Below are positions 1 through 64,000 of a DNA stretch of 64,000 nt, piece after piece; positions within the stretch are counted from its first letter, which is position 1, and each line of letters begins with the position of its first letter. The DNA lies in IMG/VR virus record IMGVR_UViG_3300028610_002065, positions 8,182 through 72,181 of that record; one strand, written 5' to 3'. The notes beneath the pieces are model-generated. The model saw only the letters and a list, made by a program, of their open reading frames with translations. It did no database searches and had not been told where the DNA came from. Made by a program: the position numbers and the translations under genes. The DNA is from a virus (Duplodnaviria > Caudoviricetes).

Positions 1-787
1 TGATCTTGTGATAAAATGGCCATCTATATGATGCTCCATTTAAAGTTCTTGGAACTGCAAGACATAGTAATGCACATAATGGACCAGCTATATATTGAAG
101 AGTTGAAGTTTTATTTCCAGGATTGGGATTGTATAATCTAATAGTTGCAGAATATGATGGAGAGTATCCACTATTAGACCATATCTGTGGAAAGTCAATT
201 CTATGCCCAGCAAGCATTTTATTAATTAGACCCATACCCCCGCCTAAAGTTCTTCCAATAGTACTAGTACTACCTTCAAGATTTTCTTTCATTTTCCTTA
301 ATCCGGCTGCTCCTTTTATGGCCATCTCTCCAGCACCTCTCACTATAGAACCCATACCGCCTTCCATTCCTTCTGCAGCTTGTTGTGCAATTTGTCCATA
401 AGAGGTAACAGCTTTAAGAGCATCAGCCTGACCGGACATTTGAATTATTTGGCTTAAGCCACCAGATGCAACATCAGTAAATTTTTGTAAGAATGTCTCT
501 GTGTATTCATTAGTAAATGTATCAGTTGGAAAGTTATCTGCAATGAAAGCAAATTTTAAAGGTTTGCCAATATCCTCTACTGAAAAACCATGGTTGCTTA
601 ATATTCTTGTGTATTCATCCCATCCCCTTAATGTGTTAATAGTAAACAATGTAAGTCCTAAACTAAAATTTGGTTCACCAGGAGTAATCTCTAACACAGG
701 CATGGAGTTTGCTATCATTTCATGATTTACATGTGCTGGCGGCGGAAGCCCAAAAACTCCCATATATGGTTTTAAAGATAATGACAT
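1..787 (-). CDS. Putative baseplate/tail-tube initiator-like structural protein (partial, runs off window edge)
   Basis: Read by hand, absent from the ORF track: ATG at 787 after a GGAGG RBS, open to base 1 (MSLSLKPYMGVFGLPPP...YSPSYSATIRLYNPNP...RWPFYHKI). Follows the tape measure gene. Function inferred from position. Confidence 0.45.
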   Translation of the reverse strand, partial: MSLSLKPYMGVFGLPPPAHVNHEMIANSMPVLEITPGEPNFSLGLTLFTINTLRGWDEYTRILSNHGFSVEDIGKPLKFAFIADNFPTDTFTNEYTETFLQKFTDVASGGLSQIIQMSGQADALKAVTSYGQIAQQAAEGMEGGMGSIVRGAGEMAIKGAAGLRKMKENLEGSTSTIGRTLGGGMGLINKMLAGHRIDFPQIWSNSGYSPSYSATIRLYNPNPGNKTSTLQYIAGPLCALLCLAVPRTLNGASYRWPFYHKI

Positions 788-799
788 ATAATCCTCCTA

Positions 800-3700
800 T
801 TAATTCAAAACACTATACGTTACATCATTTGCAGCGTTTGCTCCAGATCCCCAGAAATCTCTAACTATACCACCTCCACCTCCACCTCCACCAGAAGCAG
901 TGTTGCTTGTATTATTAGTTATAGTATTGTTTAACATTGTTGTATTGCCAATTGCAACTTTATTTGACTTGTCAGCTGTTTCATCTAATTTATCAGACAT
1001 TGTTTCGGCCATATTTTGAAGATGAGCTGCTGCTGCTTTTCTTTCAGATAACTCTTTTTGTACTGGGATGTTGAGAGTTTTTCCCGCTAAATCTACTTGT
1101 TTGATTTCTTGTGGCATCCCTCCTGCTCTAAGTTTTACCTTATACCACTTTCCATCAATTTGAGCTTTTACTAGTTTTCCTTCTTTGTTCCATTCTCCTG
1201 CGGTAGCTTTTAAAAGTTTAAGTGCATATTCTCCGCCTTCTTCTTGAAATTTTTCTATTTGCTCAGGTGTGAGACCTTTCTTTTTAATAAGACCAGCACC
1301 ACCCGCTGTTTCGAATCCACCTGGGATAGTCTTGGGTGCTTCAGGTTTCCAACCAGCTGCTCTCCTCTCTGCAAAAGTACCTTCATGAATCTCTTTTAAA
1401 CCTTTTAAGAATTTTCCTATGAATGGTAAGTCCTTTATTTTCTTAATAACTGAATTAATCCATTCTGTTACACCGCTAACAACTTTACCAAACATGTCTC
1501 CAATGAAACCAACAGCATTACCAACCCATGTAAATGGTTTTGTAAATGTATCCCACATTAGCGTTACAGTTTTTCCGTACCAAGTACTTTTATATTCCTC
1601 TAGTTTTTCTTTAACTTTTTCCCAAGCATTTGCTACAGTATTTTTAATAATTCCATATCCCTTTTTCATTGCCCAAATAAACATTAGGGGTGGAAATACA
1701 ATTTTTGGAGCCCAGAACTTAATCTGTGCCCAAACCTTTTTCCCAGTTGGGTGTTCAGTTAAATAGAATTTAACTAATTGAACCATTTCTCTTATGAACT
1801 TAAATGGAAATGAAACAACTGCCCACCATGCTTTGGCATATCCTTTTATTGGTGCTGTAATAGCGCTGATAGCTTTGGATATTTTATGACCTCCAACGAA
1901 TCCTAAGAGTGCTCCTGCTGCAGCTCCAATGGCACCACCAATTAATACTCCAATGGGTCCTCCAATTAAACCAATTGCTGCTCCGATGCCTCCCAATTTC
2001 ATAGCACCAGATAATGCACCAGCTGCTCCAGTCTCTTTTCCTCCTAAGAAACCTGCAATACCTCTAGTAATCCATCCCCCTACAAAACCTTCTGGAGATT
2101 CTCCTGCCCGTATTGCTGCAAGCATATCCCAAATACCCATTGCACCACCCACAACTCCACCCACTACAGCTCCACCTACTCCTGCTGCAACTTTTCCAGC
2201 GCCTAAAGCTACACGCCCAACTAATCCCGCTCCTGTTTTAGCTGCTCCTTTAGCAGCAAATTTCGCAGCAGCTACCCCACCTGCTGTTTTTCCAACCGCT
2301 GCTGTTTTACCAGCAAACTTACCAAGACCTTTTGCTCCTTTTTTCAGTCCTTCTCCAGCAGTTTTTATGAATCCTTTTCCACCTGTTTTAAATAGTCCTC
2401 TTAATCCAAGAGCAGTTAATAATGGAGATAAAATATTTCCAAGCAGATTTACGCCTACGTTAATAGCACTCTGAAACATATTGAAGCCAAACATGAGAAG
2501 TTTCCAACCCATACCACTAAGTCTTTTTAATCTTTTTGTCATTCGTCCTAAGAATGATAGTTGAGCTTCATTTGCTTTTCTGCTTTTTCTAACTTCTATA
2601 TATGATTCTACTGCAGTTTTAGTTTGTTTCCATCCCTGTTTAGCTGTCTCTTTTGCTTTTCCAAATGTCATTCCTACATATTCAACCCAACTTGGAGACT
2701 TTGGTTTTTCTCTATCTTCTTGTAACTCTTTTAATTTTCTGATTGCTTTAATATCACCAAAAAAGTCTTTCGTTTTTTCTGTACCTGCTTCTGCTGCTTC
2801 TTTGCCTTTCATTACTAATCCGGTTGCAGATACTTTTGCTGCTTCTCCTGCTTCTTTAGCTAAACCAAAAACAGATTTAAATCCACCTTCTTTTTTAAAG
2901 TTTTCTATTTCATCTTCTTCCAATCCCAAAAACCCAAGAAATCTATCATATATATCTTCTTTAATTCCTTCTCCTACTTTACCTTTTTTCTTACCGCCAG
3001 CTAAGAATCCTTTTACTTTTTGGAACATTGTATATCTATCCATTATAGGAGCTGTTGGTTCATAACCAGCAGCCACTGTTGCGGATACTCTTGTGTATTT
3101 AGCAATAGCATCTAGTTTTGGCATCATCATTGTATATGTAACACCAAGCATATTTGCTATTTTTAGAAAGACATTATCGGTTGCAGTTGCTCTCTTAACG
3201 TCTGATAAATATCCACCTCTAGCACCAAAGAGCCATTTAATAGGAGCACCAAGAACTGCTTTGAAACCTTCAGCGAATAATAACATTCCTCTAAAGGCGG
3301 GATTCTCAAGAAGGGTTCGTTGCCATGCAATTCTTAATCTTGATGTAGTACCAATGAAAGCTACCTTCAATTCTAGAAGAGCCTTTAACATTCTATCTTG
3401 CCATGCTCGTTCACTTGCACTACCACCCTTCTTAAACTCTTTTACAAATGTTTTAAAGAAAGTTTTTTGCTGTTCTTGAGTTGTTTCAACAATTTGTTTT
3501 ACTAACGAATCAACAGGGGCAATTACTTCTGCTGCATGAACTTGAACAACACCACCTTTTTTAACGTACCCTCCTGTCTGTAATTGCGGAGGTTTAGCTT
3601 GTAACTCTTTTTTCAGACTTGCAACTTCAGATGATAATGCTCCAAGTTCTCTTTCCTTTCCTGATACTTTTTCGCTGACTGATTTTTTTCCTCTGAATAT

Positions 3701-4267
3701 ATTAGATATCGAACTACCTGCACCACGCAAACCTGCAAGCATTGCTGCGCCAACACCTTGTCTTATCTTAGATATGGCTCCACGGAATACATCTGTTTCC
3801 ATAAACTTGGCAGCGAAATATCCAAAAATAGGAGTAGCTCTAGAAAGAGCCATCGCAATAGTATTGGTTTTGTTAATATGTATATCTTGTCCAATAGCTT
3901 TACCATATTGTGATATAGCATCTGCACTAGCTTGAGCAGTTGATATTGAGATGTTTTTCATTCCGATTGACATCTGCTTTATTGTACTACCTAGATTGTT
4001 GACTATTTTTCCATAACCTGAGGCAACATCAGCACTAATTTCATCTCTTGCATATTGTAGCTCTTTTCTTAAATCTTGTTGTTGCTGAATAATCGAACCG
4101 ACTTCACTTCCAACTTGTCTTCTTTTCTTTGTTTCTTCTTGAAGTAAACTATTAACCTGTTTGTGAAGACTATTGATTCTTCTTGCTCTATCACTAGCAA
4201 CCCGTTGAGAACTGCTAGCAAGAAGATCTGTTGCGGGTTTAAGTCGTTCTGGATCTTTATCTGGCAT
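800..4267 (-). CDS. Tail tape measure protein
   Basis: 1155 aa, Ala/Gly-rich helical protein with GAAIG/GGAIG hydrophobic repeats and Trp-spaced segments, in a terminase/baseplate block. Confidence 0.75.
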   Translation of the reverse strand: MPDKDPERLKPATDLLASSSQRVASDRARRINSLHKQVNSLLQEETKKRRQVGSEVGSIIQQQQDLRKELQYARDEISADVASGYGKIVNNLGSTIKQMSIGMKNISISTAQASADAISQYGKAIGQDIHINKTNTIAMALSRATPIFGYFAAKFMETDVFRGAISKIRQGVGAAMLAGLRGAGSSISNIFRGKKSVSEKVSGKERELGALSSEVASLKKELQAKPPQLQTGGYVKKGGVVQVHAAEVIAPVDSLVKQIVETTQEQQKTFFKTFVKEFKKGGSASERAWQDRMLKALLELKVAFIGTTSRLRIAWQRTLLENPAFRGMLLFAEGFKAVLGAPIKWLFGARGGYLSDVKRATATDNVFLKIANMLGVTYTMMMPKLDAIAKYTRVSATVAAGYEPTAPIMDRYTMFQKVKGFLAGGKKKGKVGEGIKEDIYDRFLGFLGLEEDEIENFKKEGGFKSVFGLAKEAGEAAKVSATGLVMKGKEAAEAGTEKTKDFFGDIKAIRKLKELQEDREKPKSPSWVEYVGMTFGKAKETAKQGWKQTKTAVESYIEVRKSRKANEAQLSFLGRMTKRLKRLSGMGWKLLMFGFNMFQSAINVGVNLLGNILSPLLTALGLRGLFKTGGKGFIKTAGEGLKKGAKGLGKFAGKTAAVGKTAGGVAAAKFAAKGAAKTGAGLVGRVALGAGKVAAGVGGAVVGGVVGGAMGIWDMLAAIRAGESPEGFVGGWITRGIAGFLGGKETGAAGALSGAMKLGGIGAAIGLIGGPIGVLIGGAIGAAAGALLGFVGGHKISKAISAITAPIKGYAKAWWAVVSFPFKFIREMVQLVKFYLTEHPTGKKVWAQIKFWAPKIVFPPLMFIWAMKKGYGIIKNTVANAWEKVKEKLEEYKSTWYGKTVTLMWDTFTKPFTWVGNAVGFIGDMFGKVVSGVTEWINSVIKKIKDLPFIGKFLKGLKEIHEGTFAERRAAGWKPEAPKTIPGGFETAGGAGLIKKKGLTPEQIEKFQEEGGEYALKLLKATAGEWNKEGKLVKAQIDGKWYKVKLRAGGMPQEIKQVDLAGKTLNIPVQKELSERKAAAAHLQNMAETMSDKLDETADKSNKVAIGNTTMLNNTITNNTSNTASGGGGGGGGIVRDFWGSGANAANDVTYSVLN

Positions 4268-4278
4268 TTATAAATCTC

Positions 4279-5166
4279 CTAAATTCTTCCAATTGCCTTT
4301 AGTGCTTTATTTCCATACCTCATATCCTCAGAAGCTATACAAATAACTTCAGATGGATATATGAGTTCTTGAATACAAATAGTAGTTAAATTTCTCATTG
4401 AAAATGCGTCATTGTAAGCATGATACATTGGAGCAATTATATGTTTATATTTTCCTCTAGATTGAAAAAATTTATCTATACTTGTTGTAAATATTTTTAT
4501 AAGGACCATATAGTCAGTTAACATATTGCTGAATTTATCTTCATTTATAGTACTAAGAGGTCTTAGCTCTTTATTTAGTAAAGCGTTATATTTCATAATA
4601 CTACTATTAGAAAAAACTTTTGAATTCTCAATTTCCAGAAAAATAAATCTTACTATTTTTTCAGCTGTCTTATCAGGTATTTCATTTATGCTAAAAATTC
4701 TTTGCCATAGATGTTTGTAATAGCTTATTAATTCAGTTTTAAACATAGTTAAAAACAAAGCTTTTTTCTCATTAGCAAACATATGCATAAGTTCATGGAT
4801 AGTCAGTTTTCCTAAGAAATTATTTCCAACAAATGAAAATACATTCGCATTATTACTCATTAAAATATAAACTTTTCCATGACCTTTATCATAGAACCCA
4901 AGTATAGATTGGCCGCTTACTGGAGCAAAGATTTTCCATGCAACAAATCCTCCAAAACCTCTGGTTAAGAAGCATGGGATTATCTTCCTTTTTTCAAGCA
5001 AGTTTTCAAATTTTGAGTAAGCTGCTTTTGTTCTTCCACATTTATCAATTGCTTTTAAGTATTGAGTATTCAGAAGGTTGGAACCGAATAGTGGATTCCC
5101 ATCTATTTTAGCGACTGGTCGTAAACCTACAGGAGGAACAAATACTTCAGTTAACTGGTCGTTCAT
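4279..5166 (-). CDS. Hypothetical protein with HExxH zincin-like motif
   Basis: 295 aa; GFYD...IHELMHMF motif; lies between terminase and tape measure genes. Confidence 0.5.
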   Translation of the reverse strand: MNDQLTEVFVPPVGLRPVAKIDGNPLFGSNLLNTQYLKAIDKCGRTKAAYSKFENLLEKRKIIPCFLTRGFGGFVAWKIFAPVSGQSILGFYDKGHGKVYILMSNNANVFSFVGNNFLGKLTIHELMHMFANEKKALFLTMFKTELISYYKHLWQRIFSINEIPDKTAEKIVRFIFLEIENSKVFSNSSIMKYNALLNKELRPLSTINEDKFSNMLTDYMVLIKIFTTSIDKFFQSRGKYKHIIAPMYHAYNDAFSMRNLTTICIQELIYPSEVICIASEDMRYGNKALKAIGRI

Positions 5167-5174
5167 AACATCTC

Positions 5175-6857
5175 CTATTTTTTATTATATAAACTCAGAA
5201 CATCTACAAATCCAGCATGATCTTGAATATTCTCTTTAATTGATGCCATAATTGATTCATTAGTTAAGTCGCCTGGCCCGTCCATATTTTTAGAAAGAAT
5301 ATCTGCCATTTCCATTTGAACAGATGAAAACTCTGCTGTTCCAACTAACATTGGTGGGTCATATTTTCTTACATACATAACACATGAAGTTGCTAATGCT
5401 AAGTCGTCTCGACATCCAATATCAGCTTCAACTTTACCATTTGGTTTTGTTACTAAACCTGTTAACTCTAAAGCTAATCTTTCTGATTTAATAACTTCAG
5501 GGAACTGTGTTACATATGAATACAAGGCATCAATCATTAATGGTCTTGTTTTTGTATTGGTCGATAGACCAGGCAACCAAGTCTTTTCTCCTCTTCTTTC
5601 TTTGTAAATCATTGTAGCAAATTCACTATGATATAATTGTTCAACAACTTGGTTTCCATATGAGTTTGATTCTATTACAACTAAACCTGGATATTGAGTA
5701 GCTAATACTTTCACAACCTTAACGAAATCAAGGACTTTGCATTTGCCTTGATATTCAGCTACTTGCTCCATTGTTTCATAGTCCCAAACTGTAATTGCTG
5801 ATTTATCGTTACCATGTTCTGGAGCTGTATCGACACCCATTATATAATATCTGCCTGGTAAATTGTTTGCGAATTTCCAAATTTCTCCATTATAAATTCT
5901 TAATTTTTCAATTGGTTCTCTTGCAGAATTTTGAACTTTTTCAACTGTTTCAGGTTCAAAGAATGATCCTTCTGCCGGTAAGAATTTTAGCTCTAATTCC
6001 TGAGCAATTTTTCTCATATCATTATCAAATAGCAGACATTGAGTTTTATACCAATCTGGATCGTTGGCTAACTCTTCAATTTGTTTCCAGTGAATAACGA
6101 ATGGTTCAAAAATATCATCTCTAGATACTGCTCTTTGGTATCTTTCAAAATACCATTTACCAACACCAATGGTTTTATTTGGAGTTGATAGAACAACAGT
6201 TCCATATGGGACTTTTGCTTTTTTAGCATGCATCTGATTAGTTGATAAAGTAGGAACCATTGAAGTCCATGCTGTATCAACATGATGAATAAATGCTGCC
6301 TCATCAATAACGAGAAATGTAATCGCCTTACCACGAAGCGTTTTCTCAGGAGCATTTGGATTAACAGGTGTAGCATATACCTTACTACCGTTTGTAAGAA
6401 TAAATGATTGTTCTGTCCTTTTTGCAAATCCTCTACCAAGAGGTCCTTTTGGCGGCTTCATCCATTCTGGCAGTTTTTCAATCATTCCCCTTATTGCTCT
6501 AGCAAAGTCTGTTGCTTCTTTTCCATCTTTAGAAATAATACCAACAACTGCATTATCAAAGAAAATCGTTAACCAGGCAGAGTATGCTTGAATAATTGTT
6601 GAAATACCAATTTGTCTGCTCTTCAATACCAGGACGTATCTTCTTTCCTCAACAAGTTCAATCAATTCAATCTGTTTCTTATAAGGTTGTAAAAATACAT
6701 CTTTCCCTGGTATTTCAATCAGAATATATTTCTTACAAAAATATTCAAACGTATTTTTGCATCTGAGATATTCAGTTATAAACTCATTGGCTATAACGCC
6801 AACATCGTCTGGTATAACTTGAATCTCTTCTTCATGACTTACTGCTAATTGTTGCAT
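5175..6857 (-). CDS. terL: Terminase large subunit (T4 gp17-like)
   Basis: VLKSRQIGIST Walker A, LVIDEAAF Walker B, RNase H-like nuclease motifs GVDTA..G.DKS, VIESN, DDLALA. Confidence 0.93.
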   Translation of the reverse strand: MQQLAVSHEEEIQVIPDDVGVIANEFITEYLRCKNTFEYFCKKYILIEIPGKDVFLQPYKKQIELIELVEERRYVLVLKSRQIGISTIIQAYSAWLTIFFDNAVVGIISKDGKEATDFARAIRGMIEKLPEWMKPPKGPLGRGFAKRTEQSFILTNGSKVYATPVNPNAPEKTLRGKAITFLVIDEAAFIHHVDTAWTSMVPTLSTNQMHAKKAKVPYGTVVLSTPNKTIGVGKWYFERYQRAVSRDDIFEPFVIHWKQIEELANDPDWYKTQCLLFDNDMRKIAQELELKFLPAEGSFFEPETVEKVQNSAREPIEKLRIYNGEIWKFANNLPGRYYIMGVDTAPEHGNDKSAITVWDYETMEQVAEYQGKCKVLDFVKVVKVLATQYPGLVVIESNSYGNQVVEQLYHSEFATMIYKERRGEKTWLPGLSTNTKTRPLMIDALYSYVTQFPEVIKSERLALELTGLVTKPNGKVEADIGCRDDLALATSCVMYVRKYDPPMLVGTAEFSSVQMEMADILSKNMDGPGDLTNESIMASIKENIQDHAGFVDVLSLYNKK

Positions 6858-6879
6858 AATATACCTTTAGTATTTGTTC

Positions 6880-8571
6880 TTAAGATCTATTAGTAGCAAG
6901 GAACTCATTTCTACGTTCTAATCGGTTTATTTCTTTAAGACGAAGATTCACTTCTACTCTTGAACAACCAGGCTGACTTATACCAAGTAGAGCATTTTCG
7001 CATTTTTCATTTTGAGCATCAAGAGCTCTTATTGTTTTCATATTTTCTCTAATTTCGACTCTGACTTCTTGGGATACTTCTTGAAATGGTTTTACTGGTG
7101 TTTGTGTTGTTTGTGTTACCACTTCCACACTGGTTTTAGCTGCTTCCTTCGCTGTTTCAATTACACTATCTACTGTTGCTCCATAAGTTAGATCAGCAAT
7201 TTTTTGAGCATTTCTTTCTGTTGCAGCTTTTTCAGGTAGTACAGATGCATCTGCTTTTGGTTTAGCTACATCACCTGCACGTTTGTTTGTTCTCATAAGT
7301 TTAACTTGGGCGGTTGTCTGCCAATTGTTTTGTCTTCTAAACCATATGTCTGTACTCCATAATATGTACTTCCCTTCTAAATCTGCATACTCAATAGTTT
7401 TTGGTTTAAATTTTACACATTCTCCAACTTTAATGAGATTTAAAACTGGTAGGTTTCTTTCAAGATCAATTGTTAAAGTTGATAAATCAGCTGTTCTTCT
7501 AGAAATTCTTGAGTTAAAAATAGTTTCATTTTTTTCATCCCCAGTATCTTGAATAAAATATCTTGTTCTTAATGCTGCAGAATCCACATCAATATTTTTA
7601 TTCTTATATATGAGACTATATTTTCCAGCTATATCTTTTAAATCTTGAGTAATTGTTTGTGATAGTGTATCTTTTGGTTTAATTATATGATTAATAGTTG
7701 ACCCTATTTTAGCAAATTTTGCATTACCGGCATAATCTGTATCAACTGTAGCATATGTATAGAAAGTGTTATCCTTCGAAACTTCATCTAATATTAAATC
7801 CCATATATTAATATCCATATCAGTTGCTATTTGATAAATTATAAAAGCTGGATTCTTTTGCATTTTAGCTGTCAAGTTTTTTATTTGTAATGTTTTGTCA
7901 TATTGACAAAAGACTGCTGGTACTCCATCAAAAAGACCAAATCTTTGATCTAGAAAACCGTCAAATGGATTTATAGCTGCTGAGTTATATTCCTTTATTA
8001 CTTTATAGAAAGTTGTTGGCGGAATACAAACTTGATCAATTGTATTCGAGTTTTGACCGTCTGAATCAAATTCTACTTTTGAAGCTCCTGCTGCTGAAGC
8101 AAGTGTGTTTATCATAGAGTTTAAATTGGTACCTAAGAAAACATCATTTACAACGGAGTTCATTATTTTATATGAATCTCTTACAACTGTATTAACTGTA
8201 TAATATCCCCTTTCTTTTTGTTTATTTTCACCCGTAGATATCTGATCTTTTTCATTTAACTGAAACTTTCCTTTTGTAAACATTAGATCTAGATCTATTC
8301 TTTCTCCTGGATACTGTTCTTCTCTTAATAAAGTTATTGCTAGTTTTATTGACGACCCACCGTACAACTGTTGAAGTATAATATCATTTGGATCTAATTC
8401 AAAAACTATGTCTACTGATTGGTATGCTGTTGTAAGGGATGAAATGAAACGAACCACGATTATATCTTGGGTGTAATCTAAATCATCAATGGTTATTTTC
8501 AAATCATAAGATCGAGTTGGGACAAATGTTCGGCCACCCTTATCTACATTTGGTGTTAGTTTTTCTGGCAT
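6880..8571 (-). CDS. Putative virion structural protein (baseplate hub-like)
   Basis: 563 aa, beta-rich; C-terminal GKYILWSTDIWF..WQTTAQVKL resembles ends of hub/gpD-like proteins; first gene after a terminator in the late block. Confidence 0.4.
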   Translation of the reverse strand: MPEKLTPNVDKGGRTFVPTRSYDLKITIDDLDYTQDIIVVRFISSLTTAYQSVDIVFELDPNDIILQQLYGGSSIKLAITLLREEQYPGERIDLDLMFTKGKFQLNEKDQISTGENKQKERGYYTVNTVVRDSYKIMNSVVNDVFLGTNLNSMINTLASAAGASKVEFDSDGQNSNTIDQVCIPPTTFYKVIKEYNSAAINPFDGFLDQRFGLFDGVPAVFCQYDKTLQIKNLTAKMQKNPAFIIYQIATDMDINIWDLILDEVSKDNTFYTYATVDTDYAGNAKFAKIGSTINHIIKPKDTLSQTITQDLKDIAGKYSLIYKNKNIDVDSAALRTRYFIQDTGDEKNETIFNSRISRRTADLSTLTIDLERNLPVLNLIKVGECVKFKPKTIEYADLEGKYILWSTDIWFRRQNNWQTTAQVKLMRTNKRAGDVAKPKADASVLPEKAATERNAQKIADLTYGATVDSVIETAKEAAKTSVEVVTQTTQTPVKPFQEVSQEVRVEIRENMKTIRALDAQNEKCENALLGISQPGCSRVEVNLRLKEINRLERRNEFLATNRS

Positions 8572-8590
8572 ATTTTAGATCCTCTTTTAT

Positions 8591-8599
8591 ATTTTGTTC
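8591..8599 (-). promoter_or_regulatory. Candidate late promoter motif GAACAAAAT
   Basis: Identical 9-mer at 61466-61474 and GAACAAAT at 6872-6879; each lies shortly upstream of a start codon in a putative late block. Confidence 0.4.
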
Positions 8600-8600
8600 C

Positions 8601-8646
8601 AAAAAAATGAGCGGGTTTGAAAGGAGCTGAAAGCACCCGCCCATTT
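8601..8646 (-). terminator. Rho-independent terminator-like hairpin with 18-nt loop and U7 tail
   Basis: Minus strand ATGGGCGGGT / ACCCGCTCAT followed by TTTTTT, between the DUF932-like gene and the late block. Confidence 0.7.
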
Positions 8647-8655
8647 AGAACCAGG

Positions 8656-9582
8656 TCAATTAGAACTTAACTGGCTCAAGACCTGGTGCATTCTAGTTGG
8701 GATTACAAGAACGCTTTCTGCAATATTTTCAAGCATCTTCTTTACATTCAGATTCTGCTCAAAACTTGTATATCTAACGATGGCTAAAAAGACTTGCCAT
8801 GCTGTTGGAGATCGACCTTGCTCTACCATATCATCGAGCATATCAGATATTTGTTCTCTTCTTCTTTTTCCGAATGATTCAATAACTTCAAGTAATGCCA
8901 TCATATCATCTTCACTGACTTGTTTTTGAAAGCTTCCATTGACCATTTCGATAATATCTTCATCAAAAACTTCCATATATGTGTTGACGGCTGAAGAAAG
9001 ACTTGTGGTTGATGTTTCAATATGGACTTGGCGAATCTCACCTAAAGTAAATGCAAATGTCATAACTCCTCGTTCGTTTAAATTTGTACCGATACCGAAC
9101 GCTAATGATGCTGCTCTGGTTCCGTTATAGCTGTTATTGACAATCATAATAGGAAAAACATCGGCGATGTCTGGAATACTGTGACTGCTTTGAATGGCTA
9201 TCTCATTTCTCATTCGGGCATAGTTGGAGTCAAACATTGCAGTTTCTCTGACAATGGGAACACCAACCTCACCAATTGAAGTTCGGATTCTGTCCATCAA
9301 TGCTCCATTGCCCACAAACTTATACATGTGAGAAACATACCCACAGTATTCATATCCTAAGGAGTCAGGACCTTTTGTGAAGATTCCAAGTAGAGGAACA
9401 CTTATAGAATCTGTTTGATGCTCTGGTACTAAATCTCTACTATCATCACCGCCGTATGTTATCTGTGGTAATAATTGTCTATATATAACTTCACAGTATT
9501 GATCTATATAGGAATAGAGTCCTTTATAATACTTAGTAACGTCTAAACCCATTTCTAATGCTCGTTCACTAAAAGGTGTCAT
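8656..9582 (-). CDS. DUF932/DUF945-like protein
   Basis: VS..YKFVGN...L and IMIVNNSYNGT..A motifs resemble the family NSYDG signature. Confidence 0.55.
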   Translation of the reverse strand: MTPFSERALEMGLDVTKYYKGLYSYIDQYCEVIYRQLLPQITYGGDDSRDLVPEHQTDSISVPLLGIFTKGPDSLGYEYCGYVSHMYKFVGNGALMDRIRTSIGEVGVPIVRETAMFDSNYARMRNEIAIQSSHSIPDIADVFPIMIVNNSYNGTRAASLAFGIGTNLNERGVMTFAFTLGEIRQVHIETSTTSLSSAVNTYMEVFDEDIIEMVNGSFQKQVSEDDMMALLEVIESFGKRRREQISDMLDDMVEQGRSPTAWQVFLAIVRYTSFEQNLNVKKMLENIAESVLVIPTRMHQVLSQLSSN

Positions 9583-9980
9583 TATGCACCATCCTTTACA
9601 ATTTTATTTATTGCTCCTTTCAGTCTCCATCTCATTCCTTCTTGAAATACTTTCATTCGTCCATCAAAAATATGTTCCACTAATATTCTAGTTAATATAT
9701 TTATGAGTTCTTTTGTGGAAACGTTTCCTGTTTTACCGGACGAACGATTTTTAGCAACATGAACACCATCTCTACGATCAACGAAAATAACAAAGTTGGC
9801 TCTATGCATACGTTCTGTAAGAGTTGGATGTTTGATTCGAATTACTCTTGCTCCTGTTCCACCTCCTCCTCCACTTGGAGAACATCCATCTATTGATATT
9901 TTCGAATGAAACTTCTTTTTCATCATTGAGTCAAATACTCTCGGATCGATTAAATCTAATTCTCCTGCTATTGGTGCCAT
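9582..9980 (-). CDS. Hypothetical protein
   Basis: 132 aa, GGAG RBS, TAATG overlap with next gene. Confidence 0.6.
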   Translation of the reverse strand: MAPIAGELDLIDPRVFDSMMKKKFHSKISIDGCSPSGGGGGTGARVIRIKHPTLTERMHRANFVIFVDRRDGVHVAKNRSSGKTGNVSTKELINILTRILVEHIFDGRMKVFQEGMRWRLKGAINKIVKDGA

Positions 9981-9982
9981 GG

Positions 9983-10585
9983 TTATCTCCTCGTTGCGAA
10001 AAATCTAAGATATAGTTGTCTTCCATCAAAGTCATAATTTTCGCTGTCAATTTTGACTTTAAATCTTCCTTCAAGTTCCCAGAAATATTCTGCTCTACTA
10101 GGAGTCCAAATTGAAGCGTGTGGGCACGATGGTTCATTTAAGAGCTCGGTTGTCAATAGAATATTATTGGCTTCAAAGTTTCCATCTAAGGGAATTTCAT
10201 CTAAAATCATTCTTGCTAGTATTTCATAGTTAGGGACAATCACATCAACAGTTCCTCCACGTTCAGTTACTGTTGATACGAGATAGATGAAATATAGAAC
10301 TTTTGTAAATGAAACGTGCTCGAGAAATCGGTAGATGCAAACCCGATCAAATGGAATAATAGTATTTTCCATAAATTCAAATGCATCACATTTGACATTA
10401 TATAATTCAGTCGCTTGTCCTCGATCAATTTTCTTAACCCATCCAGATGCTGCATCCTCTACATGTGCAGGTTCATTATTTAAATAAAACATGGTATCAA
10501 CATTTACAATAAAAGATGGATGTTTACGATCAACTGGTAGAATTTTTCCACTTGCGATATTTAATATTATTTCTGACATAATCAC
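9983..10585 (-). CDS. Class I SAM-dependent methyltransferase (type 11-like)
   Basis: LNIASG motif I variant, RFLEHV, RGGTVDVIVPNY. Confidence 0.7.
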   Translation of the reverse strand: MIMSEIILNIASGKILPVDRKHPSFIVNVDTMFYLNNEPAHVEDAASGWVKKIDRGQATELYNVKCDAFEFMENTIIPFDRVCIYRFLEHVSFTKVLYFIYLVSTVTERGGTVDVIVPNYEILARMILDEIPLDGNFEANNILLTTELLNEPSCPHASIWTPSRAEYFWELEGRFKVKIDSENYDFDGRQLYLRFFATRR

Positions 10586-10586
10586 C

Positions 10587-10844
10587 TCACTTTATTTTTT
10601 CTGTTCCGACTATTGTTGTATCATCCTTTAATAGAAGCTCGAGAAAGTCTTTAGCTAATAGATTTTTATCTTCTCCTCCTACAGTGATTCTGTGTTCATT
10701 TTTATCATATGATGAAATAAATCTAATTCCGATTTCATGTTTTCTAATATCCCATATCTTTAGAACTTTTTCAGGTCTAATGATAAAATTTTCTGACATC
10801 TCTGGATAATGAATTGCTCTGTAATCGTGTCTTATAATAATCAT
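10587..10844 (-). CDS. Hypothetical protein
   Basis: 85 aa, tiles with neighbours. Confidence 0.55.
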   Translation of the reverse strand: MIIIRHDYRAIHYPEMSENFIIRPEKVLKIWDIRKHEIGIRFISSYDKNEHRITVGGEDKNLLAKDFLELLLKDDTTIVGTEKIK

Positions 10845-11569
10845 TATACATACTCCGTTGTTATAGATTTTGTGAATGGTTCAATGTAAAATTTGAAGTA
10901 TCTTTGTTTATCAATATCATCTGGGTCCATAATCTTGATAGTTGATTGCGTGACCTCAAGTTGTCCATAACTTTTCAAATAGATATTATATCCATTTGTA
11001 GTTGGTATTGCAAAAAGATATGGATCATTTGATTTTAAGAAGGTATCTTTTATTTTTTGAAGATTAATAAATATTCGGCTCTTATTTGCAAAGTTAATTT
11101 TACATATTTTTTCAAACATTTTGTCCATATGTGGATAACGAAATGCTACTCCCTTTATAGTGATCTTATTATTACTATCATATGCTATATAAGTTTTTCT
11201 ATCAATTGAAATAATAAAAGTCAAGTATCTTCTTCTTAAGTCAATGGGGACATGTTGAATGTCTGTTATCCTTAACATTTTAGTTGTGATGATACCATCA
11301 TATTGCCTGAGGACAATTTCATCTTCTTCGATTCGATTCTGTAAAATATATTCATCAATTATTGAAGCTGTTGTAGTTCGAAGAGTTGAAGTTAACCTAG
11401 GATTGTCTCTCATTCGTTTTCCAATTTCAATATTTCTTTCTATTTTGTTTTCTCTATCTATTCCTGTCAAGTCCATCCCAAGTTTTTTCATGATGGTATA
11501 ATGACATGCTTCAATGTCATATAGATATGCTTCTTTTAAAATTAGTTTTACATTTGGATTTATTTGCAT
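10844..11569 (-). CDS. Minimal family B DNA polymerase-like palm protein
   Basis: YDIEACHYTIM (motif A-like), LRQYDGII (motif C-like), ITIKGV; only 241 aa and no exonuclease domain. Confidence 0.55.
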   Translation of the reverse strand: MQINPNVKLILKEAYLYDIEACHYTIMKKLGMDLTGIDRENKIERNIEIGKRMRDNPRLTSTLRTTTASIIDEYILQNRIEEDEIVLRQYDGIITTKMLRITDIQHVPIDLRRRYLTFIISIDRKTYIAYDSNNKITIKGVAFRYPHMDKMFEKICKINFANKSRIFINLQKIKDTFLKSNDPYLFAIPTTNGYNIYLKSYGQLEVTQSTIKIMDPDDIDKQRYFKFYIEPFTKSITTEYV

Positions 11570-11579
11570 GATAAAAAGG

Positions 11580-11866
11580 GGCGGTGGGGATGACTGGCGC
11601 TCTCATTGAACGTTCGTGGCCTCCAGCCATCGGGCCTGTGTTTCCCACCGCCAAACTCCTTTAATATTAAATGAGTGGGGACTTTATATTTAAATGCCAA
11701 CAGGGGCAAAACGTTGGGAACTTGTGTTGGCTCCACCAGAGACAAATGTCCCATCCCCACCCAAATTTTTATATATAGGTGAAGGGCAATCACCACCTAC
11801 TGGGGAGTCTACGCAGAAATTGATGCCTGGCACCCGTTTCGAATGTGTAAAAATAGCCCCTCACCT
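11580..11866 (-). ncRNA. Three tandem stem-closed structured RNAs (11580-11652, 11673-11762, 11777-11866)
   Basis: Each unit is closed by a 9-11 bp GC-rich stem (GGCGGTGGG/CCCACCGCC; GGGTGGGGA/TCCCCACTC; AGGTGAGGGGC/GCCCTTCACCT). G-U wobbles favour the minus strand; spacers are AT-rich; region is intergenic. Confidence 0.55.
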
Positions 11867-11872
11867 GGTACC

Positions 11873-12634
11873 CTATGCTAAGGTTTCGATGATCACATTA
11901 TCAATCTGAAGATGATGATTGATATCTGTAATCTCTAACTGTTTTTCCAGCAACCATGTCATGGCATCTTGAATTGTGGTCATATCTCCAACAGCTTTGG
12001 AGATTTGTTTATACCTTAGTTGTAATGCTTCACCATCAAGAGTTCCGCCAATCTTTGCAGCAATAGCTTCTGCGTCTGGAGCAGCTGGAATTTCGACTTC
12101 TTCATCTTTTTTCTTGATTCTGACAACGGCATATGGAATTGGAGCACCAGCAATATCCTGGCAGAATGTAGCGATCAAGCTAGTTCTGACTCCATAACAT
12201 TTGATGAGTATTTCATCGCTATACTGATAACGAATCTGAAATCCATTGTTATAGATTTCCATAATGTCTGCAGGAAGATCAAGAACAGGATAGACGTCTG
12301 CATTCTCAAATACTCTGAGATTACGTGGATCTTCTTCATCTTCGTCTTCTGTTGTTTTTGGTTCGCCAGTTTTGACGGCCATGATCAAAGTCTTGTCAGC
12401 ATCAACTCCACGAATAGCAACTTTAACTTCATTGATATTCTCAAACTTTTCAGATTCTCTTTCAAACCAGATTGACAGAGGCATGATGTTAATTGAAGGA
12501 ACCGAAGGAGTTGCTTCCTCTTCCTCAGTTGCTGCTTCCTCCGTTTCATCTGGCAGATCAAGATCAGCTTCTTGGAACATTACAGGGCCAGTAGTTGGGT
12601 CGTCTTTTACCATTTGTGTTAAATTATCTTCCAT
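11873..12634 (-). CDS. Hypothetical acidic protein
   Basis: 253 aa, D/E-rich, GGAG RBS. Confidence 0.7.
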   Translation of the reverse strand: MEDNLTQMVKDDPTTGPVMFQEADLDLPDETEEAATEEEEATPSVPSINIMPLSIWFERESEKFENINEVKVAIRGVDADKTLIMAVKTGEPKTTEDEDEEDPRNLRVFENADVYPVLDLPADIMEIYNNGFQIRYQYSDEILIKCYGVRTSLIATFCQDIAGAPIPYAVVRIKKKDEEVEIPAAPDAEAIAAKIGGTLDGEALQLRYKQISKAVGDMTTIQDAMTWLLEKQLEITDINHHLQIDNVIIETLA

Positions 12635-12658
12635 GTCTTTCTAATTCTCCTTTGATGT

Positions 12659-13024
12659 CTAGTCATATTTCCACTTCTTTGCATCCTCTTTGGGATTTTC
12701 TCTCCACTTACTGGCGTTAAGTTCTGTATATGTTTCAAGTGCAGCTCCTGCTAGAGCCATGATTTTAATAACCTCTTCGTACGCCTTTACGGGTGCGGCT
12801 GCTTTTGGTGTAGATGAGTTTCGCTCGCTACATGATTCCAGCCACGGTGGTAACTCGGTGTCCCATTTTTCTGTATATGCCTGAATAGCTTTATCAACAT
12901 ATTGCTTTAGAAATATCAGAAAACTTGGGAATGATAACTCTGAAAGATTTTTATAATCTCCAAATGCTGATTTTTCATAGTCTCTTTCTTTGAGATAGAT
13001 TTGAATAACATCGTTTAATCTCAT
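12659..13024 (-). CDS. Hypothetical protein, possibly MazG-like all-alpha NTP pyrophosphatase
   Basis: EEVIKIMALAGAALE helix resembles the EELIQVAAVAVA..E signature. Confidence 0.35.
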   Translation of the reverse strand: MRLNDVIQIYLKERDYEKSAFGDYKNLSELSFPSFLIFLKQYVDKAIQAYTEKWDTELPPWLESCSERNSSTPKAAAPVKAYEEVIKIMALAGAALETYTELNASKWRENPKEDAKKWKYD

Positions 13025-13758
13025 ACTAATAACCTCTCGATATAGTCCCTATTTTTAATCAATTTGTTCTTATGATCTGGCATATATTCTAGTACTAGAT
13101 CACCTTCCCATTTGTATCTGTATTTTAGATCTCTAACAAATCCAACCAAATTGAATATACCGTCAGGATGATTAATTGGAAGATGTTTTCCTATCTTCCT
13201 ATCCTTCGATTGATTTGATAGATGTATTACTGAGGTGTATTTCAAGAGAGTTGTCATGATCATATAATTCATCCATATTTCTTCAATATGACTTGTATCA
13301 ATAACCATATGTACAACCGGAGGATATTTAATACACCATTCCATAATATCCAAAGGACTTCTTATCATTTTTTTATTCTTATATGGGAATGTTTCGAGAC
13401 AAAGAATTAAACCTTGCATTTCCCATCTATGCATAAATTGATATACAAAATGATCAATTCCTTTATTTGGATGAATAACGTATTTAAAACATCCAAATTC
13501 ATTAAAGCAAAATTCAATCAAATTATTTATATCTTTTGGATTTTTCCTTAAAGTATCTAGTGGGAGATGAACTACTTTAACGTGGGTATGAGTTTTGCTT
13601 ATAGTTTTTGAAATGTCTTCTTTCATTCCCATAAACAAATCATATTTATATATTGCTAATTGAATCTTTTGTGGAATATTATCCAGTGCATATCTATTAT
13701 CTTCTCCAAAACCATATGAGATTGAAACATCAATGACTGGATTACCGTTTGTATCCAT
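13021..13758 (-). CDS. TIM-barrel protein, xylose isomerase/AP endonuclease 2-like
   Basis: VHLP, VIHP, CLET, IDTSH, IHLSN, HLP, VLEY metal-ligand pattern. Confidence 0.7.
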   Translation of the reverse strand: MDTNGNPVIDVSISYGFGEDNRYALDNIPQKIQLAIYKYDLFMGMKEDISKTISKTHTHVKVVHLPLDTLRKNPKDINNLIEFCFNEFGCFKYVIHPNKGIDHFVYQFMHRWEMQGLILCLETFPYKNKKMIRSPLDIMEWCIKYPPVVHMVIDTSHIEEIWMNYMIMTTLLKYTSVIHLSNQSKDRKIGKHLPINHPDGIFNLVGFVRDLKYRYKWEGDLVLEYMPDHKNKLIKNRDYIERLLV

Positions 13759-14648
13759 TATAAGTATCTCCTTCCATTAAACCCCCCCGGTATTCCTTTC
13801 CAGTTAATTGCAATAGCCTCGGATGTATGAATAGATTCTTCATGAGTACATTTGACAATCCAATCATGTAGTTCATTTTTATCATCTAAGACTTTAGAAA
13901 TTTTTCGAATTGCATCCTCAACAAACATTGGATTTTGTGCTGCAACTCTAGCAATCTCTTGTTCATCAACCCTTTTAATGACTGGATAGGGGAGTGTGAT
14001 TAATTCGTTTTCGACAGCTTCAATAATATCTTCTAACCAAACGTAATTATTTTCCGTTACTTCGACAACGATTTCCGCAAACGATCTTTGATTATGTGGA
14101 AACCCATCGAGATCATGTTCAGATAGATCGCTGCATAGTTCTGCTGAACAAGGACAATAAGATGCATACTGAATTGTAACTCCTTGAAAGAATTTGAAAA
14201 AGTCATACTTTATTCCATCTGAGAGGTCACTGAAGTCCTCTCGATGATTCAGTTGTCCTTCAAACTTACACTTATAATAGATGGGAAATTCATTTTTTGA
14301 TAAAATTGATTTTCGCTTTATCGGCATACGAAATTCAAATTTCATGTATGTAGAATCCGTTTCAAGATTTTTCTGTAATTTTGCAAGTATCTGTTTGATT
14401 AATTTATGCTTTAGTGGTAAGTCAAGATATGGTTTTAGAGTTAACAACAATCTCGACATTGAGATCCCTTTTATCTTTTCATTTAAGCTGGTTCTCATTG
14501 ACACATTTGCATTGAGTTGATGAAAACCTCCATACTTAGATTCTAAACTAAAAGGAACCTCAACATTTTCGACTCCAACCTGCATAATGGGGATTTGGAT
14601 ATCGGGAACTGAACATTGAATATCAGGTAAACTCTCTAGCGTCATCAT
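13758..14648 (-). CDS. folE2: GTP cyclohydrolase IB (FolE2)
   Basis: MQVGV, KGISMSRL, CPCS, HNQRS, NPMFVEDAIR, EESIH motifs. Confidence 0.92.
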   Translation of the reverse strand: MMTLESLPDIQCSVPDIQIPIMQVGVENVEVPFSLESKYGGFHQLNANVSMRTSLNEKIKGISMSRLLLTLKPYLDLPLKHKLIKQILAKLQKNLETDSTYMKFEFRMPIKRKSILSKNEFPIYYKCKFEGQLNHREDFSDLSDGIKYDFFKFFQGVTIQYASYCPCSAELCSDLSEHDLDGFPHNQRSFAEIVVEVTENNYVWLEDIIEAVENELITLPYPVIKRVDEQEIARVAAQNPMFVEDAIRKISKVLDDKNELHDWIVKCTHEESIHTSEAIAINWKGIPGGFNGRRYL

Positions 14649-14908
14649 TTATTTTTTCCCCCTAATACTAATTCCTTCGGGTCAAATAGAATTAGTTCTG
14701 TCGGCATACCACCCGAAGGTTCATCTTTTTCATCTTTTAGATTTTCCTCTGTTTTTCTTAAATGTGAAAGTGGACTAAGCGGATCACCCTTAGTTATACC
14801 CAATTTTCTTTTTTTTCTTTTAATAGAATGATCACGAAGAGTATCATTATAGAAATAGTCCATAGTAGAGGAAGTAGATGTTGAAGTTTCCCAACTAAAA
14901 GAACTCAT
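14645..14908 (-). CDS. Hypothetical protein
   Basis: 87 aa, ATGA overlaps on both sides. Confidence 0.55.
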   Translation of the reverse strand: MSSFSWETSTSTSSTMDYFYNDTLRDHSIKRKKRKLGITKGDPLSPLSHLRKTEENLKDEKDEPSGGMPTELILFDPKELVLGGKNK

Positions 14909-17904
14909 TTGTGATTAACCCCTATAACAGTTAGATAAGAGTTTAACAATTTTACTGATTCAGGTACCGTATTTAAATCTTTTGAATCTTCAATTAAATT
15001 TGATTCAATGAAGTTTCGTATATAGCTATTCTTTAAATCAATACAATCGGATTTGGTTGTCAAAAATTCAAATAGATTATGTGGAGCATCATGCCCAATT
15101 AGACATGCTGTTTCCATTTCGCCACATCTTTGACCGCCTTTGTTCTTCCGACCTCCGAGGGGTTGTAGAGTTCGTCTTGCATATGCTCCGATACCTCTGG
15201 CTGCTAATTTCTCTTCAGCAATATGAACCATTCTAAAGAAATAGATATATCCGACTGCAATTTCATTTTCTAATTTAACTTGAGATAAAGGATCAAAAAG
15301 CTCTGTTGTAAATGTTGCACCTGTGTAATCCATTGCTTTTTGTAGATCCTCTAATTTACAAGACTCGAACGGAGATTGAATAATTGTAAAGTCTTCTATA
15401 AACTCTTTGGTTATAATTTTTGGTAATGACTTTTCTAATTGGTCATAATACCATCCACCATCTGTCTTGTCAATAATTTTTATGAAATTTAAAAAGTATT
15501 TTTTAACTTCATCCTGATTGACTACCAGTTTTAGCATGTTGGTTTTCAATGCTTGAAGCGCAAATGCTAGATGCATTTCGTAGAGTTGACCAAAGTTCAT
15601 TCGGGAAATGATACCTAATGGATTTATACAAATGTCAAGATGTCTTCCATCGGGAAGCTGTGGCATTTTTTCATGAGGAACAATTCGAGAAATTACTCCT
15701 TTATTCCCATGCCTATTTGCAATCTTATCACCAACCTTAACTTTTCTAAAATGAACTCCAGCTATTTCTATTCTTACTCCATTAATTCTTTCACGTTTGC
15801 TTTTGTATTTACCGACAAACGAAAATTTATCAAGACCTCTATCTTTGATAAACTTTGCTGCCTTATCTTTTGATAAATGCCTTTTCATCACTTTTTGTAA
15901 ATCATTTTCTACATCTGATTGTTCTTGTAATTTTTTCTCTATCCATTCTTTATATTCCGGTACCTCTTCATTCCATTCGTTTGCATATATGTTAACTTCG
16001 GATATGATGAAGGTTTTTCTAGCAATCAATTCAATTGGTTCTGAAAATACTGAATAGAACTCATCTGAATTTAACTTCTTTAAAATTGCATATGGATTGC
16101 CTGCGTTAACAACGTCCAATACTTCTGGAAGTGGATCATATATGTCACCTTTTAATGAAAGTAGAACTTTATCCGGAGTTAATGAAAAGGATAAATCTTT
16201 GAAATGAACTGATGTTAGACTATCATCATTTACTAATCTGTCAGATATTACAATTCCATCTTCATAATTGTTGCCATAATAGATCATAACACCAGTTAAT
16301 AAATTTCGACCGATGTTGATTTTGCCATCTTTACAGAAGTTGCTTTCAGCTAAAACATCTCCTGTTTTAAATTTGTCTCCAGGTTTTACATAGATATTCA
16401 TAAAGTCAAGATGCTCAACATAAATTTTTCGATAACTAATATCAAAGATATCTGGTTCGCCATCTGTATATGCAACAATAATATAGTTTCGGTCTATAAA
16501 AATGACTTCGCCATCTTTCTTTGCTTGTTTAACAAATTGGGTATGTTGAGTAAACAACCCTTCACAACCTGAACTAATAAGCGGAACATCAAACTCTTTT
16601 AACATAATGGCCTGACGCATCTGTGATGATGCCATTTGTAATCTTGTCTGATCATCATGTTTTAAAAATGGAGTCATAGATACCGGAATAGAAATGGGTT
16701 GCTTCTCTGTAATCTCATCTGTGAACTTTAAATTTTCATCCAGAAAAACATTCGGAACAAGATTTTGTAATACTCCACAATTATCTCTATCAGGTGTATC
16801 AACTGGACAAATACGACCAAACATAGTTGGAGAGATGTCTCTTAAATGTTTTGGAATATTTTCTCTTTTGAATCCACCTGGTCCTAATAGGCTAGATCTG
16901 GAAAGTTTTGTTAATTCTTCAATTGGATTAATAGAAAAATCAAACTGAACAATATCAGATACATTACACTCTGATAAAATTTGAGTTGAATTGATATTGA
17001 ACTTTGGTTGTCTAGCTGTCCTATTTGAGAAGCATAAATCAAAAATGATCTTAGAGATTTTTGATACAACCATATATTCAAAACATCTTATCCTTTTATT
17101 AGTAAAAATAGTGTCGTCAATGGTTCTAATTTTTAAAGTTTCAATCAGTTCATCTAAAATCGAATTGGTTTCCAAAAACCTTGCTGTTAAAACATCAACT
17201 TTTGGGATAAGATCGAGAGCGTATAGAATATCTTCACCTTTTGACTTTTGATTGAAACGAGAATACGTTCGTCCTATTTCAACAATGAAATCATCTTGTG
17301 TATGTCCTATTGATTCATCATAATATGCTTTCAAATCTGCTCTTAGTGTTTCATATAGAAATCCTCTTGGATCTCTTAGATCAATCGTTTCATCAAGAAA
17401 GAAATCTTCATGAACTTTTTCTTTTCCATGGAACCCAAATAGAAGTAATGATAAGGGCACTTTTCTTCCCATAAAACTAACTTGAAGTCGAGGTATCTCT
17501 TTTTCTAAAGTCACAACTATTGTAGCGACATTAGTTCGGAGTTTAATACTTTCACCTCTCGTTACGACAGGTATATCAAACAATTGAAATAAAGGAATCT
17601 TTTTTCTGCCGTTTATGAATATATAATTTTCATCTATTAACTTTGGAATGTATATAGACAAGTCAATATTTGACTGCCCTTTTTGGAGTTTTATTGACAA
17701 GGTTTGTTTGAGAGTTCTTGACAATTCCCCCGATGAAAATCTCGACTCCTTTAAGTCGACTTCAAGGATTTGAAAACCAATCTCTTCGACTGGTTGTACA
17801 ATTTCTCTTACCAACGGTAAAATCTTTTCATAGTCTCTTTTTCGGATTGTGAAGATATTGTTTTCTTCACTCTGAATTTTGAATGTTGGGTTTATTATTT
17901 TCAA
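14905..17904 (-). CDS. rpoB: Multisubunit RNA polymerase beta-like subunit, set 1 (probable non-virion RNAP)
   Basis: GRICPVDTPD, HDDQTRLQMASSQMRQA, YNYEDGIV-like, GDKIANRHGNKGVI, GGQRCGEME; 999 aa, unsplit. Confidence 0.93.
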   Translation of the reverse strand: MKIINPTFKIQSEENNIFTIRKRDYEKILPLVREIVQPVEEIGFQILEVDLKESRFSSGELSRTLKQTLSIKLQKGQSNIDLSIYIPKLIDENYIFINGRKKIPLFQLFDIPVVTRGESIKLRTNVATIVVTLEKEIPRLQVSFMGRKVPLSLLLFGFHGKEKVHEDFFLDETIDLRDPRGFLYETLRADLKAYYDESIGHTQDDFIVEIGRTYSRFNQKSKGEDILYALDLIPKVDVLTARFLETNSILDELIETLKIRTIDDTIFTNKRIRCFEYMVVSKISKIIFDLCFSNRTARQPKFNINSTQILSECNVSDIVQFDFSINPIEELTKLSRSSLLGPGGFKRENIPKHLRDISPTMFGRICPVDTPDRDNCGVLQNLVPNVFLDENLKFTDEITEKQPISIPVSMTPFLKHDDQTRLQMASSQMRQAIMLKEFDVPLISSGCEGLFTQHTQFVKQAKKDGEVIFIDRNYIIVAYTDGEPDIFDISYRKIYVEHLDFMNIYVKPGDKFKTGDVLAESNFCKDGKINIGRNLLTGVMIYYGNNYEDGIVISDRLVNDDSLTSVHFKDLSFSLTPDKVLLSLKGDIYDPLPEVLDVVNAGNPYAILKKLNSDEFYSVFSEPIELIARKTFIISEVNIYANEWNEEVPEYKEWIEKKLQEQSDVENDLQKVMKRHLSKDKAAKFIKDRGLDKFSFVGKYKSKRERINGVRIEIAGVHFRKVKVGDKIANRHGNKGVISRIVPHEKMPQLPDGRHLDICINPLGIISRMNFGQLYEMHLAFALQALKTNMLKLVVNQDEVKKYFLNFIKIIDKTDGGWYYDQLEKSLPKIITKEFIEDFTIIQSPFESCKLEDLQKAMDYTGATFTTELFDPLSQVKLENEIAVGYIYFFRMVHIAEEKLAARGIGAYARRTLQPLGGRKNKGGQRCGEMETACLIGHDAPHNLFEFLTTKSDCIDLKNSYIRNFIESNLIEDSKDLNTVPESVKLLNSYLTVIGVNHK

Positions 17905-18085
17905 TATTGGTAGCCTCCAAGTAGTGATCTCTTATAAATTCAATTAGGTCTTTATCTTCCATATAGTACAGCTTATAATGCGGTATTGCATTTTCTATTA
18001 ATTGCCCCAAGCGGAGATCTGGAAATGAACCCCAAATGGTTTTTAATTCATTCAGGACTTCTGGAATTCTTTTGGGATCTCTCAT
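17867..18085 (-). CDS. Small conserved phage protein (DUF1040/YihD-like)
   Basis: MRDPKRI..VL..L..IW...PDLRLGQLI pattern. Confidence 0.6.
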   Translation of the reverse strand: MRDPKRIPEVLNELKTIWGSFPDLRLGQLIENAIPHYKLYYMEDKDLIEFIRDHYLEATNIENNKPNIQNSE

Positions 18086-18309
18086 TCTTTTGATTTCCTT
18101 TTAAACTTATAAAAGATTGAACCCATAACTCCCTCTTCAACTATAAATGATTTAACTTCATCTATAGTTTTTGCATCTTTGGGAAACACTTCAATAATAC
18201 ATTCCGCCATATTTGATAAATCCTCAGTTTTACTTTGGATCCATTCATTGTTTAAATCACCAAGGAATATATTAGTGAGAATTTTAGTTTCTAGTTCCTC
18301 AGAAGTCAT
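18082..18309 (-). CDS. Hypothetical protein
   Basis: 75 aa, ATGA overlaps. Confidence 0.55.
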   Translation of the reverse strand: MTSEELETKILTNIFLGDLNNEWIQSKTEDLSNMAECIIEVFPKDAKTIDEVKSFIVEEGVMGSIFYKFKRKSKE

Positions 18310-20966
18310 GTTATTCTTTCTCCCTTTAAGATTTTATCCATCACTCCGGAATATTTACCTTCGTATAATATTCCTTGAAGGATTGATCTTTTTGGATTTG
18401 AAAACGCCATAGCTAGAATCCAACTCTCTTGGTTTGGAGCAGATTGGATGCTATAATAATCTGGAGTAATTTTATCTCGGTTCTTTAACAGTCTCCACTT
18501 CCAATGGTTTTTCCACATGAGTTGAGCGACAACACATTCAAAGTGAACGTGATATATATCTTTATCATAAACATCGAACAATTCAGCAACTATATCAATG
18601 TATGTTTTTCTTTTAAATTTGTGTAGCAGTTCGGAAATAGATGCAAGATCTCCAATAATATCTTCTTGTTTCATTGAAGCATTATCTTCTTCTCCCTTTA
18701 TCATTGCTGAACCAGATGTATGAAATGTTCTTAAAACTAACTGGGTTCCTCTCTCACCAAGAGTTTGTGCTGCAATAATTCCAACGAATCTGCTATTTAA
18801 CTTTTTGTATAAATCACCATAACATCGACAACATACTTTTGGACTTTTACAAAGAATTGGACTTCGAATCATTATTTCTTTTCCAATTATATCTTTGAAG
18901 TTATCTTTAGTGATTTTGTATAAGGTTTTCTCATCTTCAGAAAGAGCGAATTTATTTATGAGCATTCTTGCTTTTCTTTCTGAAGTAACATCAACTGGTA
19001 ATAAATCAGTTGTGCCACAATCTTCTAATCCTTCATCAATTTGAAGATTGGCACATGTAAAAATTAATTTTCGTGAAAGATATCCTGAGGTGCCTGTGTT
19101 TAGTGCTATATCAAGTAATCCTTTTCTACAACCGTATGTTGAATAGAAAAACTCCTCTTGATTCAATCCTTCTAATAATGAATTTTTGATCGGATGTGGT
19201 AATATATGTCCATCAAAATTAGAGATGAATCCTCTTGAAAGAACTAACTGTCGAACTTGATCCCAGCTTCCTCTAGCTCCTGATTCAATCATATAAGAAT
19301 AAGAGAAATTTTTTCTCAGCATATTTGTAACTTCTGGGTTGGATAAAGATAATAATTGTTTTCTAGTTCCATCTTCAGAAAATATTTTTTCTTTGAGTTC
19401 AGTGATTCCATCTATACTGCACTCATTTAAAGATAATGTGCATCCTGATAAAGTTGCATACTTAAACCCCATCTTCTTAATATTATCTAAAATAATTGCC
19501 ACATCAGAATCCTTGTAAGCATCTTTAATTTCATTAAGAATTTCCAACAATTTCTTGTTGTCGATTGTTTCATTTACATCTGGATAATCATGTGGTAAAT
19601 AATTATTAAACTCTTCTCTTCCCCAATCAAATGATGTTGCATAATATATTCCTAGAATCACATCCTGACTTGGAATTGTTGTTAAACTCTCATTTGCAGG
19701 ACTATTTAGATTCTTTGTAACAAATATTTTTTCTCTTATCTCCTCTTTAGCTTCTTCAGTAATTGGTATATATACTGCCATTTGATCCCCATCAAAGTCT
19801 GCATTAAATGGTGGACATACTAAAGGATGAATCTTTATTACTTGATCTAATGTTACTTTAATATTAAAACCAAGCATCCCTAGTCTATGTAAAGATGGTT
19901 GCCTATTTAAGATGCAAACTTCATCCTTTGTTAGATCTTCACAGACCTTAAATAATACGGGAGATTGACTATCAATGCATTCATCAACAAAATCTATTGC
20001 TTTATTTAGGAGTTTGAATTTTCCTATTTCTATAATTCTTTTAGCAATAGGTAATTTGAAAATCTCAAGAACCATCAGATAAGGCAGTTTACATTGATCT
20101 AATCTAAGAGTTGGGTCTGGTGTAATAACAGCTCTACCGGAAAAATCAATTCTTTTTCCTAAAATGTTTCCTCTGATTAATCCTTCTTTTTTTGCCATTT
20201 TCTCAAGGATTCGATTATATAGTTCACTTATATCATTTTGTAATTGTTTGAAATAAGTGTAGTAAAGATTTTTATCTATCTGGATATTTATGATCGTATC
20301 TTTCATTGTCTCTTTCTTAGTGAGTATTTGAATATAATATCTATTGATTTTATCCATAAGATCTTTACCACTACCAGAACTTTTTGAAGTCGGTCTTAAG
20401 TCAGGTGGCAATACAATAATTTGGTTGATGATAAGACTGTCAAGATTGTCTTTAACTATTTGCCATTCTTTAATTCCTTCTGTAATCATATCAGCCGCCA
20501 AAGTTTCAACTAGAACATGAATGGCTTCAATTCGTTCCCATGTGTTAACTCCAGTTGGGATGCTTTCAGAATCAAGAGTTACAACCATCTCATTGTCAAT
20601 TAAATATAGAATGCTCTTATCATTTTTCATTAAATCATCAAGAGCACTCTTTAAACTACGACCACCTAGATCTACTAAGAGATCATAAAATATTGGATTG
20701 ACAACCGGAAGGGGTAATACAATTTTTGCGAATCTTTTTCTTCGCTCATCACTGTTTACAATATCAACTTTGCAATCATCGCATGTACCTCCGGATTTTG
20801 ATACTCCATGATATATACCACATTGGCATGTGTAATTTCTGACTGGCCCAAAGATTTGCTCTGAAAATAAACCTTTTGAGTGAAACTTCTTTTTTCCGAA
20901 TGTTTTTAAAGAGGTTACTTCCTCTAATGGTTCACAAAATTTATGATAATCTAAAATCTTTGGCAT
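18306..20966 (-). CDS. rpoC: Multisubunit RNA polymerase beta'-like subunit, set 1
   Basis: GLFSEQIFGP, CQCG..C.DC zinc finger, VLPPDLRP, LGKRIDFSGRAVI, NRQPSLH, catalytic FNADFDGD, TGTSGYLSRKL, TQLVLRTFHTSG; 886 aa. Confidence 0.95.
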   Translation of the reverse strand: MPKILDYHKFCEPLEEVTSLKTFGKKKFHSKGLFSEQIFGPVRNYTCQCGIYHGVSKSGGTCDDCKVDIVNSDERRKRFAKIVLPLPVVNPIFYDLLVDLGGRSLKSALDDLMKNDKSILYLIDNEMVVTLDSESIPTGVNTWERIEAIHVLVETLAADMITEGIKEWQIVKDNLDSLIINQIIVLPPDLRPTSKSSGSGKDLMDKINRYYIQILTKKETMKDTIINIQIDKNLYYTYFKQLQNDISELYNRILEKMAKKEGLIRGNILGKRIDFSGRAVITPDPTLRLDQCKLPYLMVLEIFKLPIAKRIIEIGKFKLLNKAIDFVDECIDSQSPVLFKVCEDLTKDEVCILNRQPSLHRLGMLGFNIKVTLDQVIKIHPLVCPPFNADFDGDQMAVYIPITEEAKEEIREKIFVTKNLNSPANESLTTIPSQDVILGIYYATSFDWGREEFNNYLPHDYPDVNETIDNKKLLEILNEIKDAYKDSDVAIILDNIKKMGFKYATLSGCTLSLNECSIDGITELKEKIFSEDGTRKQLLSLSNPEVTNMLRKNFSYSYMIESGARGSWDQVRQLVLSRGFISNFDGHILPHPIKNSLLEGLNQEEFFYSTYGCRKGLLDIALNTGTSGYLSRKLIFTCANLQIDEGLEDCGTTDLLPVDVTSERKARMLINKFALSEDEKTLYKITKDNFKDIIGKEIMIRSPILCKSPKVCCRCYGDLYKKLNSRFVGIIAAQTLGERGTQLVLRTFHTSGSAMIKGEEDNASMKQEDIIGDLASISELLHKFKRKTYIDIVAELFDVYDKDIYHVHFECVVAQLMWKNHWKWRLLKNRDKITPDYYSIQSAPNQESWILAMAFSNPKRSILQGILYEGKYSGVMDKILKGERIT

Positions 20967-20969
20967 AAG

Positions 20970-21203
20970 TTACTCCTCCGTTTTGAATGTTTCCATAAGA
21001 AATAAACCCATTGTAAAAAAGTGTTCCTTGACTTTTTTGGAAATCATTTTATCCAAGTCAGGCATCATCTCTTTTATAATGACTTGAACATCTTCAACTG
21101 CAAGATTAATCTCTCTTTCTTGAATAACTTTTTCAACTATCAGTTTGATATGATCTTCTAATGGTCTTATCTCATTTGCTTTTTTTAGTTTCTGACTTGA
21201 CAT
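20970..21203 (-). CDS. Hypothetical protein
   Basis: 77 aa, tiles with neighbours. Confidence 0.55.
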   Translation of the reverse strand: MSSQKLKKANEIRPLEDHIKLIVEKVIQEREINLAVEDVQVIIKEMMPDLDKMISKKVKEHFFTMGLFLMETFKTEE

Positions 21204-21429
21204 GTGTATTCACCTTCTTTTTGAGTTTGTTGCCATAAATATCAAGAAGTTCATCAACGTTTTGACTTCCTTGTTCCATTATTGCAGCAATTATTTTCTT
21301 AGAACTTTTCCTTACTACTTGAGTAAGACTGTCAATTGTTTCAGCAAGAATACCTTTCATTATGTTACGTGTTTTGTCTAGATTTTCCTTTGCCATTTTA
21401 CACCTCTTGTTTTCTATATTGAATTTCAT
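21172..21429 (-). CDS. Hypothetical protein
   Basis: 85 aa; true start probably MAKENL (GAGG RBS). Confidence 0.5.
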   Translation of the reverse strand: MKFNIENKRCKMAKENLDKTRNIMKGILAETIDSLTQVVRKSSKKIIAAIMEQGSQNVDELLDIYGNKLKKKVNTHVKSETKKSK

Positions 21430-21739
21430 TCCATGGGGTAAAGTAGCAATTATTCAAGTTGAATTGACTTAAAATTGTTTCGAGTAATTGTTGTGCATAA
21501 TGATTGAATGGCATTTTTCTTAGTTCATTTGGAATACAGAATTTACCACTGCTTGGTTGAGCATTTGGATGTTCTCCATTGATATGAACGTTATCTAGTT
21601 TGCCATCAATTATTGTAAGTTTATACCCTTTGATAAGATATTTACGTGGATACTTTATTATTCTGTAAACATCCCCGTTGTGAATGATTTTTTGTGGACT
21701 AATAAGGTTTTTAACTTCGACTTTTTTAAGATCCATCAT
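21398..21739 (-). CDS. Small E2/UBC-like protein
   Basis: GEHPNAQPSSGKFCI mirrors the E2 HPN...G.IC signature with a candidate catalytic Cys; ATGA overlap with the upstream ThiF gene. Confidence 0.5.
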   Translation of the reverse strand: MMDLKKVEVKNLISPQKIIHNGDVYRIIKYPRKYLIKGYKLTIIDGKLDNVHINGEHPNAQPSSGKFCIPNELRKMPFNHYAQQLLETILSQFNLNNCYFTPWNEIQYRKQEV

Positions 21740-22653
21740 GCTGCTCCTGTCTCTGGAATTAACTCAATTAAAATTTTATCATACTCTTTTGTACAAGACA
21801 CAACATAATTTTTAAAGTTACATGGTATTCTTGTTACAGAATCTAAATTTGTAATTAAATCATTTGCATTTTTTAAAAACCCCATCGGTATCACTGTTTG
21901 AGACATCGGCATAGATTTACTACCGACTATAACATTTAGATCATGCTTTTTATTTAAAGCAAGAATTGGAATAATTTTATCGGGAAGGTTAACGAATTTT
22001 TCATCTCCAGTATCATTTTCATATAAAACATCATATCGGCAGTTGTCAATCTTTTTTACATAATCTAACTCATATTTCTGTACTGACTTTAAATTAATTA
22101 ATGATTTAATTGTACCGCTATGTAAAATCATTGAAACTGTCATAGATGCATACCGTAGATCATCGCTTGTAAGAGTTTCTATATATCTACCATATAGCTG
22201 TTCTCGATAATGAACATTTTTTCTACAGTCAACAATAAGATATCTTGATGAAATATATAATCTACCATCAATATATGAGCCTCTGTTGTATGTGCTATCT
22301 CGACAATCAAGAACTAAATCTGTATTTGGCAAATATATATGATCTTTTGTTTCGTCAAATTTTATAGGAACTGTATCAACTTGAACGTTTGTAATTATAT
22401 CTTTTAATGCATCGACTTTTAATAGAGCAACGTCGATTTGCCTATATATTGAATTAGATAGATTTTTTACTTCAACTATATCGTGGTCTACAATAACTAA
22501 TTTCTCTAATCCTCCTAGATTAGAAACGGCTTCAGCAACGAAACCGCCCAATGTACCAACTCCAATTATTGTGACAGTTCGATATACCACGCTTATAGTT
22601 CTCCTTTCTTTATAGTGGGGGAGCGTGAACTCCCCCCCTGGCTGGCCTAGCAT
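21736..22653 (-). CDS. ThiF/E1-like adenylation enzyme (copy 2)
   Basis: VTIIGVGTLGG, IVDHDIVEVKNL, KVDAL, VLDCRD; true start likely the GTG of VVYRT after a GGAG RBS. Confidence 0.85.
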   Translation of the reverse strand: MLGQPGGEFTLPHYKERRTISVVYRTVTIIGVGTLGGFVAEAVSNLGGLEKLVIVDHDIVEVKNLSNSIYRQIDVALLKVDALKDIITNVQVDTVPIKFDETKDHIYLPNTDLVLDCRDSTYNRGSYIDGRLYISSRYLIVDCRKNVHYREQLYGRYIETLTSDDLRYASMTVSMILHSGTIKSLINLKSVQKYELDYVKKIDNCRYDVLYENDTGDEKFVNLPDKIIPILALNKKHDLNVIVGSKSMPMSQTVIPMGFLKNANDLITNLDSVTRIPCNFKNYVVSCTKEYDKILIELIPETGAA

Positions 22654-22656
22654 AAA

Positions 22657-23280
22657 TTATGCTGCTTCTGCTGACGCCTCTACTTTTACACTAGAGGCAC
22701 TTCGCTCCTTCAATAAAAGAGCTTCTTCTTGTCCTGCTGGGTTTGGCCGGTATTGTGATTTGTATTTATAAGTCTGATTGGCGATCTTTATCGGATAACT
22801 TAGAGGTAGCTGAAAAGCATATTTGGAGACACACTTTCCGTTACCATCAGATACTAAGATATCTATGGATGGATCAACCAATAAAATCTCTGGAATTTTA
22901 TCCTGAAATTCTGTATCATTATCCAGAGTTTTGCATTTAATCTCTCGCCTGACGGTTTCAAGATCTCTCCCAACTGGATTGATTTTGCCGTCATTTTCTT
23001 TTCGCATGAGAGCTTTCATTGCCCGACCGAAGGCTTTGTTCTTTCCCGCCTTCTTACAATAGACATCTTTAACTGAGCAGATCGAAACACCTCTTGCTTC
23101 AATCCGTCTCATTTCGCTGTTGATGAATAGGCATGTGGTGAATGCATTATTCAAGATCGGAGTGCTTCTATAATAAAAAGCAACTCTATCAACGCCATTT
23201 TGATCAAATATATTCTCGATATTTTTATCCATCGTCAAACCCCTTTGTTGGTGGGGGAGCCCCAATGGAGCTCCCACCAT
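22657..23280 (-). CDS. Hypothetical protein in ubiquitin-like cluster
   Basis: Likely start MDKNIEN; RGVSICS..D.YCKK.GK..A.GRA motif. Confidence 0.6.
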   Translation of the reverse strand: MVGAPLGLPHQQRGLTMDKNIENIFDQNGVDRVAFYYRSTPILNNAFTTCLFINSEMRRIEARGVSICSVKDVYCKKAGKNKAFGRAMKALMRKENDGKINPVGRDLETVRREIKCKTLDNDTEFQDKIPEILLVDPSIDILVSDGNGKCVSKYAFQLPLSYPIKIANQTYKYKSQYRPNPAGQEEALLLKERSASSVKVEASAEAA

Positions 23281-23285
23281 AGTTT

Positions 23286-23667
23286 CTATCCCTTACGACC
23301 GGCTGGTTTCAGGAATTCGAGACGGTCACCATTTTTCAGAACATAATTGGCATCCACCTCTTTACCATTGACGAGGCCAGTGGAAAGGCGATCCACATTC
23401 AGGACCTCTCTCAGGCCCGAACGGAGCGCTGGAGTTGCTCAGTACGGAGCTACCGGTAAAGTTAATACCTTGGAGGGGACCGGCGGCCTTTGCTTTAGGG
23501 GCCACAGACGTTCCGCCATCCTGATGTGCGATAATAGCATCAACCACAGCATCTTTCGCCAGTTTACTCAGACCGGAGATGCCGAGTTGTTGGAATGCCA
23601 TTTTCTTCAGACCTTTTGCTGTCATGCTATTCAGATCTTCACGTGAGTACACTTTTCTTCGTGCCAT
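23286..23667 (-). pseudogene. HeH/Rho_N-like + ubiquitin-like (beta-grasp) protein, frameshifted at ~23415
   Basis: Frame 1: MARRKVYSREDL...SSAPFG. The +1 frame continues LREVLNVDRLSTGLVNGKEVDANYVLKNGDRLEFLKPAGRKG-stop (23414-23286), a ThiS/MoaD/Ubl-type C-terminal half ending in Gly. Confidence 0.75.
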
Positions 23668-23681
23668 GTTACTAATTCTCC

Positions 23682-24371
23682 TTATGATGATTTTACGATT
23701 CTTGTTTGTGCATTTGCAGACAGTTGAAGAATATCAAAATATACCTCCGACTGTTGGTCGACCTGGCCCTTTACGATCGTTTTATAAAAGACCCAGCACA
23801 TGATGGTAGCTACCCCAAGATTTGTAAAATACAGTTGGGGTTCTGCTTGAGACAATTCTTCGCATGACATTTCTTCCGGTAACTGGTCTTCGGGATTGGC
23901 AATCTCAGGATGATATGCACAAAGATCCGGTGTTAAATCAATTCCTCCCCTCCGGACATAAACCTGCACATTACCATCTGTTAATTCGTTCCCACCAGAA
24001 ATAATTGTAACATCTCTCAATTGCATGCTGTAATTAGATATAATATTTCTGGTTTTGTGGTTGTCAACACAGATGAAGACTATGTCTCCTTCTCTGATAA
24101 CCTCCGCAACATTTGTTTCATTAATATATGCTTGAAACGAGTCAACTGGAACTTCGGGAAACTTCAACATAATTTCTGTAGCTTTCACATCCGCTTTGTT
24201 CCCGAATTGGTTAAACTCTTGCCGTTCATAGTTTTTTACTTCATAGTCGTCGCCATCTACTAAAAGGAGTTCCGCATCATAGTCTCTGCTATAATTAAGA
24301 AAGCGACATAGGCGTTCAATGAGAATACTGCCTACTCCACCTAGTCCTATAACTGTGATATTTAACTTCAC
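23682..24371 (-). CDS. ThiF/E1-like enzyme (copy 1)
   Basis: VIGLGGVGS, LVDGDDYEVKNYERQ, NKA, ICVDN..TR, ISGGNE, SCEE, QLYFTN. Confidence 0.9.
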   Translation of the reverse strand: MKLNITVIGLGGVGSILIERLCRFLNYSRDYDAELLLVDGDDYEVKNYERQEFNQFGNKADVKATEIMLKFPEVPVDSFQAYINETNVAEVIREGDIVFICVDNHKTRNIISNYSMQLRDVTIISGGNELTDGNVQVYVRRGGIDLTPDLCAYHPEIANPEDQLPEEMSCEELSQAEPQLYFTNLGVATIMCWVFYKTIVKGQVDQQSEVYFDILQLSANAQTRIVKSS

Positions 24372-26153
24372 TTACCCACCTCCACTTCCGAATACTCTTC
24401 TCATCATTTTCCTTAAAGAGTTATTGTGCTTATCTTCAGGACTTTGTGTTAAGAGAGGAATCTGTGGCTTCTGTGGATCTGGGAGCGGCTGTTTTTCTAA
24501 GGTTGAATCTTCTTCAGCTGCTGCCAGTAGTTCACCCGAATCCTTTTTGACAATCTTTTCGGATTCTATAGAAGTGCTGAATGGACTACAGTTGTAACCA
24601 TCCACCATGTATTCCCTACATTTAGGACAGGTTGCTACATCTCCTTCTGTTATAAATACGATCTTACATGATTTGCACTTATAAGACTGATTTGCTATAA
24701 GATTGCCCCCAGATTTGACTTCGATTTCTTCGTCTGACGTCGTGCCTGCTTCTGTTTTTCTATATTCGTTGAAATCGAGTTCCTCTTCGCAAAAAGGACA
24801 TGCATCTTCTCCTTTGTGGGTGAAGGTATTACCACATGTTGGACATACGAAATCATTCCCAATAACCGGATCCATAGGAGTTACATCAATTTTCTTCATA
24901 TCAATTTCATCCGGTGCTGGCTTTCCACATCCAGGGCAAATTGTTGATAAACCCAGATTAAATTTCAGATCACACTTATCACAAATTATATTGATTGATG
25001 TTTGACCTTTTTCAAACATATGATCATAGTTATCATCCAATACAAAGTTGTTGGTTTGTTCATCTTCATCGGGTCCGTCAACTTCTTCCGTATACTGTTC
25101 GATGGCCCAGTCGATTTTTTCATCCCTAAATAAACAGTTCTCACAGGGATTAAGATCTTCATCTTGATCATGGGGAGGAAATTCTATCCCAGCTGTTTTG
25201 TGTGGGCCAACATTTTGTGGAGGAATATGTTTACCTTGAACAACAGTCGGTGGAAGATTCTGCCTTCTCCACGGCTGACGATGTGCCCAACCCCAGGCAT
25301 CAGAGTCGTAATTGCCACCCCAACCTCGGTTGGCATATGCTCCATGACCATAAGCACGACCAAGACCAGCATAACTGTATGTTCCTTTTTCAACCACGTT
25401 CATCCATTTCTTATTGAAGCGTTTCTGGTGATCTGTTACTGTTACTGCATAGCGTTTATCATACTTTCGATGTGTGTATGAATACCGAGATGTTTGCTTC
25501 TCATCTTTGACGAGTTTTCCAGCCACATATTTATATACTGTCGTTGTCGCTTTTTGAACTTCCTCATCAATATCTTGGGTTAACTTTAGTTGTTCAACAT
25601 AGTCGTTTGGATTAACGATGATGCGATAACCATTGGCAACAATTGATGCTGAAATACTGATTTCTTCATCTCTCATGTTACCAAGGGTTATATGAAGTCC
25701 ATCAAAAGCTTCTTCATCTTTATCATCAGTTCCGGAGTGAAATGCCGACATTCCACCATGACTATGAATGGTTCCAATCATGGTTAATCCATCTATCGTT
25801 ATACCCCTATTGTAATCGCAAGCTCCACCGGTGACCTTCTGATGTGGGGGAATGATAGTATGGGTTTTCTTTTCTTCATTGTAGAACAGTAAAACAATTG
25901 CTTCAGCGTAATACTGATGATATACTGCTCTGAAGAACTCAATAACCTTCGCAAACTTTGGACCAGGGATTTTTGAAATTCTCATCCTGGCAGAAGCAGC
26001 AACACTTTCTAATGTTGAAATCTGATTGACTGGAGCAACACTATCCATGACTCCAATAGTTTTCTTCAAAAAGATTCCTTCTTTTGCTATAACATAATAA
26101 ACATCATCATCGGGCATTTGAGTTTGCCCGTCATTTACTACTACCTGGAACAT
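24372..26153 (-). CDS. JAB/MPN metalloprotease (PRTRC protein A-like) with C-terminal zinc ribbons
   Basis: EAIVLLFY...IGTIHSHGGMSAFHSGTDDKDE...GLHITLG; six CxxC pairs in the C-terminal half. Confidence 0.88.
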   Translation of the reverse strand: MFQVVVNDGQTQMPDDDVYYVIAKEGIFLKKTIGVMDSVAPVNQISTLESVAASARMRISKIPGPKFAKVIEFFRAVYHQYYAEAIVLLFYNEEKKTHTIIPPHQKVTGGACDYNRGITIDGLTMIGTIHSHGGMSAFHSGTDDKDEEAFDGLHITLGNMRDEEISISASIVANGYRIIVNPNDYVEQLKLTQDIDEEVQKATTTVYKYVAGKLVKDEKQTSRYSYTHRKYDKRYAVTVTDHQKRFNKKWMNVVEKGTYSYAGLGRAYGHGAYANRGWGGNYDSDAWGWAHRQPWRRQNLPPTVVQGKHIPPQNVGPHKTAGIEFPPHDQDEDLNPCENCLFRDEKIDWAIEQYTEEVDGPDEDEQTNNFVLDDNYDHMFEKGQTSINIICDKCDLKFNLGLSTICPGCGKPAPDEIDMKKIDVTPMDPVIGNDFVCPTCGNTFTHKGEDACPFCEEELDFNEYRKTEAGTTSDEEIEVKSGGNLIANQSYKCKSCKIVFITEGDVATCPKCREYMVDGYNCSPFSTSIESEKIVKKDSGELLAAAEEDSTLEKQPLPDPQKPQIPLLTQSPEDKHNNSLRKMMRRVFGSGGG

Positions 26154-28761
26154 TGATAAACCTCCCTGGTTCGTTTATAAAGTGATAGTTTGATTTTTCA
26201 CTGTAATGAAAAACACCATGAAAATTTGGATACCCCGGCAACATTCCTAGATCATCGCCTTGACTTCGTCTAATTCTTGGATTAGGAATACATTCATAAA
26301 TGTACTCCCTGGTAAATGTAGAATCCATTGGCCGTGTTTCTGGATAACCGCTATAATATTCCATATACTGAGCTCTAACCCCTCGATAATCCGGAAGATG
26401 GGTCACAAAATATCCCTCTGATGTTTTATAATTGGTTGTACCATTGATTAGATCTCCGGGTTGAGGTTTTATTTTGCTTAAATCAATTGGAGCATGTTTA
26501 AGGGTTGCCCATTTCTTTGCCCTCATAGTGACTCTGGTAAAATCTTTCATCATATCATCAAACCATATGGTCTGTCCATTTGAACAAAGAACTAATGGAT
26601 CTTTTCCACCAGTGTCTATTATAAAACCGACTATAATGTTTACACATTTTTTAGGAAAACCTGAATATCCAGATTCGTTAGCAATGATTTTAGTTCCAGC
26701 AGAAACTCGATTAAACACATTGGTTATTTTTCTTATTTTACCAATATTACAAAGTCCTAAATAACCATAAATGTATCTGATCTTTGATAAATTTCCATCT
26801 TTATCAGAAAGGATGAAATAAAGATCTTCACATGTCGACCTGCTCTCTCGTTCAACAATTGAGAACCCTGCAATCTCTTTAACCCTTAGAATATCATGTG
26901 GGTTTTTCCAGTCAGCTGTTACAACTTTATCTCCAACCCTAAACTCAAGGTCTAATAGAAAACCTGGAAGTTTGAATGTATCATTTTTGACTAGTTCAGA
27001 TATCATTCCATGTCTTGGACGACGAAGAGCGCAATTATTTTCATAAGCGAGAGCAGGTCCAGGAACTTCCCAAGCTAAAGTTTCTCGAGGTATTGCAGTT
27101 CCATCACTATTTGTGCTAATAAAATACATCTTTTTCCCTATTCGAAATAATCCGGGTAAAGGTTTTACATTACTTTCACGAAATAATCTTATACCAGATG
27201 AACTAGTTACTCCCTTTGTGCTCATCGGAAGACGATGGGTCACTCCACGTAGAGCACGGAAAGTATTTACAAACTCATATTCTACTTTCATTGATCCACT
27301 ACTAACTCGAACTCTTTTATAGTTCACTTTTGAAGCACACACCATAGGAGATGACCCTCTTGCATCTCTAATTAAAATATACGGTTCATCCTCTTTTAAT
27401 TCAATATTATAGACTGAAGGTTTTTCCATTTCGAATTTGGTAGCATTTATGTTTTCAGCTATATAATAGTCCCTACCAACTTTAAGTTCGGCTCTGCCAT
27501 CTCGTCCCACTCTAATAAAATCAACTGAACCATAATGTTCGCTACCGTCCTTATTAGTGAATATAAGGATATCTCCAGTTTTGACTTTGAGATTGTTATT
27601 TGGTAGAACCATTTCATTTGAATATCGGAGAGCTTTATTTGAGACAGCAATATAGTCTTTCACTTTCTTGGTAAGTTTCATCATAAACTTCTTACCATTC
27701 TTATCGACCATAACATATTTTAACTTACCACCATCTTGGAAACCTATAAATGAGTCGATGTATAATACGTCACCTCTTGAGTTAGTGAACGGATCTCCAA
27801 TACTTAGAAAATATTCTCCTACATATATACCGTTTGCAATATCATAAAATAATGGGAATTTCTTTCTCGATCTCGATGTTGGGAGAGCTTCCATATCAGT
27901 TCTTCCTGGAGCAAAAATGATTTCAGCTGCTCTTGAATAAGTCAATGATTTTTCTCCAATAACGTGAGCATCGTTTTTTACCTTTGTTAACCAGTGACCG
28001 ATATTACCATTTATTTCTATCCATTTGGCATCATAAATGAACAATGGATTTTGTGTTGTTAAGTACTCCCATCTAAGATAGTTCCCAAATTCAGATTCTT
28101 CTTTTCTATATGATTCATAGTTATAAGTATAGTCAGTATTGAAAACAGCTGACCAGAATACCATAATAACATTCTGAATTGTTTGGGTTAGAGAATGTGT
28201 CTCGAACTTATTTGCCTCGCCAAAGCAAACTCTTTGATTGCTAGAAATATTCAGAAGAGGAGCTTTAAGAAGATAATCTGACATCCCTCGCATTTCTTGA
28301 GTCCTTAAAAAGACCAGACCATCTACAAGATGTGTATCGTGTTCAATAAGTAGAATGAATATAACATATGGAAATGCTAAACTAAATGTTCTAGATGAGC
28401 CGCCAGATGCATCAAAATTCTTATATCCAAACTTTTCTAACACGTTTTCTTGTTTGAGTTGACTAACTTCAGATTCAAATCCCTTATGAATTTTTATAGT
28501 TCTGAGGGCTGGAGGTTCTTCAATCAATACCACATGACCTTTGTTAGTTTGTTCAATATATCTGCAATTAGGAGGCAGAATTCCAATATCTGAATGTCCG
28601 GATAGTTTTTTCATATAATCATTTGTGAAAAGAGTTCTTTTTACAATGATTGGTTTACCTTCATCCTTCATAGATCCAGCACCAGGTCCAGGAAATTCTG
28701 TTAATAGATATTGAGTATACTTAGGGTTAATCCTGATCTCTTGAATCAAATCGCTTTTCAT
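26131..28761 (-). CDS. Prokaryotic E2 family D (PRTRC protein B-like) N-terminal domain fused to a long beta-rich region
   Basis: IEEPPALRT..FSLAFPYVIF...LLKAPLLNISSNQRVCFG...FWSAVFN; ~600-aa uncharacterised C-terminus. Confidence 0.7.
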   Translation of the reverse strand: MKSDLIQEIRINPKYTQYLLTEFPGPGAGSMKDEGKPIIVKRTLFTNDYMKKLSGHSDIGILPPNCRYIEQTNKGHVVLIEEPPALRTIKIHKGFESEVSQLKQENVLEKFGYKNFDASGGSSRTFSLAFPYVIFILLIEHDTHLVDGLVFLRTQEMRGMSDYLLKAPLLNISSNQRVCFGEANKFETHSLTQTIQNVIMVFWSAVFNTDYTYNYESYRKEESEFGNYLRWEYLTTQNPLFIYDAKWIEINGNIGHWLTKVKNDAHVIGEKSLTYSRAAEIIFAPGRTDMEALPTSRSRKKFPLFYDIANGIYVGEYFLSIGDPFTNSRGDVLYIDSFIGFQDGGKLKYVMVDKNGKKFMMKLTKKVKDYIAVSNKALRYSNEMVLPNNNLKVKTGDILIFTNKDGSEHYGSVDFIRVGRDGRAELKVGRDYYIAENINATKFEMEKPSVYNIELKEDEPYILIRDARGSSPMVCASKVNYKRVRVSSGSMKVEYEFVNTFRALRGVTHRLPMSTKGVTSSSGIRLFRESNVKPLPGLFRIGKKMYFISTNSDGTAIPRETLAWEVPGPALAYENNCALRRPRHGMISELVKNDTFKLPGFLLDLEFRVGDKVVTADWKNPHDILRVKEIAGFSIVERESRSTCEDLYFILSDKDGNLSKIRYIYGYLGLCNIGKIRKITNVFNRVSAGTKIIANESGYSGFPKKCVNIIVGFIIDTGGKDPLVLCSNGQTIWFDDMMKDFTRVTMRAKKWATLKHAPIDLSKIKPQPGDLINGTTNYKTSEGYFVTHLPDYRGVRAQYMEYYSGYPETRPMDSTFTREYIYECIPNPRIRRSQGDDLGMLPGYPNFHGVFHYSEKSNYHFINEPGRFINVPGSSK

Positions 28762-29157
28762 TTATTCACCTCGTAAATATTTTACCTTCTTCGCAAATTC
28801 AGTCATGATTTTAATTGATCTGTGATCTTTAACCTCCCATACTCTTTGCCTTTTTGGAAGCAAAGCTTCATCGGGGTTTTTTGTGTCGATTTCCGTTAAT
28901 GGAAGAGTTGAGAAAATTATGAGATATGCTTCTTTTCCCTCTCTTTCTAAAGATATAAACCCGACTTCTTTTTTGTTTCTGCCTGGAACTTCCAGCGTTA
29001 ATAATGTATTTGGACCTTCTGAAAAATAATCCAAAATTCTTTTATCGAAATGAAAGTTATCACTTTCTTCTTCAATAATTTTAGTTGCAATCATATGAAG
29101 TTGTTCAATCAAATTATCTGACGGAAGCTCAGTTATAATGTCCTCTAAGATTCCCAT
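28762..29157 (-). CDS. Hypothetical protein
   Basis: 131 aa, GGAG RBS. Confidence 0.6.
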   Translation of the reverse strand: MGILEDIITELPSDNLIEQLHMIATKIIEEESDNFHFDKRILDYFSEGPNTLLTLEVPGRNKKEVGFISLEREGKEAYLIIFSTLPLTEIDTKNPDEALLPKRQRVWEVKDHRSIKIMTEFAKKVKYLRGE

Positions 29158-29168
29158 TTAATATCTCC

Positions 29169-29498
29169 TCATTGTGTTGGTTTTGCCCAGAATCTTCTAC
29201 CTCTTCGAGTTTCTAAATAATCAACCCTATCAAATGGGACTGATCTCCATCCAAGTTTCTCAAGATCATAAACATGCATAATCTTATTAACCTGAATCAA
29301 CTTTAATATTTTTTCAATATTAACTGATTTTGGATGATCCTCTTCTGGAATTTTTGTGAAGTCAAGAGTGCAACGCATGATTCTGTCCCGATTATCTTTT
29401 GTTACAAACTTTATTCTTACATCTTTTTCATCATAAATCTTTTTCCAAAATTGAACTGCGCTGACTATAATGTCAGAATCAATATCTCCACTAGCCAT
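29169..29498 (-). CDS. WYL_2/DUF2693-like SH3-fold protein
   Basis: VRIKFVTKD..DRIMRCTLD...VYDLEKLGWRSV pattern. Confidence 0.7.
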   Translation of the reverse strand: MASGDIDSDIIVSAVQFWKKIYDEKDVRIKFVTKDNRDRIMRCTLDFTKIPEEDHPKSVNIEKILKLIQVNKIMHVYDLEKLGWRSVPFDRVDYLETRRGRRFWAKPTQ

Positions 29499-30540
29499 GA
29501 GTATATCCCTCCCGTTTATCGAGATGTACTAAATCTTCTGGTCCTGTATCATTATCATTTATATACTTACTCATTAAATGACAAGTATGATTACATAACT
29601 TGCAGTACTCTTTTTTATCTCTTTTGATTGCAGCTTCTGCTATAAAATTTATACTACCAGCAGTCATAATCAAATTTTCAAGAGTTACTATTGATGGAGT
29701 ATGGACTCCTCTGATTCTTAAGCAAAGTCTAATTGAACCATCTGCATCAATTGAGATATTATGGAGGTCTTTATCAATTTCACAATTCATGTTTGATGGG
29801 AGTTTATCCCACATAGCTGGTATGAGTAATTTTTTCATATGAACATCTAAACTATCATCCTTCATAATTTTTTTAAATTGATCTGCTAGTTGTGCTGTTT
29901 GATGTACCAGAAGATTAAAATCTGTCATATTTGAAAAATCGTAATATGGAGTTTTCGCTATGTCAATAAAAGTGACATCTGCATTTATTTCATACTTACT
30001 TAGCTCTTTTAATAGATCATAAAGATATATGTAGTTATGTTTCATTGCAGTTATCTCGGCAACTACATCATCTACATATGCCTTTAGGTTAATTAAATTT
30101 TCTAAACCATGAATACTTTTTCGAACTCTGTCCTCTCCAGATTCTTTTTCATCATGGAACACTGGATCGACTGAAGCGGTGAACCCTTTTATTCGACCAT
30201 TAACTTTATCAAAAAGATTTTTAATTAATGGTCGAATCTCCTTTGTATTGTTGGAGATTATTGTATAGTGAATGTCTTCTCTATTACAATGATTGATAAT
30301 CTCATAAAGGTCTTTTCTTAATAAGGGTTCTCCGCCGTAGAATATATGAAACATATCCGGATTATGTAGTTTTAATTTATTCAAACCTTTGATAATATAT
30401 TTAGTTGACATTTCATTATTGTGATAATGTTTCATATCCGGATATTCTTCGGGTTTGTTTGGATAGTTTTTCACGATTGCACAATAATCACATTTGAGAT
30501 TACATCGTCTTGTCAACAACCAGTTTGCTATTCTAATCAT
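29491..30540 (-). CDS. Radical SAM protein
   Basis: CNLKCDYC, YGGEPLLR, ISN, C-terminal Cys cluster (CLRIR...CKLCNHTCH). Confidence 0.9.
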   Translation of the reverse strand: MIRIANWLLTRRCNLKCDYCAIVKNYPNKPEEYPDMKHYHNNEMSTKYIIKGLNKLKLHNPDMFHIFYGGEPLLRKDLYEIINHCNREDIHYTIISNNTKEIRPLIKNLFDKVNGRIKGFTASVDPVFHDEKESGEDRVRKSIHGLENLINLKAYVDDVVAEITAMKHNYIYLYDLLKELSKYEINADVTFIDIAKTPYYDFSNMTDFNLLVHQTAQLADQFKKIMKDDSLDVHMKKLLIPAMWDKLPSNMNCEIDKDLHNISIDADGSIRLCLRIRGVHTPSIVTLENLIMTAGSINFIAEAAIKRDKKEYCKLCNHTCHLMSKYINDNDTGPEDLVHLDKREGYTHG

Positions 30541-30920
30541 TAATCGCCTCCTATGAGCCTTATCTGTCCACCATTTTCTCTTATAATATCTTCTGCCTTT
30601 TCGAGCCGTTCATAATCCTTTCGTTCTAATACAACATAGGCTGCAAACTTTCCTTCATCAAGAATTGATATTGCTTCCTTAAATTCTTCTTTACCCATTC
30701 CCCAAAATTTTAATGGCATTTTAGTTGCTTCTGTAATCCAATCAACATCTTTCTGCTGTGTGTATTTTATTAATTTTATTTTATCATCAAAGAGTCTGAA
30801 GTATTCTCCAGTTCTTAAAGTAAAATATTGATCGAAGCACTTTCGAAGGAATTTCTCATCAAATGCGATTACATACATGGTGGACGAACTGTTAGTTACG
30901 AAATCAGCTTTTATTTTCAT
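30540..30920 (-). CDS. MKIKxDFVTNSS-motif protein 1
   Basis: Starts MKIKADFVTNSSSTMY. Confidence 0.75.
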   Translation of the reverse strand: MKIKADFVTNSSSTMYVIAFDEKFLRKCFDQYFTLRTGEYFRLFDDKIKLIKYTQQKDVDWITEATKMPLKFWGMGKEEFKEAISILDEGKFAAYVVLERKDYERLEKAEDIIRENGGQIRLIGGD

Positions 30921-33109
30921 TGCATTGCTAAAACCTCATCTGCTTCAAGCTGATCCTCATGTCTATGTGAAATCAAATAAATTGATTTCCCGATTTTTAA
31001 TTTATTCAAAACTTTTGATACCTGCATGATATTTTCATCATCCAAGCTATCGAATATTTCATCAAAAACTAGTATATTAATCTTCATATTTTGTATATTT
31101 GATTGAAGATCGCCGAGCGTTAATATTGTTGCTATATCAATAATTCTCGTTTGTCCACCTGATAATTGGACTCGAGAATTTGCTCTTGTAAATGTATCAA
31201 GCACATTAACAGAAATTTTATCTCTGAACTCTCCTGCCTTTGTTGCTGCAAGAGTATCAAATGAAACTACATATCTTCCATTTGTAAGTTTATCTAAATA
31301 CTCTGCTATCTTCTTATTCATAAATGGAATTGCTTCATCAATTAACATTGATGGAATACCTGATGGAGAATATGCTTCTTTCCAGAACTCATATTCATCT
31401 TTCATTTTAAGCAAGACTGCTTTAGTATCAATGAGAGTTAGAATTTCTCCTTGTATCTGTACTTCTTTTCTTTTATACAAGTTCAGTTGTTCTTCATCGT
31501 ATTCTCTTTTTGATTCTATATCAAATTGAACTCTGAATTTTTCTCTTTCTGAGTTAAGATTTGTAATAGATTCTTTGATTTGATCAATTTTTTCTTGCTG
31601 TTTATCTTGTACTCTTTTTTCCTCATATAATCGCTCTAACTGCAATTCAAGATTCAATTTATCATCTGCAAATCCAAGACTTAATGCCTTCTGTCCTGTC
31701 TGATATGATTGTTCGACTTTTCCCTCAGCATTCCTTAATCGAATCTCTAACTCTTTGGTTTTTCTTTTAAGTTCAAGATTGATTAATTCAATTTTATCTT
31801 TAATTTCATCCCTTTGACTATTTATTTTATCACTCCGTTCAGCTAGATGCCTCCGAAGTTTTTGACTATTAATCTCTACCTTAGCAGCTGATTCATTTAT
31901 GGATTGAATTGCATCATGATGTTTTTCAATCTTTTTTGAAATCTCTTTAATTTTAACTTCTGTTAGTTCTGTATCACATGTTGGGCAAGTTGCTATGTCA
32001 GCATCAATAACATTTTTATATAATTCATCAGCTCGTTCACCATGAGATGAAGCATCGGCTTCTAACTTAATGATTAAATTATCAAGTTCATGTCTTTGCT
32101 CTTGATTGAAGTTTAGAAACTCTTGCAACTGATCTCTCAAAGCTGTTTCTTGTTTTTGCAAGTCTTCTTTTACTTTATTTGTTTCTATTGTTATTTTGTT
32201 AATTTCTAATTGTGCTTTATTTCTAAAGTCATGTATTTTTAGTTCTTTTTGATGACTTAAGTTTTGACATTGACTTTCTTGCTTATCAGTTAACTGATTC
32301 AGATCTGCTTCAATTTCAGCAATTCTTTTTATAACATCATTTGAATTTTCTGACTTTAAAATTAGCTCTTCGTTGAGTTTACTATCCCAGAGAGTTATTA
32401 ATTCTAAGTTCTTTGATATGCTAGTTTCTATCTCTTTGATTTTCTTTTCTTGCTCATTTTCAAATTCATTCTTTTGTTTAATCAGAATTTTAATTTGGGC
32501 ATGCGCATCCCTAAGAAGATTATTTTTCACTTCATCATCTATGTGAAGTTCAGATAAAACCTCAATAGTCTTTTTAAGTTTGTTACTCGCTTCTGAATGG
32601 TAAACTACATATTTGAGCAAGTTAAGAATTTGTCTGAAGATTTCTTTTTTGTCTGAATCTGTGAGATCTGTAAAGAAGTCTTTAACCTTTTGCCCAAACA
32701 TCAAAGTGTTTGTAAATGTTTTTCTTGGAGTTAATATTCTTTCAATCTCAGGAAGAACTTCCTTATGACCTTTCTTTGTATCAACACCACCAACATTTAA
32801 TATGACTGTATTTCCTAACTTTGTATATTTGTGATATCTGGTTACTATATATTGTGTTGAGTCGATCATGAATTTTACCCATGTTTTACAATTACGACCA
32901 ACGGTATTGTTGACTACATCGTCTCCACGCATTCCACGACTTGTTATTCCATAGAGGGTAAAGAGAATAGCATCTAAAGCCATTGTCTTTCCGACTCCAT
33001 TTGGACCTGTCACTAGTGTTAGAGTATCATTTATGAACTCCAATACTAATGGATCAATATAAGGTCCATAATTTTCCATTCCCACTTCTTGGAATTGTAT
33101 ATTTCTCAT
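30917..33109 (-). CDS. Rad50/SbcC/T4 gp46-like SMC ATPase
   Basis: GPNGVGKT, coiled coil with CPTC hook, LSGGQ, FDEIFDSLD, ISH. Confidence 0.93.
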   Translation of the reverse strand: MRNIQFQEVGMENYGPYIDPLVLEFINDTLTLVTGPNGVGKTMALDAILFTLYGITSRGMRGDDVVNNTVGRNCKTWVKFMIDSTQYIVTRYHKYTKLGNTVILNVGGVDTKKGHKEVLPEIERILTPRKTFTNTLMFGQKVKDFFTDLTDSDKKEIFRQILNLLKYVVYHSEASNKLKKTIEVLSELHIDDEVKNNLLRDAHAQIKILIKQKNEFENEQEKKIKEIETSISKNLELITLWDSKLNEELILKSENSNDVIKRIAEIEADLNQLTDKQESQCQNLSHQKELKIHDFRNKAQLEINKITIETNKVKEDLQKQETALRDQLQEFLNFNQEQRHELDNLIIKLEADASSHGERADELYKNVIDADIATCPTCDTELTEVKIKEISKKIEKHHDAIQSINESAAKVEINSQKLRRHLAERSDKINSQRDEIKDKIELINLELKRKTKELEIRLRNAEGKVEQSYQTGQKALSLGFADDKLNLELQLERLYEEKRVQDKQQEKIDQIKESITNLNSEREKFRVQFDIESKREYDEEQLNLYKRKEVQIQGEILTLIDTKAVLLKMKDEYEFWKEAYSPSGIPSMLIDEAIPFMNKKIAEYLDKLTNGRYVVSFDTLAATKAGEFRDKISVNVLDTFTRANSRVQLSGGQTRIIDIATILTLGDLQSNIQNMKINILVFDEIFDSLDDENIMQVSKVLNKLKIGKSIYLISHRHEDQLEADEVLAMQ

Positions 33110-34131
33110 TATTTGTCCTCACATTCATGAATTATTTCCATAGCTATATGGAGATAATCATCTTGTTCACTTTGTGGAACTTTCTTGATATCCATATATT
33201 TTCTGTGAATATCTACGTCGCTCATCGAACTTGTGATTCCTCTGTCTGTGATGTCAACTTCAGTTTTATCAACAACCCTAATATCCATTTCGAGTGGACC
33301 CAAGTCGACCCTCTCTTTGAGTATGACCTTAACGTGTTGTCCGTCGGCTCGATATTTGTGTACATCCGCAAGAGCCTGCGCTCTATTGGACGAATCAATT
33401 TCGATTTCAATATGTCGCTTATAAGAGCTAATAGGAATAGAATCAACATCAAGCGTATCAGTGTCAACCACGAGAAAACGTTTGTCTTCATTTTTTTCAC
33501 CCCAATCTAATTGAATCAAAGATCCAACATAATACAATTTGAAGTTATCTTGTATGATTTCTTGTGGTTTATGATAATGTCCCAATAAGACAAGTTCATA
33601 TTTTCCAATCAAATCTCTGACTGAAATATCAGAAATAATACTCATTCCAGAATTTAGAACTCCTTCAGATAATCCAAAATGTGAAATTAGTATTCGTCCT
33701 TTATTTGTTTTAACTTGATTAACAACATCATGTGAATAAGGAATACAGAATAGTCCACCATCTTCCTGAGATTGGAATTGAGTCACCCAATCAACATTGT
33801 TGCATTTAGAAATAGCTCTTAATGATGATACTACATTTTGTCCTTTACCAGATAGATCATGATTACCATCTACTATGATAAATTGCAAATCTTCATATTT
33901 CTCAAAGAAATCAACCATTATTTCTTGAGCGATTGAATGGACAATAGATTTGTTATGATATATATCTCCGCCAATTACAATAACATCAATATCATTATCA
34001 CAACAATAATCTCCGACTTCGTTTAGAGCATTCTTTATACTATTCAATCGCTCAGGCAGTCCTGTTGTTTCTTCGCGTTTATCCTGACCATATCTGGATA
34101 AATGTATATCTGCTATAAACGCGAACTTCAT
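33109..34131 (-). CDS. Mre11/SbcD/T4 gp47-like metallophosphoesterase nuclease
   Basis: ADIHL, GGDIYH, GNHD, SHFG, LGHYH. Confidence 0.92.
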   Translation of the reverse strand: MKFAFIADIHLSRYGQDKREETTGLPERLNSIKNALNEVGDYCCDNDIDVIVIGGDIYHNKSIVHSIAQEIMVDFFEKYEDLQFIIVDGNHDLSGKGQNVVSSLRAISKCNNVDWVTQFQSQEDGGLFCIPYSHDVVNQVKTNKGRILISHFGLSEGVLNSGMSIISDISVRDLIGKYELVLLGHYHKPQEIIQDNFKLYYVGSLIQLDWGEKNEDKRFLVVDTDTLDVDSIPISSYKRHIEIEIDSSNRAQALADVHKYRADGQHVKVILKERVDLGPLEMDIRVVDKTEVDITDRGITSSMSDVDIHRKYMDIKKVPQSEQDDYLHIAMEIIHECEDK

Positions 34132-34355
34132 AGTTTTTCGTCCTCCCGTTCCTGAGTTTTTACTGGTTCGACTACTTTCTGAGCAGCTTCTTCATCCTGA
34201 TTAATGATTTCAATCTGTTCACTATCTCCAGTTCCTTGTAATATAGTCCCAAGCAATGGTATAAATATTGCTGAGAGAATCATAATGATTGCAATCACAA
34301 TCATTAATTCAATTAGAGTAAAACCAATTCTGTTATTAATTTTCTGTAGTATCAT
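34128..34355 (-). CDS. Prepilin-type N-terminal cleavage/methylation domain protein
   Basis: GFTLIELMIVIAIIMILSAIFIP class III signal followed by a short acidic tail; 75 aa. Confidence 0.85.
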   Translation of the reverse strand: MILQKINNRIGFTLIELMIVIAIIMILSAIFIPLLGTILQGTGDSEQIEIINQDEEAAQKVVEPVKTQEREDEKL

Positions 34356-34776
34356 CTTCTGGTCCTTTCACTATAATGTTTGATAGCATTTCTGCTGATA
34401 AAAGTTGAATAAGTCTTTCAGATTGTGCTCCAATATTATGTATTTTACCATCTTCAGGTCCAGAATCATAGATCTCAAGATTAAAATCTTTATTGCCAAA
34501 AATTTGTTGAAGAGTGTGAAATACTGTACGACTACTAACTGGATCTTCCTCCCAGTCACACCATAATAGACCTTGTTCTTTGAGAGTTTCCAATCCATTA
34601 TTTAGTGCATAAAGTGCTTTAACCCAATCGCCTTCTAGATGATCTAAAAGTTCACCGAAATCATATCTAAGATTGTCCGGAGTGATATGCTTTTTTTCTA
34701 TTACAAAATCTTTGGGAATGAATACAATATATGATGCGGAAGAACTGTTTGTGACGAAGTCTGTTTTGATTTTCAT
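34336..34776 (-). CDS. MKIKxDFVTNSS-motif protein 2
   Basis: Starts MKIKTDFVTNSSSASY. Confidence 0.75.
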   Translation of the reverse strand: MKIKTDFVTNSSSASYIVFIPKDFVIEKKHITPDNLRYDFGELLDHLEGDWVKALYALNNGLETLKEQGLLWCDWEEDPVSSRTVFHTLQQIFGNKDFNLEIYDSGPEDGKIHNIGAQSERLIQLLSAEMLSNIIVKGPEDDTTEN

Positions 34777-35066
34777 TAGTAATTCGAACCTCCGAAGTGA
34801 ATACAGTCTTGATCAACTTGTACTATATCGGTGAGGAACCATACCATATCAAAATTGTCCATAGATGTATTACCCTCAATCGAATGTTTTTTATCTTCAA
34901 TTATCCATGGAGTTAAATACAGTTTGCCTTTATAAGATTCTTCTACCATGGCAGCTAACTCAATATGATTAATTATCATATATATTTGCTTTTTAGTTAG
35001 ACAAGATTTAGGGATAGAGAAGCTAGCTGATGAACTATTTGTTACAAAATCAATTTTTATTTTCAT
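34776..35066 (-). CDS. MKIKxDFVTNSS-motif protein 3
   Basis: Starts MKIKIDFVTNSSSASF. Confidence 0.75.
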   Translation of the reverse strand: MKIKIDFVTNSSSASFSIPKSCLTKKQIYMIINHIELAAMVEESYKGKLYLTPWIIEDKKHSIEGNTSMDNFDMVWFLTDIVQVDQDCIHFGGSNY

Positions 35067-35244
35067 TTTCCTTACCTATTATATCGAGAGCTTTTTCTAA
35101 CTTCTCTTTTAATTCTGGGCATCCGCCACCATTTCTAATAGCAAATGATTTTTTACACATAACTTTAACTGCACATAATTCGCATGGACTTTCATCACCC
35201 AGAAGTAACGTAATCATTTTTTCCCATTGTGTTTTATAGCTCAT
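35050..35244 (-). CDS. Small Cys-rich hypothetical protein
   Basis: 64 aa, SPCELCAVKVMC...GCP. Confidence 0.55.
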   Translation of the reverse strand: MSYKTQWEKMITLLLGDESPCELCAVKVMCKKSFAIRNGGGCPELKEKLEKALDIIGKENENKN

Positions 35245-35250
35245 AATTTT

Positions 35251-35598
35251 TTACCTTAATGATCTATGGAATCTCCATATAAAATTTTTTGATTCGCCTC
35301 CATCTCTGAGGATATAATCATATACAGCTCCAATAACAGTTCCTGCCTCATCTCCAAATACACAATTTATTTCTTCTCCTGGCAGAAATTCTATATCTTC
35401 CCTAGCCGCTGATTCAATTAAACGTAGTTTTGTATATCTAGGATCTTTTTCATACCAGTCATATTCTTTAACGAATTGTTCTAATAAGTAAATATTTTCT
35501 AAAGCAAAGTCTGCTAAAGTTAATTTTTCATCTGATGTGTTTTGTATCATATATGAGGTTGAACTGCTGTTTGTTACAAAATCAATTTTTATTTTCAT
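35251..35598 (-). CDS. MKIKxDFVTNSS-motif protein 4
   Basis: Starts MKIKIDFVTNSSSTSY. Confidence 0.75.
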   Translation of the reverse strand: MKIKIDFVTNSSSTSYMIQNTSDEKLTLADFALENIYLLEQFVKEYDWYEKDPRYTKLRLIESAAREDIEFLPGEEINCVFGDEAGTVIGAVYDYILRDGGESKNFIWRFHRSLR

Positions 35599-35963
35599 TA
35601 TCCGTCATGCCACGCTTCTTGAATGTGATGTGGTGTAGATGTTATACCAAGTGTTTCAACAATCTGTAGTCGAACTCTTGATTTAAAATCTCTTAATGTT
35701 TCATCATCCTGCATACTAGAATATGTAATTCCAACCATTGGTGAAGCATAATATTCTGGTTGTGCATAACTAAGATCAGATCCGTGAATTAATGAAGCAA
35801 CGAGATCATATGCGCTTTCTTTCAACTCTTCAACTGTTATGTTTCGTCTTTCTGCAATAGTTTTTATATAGTCTTCTGGTATATTAGTCACATCCACATT
35901 AATACCAATGACTACAAAAGATGTTGTACTGCTATTGGTTACAAAGTCTGTTTTGATTTTCAT
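35598..35963 (-). CDS. MKIKxDFVTNSS-motif protein 5
   Basis: Starts MKIKTDFVTNSSTTSF. Confidence 0.75.
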   Translation of the reverse strand: MKIKTDFVTNSSTTSFVVIGINVDVTNIPEDYIKTIAERRNITVEELKESAYDLVASLIHGSDLSYAQPEYYASPMVGITYSSMQDDETLRDFKSRVRLQIVETLGITSTPHHIQEAWHDG

Positions 35964-36336
35964 ATTGTTCCATTCTTGTTACAAATTCTTTTACTTCAAT
36001 CAACTTAGTTGGAGATATTGTAGTTGCTCCTTCGCCATCAACATCAATAATTTTAAAGATTAGATTATCACTTTTTAAAAGTTCACGAATAAAAAGAAGT
36101 TCATATCCGTATGGCCCAAGCATAATTTCTTTACCATCTTTAAGAAGATTAATATCTTTTTTTATTTCATCTATCAATTTGTTTATCTCATCTGAAGATG
36201 GTTCTTCGTCATGAATATAATCTTTATACTGTTCGGTTTTGATGATTTTATTTTTTTCGATTTTATAATTTGATGGAATAAAAACTATAAAAGAAGCAGA
36301 TGAACTGTTTGTTACAAAGTCTGTTTTGATTTTCAT
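35932..36336 (-). CDS. MKIKxDFVTNSS-motif protein 6
   Basis: Starts MKIKTDFVTNSSSASF. Confidence 0.75.
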   Translation of the reverse strand: MKIKTDFVTNSSSASFIVFIPSNYKIEKNKIIKTEQYKDYIHDEEPSSDEINKLIDEIKKDINLLKDGKEIMLGPYGYELLFIRELLKSDNLIFKIIDVDGEGATTISPTKLIEVKEFVTRMEQYENQNRLCNQ

Positions 36337-37739
36337 TTTCCCCCCAATATTTCCATTGCGACTTCACGATCAATGGGATTCAATTTACCATCTTTGAAAA
36401 ATAGATATTGAATTGGCCATTCTTTTTTATCATAAAATTTCTGGCGAGGGTAAAATGTTCGTGATATGTCTGGACATCCATAGTCTACCATATCAATTAT
36501 AATTGGAGTTTTCTTTCCTTCTACTTCCCTTAGAATTCTTCCAGTTAATTGCTCAAGATTTCTAATTGGGGAAGTCATAATAACACAATCTTTCCAAGGA
36601 GCATCAATTCCATCTCTAACTTTACCTGGTGTTGCAAATGTGACTTTAAAGTCTAGTTGTTCTAGTTTAGGACCTGTACCACAGAATAAACCTTTACTTT
36701 CATGTTTTGTCTCTTTAAACAATTCATCAATTAATTTAATTCTTTCTGCTACACAGATCATATGACGATCCTTTTTTAAACGACCCAACAACCCCCTCAT
36801 TGCTTCCCTGAAGGGTTTTGACTTCTTTATCATATTGAGATATCTGGAACGCTGAAACTCACCTCCCCAATGCACATACCTGTAGCTCCGGGGTGTATCA
36901 ATTTGATAATCCAATAGGACAACTGTTACTTTGCCATCCATTGTTCCTTCAAGATCATCGTCTGAAAATATATCTCCAAGATGAAAACGAATTATATCTC
37001 CATTTCCATCATACCTATCTGGAGTTGCACTTAAACCATATGTATATTTTGCTGGAATATGAATTGAACATTCTGATAATCTTGGAGCTCCGATTGATGT
37101 ATGAACTTCATCTGCGACCAATACACCCACATCTGCATTATTTAAATGAGTTAAAAACTCTTCGGGTTTCCGCTTCAACAATGATCTGAATGTTTGGACC
37201 ATGGCAATGATTATTGGTTTTTTAAAATCATCTTCAAATGTATTAGAAGTTAATCTTGCAATATCATCTATTTTCAGATCTGTAAATTGTAAGAATCGTT
37301 CTTCCCATTGCTTTGCTAATGAATCTCGATGTACTAGAATCATTGACTTGCGTTTTCGTTTAGCAATCATATATATTGAAATGACTGTTTTACCAACGCC
37401 AGGTGATAACTTTAAAATTCCGTTGGGATATTTTAACAAGTATTTGATTGCTTTTTTCTGTGCATCACTTCTAGGAGTTATATTGTGATTGATCTCTATC
37501 GGAGCTCCTTCATGCTGATGATTGACAACCTTATAATGAAATGTATATTGTTGAATCGGGAAGTATCTTGGAATTAAAAGATACTTCTCCGACTCAATAT
37601 AAAATCTATTTATTATAAAGTTTGATTTATCATATGCAGTTGTCCGACGCTCTAAGAACTCCTTTATTTTAATGTAATATTCTTTATGCTGATCTTTCTT
37701 TGAAATTAGAAGACCAGAGCGTTGGATTATATTTAACAT
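36333..37739 (-). CDS. Superfamily 2 helicase (UvsW/XPB-like)
   Basis: SPGVGKT, ADEVH, GLSATP.RYDG, QLTGRILR. Confidence 0.9.
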   Translation of the reverse strand: MLNIIQRSGLLISKKDQHKEYYIKIKEFLERRTTAYDKSNFIINRFYIESEKYLLIPRYFPIQQYTFHYKVVNHQHEGAPIEINHNITPRSDAQKKAIKYLLKYPNGILKLSPGVGKTVISIYMIAKRKRKSMILVHRDSLAKQWEERFLQFTDLKIDDIARLTSNTFEDDFKKPIIIAMVQTFRSLLKRKPEEFLTHLNNADVGVLVADEVHTSIGAPRLSECSIHIPAKYTYGLSATPDRYDGNGDIIRFHLGDIFSDDDLEGTMDGKVTVVLLDYQIDTPRSYRYVHWGGEFQRSRYLNMIKKSKPFREAMRGLLGRLKKDRHMICVAERIKLIDELFKETKHESKGLFCGTGPKLEQLDFKVTFATPGKVRDGIDAPWKDCVIMTSPIRNLEQLTGRILREVEGKKTPIIIDMVDYGCPDISRTFYPRQKFYDKKEWPIQYLFFKDGKLNPIDREVAMEILGGK

Positions 37740-38165
37740 TTATTCCTCACTATAGCTGGCCCGGGATGTATCAGTTTCATAGATATCTACATAGTCAATA
37801 CTAATACCAAGTAGATTTTTTAACTCCCAGCCGATACTATCGTATAATACTTTGGCCATATTTTCTGCTGTTGGTTCGAATGGAGTTTCAACAACCTTTA
37901 ATTCTGGCAAGATTTCTTTCATCCTCTGAATTAATTCATAATCTACTTTATTGACCATTAAAGCATGATCAAACTTTTCTATGAACTCAAGGACTATTCT
38001 CTTTAAATCTCCAAAGTCAATAATCATACCATTTGAATTTAGAGTTTTGCTTTTGACTCCAATTTCAACTATGTAATTATGTCCATGAAAGTTTTTACAT
38101 GAGCCTTTGTGTTTACTTAATCTATGTCCCATAGAGAATGTAAATTGTTTTGCTAATCTGTACAT
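37740..38165 (-). CDS. queD: 6-carboxytetrahydropterin synthase
   Basis: GHRL..H.GSCKNFHGHNY, IDFGDLK, FDHA, PTAENMA, YET. Confidence 0.92.
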   Translation of the reverse strand: MYRLAKQFTFSMGHRLSKHKGSCKNFHGHNYIVEIGVKSKTLNSNGMIIDFGDLKRIVLEFIEKFDHALMVNKVDYELIQRMKEILPELKVVETPFEPTAENMAKVLYDSIGWELKNLLGISIDYVDIYETDTSRASYSEE

Positions 38166-38168
38166 TTA

Positions 38169-39464
38169 TTATCCTCCATACTGCTCTAATACAAAAGTAG
38201 TTAAATTTTCTCTTCTCTCAGTCAAATCAGTAACCTTCATCATTAATTGTGCAGTATCTGTATCAACTGTTAGAAGTTTTCTTATTCTATATTTATTTAA
38301 TATCTCTGAAGCAAGTTTCTTATCTACTCCAGTTTCTTTCTCAATTATTTCTAATGATTGATCTATGTCATAATGTTTTTCTAGACACTTGCTTAAAACT
38401 GGTCTCATTATGTCAAGAGCTTTCATTTCACTAATTAAACTATTAGCATCATAAATTTCATTTGTCAACATTGATTCATTAACTTCCCTGAACCTATTGA
38501 AAGTATTGAGTAACATTTGATCAATTGGCATAACTTTCACTTTTTGATTTTCATCCACAACTGTTGTTTCAAATGAAATAGTACCCTTTATTACAGTTTG
38601 TAACTTATTAACAAAGTCTTTGAATATCTTATCGCGGTTTCTTTCCCGCATAACTTGGAATACGATCTCGGTTTCTGTAACTGATAAATCAGAGAAACCA
38701 ATCATATTTTCTGCTAATTCTTTACTAAATTTGTTCAAGAAAGATTCGAATCTTTTTCCGGGAGGCCATGATCGAAGTTTAACCTTATTGAGTCTGGCGT
38801 CTACTTCAATAATTCCTTCGACTTCTATTTTTGCCTTCCCTACAGTTAGTAACTCATCTAATACGTTTGAATCAGAAACGATCTGACAATCTGTGATTGG
38901 TGCAATTATTGGTTTTCGTTTTCTTATTCCCAATAACCACAAAAGTCTTTTGTGTAAGTCTGAAACTGTATAACATGGAATATAAGTTTTAAACCCAAAA
39001 CCAATTCCCTGTGTATAGTCATTTCCTAATAAACAGATTGGATACATGGTTGGTAAAAACTGTGGCTCTTTATCATCTAACTCTGTGTCAATCCACGGAA
39101 CATACTTAACATATTTGAATGCTAGATCAATTGTTTCTTGAGGAATCCTACATTCAGTATATCTTGGAGCTGCTGCACCAATAGGTTCAACTCCAATTGT
39201 TGTTCCAAAACTACCTTGACCAGTTAAGAACCCTTGTCTTACTAATTGCACAATGGTTCCATAACATTCTCCATGTGGATGATAATGACCGATAGTGTAT
39301 GCATCAACCTGCCTTGACTTCACGAGTTTGTTTCTTGCAATTTTATATGCAGACAAAAGAACTCTTCTCTCTACTGGTTTCAATCCGTCTAATGCTAGCG
39401 GGAAGTTACGGTAGTTCGAATAGAGCCCATAGTCTCTGTATAATTCGGGCAAGATTTTGTCCAT
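38169..39464 (-). CDS. Type IIA topoisomerase subunit A (GyrA/ParC/gp52-like, no CTD)
   Basis: DGLKPVERR, YHPHG, AAPRYT catalytic Tyr, GIGFG; 431 aa. Confidence 0.93.
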   Translation of the reverse strand: MDKILPELYRDYGLYSNYRNFPLALDGLKPVERRVLLSAYKIARNKLVKSRQVDAYTIGHYHPHGECYGTIVQLVRQGFLTGQGSFGTTIGVEPIGAAAPRYTECRIPQETIDLAFKYVKYVPWIDTELDDKEPQFLPTMYPICLLGNDYTQGIGFGFKTYIPCYTVSDLHKRLLWLLGIRKRKPIIAPITDCQIVSDSNVLDELLTVGKAKIEVEGIIEVDARLNKVKLRSWPPGKRFESFLNKFSKELAENMIGFSDLSVTETEIVFQVMRERNRDKIFKDFVNKLQTVIKGTISFETTVVDENQKVKVMPIDQMLLNTFNRFREVNESMLTNEIYDANSLISEMKALDIMRPVLSKCLEKHYDIDQSLEIIEKETGVDKKLASEILNKYRIRKLLTVDTDTAQLMMKVTDLTERRENLTTFVLEQYGG

Positions 39465-39847
39465 GAACGTGCCTCCTCTAAAGGAAATACTGGATTCCCC
39501 AAACCTGAATCTGCTATCTCAAGATCTCCAGTCTGAAGATATACGATTGGGTCAAATAGTTTTCCTCCATAATTTGATGCAAATACTTTATGATGATCTG
39601 GGAGAAACATATATGAGTAATCTGTCATTCTACTATCTGGCCATAACCAGGGCCACTTTGCCCCATCAGTTTTTATAACACCTTTTCTTTCCTTAATGAA
39701 ATCAACAACTAATTCTTCATATAAGGTCGGATTGTTACATATTAAAATATCTAATAAGATACCATTTACATAACCATCCGAAAAGATGCTTCCTATCCAG
39801 TTAGCTGCTATACCCGTTCCGATATAAAAATCCGCTTTAGTCATCAT
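39395..39847 (-). CDS. Hypothetical protein
   Basis: 150 aa, WIGSI..DGY, WPWLW..S..TDY motifs; GAGG RBS. Confidence 0.6.
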   Translation of the reverse strand: MMTKADFYIGTGIAANWIGSIFSDGYVNGILLDILICNNPTLYEELVVDFIKERKGVIKTDGAKWPWLWPDSRMTDYSYMFLPDHHKVFASNYGGKLFDPIVYLQTGDLEIADSGLGNPVFPLEEARSWTKSCPNYTETMGSIRTTVTSR

Positions 39848-39997
39848 TGTTACCTCTTCAATCTACAGGAATAGGGTCTTTTTCCTTTATGCGGTTTTAA
39901 AAGTTTTGGAATCTTTGACTTACCCCAAATGCATTGAAATTCATTGTTATCATTGATTATTGCCTTTAGGCATGATGGGCAATCTGGAGTTAAGATT

Positions 39998-40246
39998 TTA
40001 GTTCTCATATTTCCTCTTTGCTTTCTCGATTCTCTTCATATACATTATCAATTTGTTGTCGCTGAGATCTCCTAAATAATTCAGTTCCATCTTCCTTAAG
40101 AGCCACCCATCTTTTATAAGATATTTGTGGGCTCTCATCTGTCTAAATAATGTTTTCCTGATTCTTGTTCGTTCAGTTCTGTGGTATTCCAGATGTTCAA
40201 TTAGTTGATTGTTCATTTTCACCTCTTCTTCACAAACGTATGCCAT
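39998..40246 (-). CDS. Hypothetical protein
   Basis: Likely start MNNQL after GAGG. Confidence 0.5.
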   Translation of the reverse strand: MAYVCEEEVKMNNQLIEHLEYHRTERTRIRKTLFRQMRAHKYLIKDGWLLRKMELNYLGDLSDNKLIMYMKRIEKAKRKYEN

Positions 40247-40508
40247 TTTTTACAAGCAATCCCACTTGAGAAGTTGTCAAATCATTTCTTATATAATGCT
40301 TCACCTTGTATTCCCCACGCCCAGTATGTTCTAATATTCCCAACCTTGTGAGTAATTGTCTGTAGTTATCAAGGGTAGATCCATAAGATCCTTTATGTTT
40401 TTCTGGCATGGGGCCTCTATAAACATGATGAATAAGTTTTTGTCGGTATATTGTATCTCCAATCTTTTTACTGTTTATATATTCTTTTATCATTTGCCAT
40501 ACGTTCAT
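40230..40508 (-). CDS. Hypothetical protein
   Basis: Likely start MNVWQ at 40508, overlapping the upstream stop. Confidence 0.5.
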   Translation of the reverse strand: MNVWQMIKEYINSKKIGDTIYRQKLIHHVYRGPMPEKHKGSYGSTLDNYRQLLTRLGILEHTGRGEYKVKHYIRNDLTTSQVGLLVKNGIRL

Positions 40509-40684
40509 GGCTTTCTCCTCTTCTTCATATCGTAGCACCACTCTCGTTCATTTGATTTATCGGGCAAAGTCTGTGAAGTGTAAGTCATCTTTTCAGGATT
40601 CTTTGTACAACTATGACTCACTCTGCTATACTTCCAATATCTACATTCGGGGCAGTTCTTTCTTTGTCGTTTTTGCTTTTTCAT
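40505..40684 (-). CDS. Small basic Cys-rich protein (59 aa, below ORF-track cutoff)
   Basis: Read by hand: MKKQKRQRKNCPECRYWK...SCTKN...EWCYDMKKRRKP; fills the gap and has an ATGA overlap downstream. Confidence 0.5.
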   Translation of the reverse strand: MKKQKRQRKNCPECRYWKYSRVSHSCTKNPEKMTYTSQTLPDKSNEREWCYDMKKRRKP

Positions 40685-42190
40685 TCAAAACCTCATTATA
40701 TCTTCGGGAAGTTGATATTGAATTTGATTGTCAATTAGATTTTCAAATGTTAAAATTTGAACTCTATCAATAGAACCAAATCTTCCTTGCTCTTTTGCTT
40801 CTTTTATAATTCCTTTTGTTAAAGTATCTTCAAATGTAATATAGACTCCGATATCTCCAGTTCCTTTCATCACCTCTAAACAAAATGCTTTGAAATGATT
40901 TTTGTTTGCCGAAGATGTAATTTGAACTATACCTTTTCTGGTTTCTTCTTGGTATGTAAATGAAAAACGACCATCAATTGAATTATCTGCTACCTGTTTT
41001 TCATTTCCAGTAACTTGATCAAGATACCATTTTATTGTTATCTCCTCAAGAGCAAACTTACTATTTTTTTGCTTTCCGAATATATTTTGATCAACTAGTT
41101 CTCTTAGTTCTTTTGAAGATTTTGGAATCCCCATAATATAATAATCTTTTTTTGTGATTAATTTTAATTTTTCAAATCTCTCTTTTGTTAATTGAATAGC
41201 TCTGTGATTTATATCTATACACACGAATCTTCTTTTTAGTTTAATTGCAGATGCAGGAGTTGTACCACCACCATTGAAAAAATCGGCAACTAGATCATTT
41301 TCATTAGTTGAGGTTTGAATTATTCTTTCTAGCAATCCTTCTGGTTTTTGCGTTGGATAACCGATTCTCTCTTTACCACTTCCAGGAACAGGATCAACAT
41401 CAGTCCATATGTCAGTCATAGCAAGACCACCTATATGATTTTGAAGGAAAACTTTAATTGACGGTTTTTTACCTCCTCTTGTTGGAAGTTTAGCATGACC
41501 TGCATTTAACAATCTTTGTAATTTTTCCTTACCGATAGAACTGGCTGTGTTCCAGTGATATGGTCCCATTCCGTCATTATCATCGTGTGGAAATCTCCAT
41601 TTAACTTCATAATCTGTAAATGGATTGATGGGTTTATTGAATTTATAATTCTTTGTTTTTGTATACCATAAAATTACATCATGATTTTTAGCTAAATACT
41701 TTGACCTTGCTTTACTACTAGCAGTATGTAAACATCTTTGCCATATTATCTCATTCCCGAAGTTACTAAATCCAAAAATTCTATCAAGAATAATTTTGAT
41801 GTAATGACTTGTCGTTGGATCACAGTGATGATATAAAGATCCAGTATCTTTTATCATCTTGTGTATATACCAATATATTATACCCATTATTGTAGTATAT
41901 GCTCTTAAAGAATCGTTTGGTAATAAATTTTGAAAAGTTTTAAGAAAGTCATAAAATGAAGGATCATTGCTTTTGAAGTCTTCAAGAAGATCAAAGTATT
42001 TTATAGTTGACCAGGTATCTTTAAATGCTTCTTCAGTTATATTTGTTTCTGGGTCGAATAAAATATTATAATTTCTATTACTATTAAATGGAGGGTCATT
42101 ATAGACAAGATCGATAAACTTTCGTTTTCCTTCATAATACCATTTTTTTAGAATATCTAATGAGTCACCTAAAATTAATTGATTAACCAT
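40685..42190 (-). CDS. N6/N4 DNA methyltransferase (beta class) with possible C-terminal nuclease-like domain
   Basis: DPPFNS before DFFNGGGTT; YPTQKPEGLLERII; C-terminal IDGRF...GIVQI extension. Confidence 0.9.
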   Translation of the reverse strand: MVNQLILGDSLDILKKWYYEGKRKFIDLVYNDPPFNSNRNYNILFDPETNITEEAFKDTWSTIKYFDLLEDFKSNDPSFYDFLKTFQNLLPNDSLRAYTTIMGIIYWYIHKMIKDTGSLYHHCDPTTSHYIKIILDRIFGFSNFGNEIIWQRCLHTASSKARSKYLAKNHDVILWYTKTKNYKFNKPINPFTDYEVKWRFPHDDNDGMGPYHWNTASSIGKEKLQRLLNAGHAKLPTRGGKKPSIKVFLQNHIGGLAMTDIWTDVDPVPGSGKERIGYPTQKPEGLLERIIQTSTNENDLVADFFNGGGTTPASAIKLKRRFVCIDINHRAIQLTKERFEKLKLITKKDYYIMGIPKSSKELRELVDQNIFGKQKNSKFALEEITIKWYLDQVTGNEKQVADNSIDGRFSFTYQEETRKGIVQITSSANKNHFKAFCLEVMKGTGDIGVYITFEDTLTKGIIKEAKEQGRFGSIDRVQILTFENLIDNQIQYQLPEDIMRF

Positions 42191-42192
42191 TT

Positions 42193-42528
42193 TTAACCTC
42201 CTGCTTGTGACCTCAACTCCTCTAATTTTTCTAAATTAGTATCTGGGTCTTCTATAAAAAGTATTGCTGTGTCTGTGTTCACATCTTCATCTTTCATATT
42301 GACATTCCAACCAATTGTTTTAACAACCTTTATTACGATTGCAACATCTTCTTCCATTCCATCAACCCATTCATTTAAAGTCAAGATTTTGTTTTCAAGA
42401 TTAACACTATATCTTGCAGATGAGGTCATCCAAAAATTGTTGTGACCAATTGCTTTAAGAGCTCTGATAGTCCAATCTTGTTCATATTTATTTACTTTAT
42501 AATCTGTTTTAAAATCTTCAATTTTCAT
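42193..42528 (-). CDS. Hypothetical protein
   Basis: 111 aa, TAATG overlap. Confidence 0.55.
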   Translation of the reverse strand: MKIEDFKTDYKVNKYEQDWTIRALKAIGHNNFWMTSSARYSVNLENKILTLNEWVDGMEEDVAIVIKVVKTIGWNVNMKDEDVNTDTAILFIEDPDTNLEKLEELRSQAGG

Positions 42529-44315
42529 TATGTCACTAATTTCCTTTTTTCAGTCGCACTAGAAAACAACTTCACAAGAGAATCAATGTTGTCACTATAA
42601 GCAACATTTATTAAATTTCGTGTGGGTTCATCTAATAAACATATTTTCAACTGTCCGGGATTCATTTCCCCGAGTCCCTTATAGCGCTGAATAGTTCGAT
42701 CCTTTTCTCTTGCTTTCTCTAGTTCTTTTTCACTCCACAATGGTTTGAAGTTACGACCTTCATTGATTGCAAACAGTGGTGTCTGAGCGACAAAATAATG
42801 CCCGCTCTTAATAATATCAGGAAGTAATATTGCTATAACCATTGTAACCAAACAAGCAATATGCGATCCATCTGGGTCGGCATCTGTTGCGCATATGATT
42901 TTGGAATATCGAATGTTAGCCAAGTTAAACTCTGGCCCGATTCCTGTGCCGATTGCTCGAATTAGCTCGCCGACTTCTTTGTTCTCAAGTACACTTTTTT
43001 TAGTTGTAATATTCGGAATACTTTTTCCTTTCAGTGGCAAAATTGCATGTATCCGTGGATCTCTTGATTGAATAATTGAACCGCCTGCTGACTCTCCTTC
43101 GACTATATAGAGTTCACCCCCTCGAGTTGTACAGTCTCTCAATTTTGTGAACTTAGTTGCAGCACGCCTTGTCGATGTGCCATTTGTTTTGATCTTTTTT
43201 GAATCTAACTTTGCTCGATACTCTTGAAAGGTTTCCATCAATTCTATGAAATAATCTTCACGCTCTTGAAAATGATGATCAAGTTGAATTTTAAATGCTG
43301 ATATAAACCGATCAAAATATGTTTTTACATTTATAAGTTTGTCTTTTGTTTGAGCTGAGAATTTTGGTTCTATAAGACTGAGCATAAAATAAACTCTTAA
43401 TCTATACAGAACATCATTTGGTTGAAATTTATATCCAAGCTTCTTAGCTTTTTGCATGAAGAAATCTTTTATCAAATCATAAAAGAAATTAACATGTGTT
43501 CCGCCATTATCAACTGGTAATAAGTTAACAGAAGAAATGATTCTTGGACTTATTGGCCCTTCATTCTCATAGGCAAAGATAGCTGTAAATTTTTCGGGAA
43601 TTTTCTGTGAAGATAAAACTCTTGCTATAACTTTTTCTTTACTTGTTAAGCAATTCATAGAAAAATGTTCAGCTTCACTTAATTGAAATATTTCTTTCTT
43701 CCCATCAATTATCAAAACAAACTTAATATCATTTGGCATCTCAGCAGACGCCGTGGTTAGTCTTCTCCTTATCCTTTCTATGTCTGGAGATAATGTCTCA
43801 AAGTATTTCTTATCTGGTTTAAATTCAATTTTTGTTGAGAATGGCATTGCCAGTGTATCTTTTCCATTCTTTTCAACAACTGATTTCTTTAACTTTGCTT
43901 TAATAAATTCATATTTCGCATGATGATCATTCCGATATACTTCAACTGTGTAGTATGTACTGAGAGCATTAACAGCTACCAGACCAACCCCATGAAGACC
44001 TGAACTGATCTGATAGGCTGTTTTTTTATCTTGAAATTTTGCTCCAGAAAATAGTTTGGATGAGACAATGATAGGGGTATCGTCCGAAAGTGGGATACCC
44101 CTACCATTATCTAAAACGGAGAAGACGTTAGTTTTTGTGTCAATAATGACAGCGACAATTTTTGCATACCCAGCGAGAGCTTCATCCAAAGCATTGTCAA
44201 GAGCTTCCTCTATCAAATGAACTGGATTGCTTGTTTCCCCAACATACATGCCAGGGTTTAATTGAATATGCTCAACTTCCTTCAAAACTCTAACGTCTTT
44301 GGCCGTATATACCAT
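42528..44315 (-). CDS. Type IIA topoisomerase subunit B (GyrB/ParE-like)
   Basis: EALDNALDE, DNGRGIP, GLHGVG, VEGESAG, PLKGK, DADPDG, YKGLGEM. Confidence 0.95.
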   Translation of the reverse strand: MVYTAKDVRVLKEVEHIQLNPGMYVGETSNPVHLIEEALDNALDEALAGYAKIVAVIIDTKTNVFSVLDNGRGIPLSDDTPIIVSSKLFSGAKFQDKKTAYQISSGLHGVGLVAVNALSTYYTVEVYRNDHHAKYEFIKAKLKKSVVEKNGKDTLAMPFSTKIEFKPDKKYFETLSPDIERIRRRLTTASAEMPNDIKFVLIIDGKKEIFQLSEAEHFSMNCLTSKEKVIARVLSSQKIPEKFTAIFAYENEGPISPRIISSVNLLPVDNGGTHVNFFYDLIKDFFMQKAKKLGYKFQPNDVLYRLRVYFMLSLIEPKFSAQTKDKLINVKTYFDRFISAFKIQLDHHFQEREDYFIELMETFQEYRAKLDSKKIKTNGTSTRRAATKFTKLRDCTTRGGELYIVEGESAGGSIIQSRDPRIHAILPLKGKSIPNITTKKSVLENKEVGELIRAIGTGIGPEFNLANIRYSKIICATDADPDGSHIACLVTMVIAILLPDIIKSGHYFVAQTPLFAINEGRNFKPLWSEKELEKAREKDRTIQRYKGLGEMNPGQLKICLLDEPTRNLINVAYSDNIDSLVKLFSSATEKRKLVT

Positions 44316-44326
44316 ATGCTCCTCCG

Positions 44327-45571
44327 TTAATCAATCCATACAACGGGTCCTGTTTTATTCAAAGACTTAGCTGAAGATCCTGGTCCTAAAATCCAGATGA
44401 TCTTCTTTGGTAATGCTCGTCTTGGAATTGCATTAATATCTTCAGTATACCCGTCTGTGAAAGCAAGGCAAACATCACATCCCAATTCTCTTGCTCTTTC
44501 AAGACCTGGTCTGAGAGTTGTTCCTCCTCTTCCTTTAATATTGAATTGGATATCTCTTATTTTCTTGACTTGATACTCTTTCTCCACAACAGCATCACAT
44601 TCAAGAACAGTTGTATAACAATAGCGGTCTTTTTCAATAATGTTCTTCACTCCAGAAAGACCTTCTAATATTGCTGCATTAGACATACTACCTGAAGTGT
44701 CAATCAAGACTGCAATATCAAAAGTTCTATCTCTCATCTTTCCTGGAAATGGAGAGATTTTGGGAATAACTTTCCCTCCAAGTTTGAAGACATAGACTCG
44801 CTTTCGGTTGATTCTTGTTGGACTTCTTTTATATTTACTGTATCGAGTTCCTTTAATCCACTTTTGGATAATTTGATAATACGGAGCTTTTGGTGGAGAA
44901 AGCGCTCCTTGGATCAAGTCAGCAATATGAGATGGTAGAGTTCCTCTTTCTCTGTTGAAAGTTTTAACGGACTCTCTAATAATATCCTGAATGTGATGAT
45001 CCAATTTTCTAGCTAAGGAACTTAAATCAGAAACTCCTTTCATATTTGACCAACCTTCATGCCCTCCAATCATTGGCACCTCTACGTTTACAACCTTATT
45101 CCGTAGTAACCAATAGAAGTATTTTTCTGTCAATTCATTGTCAGGCATACCCCAGTTTCCGGGGAGTTGTGGAGGCCACGGTTTTCCGTCGATAATTACT
45201 GGTTCTAATAACTTCATTTGCTGATTAGCTGCGCAATCAGAAGCAACATTCCAGACTTTAATCTTCAATGCTTTTCTACTTCTTTCAGTTTCATTCGATA
45301 GTATTCTTATAAGTCTGGGTATGTGCTTATTCAATAGATGCATTCCTTCATGCTCGATAACTTTTGTGAGATTTTCATCATCAGTGCCGTTCATCAAGGT
45401 TGGTTCATAAGCGAGAGTTAATGTACCATCATTCTCTGCCATAACTCCCATTATTGAACCGAACCCTGTCATTGGTCGACGTCTGATTCTTGAAAACAAA
45501 TAACCCCAATAGTTATACTTGAGCACGAATTTAGCAACCAGGTGTCTTAATCTTTCTCCCTGGTTTTTCAT
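44327..45571 (-). CDS. DUF2201-like metallopeptidase + vWA protein
   Basis: HEGMH...NVASD; DTSGSM, GGT, FTDG MIDAS motifs. Confidence 0.85.
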   Translation of the reverse strand: MKNQGERLRHLVAKFVLKYNYWGYLFSRIRRRPMTGFGSIMGVMAENDGTLTLAYEPTLMNGTDDENLTKVIEHEGMHLLNKHIPRLIRILSNETERSRKALKIKVWNVASDCAANQQMKLLEPVIIDGKPWPPQLPGNWGMPDNELTEKYFYWLLRNKVVNVEVPMIGGHEGWSNMKGVSDLSSLARKLDHHIQDIIRESVKTFNRERGTLPSHIADLIQGALSPPKAPYYQIIQKWIKGTRYSKYKRSPTRINRKRVYVFKLGGKVIPKISPFPGKMRDRTFDIAVLIDTSGSMSNAAILEGLSGVKNIIEKDRYCYTTVLECDAVVEKEYQVKKIRDIQFNIKGRGGTTLRPGLERARELGCDVCLAFTDGYTEDINAIPRRALPKKIIWILGPGSSAKSLNKTGPVVWID

Positions 45572-46848
45572 TTAACTTTTCCCTCTCCGGCAGCGACAAT
45601 GGGATCATAGAACTTCTTCTTATATGTGCGATCCTTATCCATCATTGCTAAATGAAGAGTTGTCATATACTTGAACTGGGGACTGAGTCTATCAAACCCA
45701 TCAATCTGCGAGATAAATAATGCCGCTGTATCAATTGGCATCATGAGCAAAAAGTCAAGACAATTCTGTAGTTTCCATGAATCTTTTTCAAATGGAGGCA
45801 TAGATGTGCCCAGATATGTACAGAAACCAACCATAAGTTCGCTGAGCTTTGAAGCGTCATTTTCTTTGACTAATTTCACAATCTTGTCCTTTACAGATTC
45901 GAAACTGTGAAACACATCCATTGGACGGATATGCTTTTTATCTCTGGCGAACTCAAGGAAGATTTTGGTCATATTGACATTGAGAAGACCGGAACCCTTG
46001 AGTTCAATTTCATCAAAGTCAATACTTCCACGAGCTATTTCCATCTTCCATAAATGATCAGATAGTTTTTCATAGCTAGCTGGGTTGGCATATACTGCGC
46101 CGATTTTTTGGGATTCAAAGTCGTACAGATACTCAGGAAATGTTTGGATGAACTCAATAATGAGGGGATGGAAATCTTGCTTTATAGCATATGTGAGAAA
46201 ATCGTGTGCATTGACTTCCACATAGAGATGTAATTGCCTTCGAAGACCTGCTGCATCTTCTAGGTTGTCCATCGAATACTCTGAGTCATCCGGATTGTCA
46301 ATTGAAAATACAAACCACCCTTTTGGGAAAGGGAGCGTGTGAACTGTATATTCATTCTGAATCTGCCACAGCAGTTGTTGGAGTTGATGGTCGCCACGTG
46401 AAAATTCATCAATCACGAAGATTCCATATGTTCCTTTGACCTTTGGAACAAAGTCAGAATAAAGCATTCTGAAATCACTAAACCCATGTTTATCTTCAAC
46501 TGGGAAGGGAATAATGAAGTCATCCCTTGAAAGAACCGGAGATTTAATCATCATTAATTCAAACTCTTTCTGATTCTTTCCTTTGTTCTTTTCATTATAA
46601 GCGGCAAAAATCTCCTCTGTCAATTCTTTGGCAATCTGAAAACAGATTTGAGTTTTTCCTACGCCGGCTGGCCCAATGATATGGTAACATTGTTTGTCAA
46701 CGTCTCTGCCTTTATTCCAGGCAATAATGGTATCTTTTATATCGTTTTTAAGTATCTCTTTAATCCCACCGATAGAAGTAACTGCAATATTCAGTCGCTC
46801 CTGGTACTTTAATTCCGCCTCTTGTTTCGCTGTATCATCATCTGGCAT
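45568..46848 (-). CDS. MoxR-like AAA+ ATPase
   Basis: GPAGVGKT, VIDEFSR, DAAGLRRQ; paired with a vWA gene. Confidence 0.85.
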   Translation of the reverse strand: MPDDDTAKQEAELKYQERLNIAVTSIGGIKEILKNDIKDTIIAWNKGRDVDKQCYHIIGPAGVGKTQICFQIAKELTEEIFAAYNEKNKGKNQKEFELMMIKSPVLSRDDFIIPFPVEDKHGFSDFRMLYSDFVPKVKGTYGIFVIDEFSRGDHQLQQLLWQIQNEYTVHTLPFPKGWFVFSIDNPDDSEYSMDNLEDAAGLRRQLHLYVEVNAHDFLTYAIKQDFHPLIIEFIQTFPEYLYDFESQKIGAVYANPASYEKLSDHLWKMEIARGSIDFDEIELKGSGLLNVNMTKIFLEFARDKKHIRPMDVFHSFESVKDKIVKLVKENDASKLSELMVGFCTYLGTSMPPFEKDSWKLQNCLDFLLMMPIDTAALFISQIDGFDRLSPQFKYMTTLHLAMMDKDRTYKKKFYDPIVAAGEGKVK

Positions 46849-46869
46849 TGGGACTCTCCTTTCAATTGG

Positions 46870-47820
46870 TTAGAATTGTATATCATCAAAACTAAAAGTT
46901 TTTGCCTCTTCTGGTTTATCTTCTGATGGAGCAGATTCTTTTGATTGCTCATCGCTTTCCATTGACATAACACCCTCTGGCGGTTTGGTTGGTTGTTCTT
47001 CACCATATCCAGAAACAGATTCTTGCTTACGTTTTGACCAATCAAATTTTTCATTGAATTGACCAACTGTTTCTTTTGACAACTTGAGGATTTTAACTAC
47101 AGCAGTTTTTACAATCTCTGGTCCTCGTTCTAATTCAAAAATGTTGACCATGTTTCCATATGAAGATTCTTCTTCACCTTTGGTAATCCTTGTAACAAAT
47201 CTCTTGTTGTTGACAACTGATTTTTCAAACTGTTTGCTTTGATCTGTAACTGGCTCAAATATTGGAGATAAATCTTCTTCATTGTAAAGATCGTTAAGGT
47301 AGTCAGAAACATTACTATATCTCATTCCTTTTCCTCTAAGAAAGACAAAGACTGGTTTCTTCTCATCTGTCAGAATAGGGGAACCATTTGATTTACAATA
47401 GATTCCAGCAACGAGTATTTGTGCTCGACAAGAATTGCAAAAATCATTTGCTGCTCTTTCTGCTGAAGTTATGGGACATGGACGAGGACTTCCATCCTGA
47501 AGTTTTGTCGTTCCATGGAATGTGCCTTCTTTATATGAGAAACATTCAGTGACTTCACCTTTTCCCTTTTGCGATTTGATCTTTGCGAGAATATCTTTTG
47601 TATGAGTAATTACAAGATTGACTTCATCTAAATTATACTCAACGCCACGAACCTGTAGTTTGCCAGACTTCTCTTTTATTCCAAGATGATTGTCTCGAGA
47701 TTTTCCTGAGACATAAACGCTATGGAAAAATTCATCTTCTGGAGGAACTTGCTCTCCTCCCGTTCCACCTTGATAACCTGTTCCCGACAAATCTTCATAA
47801 TCTTCAAAATTTTCAGCCAT
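46870..47820 (-). CDS. Putative single-stranded DNA-binding protein
   Basis: Aromatic/beta-rich core and acidic tail ending FSFDDIQF, in the replication block. Confidence 0.45.
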   Translation of the reverse strand: MAENFEDYEDLSGTGYQGGTGGEQVPPEDEFFHSVYVSGKSRDNHLGIKEKSGKLQVRGVEYNLDEVNLVITHTKDILAKIKSQKGKGEVTECFSYKEGTFHGTTKLQDGSPRPCPITSAERAANDFCNSCRAQILVAGIYCKSNGSPILTDEKKPVFVFLRGKGMRYSNVSDYLNDLYNEEDLSPIFEPVTDQSKQFEKSVVNNKRFVTRITKGEEESSYGNMVNIFELERGPEIVKTAVVKILKLSKETVGQFNEKFDWSKRKQESVSGYGEEQPTKPPEGVMSMESDEQSKESAPSEDKPEEAKTFSFDDIQF

Positions 47821-47837
47821 GTGTAAATGACCTCCTG

Positions 47838-48491
47838 TTATTTATTTGGGACTAAACACCAATTTTGTGCATTACGATCATCTGGTATTGATACCAGAGA
47901 AAACTCATGATTGAACCAGCATTTCATATACTGCTCCATAAGCTCACTTGAAATGAACTCGCATATCTTATTGTAATTTGGTAATTCAGTCAGCTCCGGA
48001 TCTTCTATAGTAATCGGATTAATCTTTCTAACTTTTGAATCAGTAATTTCTCCTGTGATGAGTTTCGGATGTGGGCAGTAAACGATTACTAGTTTACTTC
48101 CAACCATTCGATAAATCTCATTCTGATAAAAATATGAATTTGTATCTAAATCAAAAGCGACATTTTTTCCTGTAAGTACTCTATTGATAGATGTATGTTG
48201 CCTACATAGAATACCATCAGGTTCCTTCTCTTTGCAGATTTCACAATCAGAATGATCTATTGAATAATTCATTCTAATTTCAAATGTCGGTTCTGCTGCT
48301 TTCGAGAAGTAACCCAAGATTCTTTTTTTATTCAATAGAAACTTACCAATAGTAATTGGGTAAACATCGCATCCAAGTTTGTCAATAAACTTTTCAATTG
48401 AAATTTGCTTCATGTGTATCAACTCCTCTTTTTTAAAAATAAGAACAAAAACCGTGAGGGGCGAAACACTGGATGCCTCTGCCACATGCAC
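47838..48491 (-). CDS. Hypothetical protein (likely start MKQISIE)
   Basis: C..C...C..H cluster; GAGG RBS before the internal Met. Confidence 0.55.
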   Translation of the reverse strand: MHVAEASSVSPLTVFVLIFKKEELIHMKQISIEKFIDKLGCDVYPITIGKFLLNKKRILGYFSKAAEPTFEIRMNYSIDHSDCEICKEKEPDGILCRQHTSINRVLTGKNVAFDLDTNSYFYQNEIYRMVGSKLVIVYCPHPKLITGEITDSKVRKINPITIEDPELTELPNYNKICEFISSELMEQYMKCWFNHEFSLVSIPDDRNAQNWCLVPNK

Positions 48492-48587
48492 ACGGCTTGG
48501 TTATATTCCATAAGAATAAAACCATTGCCGTAGTCACATGTGACAGAGCCTCGATTTTTACCTGTAGATTTGCTCGATATGAAATCA

Positions 48588-48794
48588 TTAATTTTCATCT
48601 TTAATCTCATATTTATCTCTGAGCTTTTTTGGTACCTTTATCCTACATAAGTTAGCAACTCGAATGAGCATTTCAGGAGTCGTATTTCTGAGAAATTCCT
48701 CGATCCTTCTCCTTAGCTTACGCATCATTAATTCATTCTGCTCAGTCATGAAAGTCTCCTCAAAGCACAAGGGAGAGATAGACAGGAGTTTCAT
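48588..48794 (-). CDS. Hypothetical protein
   Basis: Short basic protein, likely start MTEQ. Confidence 0.45.
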   Translation of the reverse strand: MKLLSISPLCFEETFMTEQNELMMRKLRRRIEEFLRNTTPEMLIRVANLCRIKVPKKLRDKYEIKDEN

Positions 48795-49722
48795 CTTCTT
48801 GTATCATATCTCCCCCACCACCTGAATCTGTTCGGAGAAGATTAGTTTTTAAAGACCCAGTTTGTCCCAACTCTTGTGAACTAATTTGAATGTCTTTCAA
48901 TAAAGGAAGAATCTCAGTTTGAATATGGTCTGAAAATTCGCTTAATATTTTTTCGACTTCATCAGGATCAGCTTCCTTTGGGAATTTTGGCAGGACCAGC
49001 GCTGATGGACGAATTTTTCCTAACATTTTTAAACGAATCATCTCTGCTCCATAGCATCCACGAATCAGATATTTCCAATATGCTTCCCAATGTTGAGGAG
49101 ATGGCATAATTTCAACACCAACCGGAACTCCAGCAAACATGATTATAGCACCAATCTGATTTTCGACTGGTTCGAAAGCTGCTGCAAAGTTTTCAAGAGA
49201 TTTCTTGATTGATGGTTCATCATAAAAGTCTCTGATGTGAGCTCGACTGGTACTTCCTGGGACAATACCCCTTAACCAGATGCTGATTCTATCCCATATT
49301 TTATCGTATTTTCTTCTCGATCTGATGGTTGGATCAAGCAATGCCTTTCTCAATTCAATTGGCAGAATATCTTCATCATTATCACTTTCACGAAGAAGAC
49401 CACCTTGACTTGATTCAACACAGCAGGCATTATCAAACTGGGACTGACTGCGGCTGGCAACAACACCAGAACCTGACATTGCATGATCTTGTGCACTTTT
49501 TCCACGAACCATATAGTTGGCCGGAACAATAGCTGGACGGGATTGATCCTTATTTTCAAATACCATTGTTCCATAACCTGCAGTTCGGGAGAAAGTTAAG
49601 TTTTCAGGATCAGCGATATCTCCTCTCGAAGGACCAACAATTGGAACAACTGTCATTTCATCCTCTGATTGAATTGGACCAACCCCAAGATTTGAAAATC
49701 CTAACGTTTCAAAAATCGACAT
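48760..49722 (-). CDS. ARPP-1/DUF6569-like protein
   Basis: LGVGPIQ...MTVVPI, AQDHA...ACCVESSQG, Q.GAIIMFAG..VGVEI; adjacent to a TROVE-like gene as is typical of the family. Confidence 0.6.
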   Translation of the reverse strand: MSIFETLGFSNLGVGPIQSEDEMTVVPIVGPSRGDIADPENLTFSRTAGYGTMVFENKDQSRPAIVPANYMVRGKSAQDHAMSGSGVVASRSQSQFDNACCVESSQGGLLRESDNDEDILPIELRKALLDPTIRSRRKYDKIWDRISIWLRGIVPGSTSRAHIRDFYDEPSIKKSLENFAAAFEPVENQIGAIIMFAGVPVGVEIMPSPQHWEAYWKYLIRGCYGAEMIRLKMLGKIRPSALVLPKFPKEADPDEVEKILSEFSDHIQTEILPLLKDIQISSQELGQTGSLKTNLLRTDSGGGGDMIQEDETPVYLSLVL

Positions 49723-49727
49723 CTGTT

Positions 49728-51308
49728 TTACCTCCCGATTAGGTTTTGAAATTTATTGACTAAAAGACCCTTCACAACATCTGTATTTTCGATCATTCGT
49801 GTGAAGATAAATTCAGTCTCCACATACCTGTAGTCGTTGAGCGGAATCGGTTTTACATCTGGAACGAGTGCTCTTGCTGTTCCCTGTCTTGCATCAGCAG
49901 AGAATACCGGATTGAAATGAATCAGGTTAAAGTCATGACCTGATTCTTTGAAATGTTTGTAGGTATGAGCAAACATACCTTTTATTGCATTTTCATATCC
50001 ATCCGATAGAACAACAATATTTTTCACTCCAGTTTTAACCGCCTTGGTTAATCCTGACCAAAGGTCTGTGTGATTCATTGGGATAATCATAGTGATCGGT
50101 TTATCAGTTGGAGTTGTAACAACCTTACCACCGACACGAATGACCTCTTTGACATTAGACAAAATAGATAACAGACAGAGAGAAGTCAAAAGAGGGTGTA
50201 ACTTTCTTTCATCACTTCCTTCCATAGATCGTGATGCGTCCACGATTACCACACACTCACCAATATCAAGTTTATCAGCTTTGGTGATTCTGTAGTCAAT
50301 GGCGTCTGAGATTTCATTCATATCCTCAGTATCAGTTTGAGATAGTTTGAAGTAGAGCAGTTTGAAGAGTTCATAAATATCATGATTTTTATAATTGATT
50401 TTTATCTTCTTTGCTCCTACTTTCTTACGAGCTGCAATAGTTTGAATTTCTTCTCTTTCTGATACTTTTGACTTATCATGAACTTCAGATAACTCAATGG
50501 GAACTTTATATTGATTGCGAAAACCGACTACGGTTCTCAGGGGCATTCCCTTCATGTTCTTTTTGAAGTCCTCGACATTTCCTTCTTCGGCTGCTTTTCG
50601 CAGTCTCCAGTAGTATCCGATTTTTGGAAAATAAGCTACAGCTTTTTCGGTTTTATATACTGGTTGTTTATTAAACAAATGCAAGAATATTGGAAATGCA
50701 TCTGGACTATAGCGACCTATCCATTTATCAAACAGCTTTTCATCGCCGTTCAATATTTTGTGTGTGGTCTGTGGGCCAAGAGCATGCCTTGTCAACTTAC
50801 GAAGTTTGTTCTTGAAGTTTACAGCTAACCCATCCAGTTCTTTGTTATCTCGACTAAAGATGAACTCAAGAATTAACTTTCTTGTTCTTGCATTGTTCAC
50901 TTTTGAAAATCCTTCACCTCCAGTCAACATCATTAGATTCTTGATAGCTCTAGCGAAACGATCTTGCGATACCTTATCAAGATTATATCTGAAGATGTCT
51001 TTCTCAAAGTCTTCTGGGAGTGCATCTGGAACTAAATCTTTGCCGGTTCCAGTCTGTGGGTTAGCTAATAACATGTGATTCATAGCTCCCTTTGAAAACC
51101 CTGTTCCGCCCAACAGCGTGACAAGACCAAACATCACTCTATCGAACTTGAATAGTTGTTGCCACATTTGCAGCACTTGTAAAAACTGCTCATCGGCACC
51201 TTCATAGAACGCACCTTTTGGTGCATACTGCATAATCCCTGAGTCAATTTGCACTGGCAATCTTCCTTCAGCCATGCGAACAGCATCTTGTAACTTCTTA
51301 CGAGCCAT
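49728..51308 (-). CDS. TROVE/Ro60-like helical protein with C-terminal vWA domain
   Basis: 526 aa; basic helical N-terminal two-thirds followed by vWA MIDAS (VIVDASRSM, T.L..GL, VVLSDGYEN). Same size and architecture as Ro60/Rsr. Confidence 0.6.
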   Translation of the reverse strand: MARKKLQDAVRMAEGRLPVQIDSGIMQYAPKGAFYEGADEQFLQVLQMWQQLFKFDRVMFGLVTLLGGTGFSKGAMNHMLLANPQTGTGKDLVPDALPEDFEKDIFRYNLDKVSQDRFARAIKNLMMLTGGEGFSKVNNARTRKLILEFIFSRDNKELDGLAVNFKNKLRKLTRHALGPQTTHKILNGDEKLFDKWIGRYSPDAFPIFLHLFNKQPVYKTEKAVAYFPKIGYYWRLRKAAEEGNVEDFKKNMKGMPLRTVVGFRNQYKVPIELSEVHDKSKVSEREEIQTIAARKKVGAKKIKINYKNHDIYELFKLLYFKLSQTDTEDMNEISDAIDYRITKADKLDIGECVVIVDASRSMEGSDERKLHPLLTSLCLLSILSNVKEVIRVGGKVVTTPTDKPITMIIPMNHTDLWSGLTKAVKTGVKNIVVLSDGYENAIKGMFAHTYKHFKESGHDFNLIHFNPVFSADARQGTARALVPDVKPIPLNDYRYVETEFIFTRMIENTDVVKGLLVNKFQNLIGR

Positions 51309-51499
51309 CTCCTATCTCCTTTTTAACGTGGGATAATCATATTCAATTTTTTGGATGAAAAATAAATAGAACTTGCCTTCATAAATTGGCGCTCGGGGGA
51401 GTAAAACGTAGCGTCAAGAAACCCGAAAGTATCTGAATCTACGTTTAGTCCCCCTCGCATAAAATGGTGCCCTTAAAAAGAGTGAAAGATGTAAGGGTT

Positions 51500-51574
51500 T
51501 GGTTGATACACAAGAATCGAACTTGCGACAACCGGCGTGATAGGCCGGAGCTCTTCCAACTGAGCTAATATCTG
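51500..51574 (-). tRNA. Degenerate tRNA-Asp-like element, anticodon ATC, nested in a longer stem
   Basis: TAGCTCAGTTGGAAGAGC D-arm, CCGGC-CTATCAC-GCCGG anticodon arm, GCAAG-TTCGATT-CTTGT T-arm, CCA; only 5 acceptor pairs. Confidence 0.55.
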
Positions 51575-52078
51575 AACTTTCATCGAGTCTCTTTTAATGG
51601 GCATAAAATGAACCAGAAGTAATATATATAATGTGTAGCGTTCCCCTCGTTGGAGGAGAACAGTCGTACAGGTTTTGACACCTTGGAGACCGACTAAGGT
51701 CAATGCTGAAATTATACAAAGTCTTCTGGTCAAAATGGAGCCGGCACATGGATAAACATGTGTATCGTCCGGCATAAAATAAAAGGGGGCCATACATCCG
51801 ATATGCAAGTCTTCTGCACGCGGTGACCCCTAAGATGGTGGAAGCCGTGATCCTTCATGCCGCGGCGCAATCAGGTGACTCCCATAAAATGATGGGGCGC
51901 GATATCCAAAAGACCAGTCCTGCAATTAATTAGCAGCGATAAGGTTAGTGGCACGCCCCATAAAATAGAACTAGAAGTAGAGAATGACTTGTGGGTTATG
52001 TATTTAGCAGTACAATCCTGAAAAGTCAAAAAGTCTTCTAGTTGAAAAAGTCGGGAGTGATAAACGTAATGTGATAGA

Positions 52079-52159
52079 CTTGCCAGTCTGTGGTAGGCAA
52101 GACGGGAATCGAACCCGCGTTCCATGGTCCCATATACCATTGCTGAAACCAACGTCAGC
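52079..52159 (-). tRNA. Rearranged tRNA-like domain (Pro-like sequence; canonical register reads ATG)
   Basis: D-arm, ATGGT-ATATGGG-ACCAT arm, GCGGG-TTCGATT-CCCGT T-arm, CTTGCCT-A-CCA; the complementary GGCAAG lies 3' of the CCA, not 5' of the D-arm. Confidence 0.5.
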
Positions 52160-52259
52160 GTTCTGAAATTACATCAAGTCTCCCGAGAAAATATAGAATA
52201 AAAATAAGTCTCTAATATAAAAATTTAAATTAAAGAACGTTAGAAATGTATCTTTCAAT

Positions 52260-52276
52260 AATTAATATATATAGAA
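52260..52276 (-). promoter_or_regulatory. Candidate early promoter, 17-bp exact repeat TTCTATATATATTAATT
   Basis: Identical to 63658-63674; both copies are intergenic and head a block of non-structural genes. Confidence 0.45.
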
Positions 52277-52294
52277 ACTGAATTTTTAAAATGA

Positions 52295-52555
52295 TCATGT
52301 TGCATCAACTAAAACTGGATTACGTTCGTTGTTGAGATCGAAGATTAGCTTCTTACCAGGGAAGCTATCTGCTGTGTTCTTGATAATTTGCTTGGTCGCA
52401 CTTGGTAAAAAGTTGTTGTAATAATATAACTGGAGCCCACCCTTAAAATTGAATGCTACTCCGTCGGCTGTTTCTGAAACTTCAACCAATTCCTCTCTTG
52501 GAACTGTTATTTTAAAATTACCCTTCTTAATTGTTATTTGAGTTTTTTCAGACAT
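52295..52555 (-). CDS. Hypothetical protein
   Basis: 86 aa, GGAG RBS. Confidence 0.6.
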   Translation of the reverse strand: MSEKTQITIKKGNFKITVPREELVEVSETADGVAFNFKGGLQLYYYNNFLPSATKQIIKNTADSFPGKKLIFDLNNERNPVLVDAT

Positions 52556-53174
52556 TCAGTTCTCCTTCTCTTAATGCTAGTAAAATTGTTGTATTCAATC
52601 TTTTAGATTGTTCACAAAACCACTCTATCATATCGTCTTTATTATATGTTCTTAAAAAATCAGCAATTAACTTAGGATATGATCTAGTATCTGACTGCTC
52701 TTCTATCTCTGAAATTATTTTATTTCCATTTTGTTCACAATAATTTTCGAAACGCAGTGAGTTTATTTCTGGTTTTAGATACTTCCAAACATTAGTTATG
52801 AACTCTTCGTTGTCATATTCCAAAAATTTGATCAGTTCTATTACATCTGAAGTGTCTTCTACATCTTCAATTTTTACAATTTGGGGAAATATAAAATCAT
52901 ATCTTTCTTTAATGTAACGTATAATTTCAAAACATAATTCTTTTAGATCTCTAAATTCATATTCTTTTCTTAATAGCGGAATGGTTGCATTGAAACTTTC
53001 TTGAAACTCTCCCGTTCGGATACTATCAAGAATGGTTAGGAAATAATAACTCTTCAATGCAGCTTCTTCATATGGATAACCTGTTTGACTTTCAACTCTC
53101 AAGTCATCCATATCTTCTTCTGGCATATTTAATGAGTTTCCTAACAATGCTTGTAATGCTCTATCTTCGTACAT
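52548..53174 (-). CDS. Hypothetical acidic helical protein
   Basis: 208 aa, TAATG overlap. Confidence 0.65.
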   Translation of the reverse strand: MYEDRALQALLGNSLNMPEEDMDDLRVESQTGYPYEEAALKSYYFLTILDSIRTGEFQESFNATIPLLRKEYEFRDLKELCFEIIRYIKERYDFIFPQIVKIEDVEDTSDVIELIKFLEYDNEEFITNVWKYLKPEINSLRFENYCEQNGNKIISEIEEQSDTRSYPKLIADFLRTYNKDDMIEWFCEQSKRLNTTILLALREGELNV

Positions 53175-53869
53175 TATTTTTTGGCCCTCCGACTTGCAGT
53201 AAATTCTTTTTCCATTCTTCCGACTGCTCTTCCGACTGCTCTTTTCTGCTGTCTCTTGCGAAATCCTTCAAGGTTCTTTTCAGCTCGTTTAATCTTCTTT
53301 TTTGTAGGTCTGATTCTTTCATATTCTTTTGAGCCTTTTCTATATTTTGATAATTTCTCAATAGATCTTTTTCCATAAAGACCTTTGGTTATATTAGATA
53401 ATTCTTTTTCCCTTCGGAGAACTTCATCTGAAGCGTGGCTTACTCCTTTTACTTTTCTTGATAGAGCTCGTTGTCTTATTCCCACTCCTTTTTTCTTACT
53501 TATTGTAAATTCATCAGCTTCATGCCTTTTTGTAATTGCTCCCAGTGTCTTTTCTTTAGGTTTTAAATGTTTCTTTTTAACAGCATGTATTGTTTTAGTA
53601 CTTACATCTGTATGTGCCTGCATGGGATCTTTGATGTATTTGCTTGGCGGAAACCAAACCTGTTTAGAATATTTACCACTTGTTTTTCCACCAGCTTTCC
53701 TTATCTTTTGAGCAGTTCCTTTTTCAACTCCCTTTGTCCATTGACTTTGAGTTTTATGGAGCCGACCTTTCTTTATTCTTTTTAAATCACTTGCCTTTAA
53801 TTTACCAGCAGCGAGCATCCTCTTCCATTTGGACTCATATAAGTAATCTAAATAATCATCAAGTAACAT
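53174..53869 (-). CDS. Highly basic protein, possible internal virion protein
   Basis: Roughly 30% K+R by eye, with a short acidic leader MLLDDYLDYLYE. Confidence 0.5.
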   Translation of the reverse strand: MLLDDYLDYLYESKWKRMLAAGKLKASDLKRIKKGRLHKTQSQWTKGVEKGTAQKIRKAGGKTSGKYSKQVWFPPSKYIKDPMQAHTDVSTKTIHAVKKKHLKPKEKTLGAITKRHEADEFTISKKKGVGIRQRALSRKVKGVSHASDEVLRREKELSNITKGLYGKRSIEKLSKYRKGSKEYERIRPTKKKIKRAEKNLEGFRKRQQKRAVGRAVGRMEKEFTASRRAKK

Positions 53870-53873
53870 TTTA

Positions 53874-56800
53874 TTATCTCTCCAACATTAATGAAACAAA
53901 ATATGAATTTAATAAATCTCGACCTGGAGATACCTTTGGTTCTTTGTATTCAGCTTCTCCTTTTTGAATAATCTCTGCTAAAATTTCTTCTCTTGTTATA
54001 TAATCATCTGATAATGGTCCCATAAACTCTGCTAATACATGAGGTGCATTATAAGAGATGAATGAATAGGTATCGAGTTCTCCTAATCTTTGACCACCCT
54101 CACGCCTTTTGCCAGAAGTAGGTTGTCCTGTTTTTCCAGTTACAGGTCCAGTACTTCTGCCATAAATTTTTTCTGCTCCAAGATGTTCAAGTTTTGAAAT
54201 ATACATGTAACCACAAGGAACTTCTCTTAATGTTTTTGTATTGTATTCAGGCAACGTTAATCTATATCCTGATTTTAACCCCAATGATTTCAAAGCATTT
54301 TCGATATGTTTGTTATTTGGTGCTTGAAATGGTGGAATGATTATTGGATAAAATCCAGTTTTCTTAACTTGCTCAACTAACTTTTTAAATTGTATAGGTG
54401 GTAATCTATTCAGACCCGCTACTAATATGCCTGTATTTCGTCTGTTCGGTGAAGTATCAAGTTGAGAATATATCCTTTTGATTAAATCAATTATCTTCGT
54501 TTTAGTGGTCATTGTAACAATCAGTCTACCCATTTCTTTTGAAATTAATCCTGTATATAACTCATACATTTGACTAATGTTCATTCTGTTTAGAACACCA
54601 ATTGGATTTAATACTACTTCAATGATATCTCCATTTGGCATTCTCGGCATCATATTATCTGGTTCTACCAATGATATAATTCCTTTGTTTCCATAACGAC
54701 CAGCAAGTTTATCACCAACACCAACTCTTAACTCCTGTTCAACTTTAAATTTAATTAAAACTCCTTTTATTGTTTCACCTTTAAAAGAGAACTTTTCTCT
54801 TGGAATTTTTCCGTGTCTTTTAGCTGTTCTATCAGCATGATCTTTTATTTTTGGAAATTTACTTGGTGCAACATTTGAGTAAACTTGAATATCAACTATT
54901 TTTCCACCTGGACTTTTCTTTACAAATTGACCGGCAAATAAATCAGTTGATTCATCCTCTTCGAAACCAATGATTTCTTCTACATCTCCCATTGTTTTTC
55001 TAAGCAGAGGTTGTCCTTTTTCAATGTACTGACCTATTTCTCCTATGAACATAATTCTATCATTTTCTGATACTAAAACTTCTTCTTCAATACCATGTAG
55101 AGATGTTAATTTATCTTGATCAGACACACTTTGACTAATAACAATTCCATCTTCAAAATTATATCCTTTGTATGGCATCATTGCGACTAATAATGGACGA
55201 CCCAATGAGATGGTACCATCAGACATACAAGCACCTTCAGCAATAACTTTTCCTTTTTTAACTACATCTCCCGCTTTAACAATAGGAGTAAAAACACTAA
55301 GAGTATTTTTTCCAGATCCTGATTTTAAATGTGCTGGTGTAATATCAATTGCTTGACTTTTATTTCCACACTTTACATATATTGCATGTTCAGTTATTCT
55401 GGTAATCTTTCCATCACACGGAGATTTCTTAACAAAACTATTTGATAACACTCCAGTTAATATTGATTCATAACCTGATTGAACTGGAGGACTTTGAGGA
55501 TTCTTTAGTGGTAATGATTGTTTAGCTTGATTAGTTGCCATAATAACTCTAGCACCATCTGTGTTTTCAATGAATGGAATCATTGCAGATGTAGTTGATA
55601 ACATTCCACTACCTTCATTGTTACTTATAACTTTTTCAGCAAATAATCCTCTTGAAGATGATACCATTGCATCGACTGTTAGTTGTTGAATCAGTCCAAT
55701 GTTTTCACTCTCTGGTGTGTCAAGAGGATCTATATTACCAAAGTATGTTGGATGTAAATTTCTTGCTGCTTGAGAGATTGCTCTTTTATCAGGAATACCT
55801 CCAACCTTCTTTCCAACTGGAGATGTTCTTGTCATAGTTGCCATTTCTTCTATTGGATTTGCATATTCCATATTAACAACTAATTCTGTCATTAAGAAAT
55901 CACTTAATACTTTTGTTGGAGAAATGACGAACTCTGCTTCTTCGTTACCCGACAAAACCTGCGCTTTATATGTCGTGTAAGCAGCAAGAATTTGTTTTTG
56001 TGCTAAATGAACTAAGACTTCTGAATTTCTTATTCTTAAATTACTAAGATCATTTCGTTCAATAACATATCCTTCAACAACTTTAGCTGCCATATATTGC
56101 ATGACTTTTTCTAATTCAAATGGTAGTTGCTTATTTTTTAGAACTTGATTTACAACAGGATCAATAACATTCTTTACTTGTTGTCCTATTTGAAATGTTG
56201 AATTGATTCTTCCTGTATGCTCAATAATCCACTTCTCAAAAAAATCTTTTGTTCCAAAATCTGAAGTTGTTTTAAATCTTTCAATTTTAGCATGTAAGAA
56301 TGATTGACACATTTGCCTTTTTAATTCAGTATCAGCATTGGTGAATACAATGAATCTTCCATCGGGTATCTTGCTTACAAACTCTTGACCTTTTGGTTTT
56401 GTCTCTGTAAGTTCATATTTAATTTTATATCTTTTAAGGGTTTCATCAAATCCAAATGCATATGATAATAGAAAGATTAGAGGCATTTTATAAGTCATGA
56501 ATCCTTCAAGATACTTTTCACGACGAAGGTGTTTGGAGTAAATTCTAAATACTGAATATGAACTTTCAAATCTAGACTCACCTGGTTTTGGGAATGTTAT
56601 TGGGCATTGTGTTAATTGATTAATAAGGCATTTCTTTTGACCATATAGATTGAATGTTCCAGTGTTAGGATCAATTCTTGGAAGTTCTATTGAAATATTA
56701 TGAGTATTTCCAAACTCATCTTTAAGCGTAATTTTAGCAATATTGATATCTGATTTCATTAACTCACCAGACCTTTGAGGTTTTGGAGTTAAATTTATTT

Positions 56801-57953
56801 TTACAAATTTTATTGGAATATCTTCTTTCTCTAATACTTTAAATGAATTAGTTAAATCCTTTTTTAGGTTCTTCTCAAAGTCTAGTTTTCTTTTTTCATA
56901 CACATGCTCAGGAGATTTGTTTCCTACTATTTTTTCAGGACTGTAAGCAGCCACGCTTGGATCTGTACTATAACTAACTGTTTTCTGTGGTTTTATTATT
57001 TCGCCTGCAAAGTTTTTGTTTACAGCTTTAAGAGCTGCCAATTTTCTATTATTTGGAATGCTTTGTGTAATAGCTTTTGCTTTATCAAAGTCTCCACTAA
57101 CTCCAGCGAGAATTGATGCAGTAGCAACATCTGTTACTTCATCTTTTGTTACATCGCCAGATGTTATTTTAATAGTTTCATCTTCATCTCTTTTTAGAAA
57201 GTCTTCAATAGCACCACGAACTTGAGGTGTAGTTCCTCCCAATTGTTTATCAACAACTCTCGAAACAATATTAGCTGCTGTTTTTGTGCTTGATTGTATC
57301 TCTTGATCTGCGGGAGTACTCTTAACAGTTTTGAGATAGTGCACAACCCTTTGAAATTGAAATTCTCCATCTTTAATTAAGAGTCTATATCTTGGAAAGT
57401 CACCCATATAAGACATCATCATATGATCGAAAGGCAAAGTTTCGCCCTTTTTAATTTCTCTGATTAATGGAAATGATTTTCGATTTACAAAAGAGTTCAT
57501 TGCTTTTTTAGTATCAACAGAATAAAGTAATATCTTTTGATAGTTTCCGGGGAATCTTCCAAATGCTTCAGTTAAAGCATTTAATATTAAGAAACCAGTT
57601 CTTTGTCTATATGTAGTTGGTTTATATATGAGATCAATTGCTCTCAAATAGTTTGATAGATCAACAATTATATTTTTATTTGCAGGAACTTTTTGTTGCA
57701 TTGGATAAGGAATCAAACCAGAATTTTTATATAGTTTTCTTAATTCAGAAGTCAATCTTGTTCTGGGTATTTTAGTTGTAGGGACTACAAGTAGACGAAA
57801 ATCAACACGCTTCATATTCATACGAGAATAGTCATCTATGAATAAAGAATTCTCTCCAAGATAAACTAATAGAAAAGGGTTTTTTACATTTTCTGGAAAT
57901 CTCACACCATCAACTAAATGTGTGTATTGTTTCCAACTTTTAAACTGAATCAT
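53874..57953 (-). CDS. rpoB: Multisubunit RNA polymerase beta-like subunit, set 2 (probable virion RNAP)
   Basis: GNIDPLDTPES, PFIENTDGARVIMATNQAKQ, GYNFEDGIV, GDKLAGRYGNKGII, GGQRLGELD; ~350-aa N-terminal extension. Confidence 0.93.
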   Translation of the reverse strand: MIQFKSWKQYTHLVDGVRFPENVKNPFLLVYLGENSLFIDDYSRMNMKRVDFRLLVVPTTKIPRTRLTSELRKLYKNSGLIPYPMQQKVPANKNIIVDLSNYLRAIDLIYKPTTYRQRTGFLILNALTEAFGRFPGNYQKILLYSVDTKKAMNSFVNRKSFPLIREIKKGETLPFDHMMMSYMGDFPRYRLLIKDGEFQFQRVVHYLKTVKSTPADQEIQSSTKTAANIVSRVVDKQLGGTTPQVRGAIEDFLKRDEDETIKITSGDVTKDEVTDVATASILAGVSGDFDKAKAITQSIPNNRKLAALKAVNKNFAGEIIKPQKTVSYSTDPSVAAYSPEKIVGNKSPEHVYEKRKLDFEKNLKKDLTNSFKVLEKEDIPIKFVKINLTPKPQRSGELMKSDINIAKITLKDEFGNTHNISIELPRIDPNTGTFNLYGQKKCLINQLTQCPITFPKPGESRFESSYSVFRIYSKHLRREKYLEGFMTYKMPLIFLLSYAFGFDETLKRYKIKYELTETKPKGQEFVSKIPDGRFIVFTNADTELKRQMCQSFLHAKIERFKTTSDFGTKDFFEKWIIEHTGRINSTFQIGQQVKNVIDPVVNQVLKNKQLPFELEKVMQYMAAKVVEGYVIERNDLSNLRIRNSEVLVHLAQKQILAAYTTYKAQVLSGNEEAEFVISPTKVLSDFLMTELVVNMEYANPIEEMATMTRTSPVGKKVGGIPDKRAISQAARNLHPTYFGNIDPLDTPESENIGLIQQLTVDAMVSSSRGLFAEKVISNNEGSGMLSTTSAMIPFIENTDGARVIMATNQAKQSLPLKNPQSPPVQSGYESILTGVLSNSFVKKSPCDGKITRITEHAIYVKCGNKSQAIDITPAHLKSGSGKNTLSVFTPIVKAGDVVKKGKVIAEGACMSDGTISLGRPLLVAMMPYKGYNFEDGIVISQSVSDQDKLTSLHGIEEEVLVSENDRIMFIGEIGQYIEKGQPLLRKTMGDVEEIIGFEEDESTDLFAGQFVKKSPGGKIVDIQVYSNVAPSKFPKIKDHADRTAKRHGKIPREKFSFKGETIKGVLIKFKVEQELRVGVGDKLAGRYGNKGIISLVEPDNMMPRMPNGDIIEVVLNPIGVLNRMNISQMYELYTGLISKEMGRLIVTMTTKTKIIDLIKRIYSQLDTSPNRRNTGILVAGLNRLPPIQFKKLVEQVKKTGFYPIIIPPFQAPNNKHIENALKSLGLKSGYRLTLPEYNTKTLREVPCGYMYISKLEHLGAEKIYGRSTGPVTGKTGQPTSGKRREGGQRLGELDTYSFISYNAPHVLAEFMGPLSDDYITREEILAEIIQKGEAEYKEPKVSPGRDLLNSYFVSLMLER

Positions 57954-57954
57954 T

Positions 57955-60900
57955 CTATTTCTCCGTCTCCACCAAAGTTCCTGTTAATACTCTTTCCAGC
58001 ACGCTTGGTTCTTCTGGTTCATCTGTAATTAATCCAGTTCTAATAGATTCATTAATATTCTCGAAAGCTAATCCTTGAACGAAACTAGTTTTGAATACAG
58101 TCTGTTTCATATTTATCAAAACTGGATTCCATCTTCTACCAAGTCTTGCAGGTATTGCTAAATTTGATTTGTCTCTTAGTACTTGAGAGATTAAAACTTC
58201 TAAGTGAACTGTATCAAAATTTCTAAGTGGACCATACACTCTAAACAACTTAGTGAATAAATGATTTGCATCTTTGAAGATTTCTCTACCACTAAGTAAT
58301 CTTTGCGTATATAGAACTTGCTCTTTCATATCTTCATGCTCTAATGAAGTTTCAAGTAAAGTACTGTTTTTCTTAAAATGTAGTTTATAAAATTCTTTAC
58401 CTATTTGTTCCATTTGATATATAGGAATTTCAACTGGGTAGTCCAAAATAATACTAAACATTGAATCTGGAAATTCAATTCTACATACTAATCCTTTTGC
58501 GCTCAAATATGTTTTCTCTTGATTTACTTTTAAGTCTCCAGGATTTGGATAGTCACCAATTGCAATTGTAATGGTACAATCGTTTTTTACAACTAAATTA
58601 TTTTCTTGTTGATATAAATTTTTAGTAACAGTCGATTTTACGACCATTGGGTCATTTTGAATAATGTCACCAGTGATATCTTTTGAGATAATATCTACAG
58701 CTCCGCCTGTATGGAAAGTTCTCATAATGGTTTGCGTTCCAGCTTCACCAATAAGTTGAGCAGAAATGATTCCAACATATGGACTCTTATGCCTTTCTAA
58801 TAATTTTCCATAACATGTATGACATAATTTTTTAGATTCACAAAATATTGGACTTCTTAAATTAATTACATCTCCAACCTTGTGATCGTTTTTATTAAAC
58901 TCAATAAGTTTCCCATTTTTAATAATATATCTTCCGTCTATCCTATCAATTAACATAGATGTTAATCTTTGATCTAAAGTTCTTTTTGTTTTACAATCTT
59001 TTAACATTCTATCAACTTCAACTGAGTTTGCTACATATGCTAATTGTCTAGACATATATCCCGTACTAGCTGTATTTAAAACTCTATCAATGATACCTCT
59101 TCTAGCTCCAGCCGCTTGTTTAAAGTAATCTTTATTTGACATACCTTCAGCAAATGATGCGTCTATTGGATCTAAAACTTTACCAGATGGATCTGCAACA
59201 ATTCCTTTTGCTACAAGAATTTGTCTAGTATTTCCCCATCCTTTTGCAGAACCAGATTCTTGTAAATCATGTAAACCAGTTCCTCTCATATGTTTTTCTA
59301 ACATTTTTTCTGATTTCTTTATTAGTACATCTGCTTCTTGTGTTGAAGTTCCTTTTATCTGTTTCTTTATTTGTAATATTTCAGATGGCAATTCAACATC
59401 GTCTAACGTAAACGATGGTGCTAAAATAGTAGCAAATTTGAATCCGAGTCTTTCTAAATGAGAAAATGTTTCAATGGTTTGTTTTTGTCCATACTTCTCT
59501 AAAACTATAGGAATAGTACCATTTATATATTTGCTAGTTACTACATTATTATAAAATGGCCATCCTGTTGGGAATGCATCATTAAAGATTGCTTTACCCA
59601 TTGTAGTATTACGTCCTTTATATCTCACAGGAATATAAGGATCACTTGCTTTGGCAAGGTCTTCTTTACTAACAGCTATTGGAGAACTCGTCTTTTTAAT
59701 ATTTTTAGTCATTCCATATAGTCCAACAAGCATCTCTTTAGTAAATGAAAAATTAACTGAATGGGCATTATCTGAGCTTTCAGATTTCAACATTTTTTTG
59801 ATAACTTCTTCTTGTGACTCATTAGTAATGGGATGATATATTGCCATTGTATCTCCATCAAAGTCAGCATTAAAACCACCAACTTGAAGAGTACATAACT
59901 GAACAGTATTACCTGTTATAAGTATTGGGACAAATGGTCTAACACTTTCTGGTTGTAAAACAGGATCTCGTTTTGCAAGTACAACTCTCCCCTTCATAGC
60001 TACTTCAGTAATTTCAAATATTATATCAAACAATGCTTTTGGTATTTTATCTCCACTATGAATTGCTTTGAATACAGCTCGGATGCTATCAATAGAAAGT
60101 TCAAGTTTTATAAAGGATTTTATCTCCTTACCTAATTTTTCTAAAGCAGGTTTATTATAGTTAAATATTCTATGTAGTATGAATGGTTCAAATAATTTTA
60201 CAGCTAACCTTAGAGGCATACCAATCTCATTTACTTTTAACTGTGGACCTGGTGTTACGACCGCACGTCCAGAAAAGTCGGTACGCTTTCCTAATAATTG
60301 TGAACGTATCAACCCCCTTTTCTTTTGAATGAGTTTACGGACAAATTTATCATGTTCTAATACGGATTTTTGAAGTTCATAATTAAGGAGATCAAATAAA
60401 GGACCAGCTTTAGAAGCTCCTTTCATTTGAACTGATTTTCGTAATAGAACCGTATAGTAATCATTCAATGGATCTATGACCCACATTCCTTTTTGGTCTT
60501 GATAAGCCGGTCTTTGATCGGGTGGAATAACAGGTATGTCTTCAATAACAAGTGTGTTCTCAGAGAATGCTTGTTTAATCTTAATTATAAAATTTTCTCT
60601 GTCAGTAGTTCCGCCTCTAAATTTAATCTTTGGAAATATTTTAATAAATTCAGATATACCTGTAATACCATCAGGATCTCTTACTAGTGTACCTCTGCTA
60701 TCAACAGAAAAGGTTTCCTGTGATGAAAGAAACTCTTGAATCTTCATATCCAACTTTATCAAAAGTCCATATGCAGTTGGATGAATAACTCTAGAATTTA
60801 ATTTGATAAAAGAAAATGTCTTTTTTCTATCAACTGATTCTTCTGGTCCAAAAATTGATTCAGAAAATAATCCATCAGAATGATATTCTCCAGGTTTGGA

Positions 60901-60969
60901 AAACATTTCTGCAGATGTGACTGGCTTCAAACCTCTTTTAAATTTGTTAAGGTCTAAGAATTCTATCAC
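57955..60969 (-). CDS. rpoC: Multisubunit RNA polymerase beta'-like subunit, set 2
   Basis: GLFSESIFG, VIPPDQRP, LGKRTDFSGRAVV, FNADFDGD, TASTGYMSRQL, TQTIMRTFHTGG; no N-terminal Cys4 zinc finger. Confidence 0.95.
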   Translation of the reverse strand: MIEFLDLNKFKRGLKPVTSAEMFSKPGEYHSDGLFSESIFGPEESVDRKKTFSFIKLNSRVIHPTAYGLLIKLDMKIQEFLSSQETFSVDSRGTLVRDPDGITGISEFIKIFPKIKFRGGTTDRENFIIKIKQAFSENTLVIEDIPVIPPDQRPAYQDQKGMWVIDPLNDYYTVLLRKSVQMKGASKAGPLFDLLNYELQKSVLEHDKFVRKLIQKKRGLIRSQLLGKRTDFSGRAVVTPGPQLKVNEIGMPLRLAVKLFEPFILHRIFNYNKPALEKLGKEIKSFIKLELSIDSIRAVFKAIHSGDKIPKALFDIIFEITEVAMKGRVVLAKRDPVLQPESVRPFVPILITGNTVQLCTLQVGGFNADFDGDTMAIYHPITNESQEEVIKKMLKSESSDNAHSVNFSFTKEMLVGLYGMTKNIKKTSSPIAVSKEDLAKASDPYIPVRYKGRNTTMGKAIFNDAFPTGWPFYNNVVTSKYINGTIPIVLEKYGQKQTIETFSHLERLGFKFATILAPSFTLDDVELPSEILQIKKQIKGTSTQEADVLIKKSEKMLEKHMRGTGLHDLQESGSAKGWGNTRQILVAKGIVADPSGKVLDPIDASFAEGMSNKDYFKQAAGARRGIIDRVLNTASTGYMSRQLAYVANSVEVDRMLKDCKTKRTLDQRLTSMLIDRIDGRYIIKNGKLIEFNKNDHKVGDVINLRSPIFCESKKLCHTCYGKLLERHKSPYVGIISAQLIGEAGTQTIMRTFHTGGAVDIISKDITGDIIQNDPMVVKSTVTKNLYQQENNLVVKNDCTITIAIGDYPNPGDLKVNQEKTYLSAKGLVCRIEFPDSMFSIILDYPVEIPIYQMEQIGKEFYKLHFKKNSTLLETSLEHEDMKEQVLYTQRLLSGREIFKDANHLFTKLFRVYGPLRNFDTVHLEVLISQVLRDKSNLAIPARLGRRWNPVLINMKQTVFKTSFVQGLAFENINESIRTGLITDEPEEPSVLERVLTGTLVETEK

Positions 60970-61464
60970 TTATGCACTTTCTCCTGTTTTGCTAAGAACT
61001 AGATATTTTCTAATATTTTTAAACATATTTGTTATTTTAGCTTTCCTAGCAGCTGCTGATGCAGGTTTAGGAACATTTTTAACAAATGTATTATGTTTAT
61101 GATTTAATCTGTTTAACATTCCTTGAATATCGTTTACATCAAATCTGCCATCGCTTGTCAGTTTTTCTGCCATCTTAATTGATAAATGAATGACCTTCGG
61201 ATCTTCCATTCCATATCTGTTACAAACTGGAAATAAGTATGCAGAAGTATCTCTACCAATCGGATTTAACTTCATGAAACAGGCAGGTTTCATTCCATAA
61301 AGCCGATCTCGCATATCTTTTTTAAGAAGATACCCTATGCTTTGATCTGGGTTTATCAACTCATTTGCTCTTCTGATTAATTCAGAAAGGTTTTCTAATT
61401 CTTCTTGTATAAAATTATCTCTCATTGTCCTCCCTCCAGCGCTGAGGTTATAGCAAACTATCAT
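60970..61464 (-). CDS. Hypothetical protein (start may be MRDNF)
   Basis: GGAGG RBS before the internal Met; first gene of the block. Confidence 0.6.
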   Translation of the reverse strand: MIVCYNLSAGGRTMRDNFIQEELENLSELIRRANELINPDQSIGYLLKKDMRDRLYGMKPACFMKLNPIGRDTSAYLFPVCNRYGMEDPKVIHLSIKMAEKLTSDGRFDVNDIQGMLNRLNHKHNTFVKNVPKPASAAARKAKITNMFKNIRKYLVLSKTGESA

Positions 61465-61490
61465 TATTTTGTTCTAAAAATGACTTTAGC

Positions 61491-61567
61491 AAAAAAATGG
61501 AGCGGGAAAGTTAATGCTCCTTTGGTGATCTAGAATATCCTCAAGAACCTTTCCCGCACATTTTTTT
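61491..61567 (-). terminator. Large-loop terminator-like hairpin with U7 tail
   Basis: GCGGGAAAG/CTTTCCCGC stem flanked by A7 and T7; 3' end CCCGCTCCATTTTTTT resembles that of the 8601-8646 hairpin. Confidence 0.65.
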
Positions 61568-63008
61568 AAAAATCAGCATTCATTAGTTTGGTCATTTCGT
61601 CAACATACGGAGTCATATGACCTGCAAAATAGAGAGTATAGAATCGAATCATATCTTGCTCGATTTTTGATAATGGAATACCACCCATTTTATTTCCAGT
61701 TAAGATATCACAAAAATCAACTCTAGATACTCTTCCAACATAATGACATAGGAGATTGTGAGGCAGGATTTTTGTATTGAATCCATAGAAATTCAAAACC
61801 TCTTGTTGAATGTTTATATAATCATGAACTGCTTTGATCTTATATGTCGTTGATATAGACGGGCTTCTTAAAGGATAAAAATTAAGAAGTGAGATCATGT
61901 TCTTATATTCGCTTCCGAAAACCTTTCTCATGAGAGTTTGAATATAAGCAGCAAGAACTGCAGCATGCTCTGGAGATAATGTCTTAAAATGATGGTATGG
62001 AATTGAGGTCATCTGAGACAATAGTGGAAAAACCAACGTCTCGCATAAAGGAGAAGTGTAGTTAATCCCAGAAGCACGTTCATGAAAAGATACAATAAAT
62101 TCATCGTCATCAATTTTCTCCATGTCCATTGTACCTTGCCGTTGTAGTTGTTCGTAAATTTTTTCATATGCAATACCCTTTAACCTTCCAAGAGTATCGT
62201 TGTAACTATATGTTTTGAGGTTATCTGTATTGATTCCCTGTATATCCTCAGTTGATATACTATCGTCATATACGATTGACCCCTTATAAACTGATCTCAA
62301 GAACCACTTAACTGATTCATCAATTACGCCAACAAAATATGTAATTGGATTTTTGTTTTCCTCACAAAGGACAAGAATATTATTCATAATAAAATTAAAT
62401 ATTTCAATAATATGAACTCCAATATCCTTACCCTGAACATTTTTGATATACTCCCACATGAATCTATCTGTAAGATTATATCTAAAAGTCTTTGTTTTAA
62501 TTACATCATAAATTTTTCGAACTACATCGGTCTCGACTATTTCAGATGCCATCTTATTATAGACTTCACGATGTAATGTTTGCCCCAATTTAAGTTTTTC
62601 ACTATTGAAAATAACTGAATAAATTTTAAGGTAACACGATAACTGAAGGATTTTTTGAATCTCTTCGGGTTGAAATAGAATGGAATTTTTCTTTATCTTA
62701 GTTACATCTACAAACTGACTGTAGTCAACGCCATTCGAATCCAAATAGTCATTAACATAATCTTTGATGAGTTGTATACTATCGACTACAGTCTGAGGAC
62801 GCTTGTCAGGATCCTCACAATCAGATAAAAATTTCATGAACCAGTCACCGAATCCCTCCCCGCAATGTTCGGCAACTCTCTCTATGAATTTTGTCACAAT
62901 AAAAAATTTATTTGTGATTGAGGAAGGTGAGAGAAAGAGTTTTATTGGTTCGTAATCTCCATTAGTCACTAACCATTCTTTCGGGCCATTCTGCTTAATC
63001 TTAACCAA
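61566..63008 (-). CDS. Hypothetical all-helical protein, candidate sigma-like promoter-specificity subunit
   Basis: 480 aa; NPITYFVGVIDESVKWFLRS resembles sigma region 2.3-2.4; TTG start with GGAGG RBS; next to RNAP genes. Confidence 0.35.
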   Translation of the reverse strand: MVKIKQNGPKEWLVTNGDYEPIKLFLSPSSITNKFFIVTKFIERVAEHCGEGFGDWFMKFLSDCEDPDKRPQTVVDSIQLIKDYVNDYLDSNGVDYSQFVDVTKIKKNSILFQPEEIQKILQLSCYLKIYSVIFNSEKLKLGQTLHREVYNKMASEIVETDVVRKIYDVIKTKTFRYNLTDRFMWEYIKNVQGKDIGVHIIEIFNFIMNNILVLCEENKNPITYFVGVIDESVKWFLRSVYKGSIVYDDSISTEDIQGINTDNLKTYSYNDTLGRLKGIAYEKIYEQLQRQGTMDMEKIDDDEFIVSFHERASGINYTSPLCETLVFPLLSQMTSIPYHHFKTLSPEHAAVLAAYIQTLMRKVFGSEYKNMISLLNFYPLRSPSISTTYKIKAVHDYINIQQEVLNFYGFNTKILPHNLLCHYVGRVSRVDFCDILTGNKMGGIPLSKIEQDMIRFYTLYFAGHMTPYVDEMTKLMNADF

Positions 63009-63031
63009 TCAATTACCTCCTTTTTAGTTTT

Positions 63032-63085
63032 GGCGCCCACCGGATTGGCTATGGTTGAGTGGAAGAAAACCATACGATGGGCGCC
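63032..63085 (-). promoter_or_regulatory. Stable GC-rich hairpin in the leader of the sigma-like gene
   Basis: GGCGCCCA/TGGGCGCC and TATGGTT/AACCATA stems ending ~11 nt before the RBS. Confidence 0.55.
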
Positions 63086-63113
63086 GGGGCTGGTTACCCC
63101 AAGATTTTTGTGG

Positions 63114-63656
63114 TTATTTATAGTAATAATTAACTGCATTAACAACATACGCACCAATTTGTACATTCCACTTAAAATGTATAAAGATTGCTGACATGTA
63201 TCCTAGCACTAGATATGACCCCATGTTATATTTGCGATACATTTTCATTCCAAATATTTGACAAGCTAAAGTTAAAAAATGTACACCGATACAAATAGCT
63301 CTCATTATATAATATATTGGATTAATTTCAAAATTAGTAAATCCAAACGTAATATATCTTGCAGCTTCTATTACTGAAAATATTGCTGTAAATGCAACTG
63401 CTAATGGAGTCCATAGAGCTAACATTAGAAATTTAAACGATTCTTCAACTATGGGAGCAATCCAAGCTGTTAGAAAAGGATTATCTCCAACAATAGAAGA
63501 CAAACCAAATTCAACAGAGATCAAACTATTCAATGAAACATGCATAAGTAAAATAAAAAACAAAATGAAACAAGGTAGATCAATCCATAAGTTATCTGAA
63601 AATTTTAAGTTCATATCCGCCCCCTTATAAAAATTTACGAAAGTATCTCTATCCAT
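63114..63656 (-). CDS. PrsW-like intramembrane glutamic protease
   Basis: Several TM helices with APIVEESFK, F..IE, GVH, IHFKWN motifs. Confidence 0.7.
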   Translation of the reverse strand: MDRDTFVNFYKGADMNLKFSDNLWIDLPCFILFFILLMHVSLNSLISVEFGLSSIVGDNPFLTAWIAPIVEESFKFLMLALWTPLAVAFTAIFSVIEAARYITFGFTNFEINPIYYIMRAICIGVHFLTLACQIFGMKMYRKYNMGSYLVLGYMSAIFIHFKWNVQIGAYVVNAVNYYYK

Positions 63657-63657
63657 A

Positions 63658-63674
63658 AATTAATATATATAGAA
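63658..63674 (-). promoter_or_regulatory. Second copy of the 17-bp repeat TTCTATATATATTAATT
   Basis: Exact match to 52260-52276. Confidence 0.45.
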
Positions 63675-63690
63675 CGGTAATTATTTAAAA

Positions 63691-63978
63691 CTAGACTTTC
63701 TTTAAAGGCGTGTTATGTTTCATTCCCCTGTTTAATATTTCTTCAACAAATTTATCATGAAGGGCGACTGTTGAATTTACAAATGGTTTATTGACTGGTT
63801 TGCGTAAGACAGCTCCTGCATAGAGCATATGAGTTTTCTTATGATAATCTAGCAGGAGCTTGTCATTTAATAATGCAGGATTCTTATCCTGTATACTCTT
63901 GTAATTTTTTTTATTGTTTTGTTCCAATACTCGACGGCGAGCTTCCGCAACTCTTCGTTTTTTACCACAGCATGCCAT
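63691..63978 (-). CDS. Hypothetical basic protein
   Basis: 95 aa, MACCGKKRR start, GGGGG RBS. Confidence 0.6.
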   Translation of the reverse strand: MACCGKKRRVAEARRRVLEQNNKKNYKSIQDKNPALLNDKLLLDYHKKTHMLYAGAVLRKPVNKPFVNSTVALHDKFVEEILNRGMKHNTPLKKV

Positions 63979-64000
63979 TAAGAATTACCCCCTTAATCCG

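Follow-up and report, generated by a model that had tools for sequence, protein, structure and literature searches.

Two unsplit beta/beta' RNA polymerase pairs in a phage of the mReC lineage, one of them resembling the virion RNA polymerase of phiKZ/AR9-type phages

The DNA analysed here, a 64,000-nucleotide stretch of the IMG/VR record of an uncultured giant phage (the window), encodes two complete, unsplit pairs of beta and beta' RNA polymerase (RNAP) subunits. The two pairs, set 1 and set 2, occur together in related phages, and set 2 is specifically homologous to subunits of the virion type. Judged from its sequence, set 2 seems to correspond to the RNAP found in the virions of phiKZ/AR9-type phages. 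We consider it probable that this phage possesses two RNAP cores made of whole subunits and lacking alpha, omega and sigma, of which set 2 would be an undivided virion-type enzyme that is packaged, and set 1 an enzyme acting after infection.

The presence of two unsplit pairs had been proposed in a first-pass annotation of this DNA and is borne out by four minus-strand ORFs, their Pfam domains and their catalytic motifs. Rpb1 domains are found in both beta' proteins and Rpb2 domains 3, 6 and 7 in both beta proteins, all well above cut-off. A motif check confirmed that NADFDGD, as previously claimed, is intact in both beta' subunits, and each beta subunit likewise retains an undamaged GDK..R(H/Y)GNKG. 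By these domain sets and motifs all four proteins qualify as components of multisubunit (two-barrel) DNA-dependent RNAPs. In both sets the beta' gene is followed by the beta gene. The sets are ~27-30% identical to each other, and residues 16-991 of set 1 beta (P0001) are collinear with residues 350-1352 of set 2 beta (P0003). In line with the reported lack of alpha and omega subunits in the window, searches of five large relatives, including a complete genome, found no alpha (PF01193), omega (PF01192) or sigma70 region 2 (PF04542); control genomes were positive.

Set 1 beta' (18306..20966, minus strand) is an unsplit protein of 886 aa, which keeps the N-terminal CxC...CxxC zinc ribbon and carries the motif NADFDGDQMAV. 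Set 1 beta (14905..17904, minus strand) is an unsplit protein of 999 aa with a TTG start and the motif GDKIANRHGNKG. The span first assigned to the two pairs, 14905-20966, corresponds to set 1 only. Two small minus-strand ORFs of 75 aa (18082-18309) and 72 aa (17867-18085) lie between the two genes, at 17867..18309, and a PHROG search returned no match for either. Since the distance between beta' and beta varies from 0 to ~1000 nt across relatives, these ORFs are unlikely to encode core subunits. Set 1 beta' has 301 relatives in IMG/VR, with 55-85% identity, and is whole in 80 of the 80 loci examined; beta is whole in 79 of 80, its homologues of 998-1069 aa being encoded directly downstream of beta'. 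No copy in GTDB genomes was found among the best 80 loci. The neighbours of set 1 are a ubiquitin-like cluster, a FolE2 gene and the large terminase gene.

Set 2 beta' (57955..60969, minus strand; 1004 aa, GTG start) is likewise unsplit and carries NADFDGDTMAI, and it is devoid of the N-terminal zinc ribbon. Its residues ~780-1004 correspond, at the PHROG-HMM level, to a module of the SPN3US gp244 family. Set 2 beta (53874..57953, minus strand; 1359 aa) consists of a ~345-aa N-terminal extension, for which a structure was predicted with a pLDDT of 82.7, and, behind it, an entire beta core that carries the motif GDKLAGRYGNKG. An ORF of 164 aa (60970..61464, minus strand), which has no family match, abuts the start of set 2 beta', and a hairpin followed by a T-run is found just upstream of this ORF. 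Upstream of the set 2 operon there is a conserved ORF of 480 aa (61566..63008, minus strand) with 573 homologues of uniform length, the best 120 of which show 61-94% identity. It has no match in Pfam, in PHROG or, by sequence and profile, in the PDB, and gave no Atlas lead; its position makes it a candidate specificity factor. Genes flanking set 2 in the window have no family match, and there are no structural genes among them. The neighbouring genes thus lend no support to the earlier assignment of set 1 to a replication block and of set 2 to a late block.

The phage is a member of a published lineage, the multimeric-RNAP-encoding Caudovirales (mReC; Weinheimer & Aylward 2020, Nat Commun 11:4506, PMC7481178), which is defined by unsplit beta and beta' subunits of at least 800 aa with NADxDGD. 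The subunits described here measure 886/999 and 1004/1359 aa, and two relatives with 52-73% identity, G002 (WOR52_10000459, 277,131 bp) and G005 (Ga0180432_10000070, 149,482 bp), are listed in the published tables. The Supplementary Dataset of that paper also assigns two pairs to a single contig, one labelled 'a' (1367+1005 aa) and the other 'b' (1014+900 aa) (PMC7481178). The RNAP genes served there as a phylogenetic marker, phiKZ-type RNAPs were left out of the trees, and the text is silent on two enzymes per genome, on virions and on splitting (PMC7481178). The lineage, its unsplit genes and both pairs have therefore already been published, and the link between set 2 and the virion RNAP is absent from the mReC paper. 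The major capsid protein of mReC is of the T4 gp23 type (PF07068 / VOG11186; PMC7481178). No capsid gene was found within the 64-kb window; the morphogenesis genes seen were the terminase gene and, in a relative, one for a baseplate wedge protein.

The virion RNAPs compared with set 2 were those of phiKZ, 201phi2-1, SPN3US, AR9, Staphylococcus phage SA1 and Fusobacterium phage JD-Fnp4. Virion RNAP subunits include gp180/gp178/gp80 of phiKZ, gp240/gp241/gp244 of SPN3US and gp144/gp188/gp263 of AR9 (Sokolova et al. 2020, PMC7598289). PHROG families were matched to the SPN3US genes, phrog_2986 being gp240, phrog_3148 gp241 and phrog_2926 gp244 (the last at 1.2e-94). Set 2 beta' (P0004) matches phrog_2986 at 5.8e-39 and set 2 beta matches phrog_3148 at 3e-43. 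The C-terminus of set 2 beta' matches phrog_2926 at 4.3e-6, with five of nine relatives matching, which is a weak similarity seen with the PHROG HMM only: no similarity of this region was detected to cultured phages by tblastn or to SPN3US gp244 by hhalign. In AR9, the genes that were matched carry the label of virion RNAP subunits in the phage's own annotation. The set 2 HMM gives 99-222 bits for six virion-type beta' N-terminal subunits, of which three are named by annotation and three were assigned by homology; the same six reach 15-56 bits with the set 1 HMM and stay below 32 bits with the bacterial HMM. A deletion of ~28 aa that removes the zinc ribbon is common to set 2 beta' and all virion-type beta' N-terminal subunits compared. 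The gp178-like beta proteins also score higher with the set 2 profile than with that of set 1 (148.7 vs 108; 110.6 vs none; 70.6 vs 43). The predicted fold of the set 2 beta extension matches jumbo-phage proteins of 1393 aa (viral; E 2.4e-5) and 921 aa (PBS1; E 7.5e-5), which we infer from their lengths and hosts to be virion RNAP beta proteins. Finally, the beta'-then-beta order of set 2 is that of SPN3US gp240-gp241 and of phiKZ.

Set 1 is weakly linked to the non-virion RNAP. The set 1 profile gives somewhat higher scores than the set 2 profile for non-virion beta subunits (110 vs 67; 29.7 vs 22; AR9 gp104 matches set 1 only), and it also outscores the bacterial profile on the non-virion C-terminal parts; non-virion beta' N-terminal subunits have about equal scores with the set 1 and set 2 profiles. 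The solved structures nearest to set 1 by sequence are bacterial RNAPs and not 7S00. The first-pass annotation had proposed the two-enzyme strategy of phiKZ/AR9 carried out with unsplit subunits, and the shared virion-type features fit this for set 2, while for set 1 the connection is a weak one. PDB, PHROG or fold searches of candidates did not reveal a gp68/gp226-like fifth subunit for set 1. One such candidate, an ORF of 372 aa beside the baseplate genes of a relative (G003), has no PDB, PHROG or Foldseek PDB match; its model (pLDDT 83) gave a best VIA Z of 6.4, to unrelated helical chains.

ML trees of the N-terminal part of beta' and of residues 490-1148 of beta were reconstructed, and four groupings were compared by AU tests. 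In the best tree of the beta' N-terminal part set 2 groups with virion-type sequences with a support of just 74, and the AU tests give no rejection of a clade uniting the two sets (p-AU 0.41 and 0.215). On the kinship of set 1 with the non-virion enzymes, AU testing likewise rejects neither arrangement. For beta, the grouping of set 2 with virion-type sequences is favoured by 26.6 lnL under LG+C20 and marginally rejected in fast searches under LG+F+G4 (p 0.04); a clade of set 1 and set 2 is marginally rejected under LG+F+G4 as well (p 0.045). The outcomes of the grouping tests are model-dependent or non-significant. The trees, a check that had been suggested, do not fix the order of events.

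These comparisons bear on an alternative that we regard as unlikely, although it deserves weight, according to which the two enzymes derive from two acquisitions and not from one ancient duplication. Set 2 would be of an old jumbo-phage type and set 1 would come from a bacterial or proto-bacterial source, making set 1 a second enzyme and not an orthologue of the phiKZ/AR9 non-virion RNAP. In both trees set 1 does fall with bacterial sequences (support 85 and 73), its active-site stretch VCPPFNADFDGDQMAV resembles the bacterial one, and it has kept the zinc ribbon. The lack of a set 1 preference among non-virion beta' N-terminal subunits and the marginal LG+F+G4 result against a clade of set 1 and set 2 point in the same direction. 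On the other hand, set 1 beta' is just 28-32% identical to the beta' of every bacterial phylum and shows no donor signal, and both the non-virion beta subunits and the non-virion C-terminal parts score in favour of set 1, as given above. Moreover, mReC were recovered as one RNAP clade apart from cells (PMC7481178). A wholly separate acquisition of both enzymes, which had been suggested earlier, is unlikely, since set 2 shares specific features with virion RNAPs.

In the reading that we prefer, with a packaged set 2 and a post-infection set 1, homology to virion RNAPs suggests that set 2 would be made late and packed into the capsid, and that after injection it would transcribe the early genes. 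Set 1 would be made after infection and would transcribe middle and late genes, probably with a separate specificity factor. The genome has almost no intergenic space, and a search for two promoter classes found none. The AR9 early-promoter consensus has 15 one-mismatch matches against 6.4 expected, mostly inside genes, and scans for sigma70-type promoters and terminators gave chance-level results. The sequence GAACAAAATA follows two terminator-like hairpins and is not enriched.

A further explanation, improbable in our view, is that both enzymes act only after infection, divided by time or by gene class, with neither of them packaged and the host polymerase reading the early genes. T4-type phages use the host RNAP, and the structural module of this lineage is T4-like (gp23-type capsid, baseplate, terminase). 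Packaging of set 2 is proposed from homology, and set 2 is without flanking structural genes in the window. Against this explanation, set 2 bears specific virion-type hallmarks, among them a module of the gp244 family, whose SPN3US member carries a virion structural protein annotation and has been detected in SPN3US particles. In addition, no sigma factor or other obvious modifier of host RNAP was found.

Relatives of set 2 in IMG/VR were found by an alignment-based scan, an earlier pattern scan having given none. Both sets are present together, in the same orientation, on 19 IMG/VR contigs from many samples, and all six contigs of at least 140 kb carry both; one of these is a complete genome of 277 kb that has terminal repeats. 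The distance between the sets is usually 33-38 kb, and ~48 kb on one 143-kb contig. That a chimeric metagenomic assembly brought the two sets together from separate phages, which the first-pass annotation had raised as a possible refutation, is ruled out almost with certainty by this co-occurrence on 19 independent contigs, one of them a complete genome, and base composition is even along the window. In the same genomes set 2 has diverged faster than set 1 (51-64% vs 57-73% identity). The subunits are unsplit in this phage, as had been stated, but set 2 is split at several sites in relatives, and the "unsplit" state of mReC is thus not fixed. In ten relatives the split in set 2 beta' falls around residue 775-796, at the gp244 boundary.

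It may be, and we put this forward tentatively, that the separation of virion-type and second RNAPs is older than the divergence between mReC, with their T4-type capsid, and phiKZ/AR9, that whole subunits are ancestral, and that the five-piece enzyme arose via repeated splitting. If so, the relatives of this phage display gene splitting under way, including the split at the gp244 boundary. According to a 2026 review, it is unsettled whether jumbo phages obtained their virion and non-virion RNAPs by duplication or by two acquisitions. The mReC phages provide less diverged sequences for rooting this question, as well as a natural series of split intermediates. No virion-type RNAP had been purified as of a 2020 review (PMC7598289), and mReC set 2 offers a simpler, two-subunit target for expressing or solving an enzyme of this type. 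The value of these observations is limited by the fact that the lineage and its genes were already published.

Compared with known systems, set 1 resembles the non-virion RNAPs of phiKZ (gp55, gp71-73, gp74, gp123 and gp68; PDB 7OGP) and AR9 (PDB 7S00/7S01) in that its core has no alpha, omega or sigma, and its beta' keeps the zinc ribbon, as does the phiKZ-type gp55. It differs in consisting of two whole subunits, whereas the non-virion core is made of four pieces. Features common to set 2 and the phiKZ/AR9-type virion RNAP are the beta' N-terminal family, the lack of a zinc ribbon, a large beta with an N-terminal extension, a gp244-type C-terminal module, the beta'-then-beta order and a genome without alpha, omega or sigma. 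It comprises two polypeptides, in contrast to at least five in the phiKZ/AR9-type virion core, and identity between the two is just 22-33% over parts of the proteins. The morphogenesis genes of this phage are of T4 type and not of phiKZ type. Among the phages compared, the cultured JD-Fnp4 (ON464764) has an unsplit virion-type beta' of 930 aa without a zinc ribbon (222 bits against the set 2 profile) and a gp178-like beta of 1488 aa, similar to the large beta of set 2. Unlike in mReC, its second, non-virion-like beta' is split (482 + 648 aa), and the genes do not lie next to each other. JD-Fnp4 is thus an intermediate state, not a fully unsplit one.

The window encodes two RNA polymerase (RNAP) beta'/beta pairs, and all of its long ORFs lie on the minus strand at a G+C content of about 33%. 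Set 1 comprises beta' (886 aa; 18306-20966, minus strand) and beta (999 aa, TTG start; 14905-17904, minus strand), with two small minus-strand ORFs of 75 and 72 aa between them. Set 2 comprises beta' (1004 aa, GTG start; 57955-60969, minus strand) and beta (1359 aa; 53874-57953, minus strand), the latter starting one base past the end of beta'. Both beta' subunits carry Pfam Rpb1 domains and an intact NADFDGD motif, and both beta subunits carry Pfam Rpb2 domains 3, 6 and 7 and an intact GDK..R(H/Y)GNKG motif. ORFs, domains and catalytic motifs thus all bear out the two complete, unsplit pairs reported in the first-pass annotation, and the observation is real and beyond chance. Identity between the sets is 27-30%, and residues 16-991 of set 1 beta are collinear with residues 350-1352 of set 2 beta, which therefore consists of a full core plus an N-terminal extension of about 345 aa. 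Gene order in both sets (beta' then beta) is opposite to that of bacterial rpoBC.

The best reading of set 2 is an undivided form of the virion RNAP of phiKZ/AR9-type jumbo phages, which would presumably be packaged in particles. Eight lines of evidence agree on this reading: protein families, AR9 subunits, HMMs, zinc ribbon, beta profiles, extension fold, gene order and evolutionary rate. PHROG families were identified by scanning the genes of phage SPN3US, where phrog_2986 corresponds to gp240 (virion beta' N-terminal part), phrog_3148 to gp241 (virion beta, 1401 aa) and phrog_2926 to gp244 (virion structural protein, 240 aa). Set 2 beta' matches phrog_2986 at 5.8e-39 and, at its C-terminus, phrog_2926, while set 2 beta matches phrog_3148 at 3e-43. 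In the AR9 record, where each subunit carries a virion or non-virion label, gp144 (the N-terminus of virion beta') matches set 2 beta' at 2.3e-28 versus 2.7e-5 for set 1, and the exons of virion beta (gp188) prefer set 2 beta. With HMMs built for set 1, set 2 and bacteria from 15-17 sequences per group, the six virion-type beta' N-terminal subunits scored (phiKZ, 201phi2-1, SPN3US, AR9, Staphylococcus phage SA1 and Fusobacterium phage JD-Fnp4) reach 99-222 bits against set 2, compared with 15-56 against set 1 and less than 32 against bacteria. The N-terminal CxC...CxxC zinc ribbon is kept by bacteria, set 1 and phiKZ-type non-virion subunits; a gap of about 28 residues deletes it identically in all set 2 sequences and all virion-type subunits, and the AR9-type non-virion subunit likewise lacks it. 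The gp178-like large beta proteins score best with the set 2 beta profile (148.7 versus 108 bits, 110.6 versus no hit, 70.6 versus 43, and 33 versus no hit).

The 345-aa extension of set 2 beta has a confidently predicted fold (pLDDT 82.7). In a search of predicted viral structures it significantly matches just two proteins, one of 1393 aa (E 2.4e-5) and one of 921 aa from Bacillus phage PBS1 (E 7.5e-5); judged by length and host, both are probably virion RNAP beta. The beta' to beta order of set 2 is also that of SPN3US gp240-gp241 and of phiKZ. Within the same genomes, set 2 diverges more quickly than set 1 (51-64% versus 57-73% identity). By sequence, the closest solved structures to set 2 are bacterial RNAPs and not AR9 7S00.

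A phylogeny of the N-terminal part of beta' (64 rows, LG+C20) recovers every group as one clade; a branch supported at only 74 separates set 2 plus the virion-type subunits from the rest, and set 1 is placed with bacteria (support 85). AU tests on this part rejected none of the four groupings. For beta, a quick LG+C20 tree joined the virion and non-virion types; the tree constraining set 2 and the virion type together is better by 26.6 lnL. Under LG+F+G4, fast searches marginally rejected a grouping of set 2 with the virion type (p 0.04) and likewise one of set 1 with set 2 (p 0.045). As these results are model-dependent or non-significant and long branches dominate the trees, the case for set 2 is based on profile scores together with the deletion and modules that it shares with the virion type.

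The two-enzyme strategy with unsplit subunits proposed earlier is retained for set 2, which fits the virion type, and is less secure for set 1, whose link to the non-virion enzyme is weak, in that set 1 is preferred by the non-virion beta subunits but not by the N-terminal subunits of non-virion beta'. Set 1 may be of separate origin; its identity to every bacterial phylum is 28-32%, and it therefore gives no donor signal. Chimeric assembly is ruled out by the co-occurrence of both sets on 19 contigs, including a complete 277-kb genome.

These 19 contigs are those common to the relatives of set 1 beta' (301 in IMG/VR, 55-85% identity) and of set 2 beta' (about 45 by alignment-based search, 36-65% identity). 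Both sets were found on all six searched contigs of at least 140 kb, one of them the complete genome, which has terminal repeats; the spacing is 33-38 kb in five and about 48 kb in the sixth. The absence of alpha and omega noted for the window extends to five large relatives, in which profile searches for alpha (PF01193), omega (PF01192) and sigma70 region 2 (PF04542) gave no match, control genomes being positive.

The phage group and its unsplit RNAP genes have been published before. The 97 metagenomic Caudovirales contigs named mReC by Weinheimer & Aylward 2020 (PMC7481178) were defined by an unsplit beta and beta', each 800 aa or longer, with the NADxDGD motif, and carry capsid genes of the T4 gp23 type. 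Two of our large relatives, WOR52_10000459 and Ga0180432_10000070, are contigs in its tables. For the latter, two pairs are given in the Supplementary Dataset, 'a' with 1367+1005 aa and 'b' with 1014+900 aa, and both sets are therefore already in the published data; the text of that paper says nothing on two enzymes, virions or splitting. The mReC analysis left out phiKZ-type enzymes (Sokolova 2020, PMC7598289), a second fragment of RNAP beta was noted in one mReC-type genome by a 2023 paper, and according to a 2026 review it is unknown whether the virion and non-virion RNAPs originated by duplication or through two acquisitions.

Gene neighbours give no backing to the labels 'replication block' and 'late block' that the first-pass annotation attached to sets 1 and 2. 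Set 1 is flanked by a ubiquitin-like cluster, a FolE2-type GTP cyclohydrolase I (13758-14648, minus strand; Pfam 8.7e-63) directly downstream of beta, and the large terminase (5175-6857, minus strand); genes between the sets include Rad50/Mre11-like, topoisomerase II, methylase and helicase genes, and the neighbours of set 2 have no family match. A radical-SAM gene is present at 29491-30540, and with FolE2 may belong to a deazaguanine-type base-modification pathway. An SF2 helicase (ResIII/SNF2-like; 36333-37739, minus strand) sits between the sets; occurrence of a Rad25-like helicase tracks jumbo-phage RNAP genes (Iyer et al. 2021). A homologue of PrsW-family intramembrane proteases and a protein with an ARPP-1 domain are encoded at 63114-63656 and 48760-49722 (minus strand).

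A 480-aa ORF immediately upstream of set 2 (61566-63008, minus strand) is by position a candidate sigma-like factor. Its 573 homologues are uniform in length (61-94% identity among the best 120 of 573), and it has no match in Pfam, PHROG, PDB sequences or PDB profiles. An all-helical 372-aa ORF ends the baseplate genes of a relative (L333:6578-7693, plus strand), and the same gene lies just beyond the window start; it is conserved (326 homologues), and its AF2 model (pLDDT 83) gave no convincing structural match that would liken it to gp68/gp226. Two of the few intergenic regions, 8572-8655 and 61465-61565 (minus strand), each contain a G+C-rich hairpin with a T-run and then an identical word, T-run-(A/G)GAACAAAATA, which is not enriched across the window. 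Intergenic AT-rich words that nearly match the early-promoter consensus of AR9 (AAATATATATTAT) are present at 52262-52272 and 63660-63670 (minus strand), upstream of a small-RNA array and of the gene for the PrsW-like protein; across the window, one-mismatch matches number 15 versus 6.4 expected, most of them within genes.

Fused beta-then-beta' single ORFs of about 2100-2480 aa occur in seven other viral contigs of IMG/VR (L255, L256, L258, L262, L264, L273 and L284); with 26-30% identity to set 2 and closer bacterial profile scores, they are a different viral RNAP class. The cultured Rhizobium phage RHph_TM30 (L095; NC_070966, 208 kb) encodes an undivided 1127-aa beta' carrying NADFDGD, and neither beta query found a beta homologue genome-wide.

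Set 1 is uniform: all 80 loci have a whole beta' followed directly by beta, which is whole in 79 of them. Set 2 varies, as though splitting were under way. Among 44 set 2 loci, nine have beta' cut at about residue 775-780 into pieces of about 782 and 230-240 aa, as does the relative G006, and four have a beta broken near residue 300, 462 or 865. Many 505-510-aa N-terminal beta' pieces lie on long contigs in a large protein database. One set 2 beta' is broken by about 1 kb at the catalytic-motif region (L247:3213-7914) and another carries an in-frame insert of about 255 aa (L235:781-4914), either of which may be an intron, homing endonuclease or intein. The cut at about residue 775-780 coincides with the boundary of gp244 in the phiKZ-type enzyme, and in cultured Fusobacterium phage JD-Fnp4 the virion-type beta' is whole and the second beta' is split. 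Being unsplit therefore describes this genome and is not fixed across the group.

Follow-up and report, generated by a model that had tools for sequence, protein, structure and literature searches.

Whether a phage may itself own a system that conjugates ubiquitin-like proteins (Ubls) is the question raised by the locus described here. Where prokaryotic Ubl conjugation has been characterized, it arms the host against phages (CBASS Cap2/Cap3, Bil, and Bub); on plasmids, it has been left unexplained (PRTRC). In the 64,000-nt stretch of DNA that we analyzed (hereafter, the window), the initial annotation proposed a phage-borne run of E1-, E2-, JAB-, and Ubl-like genes at 21398-28761, upstream of RNA polymerase genes. 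The coordinates were correct, and all genes of the cluster lie on the minus strand. The phage origin was also borne out: the genome is that of a jumbo phage, with terminase, two unsplit RNA polymerase sets, and topoisomerase II genes. By their Pfam domains, the genes that follow the cluster encode RNA polymerase beta' and then beta, as had been claimed. The features are as follows.

28762-29157, minus strand: p131, a conserved protein of 119-131 aa encoded directly upstream of the E2 fusion
26131-28761, minus strand: E2 fusion, 876 aa, Prok-E2_D (PF14460)
24372-26153, minus strand: JAB/JAMM metalloprotease with zinc ribbons, 593 aa, Prok-JAB (PF14464)
23682-24371, minus strand: E1a, 229 aa, ThiF (PF00899)
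23362-23667, minus strand: 5' part of the Ubl gene, listed as an ORF of 101 aa, HeH/SAP/Rho_N-like head and linker
23286-23438 (including the stop codon), minus strand: 3' remnant of the Ubl gene in the +1 frame, end of a ThiS-like beta-grasp
22657-23280, minus strand: p207, an optional insert, 207 aa, no family
21736-22653, minus strand: E1b, the second ThiF (PF00899)
21398-21739, minus strand: p113, a UBC-like "mini-E2" with an HPN..C motif
21172-21429 and 20970-21203: two small ORFs between p113 and beta'
18306-20966, minus strand: RNA polymerase beta'-like, 886 aa, Rpb1 domains 1-5
14905-17904, minus strand: RNA polymerase beta-like, 999 aa, Rpb2 domains 3, 6, and 7

The genes of the cluster overlap or abut one another, and the start of p113 overlaps the stop of E1b by 4 nt. 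Sigma-70 promoters and terminators within the cluster were not above chance. A radical SAM/SPASM gene is located three genes upstream of the cluster.

The E1, E2, and JAB proteins listed in the initial annotation have intact catalytic motifs, but the Ubl gene is not whole in the window. The proposed ThiF, Prok-E2_D, and Prok-JAB assignments were all recovered above or at the curated cut-offs. E1a is a single-domain, PRTRC_ThiF-like adenylating enzyme that matches PF00899 (5e-19, 68.8 bits; cut-off, 28.1) and, far below the cut-off, TIGR03736 PRTRC_ThiF (3e-10; 39.9 bits versus 144.75). GLGGxGS, RQEF, VDNHKxR, and the Cys in MSCEE are invariant in this protein. E1b also matches PF00899 (1.7e-12, 47.4 bits; cut-off, 28.1). 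The start in its relatives corresponds to the GTG at 22590 of the window. The nucleotide and Mg motifs GxGxxG, (N)xxRQ, and Dxx(D)xxxxR are invariant in both proteins. The two always co-occur and are distantly paralogous, with 26% identity over the Rossmann core.

The N-terminal ~125 aa of E1b constitute an E1 Rossmann domain. The AF2 model (mean pLDDT 60) best matched UBA5 in VIA (Z 10.9, rmsd 2.1, 98 residues) over residues 1-130 only; other structural matches to the same residues were Uba1, Cap2, MccB, and MoeB, and the peptide-adenylating enzymes MccB, PaaA, and AclA were among the best neighbors. The C-terminal ~80 aa are predicted to fold as helix-strand-strand-helix-strand-strand and end in a nearly invariant tail, ELIPETGAA. 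A comparison of this domain with the Ubl domain by hhalign gave no match, and the fold searches covered residues 1-130. The only invariant Cys in E1b is that in the DCRD nucleotide motif; therefore, E1b may not form a thioester.

The N-terminal ~260 aa of the E2 fusion form a Prok-E2_D-like domain with an invariant Cys179 (RVCFGE). The match to PF14460 was only just at the Pfam cut-off (25.5 bits; cut-off, 25); this model matched 10 of the 11 family members, with a best E of 1.2e-6. The nearest NCBIfam model was PRTRC_B, which was weak (18.5 bits versus a cut-off of 131.45). Across 11 aligned sequences, no His was invariant from Cys179 to residue 756. No match to the remaining ~600 C-terminal residues was found in PDB, Pfam, or Atlas.

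In the JAB protein, the JAB/JAMM domain occupies the N-terminal ~180 aa and is followed by a variable zinc-ribbon array and a conserved C-terminal amphipathic helix. It scored 26.3 bits against PF14464 (cut-off, 25) and 43.2 bits against TIGR03735 PRTRC_A (3e-11; cut-off, 101.8). The JAMM motif, E..HSH..SAFHSGxD, was invariant in 11 sequences and conforms to the E...HxH...S..D pattern, whereas the number of CxxC pairs differed among them. We considered the GSGGG end of this protein as a Ubl-like tail and rejected it because its relatives end in unrelated residues after the conserved MFKRVF helix.

The second E1 and its small E2-like neighbor were recognized correctly in the initial annotation: the ThiF gene at 21736-22653 adjoins the gene for p113, a UBC-like protein of 113 aa with HPN at 57-59 and Cys68 (HPN..8..C). 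The AF2 model of p113 had a pLDDT of 92.7, and its top matches in Foldseek and VIA were almost all E2 enzymes, including viral and bacterial ones. The best VIA match was weak (Z 4.9, rmsd 3.8, 88 residues), as were those in Foldseek (E 0.2-1). Sequence searches were similarly weak: Pfam UQ_con matched 3 of 12 members without significance (best E 0.055), PDB profile matches had E of 0.33-1, and no Prok-E2 family matched any of the 12. However weak, all UBC-related sequence matches fell on the HPN..C site. Among 49 diverse members, only P15, H57, P58, N59, and C68 were invariant, and the HPN..C motif was present in 54/54 members from the lineage and 139/149 distant members. The family, which carries no annotation, comprises at least 229 sequence clusters. 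In three of four look-ups, IMG/VR contained no locus that would give the genomic context of the distant relatives.

The ending GRKG, which the initial annotation gave for the Ubl, exists in the window; however, it belongs to a remnant without a start codon in another frame. An alignment with a relative (L001) showed that the window gene carries a 92-nt deletion between bases 23415 and 23414, which takes out the first half of the beta-grasp domain and shifts the frame. The 5' part, with weak Rho_N and DEK_C matches, continues for 17 out-of-frame codons after the junction. The 3' remnant encodes the final 42-50 residues of the ThiS-like beta-grasp, ends in PAGRKG, and has a weak moaD_arch match (0.018); over 42 codons, it differs from L001 at 14 synonymous and 2 non-synonymous sites. 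The 24-nt deletion junction had no exact match among metagenome contigs or viral contigs. We rejected rescue by a programmed frameshift because 31 beta-grasp residues are physically missing from the DNA. As assembled, the window genome lacks an intact modifier gene. The break is either natural, making this genome a knock-out variant, or was introduced during assembly.

An intact Ubl of ~155 aa was present in all 90 relatives with a complete gene; IMGVR_UViG_3300033144_004982 is an example of an intact relative. Its predicted layout is a HeH/SAP/Rho_N-like head (Rho_N matches in 7/11 relatives, SAP in 3/11) followed by a ThiS-like beta-grasp ending in Gly. The beta-grasp matched TGS in 11/11 relatives (best, 5.9e-5), ThiS in 8/11, and Ub-Mut7C in 6/11, all below the Pfam cut-offs. 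The terminal Gly was conserved, with 0-1 residue after it, in all 79 complete metagenome genes: 45 ended at the Gly and 34 had exactly one extra residue, which was a Cys in 31 of the 79 Ubls. Bil Ubls have the same pattern of a Gly with extra residues, and the Bil JAB protease trims them to the Gly (PMC10557695).

Three other proteins are less readily placed. No locus that extends far enough lacks p131. A tally and alignment of its relatives gave a C terminus of L-(R/K)-G, followed by at most one residue. On the basis of this ending, p131 may be a second conjugatable protein, which we regard as a lead only; searches of Pfam, NCBIfam, and PHROG assigned it to no family. p207 is lacking in many relatives and matched no family in Pfam or NCBIfam; in Atlas, it yielded nothing beyond weak leads to hypothetical proteins of phages. 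No family was found for p109.

The gene order of the cluster was identical in ~100 related phage contigs from metagenomes and IMG/VR (14 IMG/VR loci, representing 11 distinct contigs after deduplication; 80 metagenome loci; and 3 further IMG/VR contigs, including L102 and L108, which were among the most distant relatives found). Since the same order recurs across these loci, the arrangement is not due to chance. Protein identity to the window decreased to 24-50%, depending on the protein, while the catalytic residues were invariant. These included the E2_D Cys and the Cys of HPN..C in p113, the loss of which from E2-like homologues would have contradicted the initial annotation. The cluster and the RNA polymerase genes lost identity to the window in parallel, down to 58% for beta'. 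In this uncultured lineage of jumbo phages, the cluster is part of the core genome, where it forms a fixed block that is inherited vertically. Such a pattern is more easily reconciled with a function in the life cycle of the phage itself than with a swappable anti-defence accessory. The E2 fusion, E1b, and p113 had no match in GenBank phage records (megablast and tblastn), and E1b and p113 were not found in 185,579 GTDB species genomes.

We conclude that this core block probably encodes a phage-owned system for the conjugation and deconjugation of a ubiquitin-like protein. The JAB/JAMM protease would trim a Ubl bearing one residue beyond the conserved terminal Gly, and a ThiF-type E1 would then adenylate this Gly. 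E1a is the likelier candidate because it is itself the PRTRC-type neighbor and has an invariant Cys. The Ubl would be passed to the invariant Cys of the Prok-E2_D domain in the 876-aa fusion and/or to that of p113, and the 113-aa HPN..C mini-E2 may pair with E1b. It would finally be attached to a lysine of a target protein, a step that the JAB protease would reverse. Since the tag has a HeH/SAP/Rho_N-type head, conjugation would add a probable nucleic-acid-binding module to the target; alternatively, the head may steer tagging to DNA- or RNA-bound proteins. Only gene adjacency suggests two E1/E2 tiers, and adjacency has less weight here than in a mobile operon because the whole region is syntenic in the lineage.

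A more elaborate reading is conceivable, although we regard it as doubtful when taken as a whole. The lineage may depend on two branches, one composed of E1a and the giant E2_D fusion and the other of E1b and a stripped-down HPN-type E2, with the HeH-Ubl attached to phage or host proteins at DNA, such as the neighboring RNA polymerase. p131, with its LRG(E) end, and E1b itself, with its TGAA end, may also serve as tags, and classical E2 enzymes would have a new relative in the virus-borne p113 family. If true, this reading would reveal a virus-owned, ubiquitin-style regulatory layer in bacterial infection.

Three other explanations need to be weighed against a conjugation and deconjugation system. 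E1a and E1b may form one heterodimeric E1 similar to SAE1/UBA2 or APPBP1/UBA3, with p113 as the E2 and the E2_D fusion as an E3-like or substrate-selecting protein of a single cascade. Only one clear Ubl is encoded, and the two distant paralogues always occur together; the invariant Cys is in E1a and the extra C-terminal domain in E1b. However, both have complete nucleotide motifs, whereas one subunit of eukaryotic heterodimers is degenerate, and bacterial ThiF and MoeB are homodimers; we consider a heterodimer to be unlikely. A sulfur carrier, or another adenylation-based biosynthesis, appears to be even less likely. In this case, the JAB protease would trim a ThiS/MoaD-like protein and ThiF would then thiocarboxylate it, in the manner of CysO/Mec+ or QbsE/QbsD. 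The pathway would serve to thio-modify a peptide, a cofactor, or a nucleotide, and the upstream radical SAM/SPASM enzyme may take part. The resemblance of the Ubl to ThiS/MoaD/TGS and the proximity of MccB, PaaA, and AclA to E1b in structure are in line with this proposal. A JAB protease together with one extra C-terminal residue is also known from sulfur-carrier systems such as QbsE/QbsD. The operon classes are given in PMC1779556. Nevertheless, sulfur transfer leaves two E2-like proteins with an invariant Cys without a role, a HeH/SAP-type head is superfluous for a sulfur carrier, and no rhodanese, cysteine desulfurase, or sulfur-acceptor enzyme was found among the cluster proteins. The adjacency of the radical SAM gene is uninformative because the whole region is syntenic.

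The remaining explanation concerns targets and is compatible with the chemistry of the conjugation and deconjugation system that we favor. The cluster may mainly serve counter-defence, with the JAB protease stripping host Bil- or CBASS-type conjugates and/or E1 and E2 diverting or mis-tagging host defence proteins. Characterized bacterial E1/E2/JAB/Ubl systems work in phage-host conflict (PMC10097602, PMC10557695, PMC11601596). However, anti-defence genes are usually patchy accessories, whereas this cluster is a fixed core, the identity of which tracks the RNA polymerase genes, and no resemblance to known anti-defence proteins was detected. We regard counter-defence as the least probable main role among these explanations. 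If the conjugation system is active, phages would have post-translational tagging of their own, which would add a case to the record of E2 evolution.

The closest known relatives are the class 6d operons of Iyer, Burroughs and Aravind (2006), which correspond to the PRTRC cassette (NCBIfam TIGR03735-03737; Pfam Prok-E2_D and Prok-JAB; PMC1779556). Based on its proteins, the phage cluster is best read as related to these cassettes, with the addition of a second E1 and mini-E2 pair. Both combine a JAB protease and a single-domain ThiF E1 with a family D E2-like protein and a Ubl, predicted in the phage, that has a terminal Gly, and the nearest NCBIfam models of three phage proteins were PRTRC_A, PRTRC_B, and PRTRC_ThiF. 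However, the phage proteins scored far below the PRTRC equivalog cut-offs, and no ParB family was found among the cluster proteins or their immediate neighbors. In class 6d E2-like proteins, a His on the C-terminal side of the catalytic Cys is absolutely conserved (PMC1779556); the phage E2 fusion has no such conserved His. Furthermore, the phage E2 is fused to ~600 unassigned residues, the JAB protein carries zinc ribbons, the Ubl has a HeH/SAP head, and a second ThiF and a UBC-like mini-E2 have been added. PRTRC resides on a plasmid or ICE, whereas the present cluster is in a lytic-type jumbo phage.

The Bil and Bub systems share the logic of an E1, an E2, a JAB-type trimming and deconjugating enzyme, and a Ubl (PMC10557695, PMC11601596, PMC11601603), as well as Ubls with extra N-terminal domains and a Gly followed by a few residues that a protease removes or, in the phage, would remove. 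BubB was among the structural neighbors of p113 (Z 3.6). In contrast to E1a (229 aa) and E1b (283 aa), which have one adenylation domain each, the Bil E1 is multidomain, with inactive and active adenylation domains and a Cys domain. Bub, unlike the phage cluster, uses oxyesters and a serine protease. Both systems are host-owned, whereas here the virus owns the full enzyme set, which an entire lineage of jumbo phages keeps as a fixed part of its core genome. p113 shares with UBC E2 enzymes (UQ_con, including ASFV I215L) the HPN followed by Cys 8 residues on and, as predicted, a four- to five-strand beta-meander before this site and a helix after it. It differs in being 113 residues long, without the N-terminal helix 1 and the C-terminal helices, and its best matches were at E 0.055-0.33 and Z below 5. 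The second E1, the minimal HPN-type E2 family, and the tag with a DNA-binding-type head extend beyond the systems described to date.

A comparative review of jumbo phages names no Ubl, JAB, or ThiF system (PMC7824862), and we found no functional study of the E2_D-like, JAB, and ThiF genes of cultured jumbo phages, in which JAB/ThiF-type genes are annotated as hypothetical, ThiF, or structural. In cultured Bacillus phage vB_BceM_WH1, also a jumbo phage, gp214-216 constitute an E2_D-like, JAB, and ThiF trio. An hhalign comparison aligned gp214 to the E2_D region (probability 80%, E 1.5e-5), and the aligned part includes the motifs PxNxxxxxxICxGD and FNxD. As in the present cluster, a JAB gene adjoins a ThiF gene in the cultured jumbo phages KLEB27-3, Edson, and Salmonella phage Arash; two of the Arash proteins carry a structural annotation. 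The genes of cultured jumbo phages differ in having an identity of 27-30% and, by tblastn, no counterpart of the long E2 fusion, E1b, or p113. The system is amenable to experiments because cultured jumbo phages of Bacillus and Salmonella carry related E2_D-like, JAB, and ThiF trios.

The gene cluster upstream of one RNA polymerase gene pair is best read, with moderate confidence, as a phage-owned conjugation system for a ubiquitin-like tag (Ubl). We favor this reading because of the domain assignments, the invariant catalytic residues, the trimmed-Gly pattern of the tag, and the strict conservation of the cluster. The initial annotation described a Ubl conjugation operon and proposed two tiers of E1 and E2 enzymes; domain assignments and catalytic motifs confirmed the E2_D, JAB, two ThiF, HPN..C, and RNA polymerase genes at this locus. 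The features, in transcription order, are as follows.

28762-29157, minus strand: p131, conserved protein, first of the cluster
26131-28761, minus strand: E2 fusion, 876 aa, Prok-E2_D domain at the N-terminus
24372-26153, minus strand: JAB protein, 593 aa, Prok-JAB domain and zinc ribbons
23682-24371, minus strand: E1a, 229 aa, ThiF protein
23286-23667, minus strand: Ubl gene (broken)
22657-23280, minus strand: p207, 207 aa, present in some loci only
21736-22653, minus strand: E1b, second ThiF protein
21736-21765, minus strand: E1b tail ELIPETGAA, final 9 codons
21398-21739, minus strand: p113, 113 aa, HPN..C motif
between p113 and beta', minus strand: two small ORFs
18306-20966, minus strand: RNA polymerase beta'
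14905-17904, minus strand: RNA polymerase beta

Neighboring genes of the cluster directly adjoin or overlap one another, with 23 nt shared by E2 fusion and JAB and 4 nt by E1b and p113. All genes of the 64-kb window lie on the minus strand. The window is part of a jumbo-phage-type genome and encodes a T4-type terminase, topoisomerase II subunits, SbcCD, a helicase, a methylase, and two unsplit beta'/beta RNA polymerase pairs; contigs of this lineage reach 310 kb. No near relative of the window was found among GenBank phage records. Both polymerase pairs are complete (14905-20966, minus strand, 886 and 999 aa; 53874-60969, minus strand, 1004 and 1359 aa). RNA polymerase subunits are split in classical phiKZ and AR9-type jumbo phages. 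The G+C content is 40% at 22-26 kb (the JAB, E1a, Ubl, and p207 genes) versus 31-33% in most of the window, including the flanking genes. A similar rise was noted at 44-52 kb, a block that encodes a DUF2201 protein with a VWA-like and a putative metallopeptidase domain (44327-45571, minus strand) and an ARPP-1 domain protein (48760-49722, minus strand). Proteins of both families typically occur in conflict systems.

The Cys residues of the two E2-like proteins, on which the initial annotation had made its claim depend, are present and invariant (C179 in the E2 fusion and C68 in p113). C179 lies in NISxxQxxCxG[DE], which is followed by FWxxxFNxD, and Pfam Prok-E2_D matched 10 of 11 E2 fusion members. 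The JAB domain retains a complete JAMM motif (E, HSH, SAFHSGxD), and the number of zinc ribbons after it differs between relatives. GLGGxGS, RQEF, and VDNHKxR are conserved in E1a, in which the Cys of MSCEE is invariant. E1b conserves GxGTLGG, NSIYRQ, and DCRDxTYxR; besides the Cys in the last motif, no invariant Cys was found in the alignment of its relatives. The Rossmann cores of E1a and E1b share only 26% identity, and we therefore consider the two enzymes to be old paralogues.

Intact Ubls of relatives are approximately 155 aa long (153-162 aa in ten aligned full-length sequences). The head matched Rho_N in 7, SAP in 3, and DEK_C in 1 of 11 sequences. After a linker, the C-terminal domain matched TGS in all 11 (best E 5.9e-5), ThiS in 8, and Ub-Mut7C in 6, all below Pfam cut-offs; these are beta-grasp families. 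The C-terminus is P[AS]G[RK]KG in 45 of 79 complete metagenome genes, and the other 34 add one residue (Cys in 31, Phe in 2, Asn in 1). The Ubl also has an invariant VSCGASSG loop. A radical SAM enzyme (29491-30540, minus strand), whose gene always lies three positions upstream of the E2 fusion gene, weakly matches SPASM/PapB-type peptide maturases over its full length and, at its N-terminus, prokaryotic viperin, again weakly; the loop could in principle be its substrate.

The Ubl ending in GRKG that had been reported for the window exists as a sequence (...LEFLKPAGRKG*), but in the +1 frame, without a start codon, in a gene broken by a deletion. The 101-aa ORF runs through the HeH/Rho_N/DEK_C-like head to ...SAPFG and then continues with 17 unrelated residues before its stop codon. 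The closest relative found (IMG/VR contig 3300033144_004982, locus L001/L002; E2 fusion 65% identical) has an intact 157-aa Ubl gene, and DNA alignment showed that 92 nt of it are absent from the window between bases 23415 and 23414. These encode ...QKTTTTIHVSCGASSGSFPVQGKTVREVGEF..., which corresponds to the initial strands and a portion of the helix of the putative beta-grasp. Because that coding sequence itself is deleted, frameshifting cannot restore the domain, and we ruled out this form of rescue. Of the 42 codons in the surviving 3' half, 14 differ from L001 synonymously and only 2 non-synonymously, which indicates that purifying selection acted during nearly the whole of the divergence. 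Either the deletion arose very recently or it is an artefact of assembly; its junction sequence was found in no other contig of the metagenome and viral collections.

The HPN..C protein p113 is, with moderate confidence for the fold, a UBC-like enzyme lacking helix 1 and the C-terminal helices. The model from a 12-sequence alignment (pLDDT 92.7) runs in the order five strands, HPN motif, Cys68, short helix, and long helix. The best Foldseek rows were nearly all UBC E2 enzymes, though with E 0.2-1. In a Foldseek-independent VIA search, the best match was 1yrv (Z 4.9, rmsd 3.8, 88 residues), and approximately 26 of the first 30 rows were E2, UEV, or RWD proteins, including BubB and ASFV I215L; according to the guidance that accompanies VIA, Z values in this range are low. 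The sole UBC-related PDB profile match was an E2 aligned exactly at HPN..C (non-significant E 1, 0.33), and with a broader profile a formylmethanofuran dehydrogenase subunit (E 0.08) ranked slightly ahead of the E2. Pfam UQ_con appeared in 3 of 12 members (best E 0.055, non-significant), and no Pfam family scored above its cut-off in the ten clusters checked. The family comprises 229 clusters at 50% identity (E up to 0.001; 1.84 billion proteins searched). Among 49 diverse members (22-36% identical to that of the window), only P15, H57, P58, N59, and C68 are invariant, and p113 presumably catalyzes through its Cys. Some distant metagenome members have tandem duplications or long extensions (P0167, P0207, P0238, P0249). 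Some copies have lost the Cys (e.g., P0213 and the first repeat of P0167), which suggests inactive, UEV-like derivatives.

Two further C-termini are conserved. The last nine residues of E1b read [IVL]E[LI][IL][PE][ED]TGAA in 55 of 59 sequences (TGGS, MGGS, or FGGA in the rest) while overall identity falls to approximately 40%; the preceding element is predicted as helix, strand, strand, helix, strand, strand (pLDDT 57-85, 60 overall). The C-terminus of p131 reads [FYM]L[RK]G, then Glu in most sequences and nothing in one subclade. This protein shares the Ubl pattern of Gly plus 0-1 residue and may be a second E1 substrate. Cap2 acts on the C-terminus of CD-NTase; by analogy, the tail of E1b or p131 could be an E1 substrate, or it could be a docking peptide. 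Alternatively, the C-terminal domain of E1b could be a UFD-like, E2-recruiting domain. An hhalign comparison of the E1b C-terminus with the Ubl domain found no similarity.

With E1b and the Ubl alignment as queries, we gathered 14 IMG/VR loci (11 distinct contigs after removing duplicates) and 80 metagenome loci of 123 relatives found. Three further IMG/VR contigs were added, two of which (L102 and L108) rank with the most divergent relatives that were recovered. On every contig of sufficient length, the gene order is radical SAM, p109, p131, E2 fusion, JAB, E1a, Ubl, (p207), E1b, p113, (small ORFs), beta', beta, in which only p207 is present in some loci and absent in others. Identity to the window declines in parallel with RNA polymerase identity; in L108, it is 58% for beta', 51% for E1a, 39% for E1b and Ubl, 34% for p113, and 24% for the E2 fusion. 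This parallel and the fixed order argue for a core block passed on vertically, and we dismissed a mobile island. No relative of E1b or p113 was found among 185,579 GTDB species genomes, and none of E1b, p113, or the E2 fusion among GenBank phage records.

Bacillus phages vB_BceM_WH1, KLEB27-3, and Edson and Salmonella phage Arash carry a ThiF gene with 27-36% identity to E1a. In WH1 and Arash, both also matched by the JAB query, it adjoins a JAB gene. WH1 gp214, just upstream, aligns to the E2_D region (hhalign probability 80%, E 1.5e-5); its Arash counterpart gave no convincing E2_D alignment (6%). By homology, a simpler E2_D-like, JAB, and ThiF trio is present in culturable jumbo phages, where its annotations go no further than hypothetical, ThiF, or structural protein. 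In Arash (OQ632216.1, 176281-179301), the ThiF-like gp246c and gp248c, upstream of the JAB gene, are labelled 'structural protein' in GenBank; this label raises the possibility that virions carry such enzymes.

The first four genes of the cluster have their counterpart in the PRTRC cassette, class 6d of Iyer et al. 2006, which comprises Ubl, JAB, E1-like, and E2-like genes (PMC1779556). However, all NCBIfam scores are far under the equivalog cut-offs, the E2 fusion does not conserve the His that defines the class and lies C-terminal to the catalytic Cys, and no ParB-type gene was found among the cluster proteins or immediate neighbors. We therefore regard the cluster as PRTRC-related rather than as a member. 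A literature search found no counterpart of the second E1 and HPN-type mini-E2 in described prokaryotic operons, and a comparative review of jumbo phages (PMC7824862) does not mention such genes; an Asgard-archaeal virus with three ThiF/E1-like genes has been described (preprint 10.1101/2021.07.29.454249). The cluster resembles Bil in its outline of working, whereas both of its E1s are small ThiF proteins with a single domain. Bil Ubls carry a conserved Gly and then a few disposable residues that the JAB enzyme cuts off (PMC10557695). The Gly-plus-extra-residue pattern of the cluster Ubls exactly matches that of Bil, for which trimming has been shown.

What the first reader, a model, noticed from the sequence alone, without database searches (positions are those of the whole stretch)
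51387..52186. Five units share one scaffold: helix-G-ACU...helix-UUCAG-[variable]-AC
Seen on the minus strand. A: GGGG-ACT-AAACGTAGA-TTCAG. B: AGAG-ACT-CGATGAAAG-TTCAG. C: GAAG-ACT-TTGTATAAT-TTCAG. G: GAAG-ACT-TTTTGACTT-TTCAG. H: GGAG-ACT-TGATGTAAT-TTCAG. ACT and TTCAG (at 51433, 51572, 51706, 52018, 52163) are always 9 nt apart, helix sequences differ while pairing is kept, and each 3' strand has A-CT at the helix 1 junction. Interiors range from ~20 to ~95 nt. Inference: a constant protein-recognition module with a swappable cargo domain, i.e. a new ncRNA family.
Basis: seen in the sequence. Interest (0 to 1): 0.85.

Follow-up and report, generated by a model that had tools for sequence, protein, structure and literature searches.

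The report
Phage Y-RNA-like array beside Ro60-like gene
Five small RNAs in a huge-phage genome share one conserved stem "handle" around different inner domains (one is a whole tRNA). They sit just upstream of a very diverged Ro60 ring protein, so they look like a new, widespread branch of the known Ro60/Y-RNA particles.

Summary
ACT-N9-TTCAG occurs 10 times in the window against 2.6 expected. Five copies lie on the minus strand in one 987-nt gene-free gap. Each folds as P1, an ACU internal loop, P2, UUCAG, then a variable interior.

The handle defines a real RNA family. A covariance model built from 14 units finds exactly these five in the window. A second model finds 151 matches in 842 kb of related phage DNA. 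Of these, 150 are on the gene's strand upstream of one gene, and none fall in 15 control loci. Both helices covary: 15 of 15 pairs, 92.7% paired against about 45% when slid.

That gene (49728-51308) has no Pfam hit but folds as Ro60 (TROVE ring plus vWA; Z 17.4). An ARPP-1 gene follows it in all but two of the fetched loci.

At least 26 of 137 distinct units enclose a tRNA. Others enclose permuted tRNA mimics or short hairpins. Rfam 15 holds no matching family. The known Ro60-binding motif (GNCGAAN0-1G) is absent, and YrlA matches relatives only below threshold.

Best reading: Y-RNA-like RNAs whose handle docks the phage Ro60-like protein. Binding is inferred, not shown. Earlier notes of this scan record the same module on other DNA, in at least 22 genomes.

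The parts
52051..52186 (-). Unit H. P1 is 7 bp (52186-52180 with 52057-52051). ACU is at 52179-52177, P2 is 8 bp and UUCAG is at 52167-52163. The 92-nt interior is a tRNA-like domain. It has a T-arm, an acceptor closed by a loop that holds ACCA, and an anticodon-like loop reading AUG.
   Evidence: Motif, fold. The models score it 42.0 bits (R1) and 48.1 bits (R2). A weak match to the tRNA-like domain of tmRNA scores 22 bits.
51971..52041 (-). Unit G. P1 is 7 bp, ACU is at 52034-52032 and UUCAG at 52022-52018. The interior is a 27-nt hairpin.
   Evidence: R1 scores it 55.5 bits.
51613..51729 (-). Unit C. P1 is 7 bp (9 in the MFE fold), ACU is at 51722-51720 and UUCAG at 51710-51706. The 73-nt interior has several hairpins.
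   Evidence: (z -6.08). R1 49.4 bits, R2 52.7 bits.
51476..51595 (-). Unit B. P1 is 7 bp, ACU is at 51588-51586 and UUCAG at 51576-51572. The interior is a tRNA at 51501-51574 with anticodon AUC, only 5 clean acceptor pairs and an encoded ACCA. The G of UUCAG forms the first clean acceptor pair.
   Evidence: ARAGORN. Rfam tRNA scores 45.4 bits. R1 34.5 bits, R2 45.4 bits. Layout.
51391..51458 (-). Unit A. P1 has five G-C pairs plus an outer G-C clamp. ACU is at 51449-51447 and UUCAG at 51437-51433. The interior is a 20-nt hairpin. An orthologous unit with compensatory P2 changes lies at L029:2981-3044.
   Evidence: (z -4.83). R1 55.7 bits.
49728..51308 (-). Gene for a 526-aa diverged Ro60-like protein: a TROVE-type HEAT ring plus a vWA domain with a DxSxS MIDAS site. 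It lies directly downstream of the array and is the presumed binding partner of the handle.
   Evidence: No Pfam or PHROG hit. The AF2 model has pLDDT 90. The top 13 Foldseek matches are all Ro60. VIA gives Z 17.4 over 416 residues. The ESM Atlas lists TROVE clusters. D357, S359 and S361 are invariant.
48760..49722 (-). Gene for a 320-aa ARPP-1 protein, which starts 6 nt after the Ro60-like gene. It is the conserved third component of the module.
   Evidence: Pfam PF20208, E 3.3e-22, 79.6 bits against a cut-off of 27. A homologue lies just downstream of the Ro60-like gene in 81 loci. C101, Q78 and Q106 are invariant.
52261..52274 (-). Promoter-like 14-mer (CTATATATATTAAT), about 75 nt upstream of unit H. 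It is the presumed start signal for the array transcript.
   Evidence: There are only two exact copies in the window. The same motif sits 65-170 nt upstream of the first unit in L024-L030 and L032.
51738..51962 (-). Three structured RNAs without the handle lie between units G and C. They are minihelices that end in ...CCA-like tails, and each is preceded by AUUUUAUG. They belong to the same array but not to the handle family.
   Evidence: Folds, motif. Near-identical copies occur in the arrays of L024 and L029.
51309..51390 (-). Leader between the last unit and the start codon of the Ro60-like gene. It holds a conserved hairpin-forming element and the ribosome-binding site.
   Evidence: The sequence is conserved in the same position in L024, L025 and L032.

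Best explanation
The five units belong to an uncatalogued family of Y-RNA-like small RNAs. Large phages encode them in tandem arrays, immediately upstream of and on the same strand as a diverged Ro60 (TROVE+vWA) gene and an ARPP-1 gene.

Each RNA has two modules.

- The constant handle is a terminal stem built from the RNA's two ends: P1, an asymmetric internal loop with invariant 5' ACU, P2 with a conserved G-C/U-A step, then U-W-CAG. It is most likely the docking site of the Ro60-like ring. This mirrors the way the terminal bulged stem of Y RNAs docks Ro60.
- The variable interior is a hairpin, a permuted tRNA mimic or a whole tRNA. It would be the effector-facing module, presenting a tRNA-shaped or other ligand to a partner such as ARPP-1 or a host tRNA-binding factor.

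The array is probably made as one transcript from a conserved phage promoter-like element and cut in the A/U-rich spacers.

Shown here: the family, its covarying structure, its strict linkage to the gene pair, the Ro60 fold of the protein and the nature of the interiors. Inferred: transcription and processing, binding of the handle by the Ro60-like protein, and the biological role. I take that role to be RNA surveillance or counter-defence centred on tRNA.
For: (1) Local enrichment. Five of the ten window motif copies fall in one gene-free gap, against 2.6 expected in the whole window.

(2) Specific model hits. Model R1 (14 seed units) finds only these five in the 64-kb window. Model R2 finds 151 matches at E<=0.01 in 842 kb. 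Of these, 150 are on the strand of, and upstream of, the Ro60-like gene. None fall in the 15 control loci searched, which come from related jumbo phages and include their tRNA clusters.

(3) Covariation. On a structure-blind MAFFT alignment, 14 of 15 pairs change on both sides, with 91.9% of cells paired against 38-47% when slid. On 66 distinct matches it is 15 of 15 pairs, 92.7% against 39-51%.

(4) Conservation sits on the 5' strand. Counts are A 136/136, C 135/137, U 128/137, G 123, U 135, U 137/137, C 136, A 127 and G 132. Ro60 is reported to contact mainly the 5' strand of Y RNA (PMC4201824).

(5) The neighbouring protein is Ro60-like. Foldseek's top 13 matches are all Ro60 (E down to 4.5e-7). 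VIA gives Z 17.4 over 416 aligned residues, spanning ring and vWA. The MIDAS DxSxS is invariant.

(6) Linkage in both directions.
- A DNA-pattern scan that ignored proteins found new arrays, L121 and L144. Both have the Ro60-like gene next to them; L144 also holds the ARPP-1 gene, while L121 ends too soon to show it.
- RNAP-related jumbo phages, one of them a complete 277-kb genome, lack both the gene and the motif.
- GC-rich relatives that the model missed carry the same ACU...UWCAG handle just upstream of the gene.

(7) Same build as YrlA. Rfam's YrlA consensus has P1, an asymmetric internal loop, P2, then a tRNA-like domain. It aligns end to end with a relative unit at 31 bits (L034). Its Rsr motif falls at the same P1/loop junction as our RGA-ACU. 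Two further sub-threshold YrlA matches occur in L035 and L044.

(8) Interiors are tRNA-like. 26 of 137 distinct units hold an ARAGORN tRNA. Others are permuted mimics, such as window unit H and L034.
Against: - No binding, expression or processing data exist.
- The canonical Ro60-binding motif (GNCGAAN0-1G / CGAA) is absent from all five units. Rfam YrlA does not match the window even at E<=10.
- ARPP-1 co-occurs as strictly as the Ro60-like gene, so synteny cannot say which protein reads the handle.
- In tRNA-bearing units the handle is also the tRNA's paired leader and trailer, so a role in processing is possible.
- One lone unit (L117) has no Ro60-like gene within 8 kb.
Confidence: 0.65

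Rival explanations
1. The handle is a maturation cassette. The paired leader and trailer mark phage tRNAs and small RNAs for an endonuclease (RNase III-, E- or P-type, or a phage enzyme) that releases the interior. The Ro60-like gene is linked only because it checks the quality of the products.
For: In tRNA-bearing units the tRNA begins at or within 1-2 nt of the CAG. In the window's clade it ends in an encoded ACCA, followed by an A-rich linker. M. smegmatis YrlA is an RNase P substrate (bioRxiv 10.1101/312249). Spacers are A/U-rich and poor in G.
Against: - Forty ordinary tRNAs lie in the same loci without any handle, so tRNA maturation does not need it.
- Many units enclose only a 16-34-nt hairpin, with nothing obvious to release.
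- Near-invariant bases point to a dedicated sequence-specific reader rather than a general RNase.
- Several enclosed tRNAs have defective 5-bp acceptor stems or closed acceptors.
Confidence: 0.13
2. The handle is read by ARPP-1, by the Ro60-like/ARPP-1 pair only as a complex, or by a host protein, and not by the Ro60-like ring itself.
For: ARPP-1 lies directly downstream of the Ro60-like gene in 81 loci, down to about 25% identity. The known Ro60 motif is missing from the units.
Against: ARPP has no known RNA-binding activity. It is predicted to act on ribose or ADP-ribose moieties (PMC9503650). Ro60 proteins are the established readers of stems built this way.
Confidence: 0.12
3. The array is a cis-acting leader of the Ro60-like/ARPP-1 mRNA, for example autoregulatory binding sites or attenuators, rather than a set of trans-acting RNAs.
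For: The array is on the same strand as the genes. The only promoter-like element lies upstream of the whole array. A conserved hairpin element sits in the 87-nt leader before the start codon.
Against: Four to eight units with different, individually conserved interiors, including true tRNAs, are far more than regulation needs. In some relatives the units lie 1.5-3 kb from the gene, among tRNA and tmRNA genes.
Confidence: 0.06
4. The two conserved internal loops form the core of a small self-cleaving ribozyme that excises the interior.
For: About a dozen near-invariant bases are concentrated in two loops that flank a short helix. Small ribozymes are known next to phage tRNAs (my own knowledge).
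Against: No Rfam ribozyme family matches, even at E<=10. By eye there is no match to the hammerhead, twister, pistol or hairpin cores. The strict link to a Ro60-like gene would be left unexplained.
Confidence: 0.03

Closest known systems
Bacterial and phage YrlA/YrlB Y RNAs with Rsr (Ro60). Rfam RF02553; Chen et al. 2014, PMC4201824; YrlA structure, bioRxiv 10.1101/312249.
   Same: - Encoded next to a Ro60-type gene.
- The two RNA ends form P1, an asymmetric internal loop and P2.
- Conserved bases lie on the 5' strand at the P1/loop junction.
- The second module is tRNA-like.
- Some relatives of our units carry the permuted order T-arm, closed acceptor, D-arm, and score 29-33 bits on the YrlA model.
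   Different: - GNCGAAN0-1G is replaced by ACU...GU...UWCAG.
- No window unit matches RF02553.
- Interiors vary freely, from a 16-nt hairpin to a complete tRNA in normal gene order nested in the stem.
- There are four to eight units per array, not one or two.
- The protein is too diverged for Pfam TROVE.
- The fixed partner gene is ARPP-1, not the RtcB/RtcA operon or PNPase.
Thermus phage phiLo Ro60 with Yrl1/Yrl2 (PDB 9KOP, 9L5Y; PMC12135203).
   Same: A phage-encoded Ro60 homologue has small stem-bulge-stem RNAs encoded just upstream. The model matches 9KOP at Z 14.4.
   Different: The phiLo RNAs were picked by, and depend on, the CGAA motif. There are two RNAs with no tRNA interiors. No ARPP partner is described.
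Metazoan Y RNAs with Ro60 (X. laevis complex 1YVP).
   Same: Modular design: a terminal bulged stem docks Ro60 and the rest binds other factors. The best structural matches of the protein are these Ro60 entries.
   Different: The conserved helix sequence is unrelated (GGUCCGA). Metazoan Y RNAs have no tRNA domain, are single genes, and carry an oligo-U tail that binds La.
E. coli phage Bas63 gp130, a Ro60-like protein next to a tRNA gene stretch that counters the Ppl defence (PhageMaP, PMC11482910).
   Same: A phage Ro60-like protein encoded beside tRNA-type genes. The authors suggest some of those genes may be Y RNAs. The role is counter-defence.
   Different: No RNA motif or structure was defined there. 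gp130 lies upstream of its tRNAs. tblastn with our protein finds no cultured phage at all, only one uncultured 462-kb phage.

Membership tests
Y RNA (functional class: ncRNA that docks Ro60 through its terminal stem) | Encoded next to a Ro60 orthologue | tested here: met
   The array ends 82 nt before a gene whose product folds as Ro60. The same arrangement holds in more than 46 contigs.
Y RNA (functional class: ncRNA that docks Ro60 through its terminal stem) | The 5' and 3' ends pair into a stem interrupted by a loop or bulge with conserved bases | tested here: met
   Folds, covariation, consensus.
Y RNA (functional class: ncRNA that docks Ro60 through its terminal stem) | Physically bound by Ro60 | not testable with these tools
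YrlA (Rfam RF02553) | Reaches the family's gathering score (69 bits) | tested here: not met
   No YrlA match in the window region even at E<=10. Relatives reach 29-33 bits.
YrlA (Rfam RF02553) | GNCGAAN0-1G (CGAA) motif near the 5' end | tested here: not met
   I read the five 5' strands and none has it. The motif definition comes from PMC4201824.
YrlA (Rfam RF02553) | Near-invariant T and D arms in permuted order, with a closed acceptor | tested here: not met
   Units A, C and G have no recognisable T or D arm. B is a tRNA in normal order. H has a T-arm and a closed acceptor but a different order. The YrlA order is seen only in a relative, L034.
tRNA (interior of unit B) | Cloverleaf above the Rfam and ARAGORN thresholds | tested here: met
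   45.4 bits against a cut-off of 29. ARAGORN calls Asp with anticodon AUC.
tRNA (interior of unit B) | Seven-pair acceptor stem with free ends | tested here: not met
   There are five clean pairs and two terminal mismatches. Both ends run on into the handle.
Ro60 / TROVE protein family (the neighbouring gene) | Pfam TROVE (PF05731) sequence match | tested here: not met
   No hit for the window protein or for any of 48 aligned relatives.
Ro60 / TROVE protein family (the neighbouring gene) | HEAT-repeat ring plus C-terminal vWA domain with a MIDAS site | tested here: met
   Z 17.4, rmsd 4.2 over 416 residues to 2i91_B. The top 10 rows are all Ro60. DxSxS is invariant.
ARPP-1 (PF20208; the next gene) | Pfam match above the cut-off, with conserved Cys and Gln | tested here: met
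   79.6 bits against 27. C101, Q78 and Q106 are invariant in 30 sequences. The feature is described in PMC9503650.

The most novel reading that the evidence does not exclude
The Ro60-like ring, ARPP-1 and the RNA array form a phage counter-defence particle centred on tRNA. The handle would load tRNAs and tRNA mimics onto the ring, among them A34 variants of the queuosine-family tRNAs (His-AUG, Asp-AUC, Tyr-AUA). There they could act as decoys or protected spares against host anticodon nucleases. Alternatively they could be substrates on which ARPP-1 removes a ribose-linked lesion such as ADP-ribosylation. This would be a new enzymatic arm for Ro60/Y-RNA machines.
Probability: 0.2. Interest if true: 0.85.

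Novelty: new variant of a known kind. Interest (0 to 1): 0.7.

Why it matters
Ro60/Y-RNA particles are conserved from bacteria to humans, yet their logic is known from only a few cases. In each, one or two RNAs act per protein and one recognition motif is used.

This family would give a second, well-defined recognition code: ACU, a G-C/U-A step and UWCAG. It also shows that one handle can carry many different interiors, up to complete tRNAs, in arrays of four to eight. And it ties the system to an uncharacterised enzyme-like partner, ARPP-1.

The family is common in huge uncultured phages. It offers small minimal units of about 60 nt for binding and structural work. It also connects Ro60 biology to the phage-host contest over tRNAs.

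Tried and rejected
Searches that gave nothing useful:
- A single-protein scan of viral contigs with the 526-aa protein found nothing. The alignment-based scan succeeded.
- The loci found through the RNA polymerase gene (L001-L009), and eight of their nine parent records (one was not held), have no motif cluster. The five parent records searched for it also lack the Ro60-like gene. They served as negative controls.
- DNA similarity to GenBank phages matched only the tRNA.
- Rfam at gathering and at E<=10 gave only tRNA and a weak tmRNA-like hit in the window.

Readings I considered by eye and dropped:
- K-turn: there is no tandem G-A.
- C/D box: GAUG occurs in only two units.
- Hammerhead, twister, pistol and hairpin ribozyme cores; archaeal bulge-helix-bulge; CRISPR-repeat or ToxI-type repeats. 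The units are not sequence repeats.
- Coding ORFs over the array (111, 93, 67 and 45 aa). tblastn finds only 14-55-aa patches that coincide with the conserved minihelix RNAs, and no conserved frame.
- A U-tract terminator after each unit. Spacers are only A/U-rich, and 49 of 137 have at least 4 U in the first 6 nt. The terminator scan found none.
- Pairing between ACUG and CAGU. It is possible in the distant clade but not in the window's clade, and it is incompatible with P2, so I did not pursue it.

Cellular homologues of the protein occur in Sorangium, Planctomycetota, Thiomargarita, cyanobacteria and Bacteroidota. They show no handle with model R2, apart from two probably viral contigs, L147 and L150.

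- The look-up of encoding contigs.
- Complex prediction for Ro60-like plus ARPP-1.
- The look-up of sequencing runs.
- Two reviews were not held.

Full report
**Observation.** Read on the minus strand, window 51309-52294 is a 987-nt gap between an 86-aa ORF and a 526-aa ORF. ACT-N9-TTCAG occurs 10 times in the 64-kb window against 2.57 +/- 1.44 expected, and no shuffle reaches 10.

Each copy sits in the 5' half of a unit that folds the same way:
- P1, closed by the unit's two ends
- an internal loop with ACU plus one base on the 5' side and about 5 nt ending in A on the 3' side
- P2, 8 positions long
- UUCAG
- a variable interior of 20, 76, 73, 27 or 92 nt

The G of UUCAG opens the first helix of the interior. 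Taken alone, units A and G do not beat shuffled controls in the strict register. The case rests on the comparison with relatives.

**What the interiors are.** Unit B encloses a tRNA (ARAGORN Asp with anticodon AUC; Rfam 45.4 bits). It has only five clean acceptor pairs, and its ends run on into the handle. Unit H encloses a tRNA-like domain. It has a canonical T-arm, an acceptor helix closed by a loop containing ACCA, and an anticodon-like loop reading AUG. It gives a weak match to the tRNA-like domain of tmRNA. Units A and G hold short hairpins and unit C holds several hairpins. Between G and C lie three structured RNAs without the handle.

**Context.** The window is AT-rich, and the ORFs I scanned around the array all lie on the minus strand. 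It encodes a 1359-aa RNA-polymerase beta-like protein, so it is a jumbo-phage-type contig. No whole genome is held.

The 526-aa gene directly downstream of the array has no Pfam or PHROG hit.
- The ESM Atlas places it beside TROVE clusters.
- phmmer against 1.8 billion representatives finds 325 relatives.
- In a 48-sequence alignment the DxSxS MIDAS motif is invariant.
- The AlphaFold model built on that alignment has pLDDT 90.
- Its 13 best Foldseek matches are all Ro60 structures.
- VIA-align gives Z 17.4 with rmsd 4.2 over 416 residues, spanning ring and vWA, well above the vWA-only rows below it.

The next gene, 6 nt on, is ARPP-1 (79.6 bits).

**The handle defines a family.** Searching viral contigs with the protein alignment gave 80 loci. 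In them, ACT-N9-TTCAG occurs 78 times on the gene's strand upstream of the gene, against 26 times elsewhere in more sequence. A looser pattern that allows UACAG gives 165 against 12 over 65 distinct loci.

A structure-blind MAFFT alignment of 14 short units shows compensatory change at 14 of 15 pairs. 91.9% of cells are paired, against 38-47% when the partner is slid. Model R1, built from it, finds all five window units and nothing else in the window. On the 66 distinct matches, 15 of 15 pairs covary and 92.7% of cells are paired.

Model R2 finds 151 matches at E<=0.01 in 842 kb. All but one are on the gene's strand. None fall in the 15 control loci searched, which come from RNAP-related jumbo phages and include their tRNA clusters.

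The consensus over 137 distinct units is:
- P1, purine-rich on its 5' strand
- A-C-U-N
- P2, with a near-invariant G-U on the 5' strand paired to A-C
- U-W-C-A-G
- the interior
- the 3' strand of P2
- a 5-6-nt A/pyrimidine loop
- the 3' strand of P1

Almost all conserved bases are on the 5' strand.

**Linkage.** The ARPP-1 gene follows the Ro60-like gene in 81 loci, down to about 25% identity. A DNA-only pattern scan of all viral contigs found new arrays, L121 and L144, both with the Ro60-like gene next to them. L144 also holds the ARPP-1 gene; L121 ends too soon to show it. It also found one lone unit, L117.

The RNAP-related phage records searched have tRNAs (five records) but no motif cluster (eight records). 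The five records searched with the protein profile, including a complete 277-kb genome, also lack the gene.

GC-rich relatives that R2 scores poorly still carry a recognisable ACU...UWCAG handle just upstream of the gene. The RNA therefore seems to accompany nearly every member of this protein clade.

A public example is LR756500.1, around 106893-107019, with a tRNA inside the handle. Cellular homologues of the protein lack the handle.

**Interiors across the family.** Unit lengths are bimodal, about 60-100 nt and about 120-160 nt. 26 of 137 distinct units hold an ARAGORN tRNA with varied anticodons, while 40 tRNAs in the same loci have no handle. In the window's clade the enclosed tRNAs mostly end in an encoded ACCA. 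The tRNA starts at or within a few bases of the CAG. Some interiors are permuted mimics in the YrlA order (L034).

**Comparison with known systems.** Y RNAs are modular, with a Ro60-binding terminal stem and an effector-binding domain. In YrlA that domain is a tRNA mimic. The bacterial and phage motif is GNCGAAN0-1G, or CGAA, and none of our units has it. Rfam YrlA does not match the window.

YrlA does match three relatives below threshold, at 29-33 bits against 69. In that alignment the YrlA stem, asymmetric loop and second stem line up with our P1, loop and P2. The YrlA motif falls at the same P1/loop junction as RGA-ACU. So the handle works like a Ro60-binding module and may be a diverged homologue, but it is not a member of RF02553.

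I found no paper that describes this handle or a Ro60-ARPP pairing. The nearest precedent is the suggestion that tRNA-like genes beside the Ro60-like gp130 of phage Bas63 may be Y RNAs.

**Mechanism.** Shown: a covarying two-helix handle with about a dozen near-invariant bases, free variation of the interior, strict synteny with a Ro60-fold protein and ARPP-1, and tRNA or tRNA-like interiors.

Inferred: the array is transcribed from the conserved promoter-like 14-mer and cut in A/U-rich spacers. The Ro60-like ring binds the handle, chiefly its 5' strand. The interior presents a tRNA-shaped ligand to ARPP-1 or to host factors.

I give this reading 0.65. The rivals are a maturation cassette (0.13), another protein as reader (0.12), a cis-regulatory leader (0.06) and a ribozyme (0.03).

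**Verdict.** It is a new variant of a known kind: a diverged, array-forming branch of Y RNAs with nested tRNAs and its own recognition code. Earlier notes of this scan report the same module on other DNA, in at least 22 genomes. I treated them as leads and re-derived every point used here.

Noticed in passing
window 51738-51962 (-); also L024:3341-3532 and L029:2902-3242: Three small RNAs without the handle sit inside the array. They are minihelices with G-C-rich terminal stems that end in ...CCA-like tails (ACCA, AUCA, CUCCA). Each is preceded by AUUUUAUG. One is almost identical in the window, L024 and L029. They look like acceptor-stem mimics.
   Followed up: partly
window 52261-52274 and 63659-63672 (-); upstream of the arrays in L024-L030 and L032: The exact 14-mer CTATATATATTAAT occurs only twice in the window. 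It is conserved 65-170 nt upstream of the first RNA unit in eight related loci, and L028 has a second copy inside its array. It is a likely phage-specific promoter.
   Followed up: partly
window 51309-51390 (-); same position in L024, L025, L032: A conserved element able to form two alternative hairpins lies in the leader between the last RNA unit and the start codon of the Ro60-like gene. It may be a translational or autoregulatory site.
   Followed up: no
window 51501-51574 and 52051-52186 (-); L024:3704-3779, L029:3534-3606, L081:2956-3028: Enclosed tRNAs repeatedly have A34 where G34 is normal: Asp-AUC, His-AUG (also the loop of unit H), Tyr-AUA and Cys-ACA. Three of these are queuosine-family tRNAs, which some anticodon nucleases target. 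Three units of the distant clade carry UCA (opal-reading) anticodons.
   Followed up: partly
window 48760-49722 (-) and 81 related loci: ARPP-1 is fixed directly downstream of the Ro60-like gene across the whole clade. The paper that defined ARPP does not list this gene neighbourhood (PMC9503650).
   Followed up: partly
L035:287-645 and L044:381-758: Phage-encoded tmRNA genes (106 and 96 bits) and sub-threshold YrlA-like RNAs (L035:166-262, L044:253-357) lie in the stable-RNA region 3.5 kb upstream of the Ro60-like gene in GC-rich relatives. In those YrlA-like RNAs, ACU and UCAG are contiguous (GACUUCAG).
   Followed up: partly
window 51458-51966 (-): AUUUUAUG occurs five times within about 500 nt of the array, against 12 in the whole window. 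It always sits in a spacer just before a unit or minihelix. It may be a processing or initiation signal.
   Followed up: no
L117:8285-8353 (-): A single well-scoring handle unit (45 bits) has no Ro60-like gene within the 8 kb held. It is the only exception to the linkage that I saw.
   Followed up: no
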